Source: Chthonomonadales bacterium
GTDB lineage: Bacteria; Armatimonadota; Chthonomonadetes; Chthonomonadales; Chthonomonadaceae
Direction: 5' to 3'
DNA: 34,251 nt
NCBI GenBank assembly: GCA_038217285.1
Contig: JBBQPO010000023.1
Location: 1-34,251 of the forward strand
Shown: piece by piece, positions 1 through 34,251 of the stretch
Numbering within the stretch: position 1 is the first letter of the stretch
Layout: every line of letters begins with the position of its first letter
Notes under the pieces: generated by a model
Seen by the model: the letters and a program-made list of their open reading frames with translations, nothing else
What the model was told of the DNA's origin: nothing
The model's database searches: none
Made by a program: the position numbers and the translations under genes

Positions 1-366
1 ACACACGCCGTCTTTTTGCCGCGCCACGTCCAACTCAGTTCGCGCTTGCCAATGTTACGCTTCTCTCGGTCCGGCAAGCAGATTATGTGGGTAATCGCGC
101 AGGTTCAGCCGGACCCTCTTGGAGATCTCTTACACCGTTTCCTGCCGGCCCACACGCCCCATCGCGAACTCCGTGAGGGAGTGTGGGTGGGCCGCAGCGA
201 TGGAACGCATGTGCGTGCGCTCGGTTCGGTGCGGATGCATATCGCGCAGTCCGGCATCGAGGAGAGAGAGGCACCGACCTACGAAATCGGCGATGCCGAC
301 TGGATGACGGATGAAAGACGAGTATGGTTCTGCTATGCAGATTTCCGCACCGTGCCCGTCGAATAG
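1..366 (+). CDS. 3' part of a hypothetical protein (runs off the window start), possibly TolB/beta-propeller-like C-terminus
   Basis: Frame 1 is open from base 1 to TAG at 364-366; ends VWVGRSDG...DWMTDERRVWFCY, resembling propeller blade ends. Confidence 0.5.
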   Translation, partial: THAVFLPRHVQLSSRLPMLRFSRSGKQIMWVIAQVQPDPLGDLLHRFLPAHTPHRELREGVWVGRSDGTHVRALGSVRMHIAQSGIEEREAPTYEIGDADWMTDERRVWFCYADFRTVPVE

Positions 367-535
367 TGGTAGATCCTTTGGTGTCTGAACCGGGCTCTGT
401 ACGTTAAATCAACGGACGGTTGGCTGCTGGGTATGGGAGATAGGTGAGAAGGGGCATGTGGGACGGGCGCGTGGGAAAGGAGTCGATTGACGCAAATGAG
501 AGCAATCTATATTCGACAAAGCGGCACAAATTGCT

Positions 536-714
536 GTATGGTTGTTCCCTTCCCCAAATCGTTGGCCCCTGCGAGGAGACCAGGAGTTTGGCACTGCATC
601 GGGCTTGGAATGGGTTGTGCCCTGGTTCTCGCGTGTCTGGTGCGACGGCGACGGGCGCGCAAGTAGGTTTCGAACCCTGGCTACGGAGTTACCGGCGACG
701 GAGGGGCAACATAC
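536..714 (+). ncRNA. candidate structured non-coding RNA (family unknown)
   Basis: Ends pair (GTATG 536-540/CATAC 710-714; TCGTTGG 559-565/CCGGCGA 692-698); internal stems 576-584/621-630 and 591-594/617-620; G.U pairs favour the + strand; no convincing ORF; terminator downstream. Confidence 0.3.
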
Positions 715-778
715 TCTCAGACCACCTGGTTTGCTTCTATTGCATGGTGTGAATCGTCGATTCCAGATCGCAATCAAA

Positions 779-820
779 AGTCCGCCGTCGGAGAACTGCT
801 CTCCGGCGGCGGACTATTTT
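779..820 (+). terminator. intrinsic terminator-like hairpin
   Basis: AGTCCGCCGTCGGAGA-actgc-TCTCCGGCGGCGGACT, 16-bp stem with one G.U pair, followed by ATTTT. Confidence 0.6.
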
Positions 821-945
821 ATTGGCAGTGAGGGGCGGCGGAATGTTTCCGATCAAACCGCAAACCCCGTGCGTTGCTCCGCGGCCTCGGCGCGGGAAGC
901 TCTTTCTGCGAGATTACCCGGTGGGGCAGGGCTCGAGGACGTGCC

Positions 946-1110
946 TCACTTTCGCAAGAGCCGGAGTCCCCCCAGTGTCAGGACAATGGCGGTGACATTC
1001 ATTACGATAAAACCCGCCAGATTGAATGGGTGGACCACAGCGGCGACCATCACGTTCAGAATCAGCAAGGGTAGGATGAGAACGGCGTGGTTCAGGGTTT
1101 TGCTCTGCAT
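946..1110 (-). CDS. small membrane protein with two TM helices
   Basis: MQSKTLNHAVLILPLLILNVMVAAVVHPFNLAGFIVMNVTAIVLTLGGLRLLRK: two hydrophobic stretches and a basic C-terminus. Confidence 0.45.
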   Translation of the reverse strand: MQSKTLNHAVLILPLLILNVMVAAVVHPFNLAGFIVMNVTAIVLTLGGLRLLRK

Positions 1111-1201
1111 AGGAGACTCGCTTTTCCGGGCCAAATGACTGGTTTACAGTCCGTTACGGTTGTAGAAGGACGCAAATTCGCGTCCGGCTCTTTTTGGTGG
1201 C

Positions 1202-1489
1202 TTATCCGCTGGACGAACGAAATAAGCTCGGGGTTTCACTGCATGACGTGCCGGTCAATCCCTCGCGCACCGTGTGGACTGCGTTCATCAAAACATCGAG
1301 GCCGGATTCCTTCGCCACAAAGGCATTCGCTCCCAGCCGCATGGCGGCCTCGACATAGTACGGCTCAGAGTGAGAGGCCAGTGATGACATCGGTGGTGAG
1401 GCCCGTAGTGGGATCGACATCGACAGGACGGTCAGGAGTCGCGGATACAGCCTGCGATGCAGGTAGCTAATCTCAATTTGCATAACCAA
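1202..1489 (-). pseudogene. fragment of a NarL/LuxR-type response-regulator receiver domain
   Basis: YPRLLTVLSM...HSEPYYVEAAMRLGANAFVAKESGLDVLMNAVHTV matches the C-terminal half of REC; the phosphoacceptor half and HTH are missing; ~15-aa insert after LSM. Confidence 0.5.
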
Positions 1490-1512
1490 GACGGCGGACG
1501 AGAAATTGTTGA

Positions 1513-1577
1513 GGCTGTTGTTGTAGTAATCTTGATATTGCAGTTATCATTATGATACAATGGATATGGATCGGACG
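1513..1577 (+). promoter_or_regulatory. sigma70-type promoter element, copy A (shared with 24074-24138)
   Basis: TTGATA (1532-1537)-18 nt-TACAAT (1556-1561); 51/65 identical to 24074-24138 without gaps. Confidence 0.7.
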
Positions 1578-1632
1578 TTGTTTTGTTCTCTTCTCAAAGG
1601 GTTAATGCCAATGACTGACCTCTCTGAACCGC

Positions 1633-1648
1633 CGGAACGGGTGTTCCG
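1633..1648. promoter_or_regulatory. palindrome matching the Gram-positive/Chloroflexi-type LexA (Cheo) box
   Basis: CGGAAC-gggt-GTTCCG contains GAAC-N4-GTTC, ~70 nt downstream of the -10 of promoter A. Confidence 0.35.
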
Positions 1649-1674
1649 CCTACCTCGCTCAGAATGGGGGCTCC

Positions 1675-1998
1675 GTGATAACAACGGACTCGACTGGTTC
1701 TCTGTGCCCGACACCGCCGCTGTTGCCGCCCACCACACCGCTCGAAAGCCTGGGGCTGCGGTGCAAGATGTGTCGGGACTGCCGCACGCTCAAGCCGCTG
1801 GACGCGTTCGCGTACCATCCCAAACCGGCTGACCGCTGTTCGCCTTACTGTCGCTCATGCGCTTCGGCACGTGTGCGGCGGTGGCGGCTTGCGCATCCGC
1901 AGGCTCAGGCCGCGATTCAGGCGCGTTATCTGTGGCGGCGCAAACTGCGTTCGATCTCCTCCTGCTCTCTCCCCATCTCCCCGCCCATTGGGGTCTAG
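1675..1998 (+). CDS. phage-type zinc-finger protein (stand-alone N-terminal Zn finger of EndoVII/HNH-type proteins); start uncertain (1675 GTG or 1768 ATG)
   Basis: CRDC-RTLKPLDAF-...-YCRSC followed by a basic helix (RVRRWR...RYLWRRK); no nuclease domain follows. Confidence 0.6.
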   Translation: MITTDSTGSLCPTPPLLPPTTPLESLGLRCKMCRDCRTLKPLDAFAYHPKPADRCSPYCRSCASARVRRWRLAHPQAQAAIQARYLWRRKLRSISSCSLPISPPIGV

Positions 1999-2161
1999 CC
2001 ATTTCCGGTAACGATCCCTGGTTATGTTTGTCTGGCGTGGTCGCGTCCGCTCCACCGAACGTCGATTTGGGCGTTCTGTGGGGTGGACGCGGCCCGCCTC
2101 CTCTTCTCTTCGACCCGGTCTGTGGCCGCTTGGTCGTGATGACGAAAGGCGCTTCTCTCTC

Positions 2162-3100
2162 ATGGGATTTCTCGACTATCTTTCGCCGATCGTGGGCGGC
2201 GTCTCTTCGGTGGTGGGGCTAATTCAGGACAGTCAGGCCCGGCAGCGCGCCCAACAGCAACAGCAGCAGGCTCTGCAGGCGTACGGGCAGGCTGCGGATC
2301 AGCAGTATCAGAATATACTGGGCAATAACAGCCGAACGCTCTATGGGCTGGCGGGGCAGGGCGCGACGGCGATTTCGAACTTGGGGGCGAATCTGGGCAG
2401 CGCGCTGGCGGGAGCGGGGGTGTATAACTCGTCGGCGACGGCGGGGGCGCTGGACCAGGCACAGCGGGACGAGGGCACGAACATCGCGAATCTGGCCGCG
2501 CAGAACTCCTATAACGCGAACTCTTTTTATCATCAGGCGCAGCAGAACCTGGCGCAGATGCGACTGGGGCAGGCGAACACGAATTATGCCAACGCGAATG
2601 GGGATCTGCAGGGCAGTCGGCAGGGTCTGGGCAGTTTCCTGGGGGCGCTGACGACGAGTGATCTATTGGGGCACGGAGCCGCCTCCGAGGCTCCTGCTCC
2701 GAATCCAGACTACAATCAACTGCTGAAGCAGGGCGATATTACGGAGGCGGATCTGACGGGTGGGGGCTCTGGTGTGGGTGTACCGATGGGCGTGAACCCG
2801 ATGCAGGGTTATGACCCGAACACGCCGCTGGGGTTCGGGACTCGGCAGGCCGCGATGCCGGGCAGTCCGGCGGCGCTAGGTGCGACGACGCAGGCGAATC
2901 TGGCGAGCAGCGGGGCGAACGCCTACCGCACGGCGCTGCCGCAGATTCCGGGAACGCTGGCCCAGGGAGCGAACCTGGCGGGCAACGCGGGCGGGATCGG
3001 GAATAGCGGGGGCTCCTTTTATGGGCATCCTTATTCGGGCTGGAACGGGCTGCTGGATAGGTATACAACGGGGCTTTCTGGGGCGCTGCCAGGTCGGTAG
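2162..3100 (+). CDS. putative virion DNA-ejection/pilot protein
   Basis: ATG 2162; N-terminal Gly-rich hydrophobic segment (LSPIVGGVSSVVGLI) then Q/A/N/G-rich helical region, the composition typical of podovirus ejection proteins (P22 gp7-like); lies downstream of promoter A. Confidence 0.55.
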   Translation: MGFLDYLSPIVGGVSSVVGLIQDSQARQRAQQQQQQALQAYGQAADQQYQNILGNNSRTLYGLAGQGATAISNLGANLGSALAGAGVYNSSATAGALDQAQRDEGTNIANLAAQNSYNANSFYHQAQQNLAQMRLGQANTNYANANGDLQGSRQGLGSFLGALTTSDLLGHGAASEAPAPNPDYNQLLKQGDITEADLTGGGSGVGVPMGVNPMQGYDPNTPLGFGTRQAAMPGSPAALGATTQANLASSGANAYRTALPQIPGTLAQGANLAGNAGGIGNSGGSFYGHPYSGWNGLLDRYTTGLSGALPGR

Positions 3101-3141
3101 AGCGTCTTCACAACCCTTCTTTGGCGAGGTAAATTTTTCTT

Positions 3142-4506
3142 ATGTCCGATTTTCCTTCCGATAGTTTGACGCCGTTTCAGAGGCTGATTTTGAGCCGATT
3201 TCCAGGTCAGACGCCGCCAGCGGACGCTTTCGCGGGCTGGTCACGGCAGGCTGATCCGTCGGTGTTCAACCCGTTTCAGCCGGGGGTGGCGCTGCGTCCG
3301 CTGGGCGAGGGCACACCTCCCGCCTCGTTCGGACTGCCGCCGACTCTGCTGCGGGGTTCTGGCGTGGTTTCGGCGCAGCGGGGGTTGGCGTCACCGATAT
3401 CGGGTCTGCAGGATCCGGGGAATGTGGGTCTGGTGCCGATTCCGCCTGCACCGGACTTTACGCAGGATCTGGCGCGGTATGGTCAGGTTCTGCACGATCA
3501 GGCGGTCAACCGGGTGACACAGCAGGACGTGAGCGGGGCAGAGGCGCTGGGACGAGCGGGCGGGTTTCAGGCGGGTCTGAAGGCGCTGCCGAGTTTCGAC
3601 GCGGCGGACCCGGCGTATCACTGGAACGCGGTCGCACCAGAGAGTCTGGGCGCGCCGCGTCTGGTTCCGCTGCCGACGCGGCCTGCGGCGGGCCATAGTG
3701 CGCTGGCGCAGGGGCTCGCGGCGCTGGCCGGTCTGGTGGATCCGCGCGCGGCGGGCGGCTACAATGCCGCGCCGTTGCAGGCGGGTATCGAGGCGGCGAA
3801 CACGCAGTACAACGACCGTCTGCGGCAGTTTGGGCAGGCGCAGGAACAGTCGAACGCTCAGTATGCGGCCGAGCGGACGAACGCGGAGCAGGCGAACCGA
3901 TTTGCGCTGGTGAACGCGGAGGAGAGCGAGGCGGCGGCGCTTCGGGCGCGGCAGGCGCAGGATACGGCGGCGCTGCGGCGCGCACCCTACGAATCGGGGG
4001 CGGCGGAGGTGGGCGCGCTGGCGACGAGTCTGCCGGCGCTGGGGGATCGGGAGCGGCTCTCACTGGGCGGCGGGGCGGACGCGGCGGCGATCCTGGAGAA
4101 GATGAATCTGGTGGACAAGCAGTATACGCAGGCGCTGGAGGCGGCGCGCTATACGAACAACCCGCTGGCGCGCATCCAGGTGGAGACATTGCGGCAGCAG
4201 GGGTTCTACTATAGGGCACTGCTGCGGAAACTGGAGGCGAGCCCGGGAGGAGACGGCGGCGCGAGCGGATTGGGAGTGGGGGCGACGAGCGCCCCCAGGC
4301 AAGCGGTGAGTGCGCCCCCCGTGCTGACGCCGGGAAGCCCTGCCGCGACCCGCAGACCGGCTCCTTCGGCAACGCCACCCGGCAAGCCTCCGAACGCGGC
4401 CTTCAGTCCAACTCCGTCGGCAACGCCTCCGGGGAAGCCGACCTCCGTGCCGACGAGTCGGTTCGCGCCAGCCAATCCGAATGCGCCGAATACCACAATT
4501 CGTTAA
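3142..4506 (+). CDS. putative second ejection/internal virion protein
   Basis: 454 aa, Pro-rich termini, central hydrophobic LAQGLAALAGLV then A/Q/E coiled-coil; co-oriented with the previous gene; PSATPPGKP occurs twice (4363-4389, 4414-4440). Confidence 0.45.
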   Translation: MSDFPSDSLTPFQRLILSRFPGQTPPADAFAGWSRQADPSVFNPFQPGVALRPLGEGTPPASFGLPPTLLRGSGVVSAQRGLASPISGLQDPGNVGLVPIPPAPDFTQDLARYGQVLHDQAVNRVTQQDVSGAEALGRAGGFQAGLKALPSFDAADPAYHWNAVAPESLGAPRLVPLPTRPAAGHSALAQGLAALAGLVDPRAAGGYNAAPLQAGIEAANTQYNDRLRQFGQAQEQSNAQYAAERTNAEQANRFALVNAEESEAAALRARQAQDTAALRRAPYESGAAEVGALATSLPALGDRERLSLGGGADAAAILEKMNLVDKQYTQALEAARYTNNPLARIQVETLRQQGFYYRALLRKLEASPGGDGGASGLGVGATSAPRQAVSAPPVLTPGSPAATRRPAPSATPPGKPPNAAFSPTPSATPPGKPTSVPTSRFAPANPNAPNTTIR

Positions 4507-4581
4507 TGTTCAATTTTCGATTTGCAAGGAATGGGCCGAGAGAAACGAAATCTCCCGGCCACAAGAGGGTGCGCGAAGGGG

Positions 4582-5508
4582 CTATGTTGGCGGTGCGGGG
4601 GGATCGTCAGAGGCGTAGCAGGCGACGTTGATGAGCTCGTGGGAGAAGGGCGGCGGAAACTCGGTGAGGCTGCCGTCGCTATGCTGGACCTGATAGGTGT
4701 AGTGCGCAAGGGGGCGCAGCAGTTCGGTCATATCGGTCATCGACCATCCGATGCCGTTGGCGACGGTGTAGTGATATTCGTAGGTTAGACTGGGATGGTC
4801 TTTGGTGATCACCTCGGTCGCGCCGCGAATGACGTTGGGCTCGTGTCCTTCGACATCGATCTTGATCAGGCCGACTTTCGGGATGGTTCCGTCTTGGCGG
4901 AGACTGTCGAGGGAGCGGCAAGTGACCGGTGTCTCCTGGAACTGGATCTCGACATGGGTCTGGTGAAAGGATCCCCATTCGGAGTTGCCGGGGGACGAGT
5001 AGAAGGTGAGCGTCTCGTCTTTTTCGCCGACGGCGCACTGGAACAGTCGGACATTGGTGAGGCGATTGAGCGCGAAGGTGGCGGCGGCGAGTTTGGCGGT
5101 GGATTCCGAGGGTTCGAAGGCGAAGACCGGCACCCGATCGCCCAGACTTTTGGCCATGGTGGCAGCCAGCAGGCCCATATTGGCCCCGACGTCCAGATAG
5201 GCACCGCTATTTGGACGATACATTTTGAGCAGGTTCCGAATGTTGGGGCCGTCCCAGTCCGGGTGGACGGCACAGACGACGGAGTAGATTTCGCGACTGT
5301 CGCCGACAAAGGCGACGCCCTCTTTGGTATGGGCGATGAAATACGGCTTTTTCTGCGTGATTCGGCGGATGATGGCATGGATACGATGGGGAAAGCCTTC
5401 TTTGAAGCGGCTTCGGAACGCGAGGAGCGACCAGATCCATGTATAATTGCCGACCTGGGGCAGGAAGGTATCCAGGCACTGCTGGAACTGCTGGGGAGGG
5501 ATTTCCAT
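4582..5508 (-). CDS. FkbM family SAM-dependent methyltransferase
   Basis: Motifs YLDVGANMG, VFAFEP, AVGE, LDSL, IKIDVEGHE...GA. Confidence 0.92.
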   Translation of the reverse strand: MEIPPQQFQQCLDTFLPQVGNYTWIWSLLAFRSRFKEGFPHRIHAIIRRITQKKPYFIAHTKEGVAFVGDSREIYSVVCAVHPDWDGPNIRNLLKMYRPNSGAYLDVGANMGLLAATMAKSLGDRVPVFAFEPSESTAKLAAATFALNRLTNVRLFQCAVGEKDETLTFYSSPGNSEWGSFHQTHVEIQFQETPVTCRSLDSLRQDGTIPKVGLIKIDVEGHEPNVIRGATEVITKDHPSLTYEYHYTVANGIGWSMTDMTELLRPLAHYTYQVQHSDGSLTEFPPPFSHELINVACYASDDPPAPPT

Positions 5509-5783
5509 CGAGACTCCATTCTACAAGCGAAAAATTAGCTGCGGCATCGACCGCGCGATTTTACATTTGAACAAGCCGAACAAGCACTCTAACAGTATAT
5601 ATTTCTCTGTTATGTGGGGAGATTCCTGCGCTTTGGGCCAGAGCGCAGTTCTGGCTTGGGCAGTAGGGTGGGTCACTTCTCTATATTTCTCAATGGGGAA
5701 TACAGAGAACTGAGGAGGCTGACATGTTTTCTACGGTGAATACAACGCCCCTCTGCTTATGAATTGCCGGTGCCTGGCAGCAT

Positions 5784-5810
5784 GAAAGCCAGCGTGAGGC
5801 GCTGGCTTTC
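5784..5810 (-). terminator. hairpin, likely terminator of the two small minus-strand genes
   Basis: Perfect 11-bp stem GAAAGCCAGCG-tgagg-CGCTGGCTTTC. Confidence 0.5.
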
Positions 5811-5839
5811 GTCATTACTGGTGGGCGTGGGTGGACTCT

Positions 5840-6069
5840 CTATTTGTGATGTCGGTAGTGATTCCCGGTTCGGGCGTTGCGATAGTGTCCGCCTCCGTGC
5901 GAGGAGCCATGACCGCCGACATAGTGTCCGCCACGACTGGTATGGTGTACAGTGTGATGGGAGTGATTAAGATGTGGCGCACGTAGTGGTGTTGCGCCGA
6001 CGCGTTCGGAAGGGTGGCCACGAGAGCGAGAAACGCTGCCGCACAGGTTAAATATCTGATTGTTATCAC
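5840..6069 (-). pseudogene. small secreted His/Gly-rich protein with a frameshift near 5970-5985
   Basis: GTG 6069 overlaps the upstream stop (GTGA); signal peptide ...LPNASA-QHHYVRH; a shifted frame then reads NHSHHTVHHTSRGGHYVGGHGSSHGGGHYRNARTGNHYRHHK* (stop 5840-5842). Confidence 0.6.
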
Positions 6070-6248
6070 TTTCTGTCTCCCTTATCGCCCTGGCCCTCGG
6101 CGACCTTCGTTTTGGCGGCTTGTTTCACGTCTTGACTCAAAGATTTTCCGACGTCCGTCTGGTCTTTGGTAAACTTGCCGTTCTCATCGCGGCGCACGAA
6201 GCGTTTATCGCCTTTGTGCGGTTCCAGCAGTTCTCGTTTCTGTGCCAT
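6066..6248 (-). CDS. small conserved hypothetical protein
   Basis: KRELLEPHKGDKRFVRRDENGKF...DVGKSLSQD...GQGDKGD, a recognisable small hydrophilic family; GA-rich RBS upstream. Confidence 0.75.
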   Translation of the reverse strand: MAQKRELLEPHKGDKRFVRRDENGKFTKDQTDVGKSLSQDVKQAAKTKVAEGQGDKGDRK

Positions 6249-6441
6249 CTCGCTCGCGTCTCCTCTCTCATTTTGTATGGTTGTGCGTCACCCGTTACTG
6301 TGGGTAGTGTTGCGGTGTCAGCGGGAAGACGGTGAGGAGAAGCGGTGAGTTCCGTGGAAACGAGGGAGCCGGACTTGCGAGAAGTTTTCCGATGTGAGCG
6401 GCGTTGCGAACATCTGGGCAAGTTGTGTACCCTACATAGAG

Positions 6442-6447
6442 TATAAT
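6442..6447 (+). promoter_or_regulatory. -10 element, probable leaderless promoter of the HEAT gene
   Basis: Perfect TATAAT 7 nt before ATG 6455, with no Shine-Dalgarno between them. Confidence 0.45.
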
Positions 6448-6454
6448 CGTAGCT

Positions 6455-7678
6455 ATGCTACCTACCGACTCTCATTTCAATCCGCCCCCCGGCGTTTCGC
6501 TCCCTTCTGAGGAGGTGCTGCACCATATCAACGGTCTGAAGGCGGAAAATCGCTATACGCGTTCTTCTGCGGTGAAGGCGCTGCGGCAGATAGGGGATCG
6601 ATGGGTGGTCGAGCCCTTATGCGCGGCGCTCCAGGATGAGGACCAGGCGGTTCGCACCTCTGCGGCGAAGGCGCTGGGGGAGATCGGGGATGCGCGGGCG
6701 GTCGTATCCCTCTGCAGGGCGTTTGCGGAGGATGACCCGTCTGTTCGTAATATCGCGGCCTGGTCGTTGGGTCAGATCGGGGATGCGCGGGCCGTCGTGC
6801 CCCTGTGCGAGGCGCTCAAACTCGAGATCAGTTATATCCGTCTTTCTGCTGCTGAGGCGCTGGGTCAGATCGGGGACGCGCGGGCTGTTGAGCCTCTCTG
6901 CGCGGTATTCAAGCATGCGGATCCGTCTGTTCGCTCTGCGGCCGCGAAGGCACTGGGTCGTATAGGGGATGCGCGGGCGGTTGCGCCGCTCTGCGCGGCG
7001 CTCAAAGTTGAAGACCCGCCTGTTCGCTCTGCGGCGGCGAAGGCACTGGGTCAGATAAGAGATGTGCGGGCGGTCGAGCCGTTGTGCGCGGCGCTTGAGT
7101 CGGGAATCCCTTATATTCGGATCTCTGCCGCCGAGGCTCTGGGCCGGATCGGAGATGTGCGGGCGGTCGCCCCTTTGTGCGCCGTGCTCAAGGTTGAAAA
7201 CGAGGAGGTTCGCACTACGGCGACCTGGGCGCTGGGGCAGATGGGAGATGCGGTCGGACTGCCCTTGCGGATACTTTCGGCGCCGACTCTCACTCCCGCA
7301 GAGCGATTGACGGCCCTGCAGTCCTTGACGGGCGCTTTGCCCAGAACTGCGGGGAAGGCGGTGCGTTATGTGGTTGGGGATGTGCAGACATTCTGCGAGA
7401 ACTTATGCGGAACGGTTCGTAGTGGAGAGAGTGCCAGAGAGAGTGTTCGACGCGGTGCGGAAGCAGTGCTGGCGGAACTGCAGAACAGAGCGAACGCGAA
7501 GGTGCTCCTGCGTGCGAGTGTAAGCGATGATGCCAGGGAGAAGGACGAACTGCTGCGGGGTGTCTCCGACCGATCCAACACGACCGCCTCCGGCGAACTG
7601 CTGCGTCCTTCGGAAAACTCGGGTGAAGCGAACAGCCCGAAGAAACCGGGGATACTGTCTCGGATTTTTGGGATTTAG
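6455..7678 (+). CDS. HEAT repeat (PBS lyase HEAT-like) protein
   Basis: About eight 31-aa repeats VRxxAAxALGxIGDxRAVxPLCxAL (~93-bp DNA repeats); C-terminal LLRAS...ELLR repeats. Confidence 0.92.
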   Translation: MLPTDSHFNPPPGVSLPSEEVLHHINGLKAENRYTRSSAVKALRQIGDRWVVEPLCAALQDEDQAVRTSAAKALGEIGDARAVVSLCRAFAEDDPSVRNIAAWSLGQIGDARAVVPLCEALKLEISYIRLSAAEALGQIGDARAVEPLCAVFKHADPSVRSAAAKALGRIGDARAVAPLCAALKVEDPPVRSAAAKALGQIRDVRAVEPLCAALESGIPYIRISAAEALGRIGDVRAVAPLCAVLKVENEEVRTTATWALGQMGDAVGLPLRILSAPTLTPAERLTALQSLTGALPRTAGKAVRYVVGDVQTFCENLCGTVRSGESARESVRRGAEAVLAELQNRANAKVLLRASVSDDAREKDELLRGVSDRSNTTASGELLRPSENSGEANSPKKPGILSRIFGI

Positions 7679-7723
7679 GGATGGACTATGATCTCTGGTC
7701 CAACGGTCACAGAGATGGAAGGA

Positions 7724-7756
7724 CAAGCCCCCGACGTTTACGTGGGGGTATCTGAC
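7724..7756 (-). mobile_element. remnant IS200/IS605-family end hairpin (resembles the 5' end of IscB-element/HEARO RNA loci)
   Basis: Minus strand reads GTCAGATACCCCCACGTAAACGTCGGGGGCTTG...GACCAG; no tnpA, tnpB or iscB ORF adjacent. Confidence 0.4.
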
Positions 7757-7914
7757 TCTAGGGGCCCAACGTCATCGGGACAAATGTTGTGTTAGGGACG
7801 GTTGTTCGGAGGCGGGCCTGACGCGCGAGGGCCTCCTTAGTGTAGACCCGACCGGGTATCGCAGAGGTGGGCCGGATGGAAGCAGTAGTAAGGGACCAGG
7901 AGCGGAGGAATGGG

Positions 7915-8340
7915 ATGGCATCTGCAGAGTCGGACGAGGAAGAGGTTGTGGGGCTTCCGCGGGGACATCTGGCACGTTTCACGGCGAGCCTGACGTTGGA
8001 ACAGAAGAAGCTGTGGACGCCGATTCGTCGGGTGTGGAAGGCGGATGCGCGGCGTGCGGTGGCCCGACCGGCTAGTTCGAACCGGGATCTGCTGTACGAC
8101 TCGATGAATCAGGCGCAGGGCAGGATCACGGCGGAGAAGATCGAGCAGTTGATCGACAATGCGGTGGCAAAAGGGGATGTGCAGGCGCTGCGGGTGATGG
8201 CGCAGATGGCCGGAATGGATCTGACGGACCGCCCGAAGCAGATCGTGGGCGAGGGTGCGAAAGTGATCATCATTCGCCCCCACCCGATGCTGCTGACCCC
8301 GGTGGAAGAGTCAAGCGTACAAAAACAGAGCGATGGTTGA
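7915..8340 (+). CDS. candidate terminase small subunit
   Basis: 141 aa from ATG 7915 with GGAGG RBS; helical AVAKGDVQALRVMAQMAGMD and C-terminal beta strand KVIIIRP, as in TerS oligomerisation regions; nearest co-oriented gene upstream of TerL. Confidence 0.45.
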   Translation: MASAESDEEEVVGLPRGHLARFTASLTLEQKKLWTPIRRVWKADARRAVARPASSNRDLLYDSMNQAQGRITAEKIEQLIDNAVAKGDVQALRVMAQMAGMDLTDRPKQIVGEGAKVIIIRPHPMLLTPVEESSVQKQSDG

Positions 8341-8388
8341 TTTTCGATTGATTCTGATGACCAATCGAAAATCAACCATCTTCTTTTC
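8332..8388. terminator. long hairpin between convergent genes (likely bidirectional terminator)
   Basis: Perfect 19-bp stem GATGGTTGATTTTCGATTG (8332-8350)/CAATCGAAAATCAACCATC (8362-8380), then TTCTTTTC. Confidence 0.7.
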
Positions 8389-9337
8389 AGGCTTTTTTGC
8401 GGCGGCGCAGCAGGATGGCTGCGCTGGTCAGGCCCGCGATCACCAGTCCAACGACGCCGGGTTCTGGGGTTGTGACGCTGGCGGAGAGCAGTGTGCCGTC
8501 GAACTGCTTACCGAAGCCGAAATGGAGTTCGTTGCCGCCGGAATCGGTCAGAGAGGCGGCGATCAGGTTGCCTTCGATGACATTCCTCTGCGTGACCGCC
8601 GCAAGGGGAGCGAGCAGAGAGCCTTCGAAAAGGCGATTGTCGATCATGAAGCTATTAGCAGTATTGTCGTTCCAGAGGATGCGATCAAAGTTGCCGCCCT
8701 GAACCTGGAGACCAAAGCCACCGACGTTTCCGCCGGTGATGTTGAGCAGAAGGGTGTCTTGCGCTCCGAAGTTGGCGATGCCGAGGGTGCGGTTGGCGCT
8801 CAGTTGCGATGCCGGGATGGAGAAGACCTTGAAGTGGCCATACTTCGTCGCACTGCTCAGGTCGATGTTCAGGTTGTTTTGGTCACTTGTATTGATCGTT
8901 TGATCGATGAGACCCGCGAGGTAGTTGGACTGATTGACGAAGGCCGTCGGGCTGAAGATGTTCGTCACGGGGCTCTTCTGGCTGCCGCCTCCCTGGAAAA
9001 TAAGCGGGTTGCCGCTTGTGGAGCCGACATAGGCGTCGTCGGTGATCTGGGTACTGCCGACCGATCTAATATTGCCACGGACATAGGCACCGATGTTGCT
9101 GGTGTTGCCGACGGTCGCCGCCGAATAGCCTGTCTGACCGGCTTTGAAGTTGACGTTGAACGAGCCGACGGTGTAGTTGCCGCCGACCGCGATGGGGCCC
9201 TCGATTTCGCCGCCGCTCGTGGTGTTGGCATCACCGAAGATGAAGGCGTTGAAGCTTTGTGCGACGCCCAGACCGGATTGAGCGGAGGCATGGGAGGGGA
9301 TGAGTGCAAGCGCGAGCACGGTGAGTAACTTCCGCAT
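8387..9337 (-). CDS. choice-of-anchor A family protein with PEP-CTERM sorting signal
   Basis: Signal peptide; FNAFIFGD...EGPIAVGGN, ILWN, GSLLAP, EGNLIA, ELH motifs; C-terminal TPEPG-TM-RRRKKA. Confidence 0.88.
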   Translation of the reverse strand: MRKLLTVLALALIPSHASAQSGLGVAQSFNAFIFGDANTTSGGEIEGPIAVGGNYTVGSFNVNFKAGQTGYSAATVGNTSNIGAYVRGNIRSVGSTQITDDAYVGSTSGNPLIFQGGGSQKSPVTNIFSPTAFVNQSNYLAGLIDQTINTSDQNNLNIDLSSATKYGHFKVFSIPASQLSANRTLGIANFGAQDTLLLNITGGNVGGFGLQVQGGNFDRILWNDNTANSFMIDNRLFEGSLLAPLAAVTQRNVIEGNLIAASLTDSGGNELHFGFGKQFDGTLLSASVTTPEPGVVGLVIAGLTSAAILLRRRKKA

Positions 9338-9660
9338 CGAGTAGAGATCCTTTCTTCAGGTGACCAGCAGGCCGAGGAGACACCGTCGGCGACGATCACC
9401 ATTTCGGGGGCATGGCGAACGTAGAGAGTGCGCACCGTTCGCCGCAGTGAGTTTCTGAGCAGTCCATCAATCCAAAAGCGTTACATGTTGCGAACTCTCA
9501 GTGACGTCATGATACCGGTTGAGGGAGGAATAATACATCAGTAGAAATGCGTATATTTCCACGAAATATCACTTAACTGAATGATGTATCGTTCATCGGC
9601 ACGAAGGATGACGTTTTTGAGAGGCTTTTCCCCGTTGCTTCACGGCAGGGGACATCTCAA

Positions 9661-9696
9661 CTCGAATTTCGATTTTCGTGAAAATCGAAATTCGAG
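9661..9696. promoter_or_regulatory. perfect 17-bp inverted repeat directly upstream of the TerL RBS
   Basis: CTCGAATTTCGATTTTC-gt-GAAAATCGAAATTCGAG, followed by GGAGG and ATG 9715. Confidence 0.55.
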
Positions 9697-9714
9697 AATG
9701 GAGGAGGGAGTGTT

Positions 9715-11079
9715 ATGGCGGCGGTGCTTGCGTGTTATGCGTGGCAGCAGCAGGTTTTCGAGGCGTGCGAAGATCCAGATATCGAGCAGATCGCGGTGGT
9801 CGGGAGCCGTGGGCCGGGCAAGTCCTGGACGGCGCGGCATGTGAATGTGGTGCGGGCGCTGCAGCGCCCGGGCACGAACCATATTCTCTTTCGGCGCACG
9901 TCGGACGACATTGTGAAGCAGTATGCGCCTGAGCTGAAGGCGCTGCTGAACGATTTTGGCGGTGTGGGACGCATTCCGCACGTCTACAACCAGACGTACA
10001 AGACGTTTACGATCATGTGCCCGAACGGAGGCGAGAGCCGGATCTTTCTGGCCTTCGCGGAGTATGCAAAGCATGCGGAGAAGCATATGTCGATGGAGTA
10101 CGCGACGGCGACTTTCGACGAGGTGACGCATTTCGAGGAGATCATTCCGCAGTTGATCGGGGGGTCGGTGCGGGGCGGGAGCAATCTGAAGAAGCTCTAT
10201 TTCGGTAATCCGGGCGGGATTGGTCATGGCTGGTGTAAGAATCGGTTTATTCGGCAGGAGACGCGGGACCCGAAGACCCTGGTGTTGCAGCCGGCGCTTA
10301 AAGATAATCTGGAGTTGGCGCGCACCGATCCTGGCTACGCGGCGCGGCTGACGGCTGGGCTTCCGGAGTGGAAGCGACGGCAGTGGCTGGCAGGCGATTG
10401 GGAGGCGAGCGAGGGGCAGTATTTCTCGGTGCCGGATGGGGCGATCCGCGAGGTGAATCCGCCGGTCTGGGCGCAGTGGTATGCGGGCGTGGACTGGGGT
10501 TTCTCGCCTTCAGCGTTCGCAGTGGTCTGGATCGCGGTGTGGCGGGAACTGCATACGGGGCGGCACCGCTGCCATATTTTCGCGGACCTGAAGCTGCATA
10601 AGCGGCTGGACGCGGAGCAGGCGCGGGAGGCGTTGGGAGTGGAAGCGTTGCTGCCCGCGCCAGTGAAGGCGCGGTTCGCGGACCCTTCGACGGGCAAGGA
10701 GACGGAGAGCGACGGGGACGAGCAGACGCGCACGACGGCCCGCACCTGGGCGCGGAACGGGTTTGTGACGCTGCCAGCGAAGCGCAGGGGGCGGGTGCCG
10801 GGGTGGATGCTACTGCGGCAGTTTCTGACGCCGATACCGGGCTACTCGCCGGACCCCGACCGCCCGCACGGGGTGCTGACGATCTCGCCGGAGTGCGGCG
10901 CGACGCTGGCGGAGCTCCAGGACGCTACCTTCGAGACGCGCGGCGGCATGATCGTCAGCGATGACCTTGGTGGGGAGGACCACTGCTGTGACTCGATTCG
11001 GTACTGCATTGGAATGGTCTATAACATGAATTTCCCTGAGTCACGGCTGTTGCCTTACGCACGGCGGACCGATGGTTAG
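9715..11079 (+). CDS. terL: phage terminase large subunit
   Basis: Adenine-binding YAWQ, Walker A GSRGPGKS, Walker B ATFDE, coupling motif FGNPGG, RNase H-like nuclease AGVDWGF...ADPS...DHCCDSIRY. Confidence 0.92.
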   Translation: MAAVLACYAWQQQVFEACEDPDIEQIAVVGSRGPGKSWTARHVNVVRALQRPGTNHILFRRTSDDIVKQYAPELKALLNDFGGVGRIPHVYNQTYKTFTIMCPNGGESRIFLAFAEYAKHAEKHMSMEYATATFDEVTHFEEIIPQLIGGSVRGGSNLKKLYFGNPGGIGHGWCKNRFIRQETRDPKTLVLQPALKDNLELARTDPGYAARLTAGLPEWKRRQWLAGDWEASEGQYFSVPDGAIREVNPPVWAQWYAGVDWGFSPSAFAVVWIAVWRELHTGRHRCHIFADLKLHKRLDAEQAREALGVEALLPAPVKARFADPSTGKETESDGDEQTRTTARTWARNGFVTLPAKRRGRVPGWMLLRQFLTPIPGYSPDPDRPHGVLTISPECGATLAELQDATFETRGGMIVSDDLGGEDHCCDSIRYCIGMVYNMNFPESRLLPYARRTDG

Positions 11080-11305
11080 GGGATTCGGCACACAGGGACC
11101 GAAGTAAAGTGCGCGGGACTCTAGCATTTCTTTCGCCGACAGAAGTCTCGGAGGTTTGCCCTGGATCCTTCAAAATGTGCCGGAGGAACCGCCCTCCGCA
11201 GGGATCCTGTCTTCGTTTACCGGGTATACAGAGCCGTTGCCCATAGCGCGCAGCGGCCAATGATCAGGTTCGTGTGACGCAAACGTGTCACACAGGAGGC
11301 GCCAT

Positions 11306-11899
11306 ATGAAAGCTGGAAAGCTAGTTTGCTCGCTCCCATCGCGTTGCTCTGTTTTGTGCCAGGGACACTTGCGCGTACTATGCCCAAAGCGCCAGTAGTT
11401 GCCTTCCGGCAACAGCCACTGACCTCGACCGAATTTACTATCACCATCCAGGGCAAAAAGCAGGGCATGTTCAAAGGGGATGGACACGCCAATCAGATCC
11501 GTGGCCTGAGCTATGACCTTCAGATTATGTCGCCGCGTGACCCCCAATCGGGGCTGCCTTCGGGGAAAGTTCGGTTCAACCCGCTCGTCGTTACCAAAGA
11601 GTGGGGAGAGGCGTCTCCACAGATCCTCATCGCCCTGGCGACCAATGAGTTGTTGCCAGCCGTTCAACTCACCTTCTATAGTGTGAATGGTCCGGGCGAA
11701 CACCATGTGGATCATGTCATCACGTTAATGGACGCGTCTGTCTCGGAAGTCCATCACCGTCCAGGAGCAGGGTCTGAAGGACAGCTCGACCGACAAGTTC
11801 CAGTTGGAGGATATCTCCTTCTCCTTCCGCAAGATCCAGGTAGAAGACAAAGTCGGTAAAACCGTCTTTATAGCAGATGGATCGGTGAGCCAACAGTAG
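11306..11899 (+). pseudogene. hcp: Hcp1-family (T6SS tube-like) protein with N-terminal signal peptide; two compensating frameshifts
   Basis: AGGAGG RBS + ATG 11306; middle frame (11326-~11750) has ITIQGKKQG, SPRDPQSGLPSGKVRFNPLVVTKEWGEASPQI, ATNELL, ITLMDASVS; C-terminal LEDISFSFRKIQV lies in the ATG frame and ends at TAG 11897-11899. Confidence 0.8.
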
Positions 11900-12030
11900 A
11901 TCGGATCGCGCCATCGCCCGTGAGGTGTCGATAGCGAGAGAGCCTCTAAAGCACGAGCGCAACTCTGAAAAGGGTTGCGCTCGACCCGTTTCAGCGTTGG
12001 CAGGACAGCATTTCTCATACGCTGGTCCAT

Positions 12031-13560
12031 TCAGCGATTGCGTTTGCGGTAGAGGCCGAAGGCGGCCATGCCTACGCCCAGGAAGCCTGCTCCGAGCAGG
12101 CCCATGGCAAGGGCGCCCTGGTGGGGGCGGATGGTGTCGGCATAGGTTTCGAGGGCTTTGTCGACGAGGGGCTCCCTGGCTTTGCGCTCGTACCAGCGCT
12201 GGGCGGCGTGCTGGTTGGCCATGGAGAGCGTCGGGTAGACGTGAATGAGGTCGGCGACGTCGCGGATGGTGTGGTTGTGCTGCATGGCGAAGACCCACTC
12301 CTGGATCAGTTCTCCGGCGCGTGGGCCGAGGATGTGCGCTCCCAGGATTTTGCCGCTCATGCCCTGTGTCAGAACTTTGACGAAGCCCCGGCTATCGTTG
12401 TCGGTGAGGGCGCGGTCATCCTGTGCGAAGGGCTGGCGAACGACCTCGTAGATCAAGCCGCGATCTGTAGCCTCCTCTTCGGTGAGGCCGACGTGCGCGA
12501 CTTCGGGATCGGTAAAGGTGGTCCAGGGCGCAACGCGAAACGAGGCTTTGGCGCTGCCGGGAAAGACGATGTTGCGCACGACCGTTTTGGCCTCGAACTC
12601 GGCCATGTGCGAGAACTGGTATTCGCCCAGCAGATCGCCGCAGGCATAGATATGTGGCGCAGAGGTGCGCAGAGCGTCGTCGGTGGGAATGCGATCTTTC
12701 TCGACGCGCACACCGGCAACTTCCAGGTTCAGCCCATCGATATTCGGGGCGCGCCCGACACCGATCAGGATCTCCGCGCAACGGATCTCGCTTGTCTCTT
12801 CACCCTCTCGCAGCGTGACGACGCGCTCCTCACCCTCTTTCCGCACCGCGATCAGCTCTGTGTTCAGGCGGAGGTCGATACCGTCCTGGCGCAGATATTT
12901 CTCCAACTCGAAGGCAAGCTCGGCGTCGTCACGGGGCAGCAGGCGCGCGCCTTTTTGCACCAGCGTGACCTGACTGCCCAGGAGTTGGAACGCCTGGGCC
13001 ATCTCGACGCCGATGGGACCGCCGCCCACCACCAGCAGACTGGCGGGAATGGCGTTTAGATCGAAGATCGTCTGATTGGTGTGGGCGCCTGCCTCGGGCA
13101 GACCGGAAACGTCGGGAAGAACGGGGTGGGAGCCGGTGGCCAGTATGAAGTTGGCCGCCGTCAGACGCTCACCGTCCAGGAGCAGGGTATGGGGGTCTGC
13201 GAAGTGCGCGTCGCCATGTCGGATCTCGGCGCCGTTCTCGCGCATCAGGTCTTCGGTTGCGTCCGCAATCCGCACACGGTCGATCGTGCCCCGCACCCAC
13301 GGCAGCACTCCTGCGGCTTCTTCGCGTCCAATCGCGCTATCTTGAAGACCTATCTGGCTGGCAGTACGTAAGATTCGCGCGGTTTTGGCGGCATGGAGCA
13401 GGGCTTTGCTGGGGACGCAGCCGGTGTTCAGGCATTCGCCGCCCAATTTCCCCTTCTCGATCACCAGGACGCGCATCTTAAGCGCCCCTGCCATGACGCT
13501 CGCGACCATGCCTGCAGAGCCGCCGCCCAAGATGATGATGTCGTAGTCGTAATGGCTCAT
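12031..13560 (-). CDS. pyridine nucleotide-disulfide oxidoreductase (dihydrolipoamide dehydrogenase/MerA-like family) with C-terminal TM helix
   Basis: GGGSAG, GGECLNTGCVPSK, GGGPIGVE, IYACGD, HVYPT; start overlaps the arsS stop (ATGA). Confidence 0.9.
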   Translation of the reverse strand: MSHYDYDIIILGGGSAGMVASVMAGALKMRVLVIEKGKLGGECLNTGCVPSKALLHAAKTARILRTASQIGLQDSAIGREEAAGVLPWVRGTIDRVRIADATEDLMRENGAEIRHGDAHFADPHTLLLDGERLTAANFILATGSHPVLPDVSGLPEAGAHTNQTIFDLNAIPASLLVVGGGPIGVEMAQAFQLLGSQVTLVQKGARLLPRDDAELAFELEKYLRQDGIDLRLNTELIAVRKEGEERVVTLREGEETSEIRCAEILIGVGRAPNIDGLNLEVAGVRVEKDRIPTDDALRTSAPHIYACGDLLGEYQFSHMAEFEAKTVVRNIVFPGSAKASFRVAPWTTFTDPEVAHVGLTEEEATDRGLIYEVVRQPFAQDDRALTDNDSRGFVKVLTQGMSGKILGAHILGPRAGELIQEWVFAMQHNHTIRDVADLIHVYPTLSMANQHAAQRWYERKAREPLVDKALETYADTIRPHQGALAMGLLGAGFLGVGMAAFGLYRKRNR

Positions 13561-14531
13561 GTCGTCACCGCCCCGCCGCAGGAAGAGCCGCTGCCGGCCG
13601 TACAGCCGAAGCAGTGCGGGCCGGTGATGATGCGCCGCCGGGCGAATGGGAGCAGGTCGAGATCTTCAATCGTCTGCGGCAGGCCGTCGGAAACAGGCAG
13701 TTCGAGCATCTGGTTGAAATCGCAGTCGTAGAGGCGGCCGTCCCACCCGACGCTGAGCAACGTGCGGCACATCAGGCTCGGCACCGTACCAGGATTGAAA
13801 CTATTGACCAGCTTTTCCATATAGCGCTCCTCGTTTCCCGACCGGCGCAGGTAGTCCAGAAAGCGACGTATCGGCATATTGGTGATGGTGTAGAGATGGT
13901 TGAACTCCAGATCGTAGCGCGTTTTGAGTTCACGTTTGAAATCGCGCTCGGTGCTCGCCTGATCCGGTGGCAAAAATGCGCCGACGGGATTGTAGACCAG
14001 GTTGAGGTTCAGGCCGGTCCCTTCCTGCCCGTAGCCAACGTCATTCAAGCGCCGCATGGCATCGAGGCTTTGGGCGAAAACGCCTTTGCCGCGTTGGGCG
14101 TCGGTCTGCTGAGCCAGGAAATAGGGCAGGGAGGCGATCACCTCTGCCTGGTTCTCCCGAAAGAACTCGGGCAGACAGGCGTTGCCGGGTGTGAACTGGA
14201 CCGTGAAGTTGTGCCGCACCATCACATGCGCGCCCGCCTGTCGAGCCTCGGTCACAAGATAGGCAAAATGAGGGTTGAGTTCCGGCGCGCCGCCTGTGAT
14301 GTCGAGGATAGGGATGCGGAAGCGCCGGAGTGTTTGCAAGACCTGATCGACCGTTGTACGGCTCATGATCTCGGTGCGCTGCGGGCCTGCTTCGACGTGG
14401 CAGTGCTTACAGGCCTGGTTGCAGAGCTTGCCTACGTTGACCTGGAGGGTTGTGATGGCGTCTTCCGCGCGCAGTTCACCCAGATTGTGATCCAGGAGAA
14501 CGGTATCGAAAGCGGTGATGGTGAGAGGCAT
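13557..14531 (-). CDS. arsS: arsenosugar biosynthesis radical SAM protein (TIGR04167/DUF3641 type)
   Basis: LQVNVGKLCNQACKHCHV, DITGGAPE, LVYNP-GAFLPP, MCR-LLSVGWDG-LYDCDFNQML, HCFGCTAGSGSSCGGA. Confidence 0.92.
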   Translation of the reverse strand: MPLTITAFDTVLLDHNLGELRAEDAITTLQVNVGKLCNQACKHCHVEAGPQRTEIMSRTTVDQVLQTLRRFRIPILDITGGAPELNPHFAYLVTEARQAGAHVMVRHNFTVQFTPGNACLPEFFRENQAEVIASLPYFLAQQTDAQRGKGVFAQSLDAMRRLNDVGYGQEGTGLNLNLVYNPVGAFLPPDQASTERDFKRELKTRYDLEFNHLYTITNMPIRRFLDYLRRSGNEERYMEKLVNSFNPGTVPSLMCRTLLSVGWDGRLYDCDFNQMLELPVSDGLPQTIEDLDLLPFARRRIITGPHCFGCTAGSGSSCGGAVTT

Positions 14532-14564
14532 AAGGTATTCCTGAGAGTGGTGAGAGTCGGGCGC

Positions 14565-14894
14565 TCACATTGAGATTTTGTCAACTGTGTTGTGGGCCTG
14601 GAGGCCATGGATCAGCGTTGCGCCTCCACGCACTGCGGACGCCATGTGAATAGCTTCCGTCATCTGCTCGGTGTTGGAGCCTGCTTCGAGGCAGGACTGC
14701 GCGTAAGAGTCGATGCAGTATGGACACTGGAGGGCATGGGCGACCGCAAGGCCGATCAGCGATTTTTCCCTCCGGGAGAGGGCGCCCTCTTCGAGGCAGG
14801 CGTTGTACCAGTCCATGAATTTGGCGAACAGGTCGGGCCGCTCTTTCGCCATCTCACCGAAACGATCTAAATCTTTCTCTTCGTAGTAGGACAT
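14565..14894 (-). CDS. arsenosugar biosynthesis-associated peroxidase-like protein (CMD/AhpD family)
   Basis: YY..DL..FG; GALSRREKSLIGLAVAHALQCPYCIDSY; GGATLIHG; GGAGG RBS before ATG 14894. Confidence 0.9.
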   Translation of the reverse strand: MSYYEEKDLDRFGEMAKERPDLFAKFMDWYNACLEEGALSRREKSLIGLAVAHALQCPYCIDSYAQSCLEAGSNTEQMTEAIHMASAVRGGATLIHGLQAHNTVDKISM

Positions 14895-14906
14895 AAGGCC
14901 TCCATC

Positions 14907-15617
14907 ATGCATTTTAATCCGAACGTGCCCAAACCGGAACCCCTGTTCCTCATCATGGCAAAAGCGCCGCGAGCCGGGGCTGTCAAAACTCGCCTGTGTC
15001 CTCCGCTGTCAGAAGACCATGCTGCCTTGCTCGCCGCCTGTTTCGCGCAGGATGTGGTTGCCGCCGTCCGGGCGGTCTGTCCGCGTGTGCTTCTCGCCTA
15101 CGCGCCTCTTGAGGGCCGTAGCCTTTTGGAGCCACTGTTGCCGCCGGGTCTGCTCTGGACTCCGCAGCGGGGCGAAACCCTCGGAGAGCGGATGCAGGGC
15201 GCGTTCGAGGCAGCCGACACGAGCGGGTTCTCTCCGCTGGTTATGCTCGGAACCGACAGCCCGACGCTGCCGCCCACTTTTCTTGACGATGCGCTGCAAC
15301 TTCTGACGACGGATCGGGCCGATGTCGTGCTGGGGCCGACAGAGGACGGCGGATTTTATCTCGTCGGGGTGCGCCATCCCTTTGCCGGCCTCTTCGCGAA
15401 TGTGGCATGGAGCACGGCGCAGACGCTGGCGAATACCCTGCGGAATGCCGTTGCCATGAACCTCCGCGTAACGCTCCTACCTACCTGGTACGACGTAGAC
15501 GTGCCTGAAGACTTAGAACATCTTTGCGCGGAGTTTGGTTCCGAACCTACCGCGCGAGACCGTGCTCCGCAGACCTATCACTGGCTGCGCGCCCATTCGC
15601 TGGTCCTACCTCGATGA
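14907..15617 (+). CDS. TIGR04282/DUF2064 family glycosyltransferase-like protein
   Basis: MAKAP..G.VKTRL, Q.G..LGERM, GTDSP, VVLGP..DGGFYL, WST, WYDVD..EDL; start could also be GTG 14925. Confidence 0.9.
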   Translation: MHFNPNVPKPEPLFLIMAKAPRAGAVKTRLCPPLSEDHAALLAACFAQDVVAAVRAVCPRVLLAYAPLEGRSLLEPLLPPGLLWTPQRGETLGERMQGAFEAADTSGFSPLVMLGTDSPTLPPTFLDDALQLLTTDRADVVLGPTEDGGFYLVGVRHPFAGLFANVAWSTAQTLANTLRNAVAMNLRVTLLPTWYDVDVPEDLEHLCAEFGSEPTARDRAPQTYHWLRAHSLVLPR

Positions 15618-16306
15618 ACATCACTGTAATCGTGCCTACGCTAAATGAGGAAAAAACGTTGCCTGGGACGCTGCACAATATCGCGATGTGTGCGCCGGGG
15701 TGCGAAGTGATCATCGTGGACGGCGGCAGTTCGGATAGCACCCGGGCGGTTGCACAGGCGTTTACGAGGTTTCCGATTGTGTGGCTGGAGTCTCCGAAAG
15801 GCCGGGGCACACAGATGAACGCAGGCGCGGTGCGAGCGACGGGGGATGTGCTGCTGTTCCTGCACGCGGACACGCATCTGCCACCGGAGACGCCTGCCCT
15901 GGTAGAGCGTGCCCTTCAGGATCCGGCGATCCTCGGCGGATTCTTTCGGATCGCCTTCGTCCCGCATGCCCCACTCGGCGACTTCTATGCCTGGTGTTAC
16001 AACCTGCGCAGCCACTTCCGTGTCTTTTATGGGGATGCGTGTCTGTTCGTGCGCCGTCCGGTGTTCGCGCAGATGGAGGGCTATCGGGCTGCGCTGCTGA
16101 TGGAGGATATCGAGCTGATCCTGCGTCTGCGCCGCGCGGGCAGACTGGCCTATATTCGGCCGGCAACGGTCGAGTCTTCCTCACGTCGCTTCGCGACCAC
16201 CGGTGTCGGGATCAAGATGCTGTTCGTCTGGTTCTGGCTGCATATCCTGATGGCCTGCGGCGTTTCTCAGGAGAGGCTGGCGCGATTCTATCCGGACAAA
16301 CGCTAG
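15614..16306 (+). CDS. TIGR04283 family GT2 glycosyltransferase
   Basis: VIVPTLNEE, VDGGSSD, GRGTQMNAGA, LLFLHADT, YGD, LMED, SSRR; ATGA overlap with the previous gene. Confidence 0.9.
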   Translation: MNITVIVPTLNEEKTLPGTLHNIAMCAPGCEVIIVDGGSSDSTRAVAQAFTRFPIVWLESPKGRGTQMNAGAVRATGDVLLFLHADTHLPPETPALVERALQDPAILGGFFRIAFVPHAPLGDFYAWCYNLRSHFRVFYGDACLFVRRPVFAQMEGYRAALLMEDIELILRLRRAGRLAYIRPATVESSSRRFATTGVGIKMLFVWFWLHILMACGVSQERLARFYPDKR

Positions 16307-16365
16307 CCCTCACCTATGCGGAAGCTGCGGCCCGCCATAAATTTCTTATTGAGGAGACATTCGTT

Positions 16366-17187
16366 ATGAGGTCCGTGAACTTGCCTGAGGCGGAGATTGG
16401 GGTTTTTGGCGGCAGCGGGTTTTACTCTCTGCTGCAAGACGTGCAAGAGGTGCCGATGGAGACGCCCTATGGTCCGCCGAGCGACAGTCTGTTTGTGGCA
16501 GAGCATGCGGGCAAACGCGTTGCGTTTCTGCCGCGGCACGGCAGGGGCCATACTATTCCTCCCCATAGGATCAACTATCGCGCCAATGTTTGGGCGATGA
16601 AGCAGCTAGGGGTGCGCTTTCTGATCAGCCCAGGGGCGGCAGGCAGCCTGCAACGGCACATCGAGCCCGAGCATTTCGTGGTGTGCGATCAGACGGTGGA
16701 TCGGACATCGGGGCGGGCCGACACGTTTTATGAGGGGCCGCAGGTGGTGCATGTCAGCGCTGCGGACCCGTATTGCCCGCATCTGCGGCAGATGGCGACG
16801 GAGGTAATCCAGGCCCAGGGCATTACGGTGCATGCGCGCGGCACGGTCGTGGTCATTCAGGGACCGCGGTTTTCGACCAAGGCCGAGAGCCGGTGGTTCA
16901 CGCAGATGGGGTGGGAGGTGATCAGCATGACGCAGTACCCGGAGAGTTATCTTGCCCTCGAACAGAACATCGCCCCTGTCAATATCGCGCTTGTTACCGA
17001 CTATGACAGTGGGCTGGTAGCAGAGGGGTCGGTTGGGCCGGTCAATACGCGCGACGCGTTGGCGGTATTCCGCAAGAACTCGGAGCGCATCAAAACGGTC
17101 GTTCTGGAGCTTATCCGACGAATTCCCCTCGATCTGGACAGTCCCTGTCACCATGCGCTGGCCTCGGCGGCTGTCGAAGCTGTTTGA
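16366..17187 (+). CDS. mtnP: S-methyl-5'-thioadenosine phosphorylase
   Basis: IGVFGGSGFY, TPYGPPS, FLPRHG, INYRAN, GSL, GPRFSTKAES, MTQYPE, VTDYD; GAGGAG RBS. Confidence 0.9.
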   Translation: MRSVNLPEAEIGVFGGSGFYSLLQDVQEVPMETPYGPPSDSLFVAEHAGKRVAFLPRHGRGHTIPPHRINYRANVWAMKQLGVRFLISPGAAGSLQRHIEPEHFVVCDQTVDRTSGRADTFYEGPQVVHVSAADPYCPHLRQMATEVIQAQGITVHARGTVVVIQGPRFSTKAESRWFTQMGWEVISMTQYPESYLALEQNIAPVNIALVTDYDSGLVAEGSVGPVNTRDALAVFRKNSERIKTVVLELIRRIPLDLDSPCHHALASAAVEAV

Positions 17188-17235
17188 GAGGGGAGGAGAT
17201 CGGCGCGGAGAGCGATAAATGGCGGAGGTCAGAGA

Positions 17236-17457
17236 ATGTTAATCCCTTTTCTGGTGTTCTGGATTTTGCTGGGCTGGAGCCTGTACGACGGCGACCTTTA
17301 TCCCCAGGAAGCGGCGATCCTTGTCGCCATCTGGGCCGGGCTGTTGGTGGTATTTCTCATTTTCAAAGTACCGCTGATCTGGTTCGTCGTGCCAACGGTA
17401 GTGCTCGACATTGTCTTGATAGTGAAAATATTCGGGCAGGATGTCCAGATCCGGTAA
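17236..17457 (+). CDS. small membrane protein (about 3 TM helices)
   Basis: 73 aa hydrophobic protein ending LDIVLIVKIFGQDVQIR; GGAGG RBS. Confidence 0.7.
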   Translation: MLIPFLVFWILLGWSLYDGDLYPQEAAILVAIWAGLLVVFLIFKVPLIWFVVPTVVLDIVLIVKIFGQDVQIR

Positions 17458-17505
17458 CCGGGGACCTCGGTGTCCGGCAACATCTTCGTACGCTTTCTGT
17501 CGGGA

Positions 17506-18834
17506 TTACGCCACGGGTGTCGAAACTTTTCTTGCTTCCACTTCTACGTCCGCCTGCCGTAGGGTCAGATGAGTCACATCGCCTTTGCGCGAGGTGTGGA
17601 AGGTGAGAGTGTCTTTGCTGTCTTCGCGGAAGAACACGGTATCCGAATCCGGCAGGAAGCGGCTGCGCGCTGTGCCGGAGGTGACCAGCAGGCACCCTTC
17701 TTTACCCTCGACTTGCAGCGTCACATGGGGCATCAGTTCGTAAAGGCCGACGTAAGAGGCGAGCACGGCGGCGGCGACCTTCGCCGGGGTTTTCACCTCG
17801 GGCATCTCGACCTTTTCGCCGAAGAGGATGGCGCCAAGCGCCTTCGTCACGTCGATGAAGGCGGAAGTCTCCGAGTTGCACAGCGCGATAACGCAGGCAG
17901 GCTCGTCTGGAAATCGGACGAGATTGGCGCGAAAGCCGTTGATGCCGCCGGCGTGCTCCACCGTTTTCCGGTTATGCTGCCAGCCCATCCCCACTCCGTA
18001 GCCGTAGGGCGCGAGAAGCGGCGCGATCATGGTCATGCGGGCGTGCGCCTGCTCCGAGATGAGCCGTTGGGCGAGGAGGGCCTGGTCCCAGCGGTAGAGG
18101 TCTTCGACGGTCGAGTAGAGGGCTCCCGCCGCATATGGGAAGCCCATGTCTAAATACGCGACCCCCGCCCATTCGCCAGCCTGTCGGGTATATCCGCTGG
18201 CGCGGTGGGGGAGAACCGCCTCGAAGCGGTCGTAACCGCTGTCGGCCATCTCGAGTGGAGTAAAGATCTGCTCCTGGAGGAAGGTCTCGTAAGAGACGCC
18301 CGACGTGCGCTCGATGATGTCGCCCAGCAATATGTAGCCGGAGTTGCTATAGCGATACTGGCTGCCGGGGCGAAATTCCAGCGGCTTTTCCCGGAAGATC
18401 TCGACGACCTCGCGCACCGTCTGCGGTTGCCTCGCCGTCGTCTCGAAGATTCCGGGGAAACTCGTGAGATTGGCAAGCCCTGCCGTATGGTTGAGAAGGT
18501 GGTGTATCGTGATCTCCTTCCAGGCTTCCGGGCTGTAAGGGAGGTGCGGCAGGAGAGGATCGTGGACGCGAAGCTTGCCCTGTTCCGCTAGGATCATGAT
18601 CGCCATCGCGGTGAACTGCTTGGTGATCGACCCGATCCGAAATTTGGTGTGGGGAGTGTTCGCAACGCCGTGTTCCCTGTTGGCGAGATCGTATCCGGCG
18701 CTATGCAGGATCTTGCCCTTGTGGGCCAGCAGGACCGACCCGGAGAATTTGCCGGCTCGCGTCATGGCCTGCATATAGGCTTCGACGTCGGACACGATCC
18801 CTTTCTCGGTCGTCTTCTTTTTTGCATTTGTCAC
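17506..18834 (-). CDS. serine hydrolase (beta-lactamase class C/penicillin-binding fold) with DUF3471-like C-terminal domain
   Basis: FRIGSITKQF (SxxK), LLNHTAG, YSNSGY (YxN), HAGGINGF; C-terminal YVGLYEL domain; GTG start with GGAGG RBS. Confidence 0.9.
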   Translation of the reverse strand: MTNAKKKTTEKGIVSDVEAYMQAMTRAGKFSGSVLLAHKGKILHSAGYDLANREHGVANTPHTKFRIGSITKQFTAMAIMILAEQGKLRVHDPLLPHLPYSPEAWKEITIHHLLNHTAGLANLTSFPGIFETTARQPQTVREVVEIFREKPLEFRPGSQYRYSNSGYILLGDIIERTSGVSYETFLQEQIFTPLEMADSGYDRFEAVLPHRASGYTRQAGEWAGVAYLDMGFPYAAGALYSTVEDLYRWDQALLAQRLISEQAHARMTMIAPLLAPYGYGVGMGWQHNRKTVEHAGGINGFRANLVRFPDEPACVIALCNSETSAFIDVTKALGAILFGEKVEMPEVKTPAKVAAAVLASYVGLYELMPHVTLQVEGKEGCLLVTSGTARSRFLPDSDTVFFREDSKDTLTFHTSRKGDVTHLTLRQADVEVEARKVSTPVA

Positions 18835-18976
18835 AGGTGTCCCCCCTCCTCGATAAGTTCACGGCTCAGCGTGTGCAAGAGGCAGACGCGCCTCGTCTTC
18901 CGAATGCGGGCGTCGGAGGCTGTGCGGACGTTCGCGCGTTGCGTCTGCGGATCGTCGTCAGAGTCGATAGCCCTTC

Positions 18977-20035
18977 TCACTTCCCCAGTACGACGCCGAT
19001 TTTGATGGAGCGGTCGGGAGCGGTAAAGATGGTGGGCAGAATCGCGGGGGCCTCTTCGAAGGAGACTATGGGCGTCACGATGCCTTCTCCGGTGATGCGT
19101 CCCTCCCGAAAGAGGTCGATGGTCGCCTGATAGGCGCGCTCCGGGTTCCAGAGGGGATGGGATCGGTCCGGATTGCCCCACCCCTCCCAGGCCTGGCTTC
19201 CCACGAGGGTCGGACGGTTGTGATGAAACTCCTCGCCCAGTTTGAGGTCGGTTCCATCTTTCGGGCCCCAGGGCACATGCACGACGGTTCCGCACTGCCG
19301 GATGCTGCGGATCGCGTCGTTCAGAGCGCGGCCGTTGCCGGAGGTTTCGATGGCGACATCGACGCCCTGTTTATCGGTGGCGTGTTTGATCGCGACTGCC
19401 GCATCCTGTTCGCGCGGGTCGAAGACGTCGTCGGCCCCGTGATTCAGGGCATAGTCGCGCCTGGCGGCGAGGGGATCGACGGCGAAGACGCGGTGCGCTC
19501 CTCCGGCCTTTGCGATCTGGACGGTGAGCAGGCCGATGGCTCCGAGGCCGAATACCGCGACATCGTCGCCCACGCGGATGTTGCCATCCCTCACCGCGAC
19601 GAACGCGACATGGGCCGGTTCGGTGCAGACGGCATCCACCGGTGTGAGGGTAGAAAGTAGGCGAAACTTCGCGGCAGGAGCCTGCACGATCTCGCTGATC
19701 TGTCCGGACCCGAAGACCCGATCTCCCGGTTGAAACCGTGTGACGTCCGCACCGACCTCCATCACCTCGCCGACCACCACATTGCCGACCCCGCGCGGTT
19801 GTCGGGGCGTCGGGACAGAAGTTGGAGGCGTCTCGGGGCGCGGCAGGAAGAGCCGCATTTCCGAGTCCCACTGCTTCGTCTGAAACGGACTGCCGGTGAT
19901 TACCTGCGATTCGGTTCCGTGCTTGGGTGCGGCAAAGGCGACGCGAACGCGTATCTCGTCTGCTTTCAGGGGCGGCAGTTCGACTTCCGTAATCCAAAAG
20001 CGTATTCCGTCTTCTGTGACGATACGACGTGGCAT
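18977..20035 (-). CDS. medium-chain dehydrogenase/reductase (zinc-binding alcohol dehydrogenase-like)
   Basis: GEV.EVGADV..FQPGDRV, GDDVAVFGLGAIG, VDVAIETSG; AAAGGAG RBS before ATG 20035; canonical Zn-ligand cysteines not evident. Confidence 0.85.
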   Translation of the reverse strand: MPRRIVTEDGIRFWITEVELPPLKADEIRVRVAFAAPKHGTESQVITGSPFQTKQWDSEMRLFLPRPETPPTSVPTPRQPRGVGNVVVGEVMEVGADVTRFQPGDRVFGSGQISEIVQAPAAKFRLLSTLTPVDAVCTEPAHVAFVAVRDGNIRVGDDVAVFGLGAIGLLTVQIAKAGGAHRVFAVDPLAARRDYALNHGADDVFDPREQDAAVAIKHATDKQGVDVAIETSGNGRALNDAIRSIRQCGTVVHVPWGPKDGTDLKLGEEFHHNRPTLVGSQAWEGWGNPDRSHPLWNPERAYQATIDLFREGRITGEGIVTPIVSFEEAPAILPTIFTAPDRSIKIGVVLGK

Positions 20036-20446
20036 GAGTCTCTCCTTTGTCCGCATGTGTCCATCTCCATAATTCGCGAAATGTAAAGTTTCCTCCTTCC
20101 CGAGATTGGCCCGACGCAGGATATGAGCGTCGGCCTCTAAAGGACTATGTGGGGCTGGACACGAATACAGGCCCGCCGTATCGGGGTGTTTGCGCGGTGG
20201 CTTTGCCGAATGCAGCAATATTGGCTTTCCCTTTCATGGCAAGAAAAACGATTTTCGGAGCAGGATTTTATTTAGATTGTCAAAATAATGGTTGTATGTT
20301 ATACTGGACTGGAGCCGGATCGTGGCTGGCTTTGCTGGTAGTTTATCGGTTTTATCGGTAGTCCCGGCATGACGTGGGAGAGACTATTTTCCTCGCGGAA
20401 TCCACATCACCGGAGGATCAAACGCCTTGCTGAGAAAGGAGAAGAG

Positions 20447-20683
20447 ATGGCTGCTGTCAGTTTCGCGAATGACATTGCTCCGCTGTTCACGAAGATCGAT
20501 GTGGAGCACATGTGCAATGTCACCCAATGCGCGATGAGACTCAATGACTACACCAGTGTGTGCCTGTCGGCGAATAAGATCTACGGCGCGCTTTTGGGAA
20601 AGTATATGCCGCCTGGCGCTCCCTGGTCTGATGCGAACATCGCTCTGTTCGACAAATGGATCAAGGACGGGAAGCAACCGTAG
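20447..20683 (+). CDS. small protein with a cytochrome-c-like module lacking CxxCH
   Basis: SFANDIAPLF...LNDY..V...A.KI......MPP...WS.....LF.KWI..G; AAAGGAG RBS. Confidence 0.75.
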   Translation: MAAVSFANDIAPLFTKIDVEHMCNVTQCAMRLNDYTSVCLSANKIYGALLGKYMPPGAPWSDANIALFDKWIKDGKQP

Positions 20684-20738
20684 TTCTGCCTCACGCGATT
20701 GGATCGGTGCGCTCCGGTCCGGAAGGAGTTCCTGTGCA

Positions 20739-22505
20739 ATGAGTTATGTGGACTTGCCACGAATACACTTTTTCGGTCAGTTCTATGCCGATGTCTCGAC
20801 GATCGACAACACGATTGGGAACTACGACCCTGCCGTCCAACTGCAGAGTACGGATCCCAACGCGCCGGGCTATGTTTCCTGGAACCCGTTTGGGACGCAT
20901 AACTTTGCTTTTCGGAACTGTACGGTGAAAAGCGCCATGGGGAGCGATGGAACGGTCTACGAGACCTCCGCAGCGGATCCAGTGGTTGGGGCCGTCGTGG
21001 AGAGCGCTGGAGAGAAATTTCCGGTAAATAGCCCGACTTGTGTCTACTACTCCTATCCCGCCAAAATGGTGGATCTCGACGCCGACCAGCAGATGGTATC
21101 GCAAATCTGGGGGTTCCAGGTACGGATCACCACGCCCTCCGGCGCGGAGGTCGCGGGGCAGATGTCGGTGACCTCCCTGGCGGACATCTGGCCGCGCTGT
21201 TCTTCCTTGCAGCACAGCGCTGCCTATTGCGCCATCTACCAGTCGGTCCTGACGAACCTGACATGGACGCATGTGGAGAGATCTCCCTTGTTGGCGCAAC
21301 TACAGGCGATCAGCGGCACGGAACTCTCGATCAAATTCATCGTCGATGCCTACAATACCGACAAGACCAGCGCCACGTTTGGGGTCGGTCGGGTCGCGGG
21401 CACGATCGGGCCGGCGGCGGCAGGAGAACCTACGCGCTTTCTGGCGGCACGGCGTCTCACCAGTGCCAGTGGGCAGTTCGGCCCGACGCCGGTCAAGGTG
21501 GATGCGGCCCGCAGTAGGCTCATCCTCGATCTGGGCAACACCGTCCCTTCGGTGCACACGGCCGGGCAGCCGAAATTCGTCTTGAATTCAAGCTATCCCA
21601 GCCTGTTGGTCGCGGTGCAGAAGCAGGCTCTCCCCTTCGGGCTGTTACAACACAGTACGCCAGGGGCGGCGGTTCCGACCTTAGACGCCGCGGCCGGGTT
21701 TACCAGCCTGGGTATCGTGGAGTGCTCGGAGAGCCAGTACGAAAGCACCGCCGGGATCGTGGAACTGGCGCTCACGGCAGAACAGCTTGCGCTCATCTCG
21801 CAGAGTCGTCTGGCGCTGTTCGCCCCTGCCCCCGCAGGAATACCAGTGCCATCTGTCATCGAACATCTGGAAGGACTCTACGTCAACGCAGAGAATCCGG
21901 TGTTTCGTATCTATCCCGGTACCGCCGTGCAGGCGACCGCGCTGGTCGCCACACAGTGGGGCCATCCCAAGGCGGGATTGGCACTGGATGTTACGCTCGT
22001 CCCGAATAACGACTGGAACAACCTGCCTGCTGCGGCACTGCAGATCAATGGGCAGTCGCTGCCGGTAAGCGTGACAACCGGGCCGGACGGGCGGGCACCG
22101 ATCCAATTTACTGCGCTTGATCCCATCCCGAAACCACCGCAACGTCAGTACATCGATAGCCAGATCTACTCGGTCGGCGGACCCTGGCAGCAGTACGGTC
22201 AGGTAGGATTGGGCTCGGGCGCGGCCATCAGCGTCATGGTTTGGAACACCGTCCCGGCGGTTACAAATCCGACATGGAGCGATGTGCAGCCCATTTTGGA
22301 ATACTACACCCGCGTGTATCCTTACATGAAGACAGCCGTGGATATTTCGGACTACGCTACCATCATGCAGTTCGATCCCTTCCAGATTCGCTATATCATC
22401 CAGTATGTGCCGGAGGTAGATCCTCACTTCATGCCGGTGTCGCGGGATCTATCGCCGCCGAAGCGGGATATGCTGATCGCATGGCTCAATAACCCGGTGA
22501 AGTAG
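20739..22505 (+). CDS. VioB/RebD/StaD-related protein lacking the ferritin-like domain
   Basis: MSYVDLPRIHFFG.F.ADVST..N, WNP.G, AKMVDLD..QQ..SQI.G, LDLGN..P, C-terminal YPYM...FMPVSRDLS..KR..L..WL; AAGGAG RBS. Confidence 0.7.
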   Translation: MSYVDLPRIHFFGQFYADVSTIDNTIGNYDPAVQLQSTDPNAPGYVSWNPFGTHNFAFRNCTVKSAMGSDGTVYETSAADPVVGAVVESAGEKFPVNSPTCVYYSYPAKMVDLDADQQMVSQIWGFQVRITTPSGAEVAGQMSVTSLADIWPRCSSLQHSAAYCAIYQSVLTNLTWTHVERSPLLAQLQAISGTELSIKFIVDAYNTDKTSATFGVGRVAGTIGPAAAGEPTRFLAARRLTSASGQFGPTPVKVDAARSRLILDLGNTVPSVHTAGQPKFVLNSSYPSLLVAVQKQALPFGLLQHSTPGAAVPTLDAAAGFTSLGIVECSESQYESTAGIVELALTAEQLALISQSRLALFAPAPAGIPVPSVIEHLEGLYVNAENPVFRIYPGTAVQATALVATQWGHPKAGLALDVTLVPNNDWNNLPAAALQINGQSLPVSVTTGPDGRAPIQFTALDPIPKPPQRQYIDSQIYSVGGPWQQYGQVGLGSGAAISVMVWNTVPAVTNPTWSDVQPILEYYTRVYPYMKTAVDISDYATIMQFDPFQIRYIIQYVPEVDPHFMPVSRDLSPPKRDMLIAWLNNPVK

Positions 22506-22546
22506 TGCGAGAGGTTATAACGCGCTTAGATCGAGGAGGGAAGACC

Positions 22547-24037
22547 ATGGTACATCGTGTGAGACAGTCGATTCGGCAACACACTTCGATAACATTTCTG
22601 CTCTGGGCGGCCCTGCTCTGCAGCGGTCTTTTTGCCCCGCGCTCTGTGGCGGCGGATACGCTCCCGTTCTCGGTCACTCTTGCAGAGGTTCCGATCACGG
22701 GCGCATCGCATCCGCTCCAGAGCTACTCCGCCGGCGTTTCCGGGGGGAAATGGCTGCTCCTTGGCGGCAGAACGGCCGGAATGCACGCCTTTACACAGCC
22801 GCATAACTTTCCGGAAGACACTTTCAACCGCTTCGCCTACGTGCTGGACCCGGTTACCGGCAAGTTCGTCGGGCAGCCGTTCGACCTGCGGCTGCTCGGA
22901 ACCGTACTGGGCGATTCGCTCGCAGCCACCAATGCGCAGAGCGTTCAGGTCGGAGATACACTCACGATCATCGGCGGATACGGGATCTACAATAACGTGT
23001 TTGTCACCTTCAGCACCGTGACGACGATCAATGTGAAGCAGATGATTCAGTTGATCGTCAGCGGTAAGGCGACAGCCGCGAACGTCAAGCGACTGATCCA
23101 TCAGAACCAGGATACTCGGCTGCGTGTCACGGGCGGCGGGCTGGAGTATATCGCGTCCCCGAGTGGCGGCAAAGGCGTTTTTTATCTCGTCTTCGGCCAA
23201 CTGCTCGACGGCGAATACTCGATCAATCCTTCGAACTTTAACGCGAACCGAGGATTTCGTCAGGAGTACACCCAGCAGGTCGGGGTTTTCACCCTCGAAG
23301 ACGATCTCACCATTACGGCCGGCAGCTACCACCTGGCCGCGCCCTACAGCTCCGATCTTCCCTACAATCGCCGGGATCTGACGGTCATTCCGGAGATCCG
23401 ACCGACCGGAAAACAGGGCATCAACGTCTATGGCGGCGTCTTTCGCGCCGGTCGGGTTGAAGGGAACCTGACTCCGATCACCATAGACCCGGCCACCGGT
23501 TCGGACGGGGGGCCGACGGCGACGGTCGTGGTCAATACCTATCTGCAGCCGCTGAACCACTACGAGTGCGCGGTACTGCCGCTGTTCGATCCGCACAGCA
23601 AAGCGATGTACGTGACCTTCTTCGGCGGAATCAGCCAGTATCACTACGACCGTGGGACCAATACGCTGATCCGAGACCCGGTCGATCTCCCAAACGGACT
23701 CGATGGGCTGCCCTTCATTCCGACGGTGACAACGATGGTTCATAGCTCCGGCGATAAGTATCAGCAGTACATCCAGCCCTATGACATGCTGGGGTTGGAG
23801 GGAACGGAGGCTCATTTCTCGCCCAGCGCCGGTGCGCCCGTTTTCTCCAACGGCGTCATCAACTTCGGCAAGATAAAGAAGGCCACAATCGTCGGCTATA
23901 TCTACGGAGGGATCCTTGCGACGCAGCCCTATTCCGTGCAGGGGCCGTCCTCTCCTTCCGCCAAACTCTACAAGGTCATCGTGACTCCAGGCAACTCCAC
24001 CGTCACCCCCACGCCGCCTCTCCCCGCTGGGAACTGA
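22547..24037 (+). CDS. secreted Kelch-like/beta-propeller protein
   Basis: Signal peptide ending SVAA; LQSY...KWLLLGGR..G.H, IIGGYG, VTGG.L, RRD, GGVF, FFGGISQY, YIYGGI; GAGGAGG RBS before ATG 22547. Confidence 0.75.
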   Translation: MVHRVRQSIRQHTSITFLLWAALLCSGLFAPRSVAADTLPFSVTLAEVPITGASHPLQSYSAGVSGGKWLLLGGRTAGMHAFTQPHNFPEDTFNRFAYVLDPVTGKFVGQPFDLRLLGTVLGDSLAATNAQSVQVGDTLTIIGGYGIYNNVFVTFSTVTTINVKQMIQLIVSGKATAANVKRLIHQNQDTRLRVTGGGLEYIASPSGGKGVFYLVFGQLLDGEYSINPSNFNANRGFRQEYTQQVGVFTLEDDLTITAGSYHLAAPYSSDLPYNRRDLTVIPEIRPTGKQGINVYGGVFRAGRVEGNLTPITIDPATGSDGGPTATVVVNTYLQPLNHYECAVLPLFDPHSKAMYVTFFGGISQYHYDRGTNTLIRDPVDLPNGLDGLPFIPTVTTMVHSSGDKYQQYIQPYDMLGLEGTEAHFSPSAGAPVFSNGVINFGKIKKATIVGYIYGGILATQPYSVQGPSSPSAKLYKVIVTPGNSTVTPTPPLPAGN

Positions 24038-24087
24038 CAACAACAGCCCTTCGCATCACGGTTCGATGCGAAGGGCTGTTGTTGTCA
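24035..24087. terminator. perfect 23-bp hairpin ending the VioB-like operon
   Basis: TGACAACAACAGCCCTTCGCATC-acggttc-GATGCGAAGGGCTGTTGTTGTCA, starting at the stop codon. Confidence 0.75.
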
Positions 24088-24138
24088 TAACCTTGATAAC
24101 ACACCGATCACTACGATATAATGAATATGGATCGAACG
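24074..24138 (+). promoter_or_regulatory. sigma70-type promoter element, copy B (shared with 1513-1577)
   Basis: TTGATA (24093-24098)-18 nt-TATAAT (24117-24122); 51/65 identical to copy A. Confidence 0.75.
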
Positions 24139-24240
24139 CTTCTACGTGCGCCACGGTATGGGCTCGGCGGTGAAGCGTCGCGGCTTAGCAGAGAACGGCG
24201 AACGGCCATGCGAGGAGTTGGAAGAGCAGAGGAGAAGCGT

Positions 24241-24495
24241 ATGCCGCGCTACGACTATATGTGCGCGTGTGGTGGGGCGGTCGTCCGGGTTTTCGCGATG
24301 CGGGAGGTTCCGGCGGTCGTGGCGTGTGGTGGATGCGGCGGAGAGGCAGGACGCGTCTTTGGCGTACCGCAGGTAAAATCGTCGTCGCTCCTTTCGGAGG
24401 CGAACAAGCGTGGGCTGGCCGAACTGGACTCCACGCGGCGGGCAGATGAGACGCGGTATGCACGGAACTGGGATCGTCCGTTGCCGCGCCTGTGA
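24241..24495 (+). CDS. FmdB-family zinc-ribbon protein
   Basis: MPRYDYMCACG...VACGGCGGEAGRVF; GAGGAG RBS; such genes are common in phage head operons. Confidence 0.8.
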   Translation: MPRYDYMCACGGAVVRVFAMREVPAVVACGGCGGEAGRVFGVPQVKSSSLLSEANKRGLAELDSTRRADETRYARNWDRPLPRL

Positions 24496-24602
24496 ATGTT
24501 CGATGCACGGCGTCGGACTGGTGCGAAGTTCCTCCCCATTTCACGACAGACCCCGGCCTCTCCAGAGTCGGTGACAGCCCCTTCTGAAAGTTAAGCCCCT
24601 TT

Positions 24603-26255
24603 ATGCACCCTGAAGAACCAATCAAAAAGACGAACGGGCAGGCGACGCCGGAGACAATCACAGGGCGTATTCGCACGGGCCAGCGGTTTATCGAGCGCGG
24701 CCTGGGGGAGCGGGAGCGGATCGCCTGCAAGCGCTTCCTCGACGGGTCGGAGGCGAGCGCCTATCTGCTCTATGACGACGATAACTTCGATGGCGTGGGC
24801 GTACTGCCCGAGGCGCAGGAGGTCGGGAACGTCAACTACCTGGCGATCAACATCCTGACGAAGGTGGCGGCGGTCGCCATCGGGGATCCGGACTTCCATG
24901 TGGATACGGGCTCCGACGATCCGGCGATTATGCAGGCTCAGCAGGGCAGTGAGCCGCCCGATCTGTCGCGGCAGGATATGGCGGAGATCGTGCGGCGTTT
25001 CCTGCGACAGTTGTGGGAGCTGCGGGGCTGGGCGCGGGTGTTTCGCAAAGTACTGCTGAAGCGGGCGCTCAGCGGTATGGGAATCCTGGCCTATCTGTGG
25101 CACGACGAGGACGGCCCGCTTTTCGAGACGGTGCGGGCGCGTGACTTCGCCTGCGATCCCTGCGTGACGGACTGGCGCAATCTGCACTGGGCGGCGCGGC
25201 GTATTCGCATGCGGCGTGAGGACGCAAGGGCGCGTTATCCGAAGATCGCCGATATGGTGATGGCTCCTGTGTCCGACATCCCCAACCTCGACGAGCCGTC
25301 GCCGCTCTCCCGCGATACCGTGGAGCTCTGGGTCTATTGGGACCGGGCGACAGAGGCAACGTGTTATGGCGAGCAGGTTTTGGAGCAGGGGCCGAACCTG
25401 TACGGGCGGGTGCCGCTGCTGATTCTGGAGGGAGACATCGCGCCGGAGTCGGAACTGTCGCTGGGCGACTACGACACGGCTTCACAACTCCAGGAGATGC
25501 TGGCGCGGCTGCAGGCGATGATCAACAGCCAGGCAGAGAACGGCGGCGCGATCGGCTGGTACAATCCTGGCCTGCTGGACGACACGAGCAAGAACGCATT
25601 CGACACCGGCCGCCCGCAGGAGTTCATCGCCACGCAGGGCGACGGCCGGGAGGTGTTCGGTTATATACCGGGCCAGCCGTCGGACCCGATGCTCATGGAG
25701 GCGTTTATACTGGCCCAGAAGGGCCTCGATAGCGCGACCGGCGTGAGCGAGTACCAGCGGGGCGTCATCAACCAGAGCGTACACTTCGCGACGGAGGCGG
25801 CGCTGCTGGCGAACCAGAGCGGGGCGCGGGGCAACCAGGCGCGGATCGAGTTCGAGCAGTTCGTCAACTTCGCGGCGCGATGCCTGCTCCATATGGTGGG
25901 GGCGTTCGCACCGGCGATGATGGCGGACGGCGCGCCGGAAGACGCGCTGCTATTGCAGTCCATCAAGGCCGTGCAGGACATCAAGGTCATCGAAGCCTCG
26001 ACCAGTTATAAAGACCCGAGCGCGGAGATGCAGACCAATCTGCAACTGCTGCAGGCGATGATGCCCTTCATTCAGGCAGGGCTCGTGAATCCGACGCCGC
26101 TGGTGGCCGACGTCTTTCGCGCCTTCGGGAAGCGGGATGTACACAAGTATTTCCAGCTTCCACCGTCGGGGTCACCGGGAGGAGCGACAGCCCAGCCCTC
26201 CCCACCGCCTCCCATTCCACAGGCCCAGACCGGGCGAGAGGACAACAGTAGATGA
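24603..26255 (+). CDS. portal protein (P22/podovirus-like)
   Basis: 550 aa, precedes scaffold and capsid; F..DP...DW....W..RR.....E.A..RYP and TGVSEYQRG......ATEA motifs; Pro/Gln-rich tail. Confidence 0.8.
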   Translation: MHPEEPIKKTNGQATPETITGRIRTGQRFIERGLGERERIACKRFLDGSEASAYLLYDDDNFDGVGVLPEAQEVGNVNYLAINILTKVAAVAIGDPDFHVDTGSDDPAIMQAQQGSEPPDLSRQDMAEIVRRFLRQLWELRGWARVFRKVLLKRALSGMGILAYLWHDEDGPLFETVRARDFACDPCVTDWRNLHWAARRIRMRREDARARYPKIADMVMAPVSDIPNLDEPSPLSRDTVELWVYWDRATEATCYGEQVLEQGPNLYGRVPLLILEGDIAPESELSLGDYDTASQLQEMLARLQAMINSQAENGGAIGWYNPGLLDDTSKNAFDTGRPQEFIATQGDGREVFGYIPGQPSDPMLMEAFILAQKGLDSATGVSEYQRGVINQSVHFATEAALLANQSGARGNQARIEFEQFVNFAARCLLHMVGAFAPAMMADGAPEDALLLQSIKAVQDIKVIEASTSYKDPSAEMQTNLQLLQAMMPFIQAGLVNPTPLVADVFRAFGKRDVHKYFQLPPSGSPGGATAQPSPPPPIPQAQTGREDNSR

Positions 26256-27061
26256 TGACAGGTATAGCAACCGAGGCCGCTGCGGCGCTTCCTCCCATCG
26301 AGGAGACGGAGGAGGTCTGGACGGAAGACGACAGTACGGAGACTCTGGCGGCAGACTCGCCGACGGAGAGTCCGAACGTGTCGGAAGAGCGCGCGTCGGT
26401 GGAGGAGGGGGAGCCGGACGAGGCGGCGACTGCGGCGGAAGAGACCGTGCTGGAACCGACGGAGGAGCAGCAGAAGGCGAAGGCTTTCGACGACCTGGCG
26501 GCCTCGTTCAGCCGGGACACAGTCGGCTATATGCGGACGATGCACGCCATGCTGACGCCTGAGCAGAAGGCGGCGCTGGGTCTGCATGATCCCACCCCCG
26601 AGCTGCCCGAAACCCGGACAGGGGCGGGTTGGGCAGACGAGAATCTGACGCCGCCGGAGAAGTTCGTCAAGGACAACGCCGCCTATATCCACGATCTGCC
26701 CCGCTTCGCACAGGGCGTGACGCAGGCAGTCGGCACACACGAGCAGGTGCTCATTCAGCACGACAACACGATCGCGGCGTTGACGGCACAGGTGGAGGCG
26801 CTCTCGACGGCGCTGGGAATGGCGCTGCCGAAGGCGAACCTGCGGGGCATCGATCCGAAGGCGCGGGAGGCGTACACGGCGGAGCTTAAGGCGACGGCTG
26901 TGAAGGCCCGCGCGGCTCGGCATGGTGCGGAGACGGCGGTTCCGAAAACGCCTCGCAATGGCGCGCCGGCCGGGCGCGATCCCGCCGCCGACCTCTCTCC
27001 ACGCGCCAACGAGAGTTTCACACAACTGTTCCGCCGTGTCGCCGCAGCCTCACGCGGCTAA
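26252..27061 (+). CDS. capsid scaffolding protein
   Basis: Acidic disordered N-terminus, coiled coil, C-terminal amphipathic helix (ESFTQLFRRVAAA); lies between portal and capsid; ATGA overlap. Confidence 0.65.
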   Translation: MMTGIATEAAAALPPIEETEEVWTEDDSTETLAADSPTESPNVSEERASVEEGEPDEAATAAEETVLEPTEEQQKAKAFDDLAASFSRDTVGYMRTMHAMLTPEQKAALGLHDPTPELPETRTGAGWADENLTPPEKFVKDNAAYIHDLPRFAQGVTQAVGTHEQVLIQHDNTIAALTAQVEALSTALGMALPKANLRGIDPKAREAYTAELKATAVKARAARHGAETAVPKTPRNGAPAGRDPAADLSPRANESFTQLFRRVAAASRG

Positions 27062-27106
27062 TCGTAGTTTTTTCACCACCCGAGGTGTTTTAAGGAGATC
27101 CTTTCA

Positions 27107-28174
27107 TTGGCACAAAATCCGAACTGGAATGAGCTGGCGACCACCACTTTGAATCTGTGGGTCAGCAAGAACTTCGCGAATGTTTTCACCGGGCACAATC
27201 CCCTGTTCTATCTGCTCCGCAAGAACGGTAATGTGCAGACGGGCGGACTCGGTATCAAGGCGCTGGAGCCGTTGATGTATGCCGACCCGTCCGGGCCGGT
27301 GCTGGAGGGCGTGGTCGATCCCTACGCCGAGATGACGCCGAGCGAGACGGTGGGCTGGACGAATGCGGAGTATGCGTGGTGTGAGAAGCGGCTGTCGGTT
27401 TCGATCCCAGAGCTAATTCTGGACCAGCAGGGCAGCGAGACGCAGAAGATCAATCACCTCAATACGGTGAAGGATATCAGCGTCAAGAAGTTTCTCGAGG
27501 GACTCAACTTCGATCTTTGGCGTGCGGAGGGGGCAGCGGGCGCCAGTGGCAACACGCGGCAGTACCTGGCTTCGATCCTCTGCTACCTGAACCGGGGAGG
27601 GACCAGCACTACGAGCAACGTGACCACTTACATTCTGGGAGAGCAGACCTTCAGTGGGCCGAACGGCGGCGCGGCGGTCGGAACCTCGCCGATTACGAAC
27701 GTGGGCGGCATAGAACGCAATGGCGCGAACGGCGCATTCTGGTGTACACCGGTCTCGAATCCCGGCAGCAACGTCACGATGTCGCTGGCGGCGATGAATG
27801 CGGCTTACAACCTGGCGGTGCGGGACACGGATATGCCGGATCTGATCGTGATGAACCGCAGCGGCTACGGCGACTTCATGGCGATCCTCCAGGGCTTTCA
27901 GCGCTTCACGAAGGGCGGTCTGGCGGATGCCGGGTTCGACTCGATGCAGTTCAGAGGTGCAGATATTGTCATGGACGACCACTGTCCGGCGCACACGGTG
28001 CTGTTTATCAACACGAAGTACCTGAAGCTGCGCTGCGCGTCAATGGCCCCCAAGTTCGAACTGAAGCCCGATCCGCACCGCACTATCACCAACTGGAACG
28101 CCCGCTGGGTCGGTCAGATAACGAGCGGACATTTGGGACGCGTGCACAGCCGTCATGCAAATATTGGGCTGTGA
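27107..28174 (+). CDS. major capsid protein (HK97 fold)
   Basis: TTG start with AAGGAG RBS; ELATTTL, NPL, EPLMY, AEYAW, GGIER, PDLIV, LQ..QRF, A.AGF.S..F.GA..V.D, FINTKYL, W.GQIT motifs of a widespread capsid family. Confidence 0.88.
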   Translation: MAQNPNWNELATTTLNLWVSKNFANVFTGHNPLFYLLRKNGNVQTGGLGIKALEPLMYADPSGPVLEGVVDPYAEMTPSETVGWTNAEYAWCEKRLSVSIPELILDQQGSETQKINHLNTVKDISVKKFLEGLNFDLWRAEGAAGASGNTRQYLASILCYLNRGGTSTTSNVTTYILGEQTFSGPNGGAAVGTSPITNVGGIERNGANGAFWCTPVSNPGSNVTMSLAAMNAAYNLAVRDTDMPDLIVMNRSGYGDFMAILQGFQRFTKGGLADAGFDSMQFRGADIVMDDHCPAHTVLFINTKYLKLRCASMAPKFELKPDPHRTITNWNARWVGQITSGHLGRVHSRHANIGL

Positions 28175-28226
28175 TGTGACGTTTGTATCCTGAAATTCGC
28201 AATCTGAGGCTGTAGGGGGCGACTCT

Positions 28227-28844
28227 ATGACGTTTGCACAACTTCAGGCGAGGGCACAACTTCTGAGTAGTCTGGAAGGGTGGTCCGATGTAAATCCGAG
28301 TCCGACCTGGGATCAGCTTGTCAATCAGGCTTATCTCCAGTTTTCGTGGGACGGCGAGTGCTTGATCACGAATACGACGCTCACGACGGTCAGCGGGCAG
28401 GCCGCTTATACGCTGACCGGGCAGTGGCGGCGGCTGATGGATGTGGTCTACGACAGCGGCAGGGCGAACAGTCCGGTGCGGCACTCCTCGGAGGACTTCG
28501 AGCGGTATCTGCGGGCGGACTGGCGGGCGCAGCCAAACGGAACCCCAGTTCGCTACACCTTCAACCCATTCAACGCCCTGACGCTGGTTCCGGCCCCGGC
28601 AATAGGCGGCGTCACGGTGGCGGTGCGCGGGGTGGCCGAGGCGTCGCCCCTGGTCAGCGGCACGGATGTTCCGGCGGTTCCGGACGTGCTGCACGAGGCC
28701 ATCGCGCTGAAGGCCGCCATCTTTCAGGGCAAGGTCTATGCGCAAGGCGAAGCGTCGCAGCGGCTGGACCGGTACGAGGCGCAGTATCAGCAGTATGTGC
28801 AGGACGCCGTGCGGTACGCGAATGTGGAGACGGCAGGAGACTGA
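28227..28844 (+). CDS. head-tail adaptor protein, paralog 1
   Basis: MTF.QL..R, VNQA, T..GQ..Y.L, GTP..Y, L.PAP, TD.P..P...HEAI...A: typical adaptor pattern; immediately follows the capsid gene. Confidence 0.7.
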   Translation: MTFAQLQARAQLLSSLEGWSDVNPSPTWDQLVNQAYLQFSWDGECLITNTTLTTVSGQAAYTLTGQWRRLMDVVYDSGRANSPVRHSSEDFERYLRADWRAQPNGTPVRYTFNPFNALTLVPAPAIGGVTVAVRGVAEASPLVSGTDVPAVPDVLHEAIALKAAIFQGKVYAQGEASQRLDRYEAQYQQYVQDAVRYANVETAGD

Positions 28845-28874
28845 AATCCTCCGAACACAGGAGGATTTGGGGTG
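28844..28874 (+). repeat. intergenic hairpin motif, copy 1
   Basis: AAATCCTCC-gaacaca-GGAGGATTT-GGGGTG. Confidence 0.55.
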
Positions 28875-28942
28875 AATTGCGCGGGGGAAGAGCGCAATTG
28901 GAGTGCGCGGAGCGCGACCGCTTCACGAAGGAGCGACCTATT

Positions 28943-29641
28943 ATGCAGTTTGCGGACATCTGCCAGCGGGCGGCGTTTCTGGCCAAGCAGGCTGGTTGGG
29001 GCGAGGCTCTGCCCGCTCCCGATTGGCGAGCAATGGTGAATCGTGGTCTGCAGGACTTCAGTTGGGATACGGAGTTCAACGAGGAAGAGGCAACGATCGC
29101 CTCGGTCATCAACCAGGCGACTTATCTGCTGGATAGCAGTGTGCCGCCGCGCCTGTTCAAATCGATCCGCGTGGTGGCGTATGGTACGCAGGCGACGTCG
29201 GCGAGAGACTTGCCGCTCTCGAGCGAGAGCGATGAGTACTCCATCGATCCCATGTGGTGGCAGCGGTCTACCGGGCAGCCGATGCGGTTCCTGCTGCCGG
29301 GCAGCAACCAGATCCGACTGCACCCGGCTCCCGCGACGGCGGGCGACACGGTGACGATCCGGGGCACGCGGGAAGCGCCGCCGATGAGCAGTGACACCGA
29401 TTTTCCGGCGTTTCCGGGGACCTGGCATGAGGCGCTGGCGCTGCGCGCCGCCGTCCTCCATTGCGAGGCGTGGGTGACGGGCGATGATGTGGCCAAGGTC
29501 CATTTCTATCGGGAGCAGTATGCGGGCATGGTTCGGGCATGTGTGCAGTTTTTGTCGGGCAATCGTTATGCGCGTATCCAGCGCAAGGTGCAGCGCCCAT
29601 TGCGGCGGCGCACCTATATCAGGCAGAGCGGTCGGTACTGA
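28943..29641 (+). CDS. head-tail adaptor protein, paralog 2
   Basis: AAGGAG RBS, ATG 28943; collinear with paralog 1 (GW...P.P.W...VN.....FSWD.E; PAPA..G.TV..RG..EA.P..S.TD.PA.P...HEA.AL.AA). Confidence 0.7.
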   Translation: MQFADICQRAAFLAKQAGWGEALPAPDWRAMVNRGLQDFSWDTEFNEEEATIASVINQATYLLDSSVPPRLFKSIRVVAYGTQATSARDLPLSSESDEYSIDPMWWQRSTGQPMRFLLPGSNQIRLHPAPATAGDTVTIRGTREAPPMSSDTDFPAFPGTWHEALALRAAVLHCEAWVTGDDVAKVHFYREQYAGMVRACVQFLSGNRYARIQRKVQRPLRRRTYIRQSGRY

Positions 29642-29701
29642 CGGCGGCCGCAGACGAAGTAGAATGGTCACTTTTTAGGGTGGCCAACGGGGAGAAACAT
29701 C

Positions 29702-30274
29702 TTGGCATCCAGCAATGCGACACTGGCGATTTTTACGCCGAACGAAACGGAAGTCCCGAATGGGGGGCAGGTGGCGCTCGTGAAGCGGGCGCTTGGGATC
29801 GGGCAGCAGGGCATCGCGGCGCTGCAGTTCCAGGGGCAGGACACGGGGCATCAGCAGAGCAGCTACGCTCTGTGGGACGGTGTCCTGCCCCGAGGCGTGA
29901 ACGGCTATACGGGCACGACGGGCATCAAGGCGCTGGTGACGTGGGCCGGGCCGAAACAGAGTCAGGCGGTGGTGTGGGCGGGCGCGTTCCAGTTGGATGG
30001 CGCAACCGATCAGCCTGCTCCGGCGCAGGAGAACTTCCCGGCCTCCGGGGCCGCGAACGAGGTCAGTGCGACCGGCGTGTGCAACGCCGTGACGGCGGCG
30101 GGTATGGTGCAGACTCTGCTGACTATTCCGCTGGCAAAGATCCAGAACGGCCAGGCGACCGCGCCGACGGCAGGGGACCACTTCCGCTTCCGGCTGCGCC
30201 GCGCCGTGGACAACGCGGCGGACACCCTGACCGACTACGCCTACGTCTATGCGGTCGAACTGTACGACTACTGA
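29702..30274 (+). CDS. hypothetical virion structural protein
   Basis: TTG start with GGGAG RBS; 190 aa beta-rich protein inside the head-tail operon. Confidence 0.65.
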   Translation: MASSNATLAIFTPNETEVPNGGQVALVKRALGIGQQGIAALQFQGQDTGHQQSSYALWDGVLPRGVNGYTGTTGIKALVTWAGPKQSQAVVWAGAFQLDGATDQPAPAQENFPASGAANEVSATGVCNAVTAAGMVQTLLTIPLAKIQNGQATAPTAGDHFRFRLRRAVDNAADTLTDYAYVYAVELYDY

Positions 30275-30279
30275 GCAGG

Positions 30280-30311
30280 AAATCGCCGAAATACGCAGGC
30301 GATTTGGGGTG
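30280..30311 (+). repeat. intergenic hairpin motif, copy 2
   Basis: AAATCGCC-gaaatacgca-GGCGATTT-GGGGTG. Confidence 0.55.
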
Positions 30312-30430
30312 CACGCAACGCGACATCTTACGGGCGAAGCAGGGGATGCAACGTCGAAAGGCAGGAGGGGGAGAGAATGAGAAGTCGAGAACCGGCAAGG
30401 AGGAACGCATTGGGAACGGGAGGGGGTGCG

Positions 30431-30679
30431 ATGACGGAGACGGCTGCGGCGGAAGCGGGCCATGAGAGCGAACTGCCGGCGATCTCCTTTCTCGGGGTCG
30501 GCGTGGCGATGGCGGCGATTATGGCGGGACACGGTTATCACGAGCTCGGCGGCTACTGCGCGAGCCGATGCGGGGAGCGGGCCGCAACTCTCTCCGTGCC
30601 GTACCGGGATGGAGGGCACATCCGCTACAGAGTGGAGTTTCCGGAAGTGATGCGCCTCGATGCCGAGAGAGTGGAGTAA
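30431..30679 (+). CDS. small hypothetical protein
   Basis: 82 aa from ATG 30431 (GAGGGGG RBS) or 100 aa from 30377; fills the gap in the operon. Confidence 0.45.
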   Translation: MTETAAAEAGHESELPAISFLGVGVAMAAIMAGHGYHELGGYCASRCGERAATLSVPYRDGGHIRYRVEFPEVMRLDAERVE

Positions 30680-30685
30680 GCGCCG

Positions 30686-31471
30686 GTGAGCTGCGATACC
30701 CCGATAGGCGCGCCGGTGCCGGTGACGGTCAACGCGAACAGCGCGGTCTGGCTCGACACAGGCTTGACGGTGCTCGCAGGCGAATGCCTGCAGATCACGG
30801 CACTCGGCACCACCGTCAAGTTCGGCGTGAACCCGAATCAGTGCGCCTATCCGGAGGGGTGGTATTCGGCGAGCGGCTCTCCGTGCGGGCCGCAGGCCTA
30901 CGATCCGACAGCGGTTGCTATGGCGCACGGGGGCGATGCGACGAACCCGTATGTGACCCTGGAGCAGCCGGATTATTGCTTGGTGGCCAAGATCGCCGGC
31001 GCGCAGCCGAGCGGTACGCACCTTACAGGCACACTCAGGCCGAACCGCTCGACGGTTTTTCCGCCTGGATCTCTCGGTGGAGGCGGGCGCGTTTGGCTAA
31101 TACTCAACGATGGACTCGGAGCGTTCGGTGATAACAGCGGGTCGTGGGCGGTCACTCTCCAGCGGCTGACAACCTATGTCGATCCTCTTCTGGGCACGGG
31201 GGCTGTGATCTCGACGCCGGGATCGGCCTGGTCGCCTATGACCCACGGAGTTTTCGGGGCGCTCCATATCGCCTTTCCCCACGGCTATCAGGTCGGCCTC
31301 GACCTCGTGACCGCTCCTGCGCTGTTCTCCACGCTGTTTCGCTCCGTTCGTGTGCAGGGGCCGTATCGGGCCTATCTTGTCGGAAGCACTTTACATGTCG
31401 TGAACGATGCCGGGGAGTTGGCGAGCGGAACGCCGCTCGACGGCGTAGACATCTTGAGGATAGGAGCTTGA
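30686..31471 (+). CDS. LecA/PA-IL-like beta-sandwich protein, putative virion carbohydrate-binding protein
   Basis: V.AN...W.DTG.TV.AG..L.I.A.G...P.G...LVAKI...L.LND....F.DNSG...V pattern. Confidence 0.6.
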   Translation: MSCDTPIGAPVPVTVNANSAVWLDTGLTVLAGECLQITALGTTVKFGVNPNQCAYPEGWYSASGSPCGPQAYDPTAVAMAHGGDATNPYVTLEQPDYCLVAKIAGAQPSGTHLTGTLRPNRSTVFPPGSLGGGGRVWLILNDGLGAFGDNSGSWAVTLQRLTTYVDPLLGTGAVISTPGSAWSPMTHGVFGALHIAFPHGYQVGLDLVTAPALFSTLFRSVRVQGPYRAYLVGSTLHVVNDAGELASGTPLDGVDILRIGA

Positions 31472-31474
31472 ATC

Positions 31475-31819
31475 GTGGCAGACAGTGGAAATCAGAAAGT
31501 GAGTCATGCGGCGGAGCCTTCGAACCAGATGGCGGCTATCGGGGCCGTGGTCCCGCCCGCGCAGACGGGCTATCCTCCGACCTACACGCCGGTGGCCGCG
31601 CCGGGCACACTCGACAGCCTTTTCAGCGATGGCACGGACCTGCCTGCCTATGCGCTCTACCGGGGCCTCTATATCGGGGCGGCGGGCAGTATCAAGTTCA
31701 ATGACCACGACGGGAATACCGTTGGTCCGATCGCGGCGCCGCAGGGGGTGCTGCCATTTCGTGTGCGGCGTATCTGGGCGACCGGAACGACGGTTACGTC
31801 GGTGCTGGGGCTGCGTTAA
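31475..31819 (+). CDS. head spike base protein, Rcc01079 (RcGTA) family
   Basis: RGLYIGAAGSI....DG.TV....P.GVLPFRVRRIWATGTT.T.V.GL, the characteristic pattern of this family; AGGAG RBS, GTG start. Confidence 0.75.
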   Translation: MADSGNQKVSHAAEPSNQMAAIGAVVPPAQTGYPPTYTPVAAPGTLDSLFSDGTDLPAYALYRGLYIGAAGSIKFNDHDGNTVGPIAAPQGVLPFRVRRIWATGTTVTSVLGLR

Positions 31820-31864
31820 GGCCACCGTCGGAACCCGGATTTACAGGAGGAGAGGAGAAACGAG

Positions 31865-32248
31865 ATGGCAAGTCCGGTGATGACACAGGGGGGGTATGGG
31901 AACCTCGCCAGTGGGGTTTCCATTGCGGTGAGCGGGGTCTCCACGCCGGTGACGGTGGATGCGACTACAAAGTTCGAAGTGCAGCTTCAGGTCGATGTGC
32001 TGACGGGCGGCGCGGCGCAGGCGGCCGGAACCGCCACGGTGAAGGTCTATCGGCTGTTCGGAACGGGGCCGACTTCGGATAACGTGCCGGTCACGCAGAT
32101 GCAGATCGCGCTTGGTGCGGTGACGACGCACTATATCCAGTCCCTCGCGCTTCCGACCGGGAAGTACGCACTGACGCTCACGAACGGCGATTCGGCGAAC
32201 AGCATCTCCTACAGTCTTACCAGTTCCAGCGTTGACTCCATAAGTTAG
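31865..32248 (+). CDS. hypothetical virion structural protein (beta-sandwich)
   Basis: 127 aa, T/S/V/A-rich; strong RBS; operon context. Confidence 0.65.
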   Translation: MASPVMTQGGYGNLASGVSIAVSGVSTPVTVDATTKFEVQLQVDVLTGGAAQAAGTATVKVYRLFGTGPTSDNVPVTQMQIALGAVTTHYIQSLALPTGKYALTLTNGDSANSISYSLTSSSVDSIS

Positions 32249-32257
32249 GGGGCAGAC

Positions 32258-33067
32258 ATGATTCGCATCGGCTCTACACCACGATGGAAACCGGGAATGG
32301 GAGCGCAACTTGACCGCTCCCATCCTGCGGCGCAGGGGCTGCAAGGCTGCTGGCTGTTCAACGAGAGCAGCGGCGCCATGGTCTATGACTTCACGGGGAA
32401 CTCTCATTTCGTCCTGACGGGTGGGGTTGCGCGGGTTGCCACAGCGGATGGGCCCGCCATCAAATTCGATGGTTCTACCGGGCAGGCGTTAGCGCCTGTT
32501 TCGCCGGTCAGCGGCTTGACGCAGTTTACGCTTATTCTGCTGCAAAAGAATCCGACGATCGTTCAAGCGCAACTGTTCGGCGGGAATACGGCCTACAATG
32601 CTTCGCTTTTCGCCTACTACGATTCCTATGCCGGCATCTCGATATTCGCTGGACCGAACAAGCCGATTGAAAAAGCCACGCCATTTCCCAGCGGGGGATA
32701 CAATCATATTGCCGTGTCGATGGCAGGGGTCGGCGTCGGAAATCAGACTCGGTACTACAACAACGGCGCGCTGGCCTTTACCGGCACGGCGGGAGGTACG
32801 GCCTCTATCCCCGTACATTCGGGCTTTTTGTTGGGGCGAGACAATACAGGGGCGTCGGCCAGCAACGCGACGATCTCTGCTCTGAAAATTTACAACCGGA
32901 TATTGTCGCCTGCAGAGATCATGGCGGACTATGCCGCGCCGTGGTCGATGTTTACGCCTGCCAATGCGCGGCGCTTCACCTCTCTCCCTGTGAGCGGCAG
33001 CGGGGGAAGCGGCGTTTCGATCTCGGGTGGGTTGAGTATCGGCGCGGGATTGAATATAGGGGTGTAG
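32258..33067 (+). CDS. LamG-like jellyroll (concanavalin A-like) protein, putative spike/fibre
   Basis: HP...GL.GCW.FNE.SG..V.D..GN, FDG, NHIAV, YNNG, I..L.IYNR.LS.AEI. Confidence 0.8.
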   Translation: MIRIGSTPRWKPGMGAQLDRSHPAAQGLQGCWLFNESSGAMVYDFTGNSHFVLTGGVARVATADGPAIKFDGSTGQALAPVSPVSGLTQFTLILLQKNPTIVQAQLFGGNTAYNASLFAYYDSYAGISIFAGPNKPIEKATPFPSGGYNHIAVSMAGVGVGNQTRYYNNGALAFTGTAGGTASIPVHSGFLLGRDNTGASASNATISALKIYNRILSPAEIMADYAAPWSMFTPANARRFTSLPVSGSGGSGVSISGGLSIGAGLNIGV

Positions 33068-33070
33068 GAG

Positions 33071-33754
33071 ATGGCGAACGGGATTCTGGCTTCGGCGCTG
33101 TTGTCAGGTGGAGACGATCCGGCTTCGGCCGTCGCGGTGGTGTCGCCGCAGGCGGGCCTCTGGGTCAATCTCGACGTGGCGTGGGGAGTGGGCAGCAGCG
33201 ATGCGCCGACAGTGCTCTCGACGATCTTGAGCTGTCCTGGGGCCGTAATCGATGCGGCCTATGGTCCGGCGATCCGGGGGCACGGCGTGGGGCTGAGCAG
33301 ACGGCGCGGACTCGACCTGGGCTGGACGCCGAACGGCAAAGCGGCCTATCTCACGGCTCAGGACGCGGCCCTGGGGATCTGGCGCCTGCAGTTTCCGACT
33401 GCGGGGAGCTATACGGTAAACCTTTCGGGATTGGGAACCATTGCCGTTACGGCGATAGGCGCGGCTCCGGTCGTCACCTCTCCGACCATTATGGTTCTGC
33501 ATGCGGTCCCGCTGAACCGGCAGCCATCGAAGCTGCTGCAACTGACGTTTGCCGGCACCTATCCGCTCGGTGGGCTGGACCTCCTTTCGGATCAGATCGG
33601 GTTGCGGGGTGTGCTATTCGCCGACCTGAACGACGACACGACCTATCGGTACACCTGGAGCGGCAACAAATTGCGGGCCTGGACGGCGAGCGGCGAGGCG
33701 ACCGGGACGGTGAGCCTTACGACGGTCGGCCTCTTTTTGGGAATGGTGGGATAG
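33071..33754 (+). CDS. hypothetical virion protein
   Basis: 227 aa, tightly packed in the operon; C-terminal GTYPLGG...Y.Y......KL.A....GE resembles small phage structural domains. Confidence 0.6.
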   Translation: MANGILASALLSGGDDPASAVAVVSPQAGLWVNLDVAWGVGSSDAPTVLSTILSCPGAVIDAAYGPAIRGHGVGLSRRRGLDLGWTPNGKAAYLTAQDAALGIWRLQFPTAGSYTVNLSGLGTIAVTAIGAAPVVTSPTIMVLHAVPLNRQPSKLLQLTFAGTYPLGGLDLLSDQIGLRGVLFADLNDDTTYRYTWSGNKLRAWTASGEATGTVSLTTVGLFLGMVG

Positions 33755-34144
33755 ATGGCTCTGGAAGAGATACAGTTCGGGGGTCTGGCTGCTCTGGAGG
33801 CGGACGAGAAAGTTGCGGTCGGGCAGGCGCTGGATGCGACCAACTGTTATGTCGATGACAACAGTGTACGAGGTCGGAATGGTTATCGGGCGGCGACCGC
33901 AGCGGCTGTCGGCAGCGGCACGGCGCAGGGCTTGTGGCGTTACCGGCCCAACGGGACGGCGGCGCGGACGGTCGTTGGACGGGGCGGGCATGTCTATGCC
34001 GTTACCGATCCGTTCGGCGAGACGGTTTCGGATGGCGCGGCAACCGACCTCGGTGGGCCGTTCGGTATCTCCTCGAATCTGTCGGCCGCGCAGTTGGGCA
34101 AGTACTTATACACTCACCTTACGCAGGCACTCCGATTTGCTTGA
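33755..34144 (+). pseudogene. N-terminus of a tail nozzle/packaged-DNA stabilisation beta-propeller (P22 gp10/T7 gp12-like), interrupted by an IS
   Basis: FGGL......V...QA..A.N..VD....RGRNGY opening typical of nozzle proteins; after AQLGKYLY (~34111) the frame enters IS sequence and stops. Confidence 0.6.
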
Positions 34145-34251
34145 GTTCCTGCAGTTGCTTAAACGCACTGGCCAACGCACTCTGGTAAATCTTGGCTTTC
34201 ATGGCGTGGTGGTTCATCTTGGTCTGAAGCCGAAGCTTCTCCAACTTCACA
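34112..34251 (-). mobile_element. right end of an IS701-family (ISAba11-like) insertion sequence
   Basis: Minus frame 34250-34119 encodes VKLEKLRLQTKMNHHAMKAKIYQSALASAFKQLQELKQIGVPA*, matching the C-terminus of these transposases; it is followed directly by a short end, GCGTAAGGTGAGT; GC content drops at the junction. Confidence 0.75.

Follow-up and report, generated by a model that had tools for sequence, protein, structure and literature searches.

Repeated promoters placed before blocks of genes are a familiar phage strategy. The phiEco32-like phages are described as all encoding a sigma factor and as carrying six to eight conserved promoters per genome, six in phiEco32 and eight in phage 7-11, which are read by the phage sigma (PMC8948821). 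The element described here resembles these promoters, as that account presents them, in that several copies of one promoter-like sequence occur, each before a gene cluster and at like positions in relatives. It differs in that the phiEco32 and 7-11 promoters are reported there to consist of one 9-nt element or of a bipartite motif and to be unlike host promoters (PMC8948821), whereas the present element has a host-consensus core within 65–80 conserved nucleotides, was found without a sigma gene, and is known from sequence alone. A second comparison is with the SAS of Cluster K mycobacteriophages, a 13-bp sequence located by start codons in 11–19 copies, for which a translational role has been proposed (PMC3203893). 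As the published account describes the SAS/ESAS repeats and the stoperators of Cluster A, they are, like the present element, oriented phage-specific repeats that precede a subset of genes and are absent or nearly absent from the host, and the role of SAS/ESAS was, as here, deduced from position (PMC3203893). Unlike SAS, the present element is 65 nt long, is built around -35 and -10 hexamers, and is found in 2–4 copies per assembly.

The gene transfer agent RcGTA offers a third comparison. The regulator GafA is reported to bind the promoter of the RcGTA cluster, its own promoter, and the lysis promoter, and the structural, head-spike, tail-fibre, and lysis genes, which are not all in one cluster, are reported to rise together (PMC6363796). 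The likeness to that account is that phage-derived genes lie in separate places with possible common control (PMC6363796). Unlike RcGTA, the present set is known from its genes alone, and its relatives also look like ordinary viral contigs.

Morons are promoter-gene-terminator units inserted between phage genes, each with its own unrelated promoter. One unit examined here, a promoter-like element with one small gene that is found at different places across genomes, is similar to a moron; unlike in morons, the same promoter sequence also heads the portal/capsid and ejection-like blocks. Scattering of genes has been described for Chthonomonas calidirosea, in which operon genes are dispersed and sigma factors were proposed as a regulatory remedy (PMC4959169). 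The present element departs from these systems in having a host-type core set within conserved flanks of 65–80 nt, a 5' edge that is sharp and falls at rearrangement breakpoints, and gene blocks divided by host DNA. To our knowledge, the Armatimonadota have few cultured members and no phage whose regulation has been studied. If the copies share control, they would provide a sequence handle for every transcription unit of a largely family-less phage-derived system, and a clear case of co-regulation by repeated promoters after dispersal of a gene cluster.

Two copies of a 65-nt element in the window

We analyzed a window of 34,251 nt, which is the entire contig C23 of a Chthonomonadaceae assembly (G000; 459 contigs, 6,210,036 bases). 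Positions 1513–1577 (copy 1) and 24074–24138 (copy 2), both on the forward strand like all features below unless stated otherwise, align without gaps at 51 of 65 positions (78%), confirming the match that a preliminary description of this DNA had reported. Given the base composition of the window, a match of at least 51/65 is expected by chance at 2.8e-18 per position pair and at about 3e-9 across all pairs in the window. That description had also allowed for a motif repeated throughout the genome. When both strands of the 459 contigs were scanned for the 51 shared positions, a score of 51/51 was obtained at two places, with the runner-up at 29/51 (four places), and sub-motifs of 17–32 nt from the spacer, the -10, and the start region likewise occurred in the assembly at these two places only. 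These scans indicate a real element rather than a common repeat.

A profile made from the sequences of six copies of the element, and from nothing else, matched copy 1 at 1507–1601 (76.5 bits, E 2.7e-23) and copy 2 at 24065–24166 (83.9 bits, E 1.3e-25). A search of the window with the full model for further or partial copies gave the two copies and an inverted hairpin arm, and no further copies were found in the G000 genome, where there was one weak profile match (C212, E 0.22).

Each copy contains a promoter-like core. In copy 1 (1532–1561), a -35 of TTGATA at 1532–1537 is followed by an 18-nt spacer and a -10 of TACAAT at 1556–1561 (10/12 to consensus), with TG preceding the -10; in copy 2 (24093–24122), the same -35 at 24093–24098 is followed at the same spacing by TATAAT at 24117–24122 (11/12). 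Both sites had been proposed earlier, and both were recovered by a promoter scan, in which the two cores rank top in their halves of the window. Two other sites, 11653–11682 and 20277–20305, also score 10/12, and promoter-like sites in the window as a whole are not above the level of shuffled sequence (5 observed against 4.3 and 4.4 expected), which counts against the promoter reading. The first bases of the spacer differ between the copies, being TTGCAGTT in copy 1 and ACACACCG in copy 2, again as described before. Downstream of the core both copies contain ATGGAT, at 1566–1571 and 24127–24132, which by its distance to the -10 is the predicted start region and which also supplies the first codons of an M-D-R-T-L reading.

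A perfect 23-bp hairpin lies at 24035–24087 (arms 24035–24057 and 24065–24087; -31.7 kcal/mol, z -6.0) and overlaps the stop of the gene 22505–24037. The 3' arm consists of the first 14 bases of copy 2 and the 9 bases before them, and the left arm is an exact inverted copy of these same bases, so that the hairpin is built partly from the element. An intrinsic terminator was considered for the 5' part of the element (GG..TTGTTGT) and rejected, as a clear hairpin is present in 2 of the 12 copies described below, copy 2 and the copy G033:C74 (z -1.7). Because a single copy besides copy 2 has such a hairpin, the 5' block is not a general terminator tail. A structured leader RNA was also rejected, the leaders folding with z of -2.0 to +1.6 and 1 of 12 falling below -1; Rfam gave no matches in the window.

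Occurrence of the element in relatives

When run over 42 genomes of the family, the profile gave nine matches at E 4e-20 or better, distributed over three genomes (two copies in G000, three in G032, and four in G033), all of the window's genus; the other 24 matches listed had E of 0.005 or worse. Three of the five genomes of the genus thus carry the element. By rpoB, G032 and G033 are the closest kin of the window's genome (91–92% identity), and two genomes of the genus that are free of the element stand at 85–87%. We also used a strict pattern, consisting of the invariant bases at fixed spacing. This pattern matched seven stretches among 185,579 species genomes, all within the two MAGs G032 and G033, and in addition three metagenome contigs and one IMG/VR contig (a UViG), the element of which is identical to the G032:C461 copy. 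The total is 12 distinct copies. An earlier, tighter pattern had matched one relative and no viral contigs. The scan of relatives that the preliminary description had suggested therefore yields copies that are confined to carriers of the same phage-like genes. The capsid protein of the window (27107–28174) has matches in Chthonomonadaceae MAG contigs at 95% and 82% identity. In the more distant relative (capsid 82%) the element was not found, and a TTGACA-N18-TACATT site precedes its Zn-ribbon gene instead.

Anatomy and conservation of the element

The 12 copies were aligned, and it should be kept in mind that the copies are few and related, so that counts of conservation are not independent. 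The first 65 bases align without a single indel, and pairwise likeness ranges from 62 to 88%, apart from one near-duplicate pair of metagenome copies at 97%. The 30 bases upstream of the element hold almost no information, and conservation starts abruptly at base 1. The conserved blocks are GG, TTGTTGTAAnAAC (6–18), T.GATA (20–25), a GTTATC-like block (31–36), GATATAMTG (42–50), and TATGGATAG (53–61), and the variable spacer positions are 26–30 and 37–41. Conservation upstream of the -35 and across the start region, originally noticed in the two window copies, thus holds in the larger alignment.

The spacing between -35 and -10 is 18 nt in all 12 copies. The -35 is TTGATA, which agrees with the consensus at 5/6, in nine copies, TAGATA in two, and GTGATA in one. 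The GATA is invariant, with GACA found in 0 of 12, and the TTG, which is normally the best-kept part of a -35, is altered in 3 of 12; this counts against the promoter reading. The -10 is TACAAT, TATAAT, TATACT, or CATACT, with A2 and T6 present in 12 of 12. The consensus elements given in the text of the phiEco32-like phage account do not fit the alignment at the spacing stated there (PMC8948821).

When the window's genome was compared by blastn with the IMG/VR relative, the genes aligned at 72–87% and the intergenic spacers did not align. Neutral DNA has therefore diverged beyond recognition while the blocks of the element were kept. Two bases of the element, A52 and C60, are shared by the G000 copies and absent from the other 10, and both G000 copies begin with GGCTG. 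As sequence patterns, these shared bases hint at a concerted change within the genome or at co-evolution with a factor.

Fit to host promoters

Upstream regions of host tRNA genes served for comparison. Of these, 27 of 50 score at least 10/12 to TTGACA-N16-19-TATAAT, against 1 of 250 shuffled sequences, indicating that the host uses the common bacterial consensus. The hexamers of the element agree with this host tRNA promoter consensus, at 10–11/12 for the G000 copies. Because the host consensus is the common bacterial one, the cassette should be testable in ordinary laboratory hosts. The 26 host tRNA promoters listed have GC-rich spacers, mostly of 17 nt (20 of 26), and on inspection none of these 26 contains the TTGTTGTAAnAAC, GTTATC, or TATGGATAG blocks. 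As a separate observation, the host tRNA promoters are of the textbook form TTGACA-N17-TATAAT, which is useful for promoter annotation in the phylum.

Genes behind and beside the copies

All 12 copies point into the same phage-derived gene set, in which the element is followed by an HNH-like gene, by a block that begins with a gene for a protein starting MGFLD, or by a Zn-ribbon/portal block. The HNH-like gene lies directly behind four copies (copy 1 of G000, G033:C74, G032:C684, and G033:C8), and the MGFLD gene behind another four (G032:C277 and the three metagenome contigs). In the window, no separate element copy precedes the MGFLD gene, which comes after the HNH-like gene. The Zn-ribbon gene lies behind copy 2 of G000, G032:C461, and G033:C56, the first two of which continue into the portal-capsid block. 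The remaining copy, G033:C514, has portal and capsid genes behind it and lacks a Zn ribbon. There, a PEP-CTERM gene on the minus strand stands between the element and the portal, which counts against the promoter reading. This antisense gene (L001, 356–1123) encodes a PEP-CTERM-type secreted protein, and G033:C56 has a copy of it, at 73% identity, behind its Zn ribbon; the G033 assembly therefore holds two diverged versions of the portal region.

The gene behind copy 1 (1605–1998) is HNH/endonuclease-VII-like and carries a Zn finger (PHROG, E 6.6e-8). The Zn-finger part alone matched the PHROG, Pfam gave nothing, and an endonuclease catalytic motif was not found in the gene. In all three genomes the gene occupies two frames, frame A at 1605–1832 with a conserved stop and frame B at 1675–1998. 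Variable sites fall at the third positions of frame A to about 1815 and at the third positions of frame B from about 1845, consistent with either an overlap of two genes or a +1 shift that is conserved close to the stop of frame A.

Behind the HNH-like gene is block 1 (2162–9328), made up of genes without a known family, whose proteins gave no matches to Pfam or PHROGs. It includes the MGFLD gene from 2162, a start deduced from the metagenome copies, a 454-aa gene (3142–4506), a HEAT-repeat gene (6455–7678), and a 157-aa ORF (7867–8340). The ORF containing the MGFLD gene extends over 2024–3100, and translation probably begins at the Met at 2162 (MGFLD...), as it does in relatives. Weak Atlas leads connect the MGFLD protein and the protein encoded after it with phage ejection proteins of the P22 gp7 type. 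The HEAT-repeat gene consists of six 93-nt repeats, and in an independent run one contig passes straight from 6444 to 7840, which means that some relatives lack the gene. A 331-aa ORF lies in the region 8332–9328, with a perfect 19-bp hairpin at its start (8332–8380); the ORF is absent from G033:C56, where the homologue of the 157-aa ORF stands directly before the terminase. In the window the large terminase gene (9715–11079; phrog_2, E 5.6e-34) lies 8 kb downstream of copy 1.

Copy 2 is followed by a gene for an 84-aa Zn-ribbon protein beginning MPRYDYMC (24241–24495), preceded by AGGAG and matching Zn_ribbon_8 at E 1.7e-5, below the Pfam cut-off. Its start at 24241 is in frame with the M-D-R-T-L reading of copy 2. 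Block 2 (24603–34251) then contains the portal gene (24603–26255), a 269-aa ORF, the major capsid gene (27107–28174), and genes for two SU10-adaptor-like proteins, a tail-fibre-like protein, and a lectin-like protein, and goes on in contig C416. The claim that each copy precedes a small Zn-finger or Zn-ribbon gene and then virion genes holds for copy 2, with its Zn ribbon, portal, and capsid. For copy 1 the Zn-finger gene stands, and the weak Atlas leads suggest that virion genes may follow directly behind it.

Among approximately 50 ORFs of the window, searches of Pfam and PHROGs found nothing regulatory, which argues against a reading as promoter and operator. The HNH-like Zn-finger protein and the Zn-ribbon protein are candidates for a cognate DNA-binding factor; a PDB sequence search with the two proteins gave nothing useful.

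The separated blocks and the host-like insert

The two blocks are separated in the window, as first described, with approximately 13 kb of host-like genes (11170–24037, not assigned to a strand) between the terminase and copy 2. The core of this insert (about 12278–17159) has a counterpart, at 73–76% identity, in a host locus of G031, a member of the genus without the element. The genes of the insert encode a disulphide oxidoreductase, radical SAM/DUF3641, CMD, and DUF2064 proteins, a phosphorylase, a beta-lactamase family protein, a Zn-ADH, and two large unknown proteins. In G033:C56 the element and the Zn ribbon come immediately after the terminase (0 kb insert); in the IMG/VR contig about 3 kb, with the ADH homologue among them, separate the terminase from the element. 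The region 11170–24037 is therefore a variable cargo region, with 0 or about 3 kb at the same place in relatives.

A potential concern is whether the arrangement of the blocks results from misassembly. Contigs from the probable source run span both junctions without differences, at 9901–11423 and 22486–25112. In an independent run (X2), one contig, judged by its depth, covers 10220–11770, and another contig shows a joint from 20047 to 24386 like that of the IMG/VR contig. Since contigs of the source run and of X2 cross the junctions, the arrangement is not an assembly artefact; the 20047-to-24386 joint further indicates that the sequence immediately 5' of the portal-block copy varies.

The gene set is present in the three genomes that are closest by rpoB identity among the five of the genus, with capsids 95% and portals 92–95% identical, on contigs that are short. 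The same structural block is also found on the IMG/VR record, the contig of which is collinear with the window over 24230–34104 and then with contig C416, and relatives of the gene set also have the appearance of ordinary viral contigs.

A probable promoter-operator cassette and its rivals

We favor, as the probable explanation, that the element is a host primary-sigma promoter cassette with element-specific regulatory sites, which heads each unit and places the units under common control. The core, in which a -35 resembling TTGATA and a -10 of TAYAMT are held 18 nt apart in every copy, would be read by RNA polymerase containing the host primary sigma, and the conserved ATGGAT would hold the transcription start, predicted at 5–7 nt downstream of the -10. 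Of the three additional blocks, TTGTTGTAAnAAC would occupy about -50 to -38, GTTATC would fall between the hexamers, and TATGGATAG would span the start; they are most likely bound by a regulator that belongs specifically to the phage-derived element. The simplest model would be a repressor through which all units are silenced together, and since the core already approaches consensus, this is the more likely kind of regulator; an activator, or a factor that binds RNA polymerase, is possible as well. One copy would head each rightward unit of the podovirus-like gene set, so that blocks split by 13 kb of host-like genes could keep common control. The repeat itself, its specificity, its pattern of conservation, its agreement with the host consensus, and the placement and direction of its copies are observed, and from there the transcription start, the binding of a regulator, and co-regulation are inferred. 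The dispersed blocks may be one maintained system. The preliminary description had proposed a dedicated regulon element, and of this proposal the specificity, the conservation, the host-consensus core, and the position at phage-derived blocks stand, with the reservation that some of the repetition may reflect spread of a cassette.

Such spread, in the manner of a moron or a homing element, is an unlikely but serious rival. The copies would owe their likeness to descent from a mobile promoter-gene cassette inserted at junctions, which sometimes lost its gene and whose ancestral unit consisted of the element, a short leader, the HNH-like gene, and possibly a terminator. The four copies with the HNH-like gene directly behind them fit this proposal. 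In G033:C74 and G032:C684, homology to the window runs from 1512/1513 to 1965/1966, which covers the element and the HNH-like gene, and the unit adjoins host genes, an aldo/keto reductase and MIOX in one case and a histidine kinase in the other. A hairpin and T-run follow the gene in G033:C74, where homology ends at the stop of the gene and the flanks are host DNA. This unit has the look of a promoter, gene, and terminator; the window has a terminator-like site at 2080–2100. Traces of the gene also remain at portal-type copies, where the portal-block copy of G032:C461 and the UViG retains the first codons of the HNH-like gene before the Zn ribbon and G033:C56 keeps its GGAGG. These four promoter units and the remnant at the portal copy suggest that part of the repetition may be due to cassette spread. 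However, the four MGFLD-type copies have another leader and no remnant of the HNH-like gene, that gene itself matched by its Zn-finger part alone, without an endonuclease catalytic motif, and discrete blocks of the element are kept where blastn fails on spacers, which points to selection beyond descent. Note that an origin by cassette spread and present shared control are compatible, and it is as an account of the origin that we regard spread as the most serious, though still unlikely, rival.

That the podovirus-like genes for head, packaging, and ejection form a GTA-like or long-domesticated set, kept vertically in one Chthonomonadaceae subclade, is a more doubtful proposal. Its blocks would have drifted apart among host genes, like the operons of the phylum's 'disorganized' genomes, and a dedicated promoter-operator cassette of 65–80 nt would unite them in function, its copies changing in concert within each genome through co-evolution with one regulator.

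Conservation downstream of the -10 might alternatively be explained by a leaderless mini-ORF or leader peptide (M-D-R-T-L-L-R-S-L...), the translation of which would control the gene behind it; we consider this improbable. The ATGGAT is invariant in 12 of 12 copies and lies 4 nt after the -10, the Arg codon occurs as CGG, CGA, AGG, and AGA, and the first Leu codon as TTG, CTT, and CTG. Among the eight HNH- and portal-type copies, this frame has 53 synonymous and 82 non-synonymous pairs among codons that differ, compared with 45/108 and 17/141 in the other frames, and it has the fewest second-position changes (44), but these pair counts are not independent. The reading ATG GAT CGR ACG plus a Leu codon is present in both window copies, as had been noted. 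The peptide is kept in the eight HNH- and portal-type copies and not in the four MGFLD-type copies: it ends after 4–5 codons in two of the four (MDRM* and MDKRF*) and differs after M-D-R in a third. The lengths of the reading range from four codons to open read-through, and transcription from the canonical position, 7 nt downstream of the -10, would begin at the G of the ATG, so that the codon would be lost. A related candidate, in which M-D-R-T-L is an N-terminal extension of the main proteins, was rejected, as 4 of 12 copies are without a stop and the reading is in frame with the main gene in the three that were checked, about the rate that chance gives for frame; the same counts weigh against the mini-ORF.

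Less probable again is that the element is a recombination or boundary sequence, a module junction or attachment-type repeat with no promoter. Homology between genomes does begin within 1 nt of base 1 of the element, the sequences on the 5' side of all 12 copies are unrelated, the content between the terminase and the portal copy varies from none to the 3 kb and 13 kb described above, and the X2 contig has the UViG-like joint. Against this reading, copies of 62–88% likeness with exact runs of about 12 nt are a poor substrate for homologous exchange, an integrase or recombinase was not found in the window, and near-consensus hexamers at a fixed spacing are left unexplained. Repeats of the attL/attR type in particular were rejected, in view of the 78% identity of the window copies, the location of copy 2 inside the gene set, and the 2–4 copies per assembly that lie away from the two ends of the phage-derived element.

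Finally, it is scarcely credible that the repeat is a promoter serving a sigma factor or an RNA polymerase of the phage-derived set itself, with incidentally host-like hexamers, for although Pfam matches of the SU10 type were obtained with the portal and adaptor proteins, SU10 being one of the phiEco32-like phages, and the conserved blocks extend past a normal host promoter, the hexamers match the host consensus at 10–11/12, a sigma-like or polymerase gene was not found in the window, and the published phiEco32-like consensus elements misfit the alignment as described above.

Left flank of copy 1

The left flank of the window (1–1512) is not common to the relatives. An ORF on the reverse strand (1202–1489) looks like a degenerate response-regulator fragment, with no match in Pfam. 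Bases 1–78 correspond to the end of contig C273 at 97%, and bases 1260–1373 resemble at least three other G000 contigs at approximately 81–82%.
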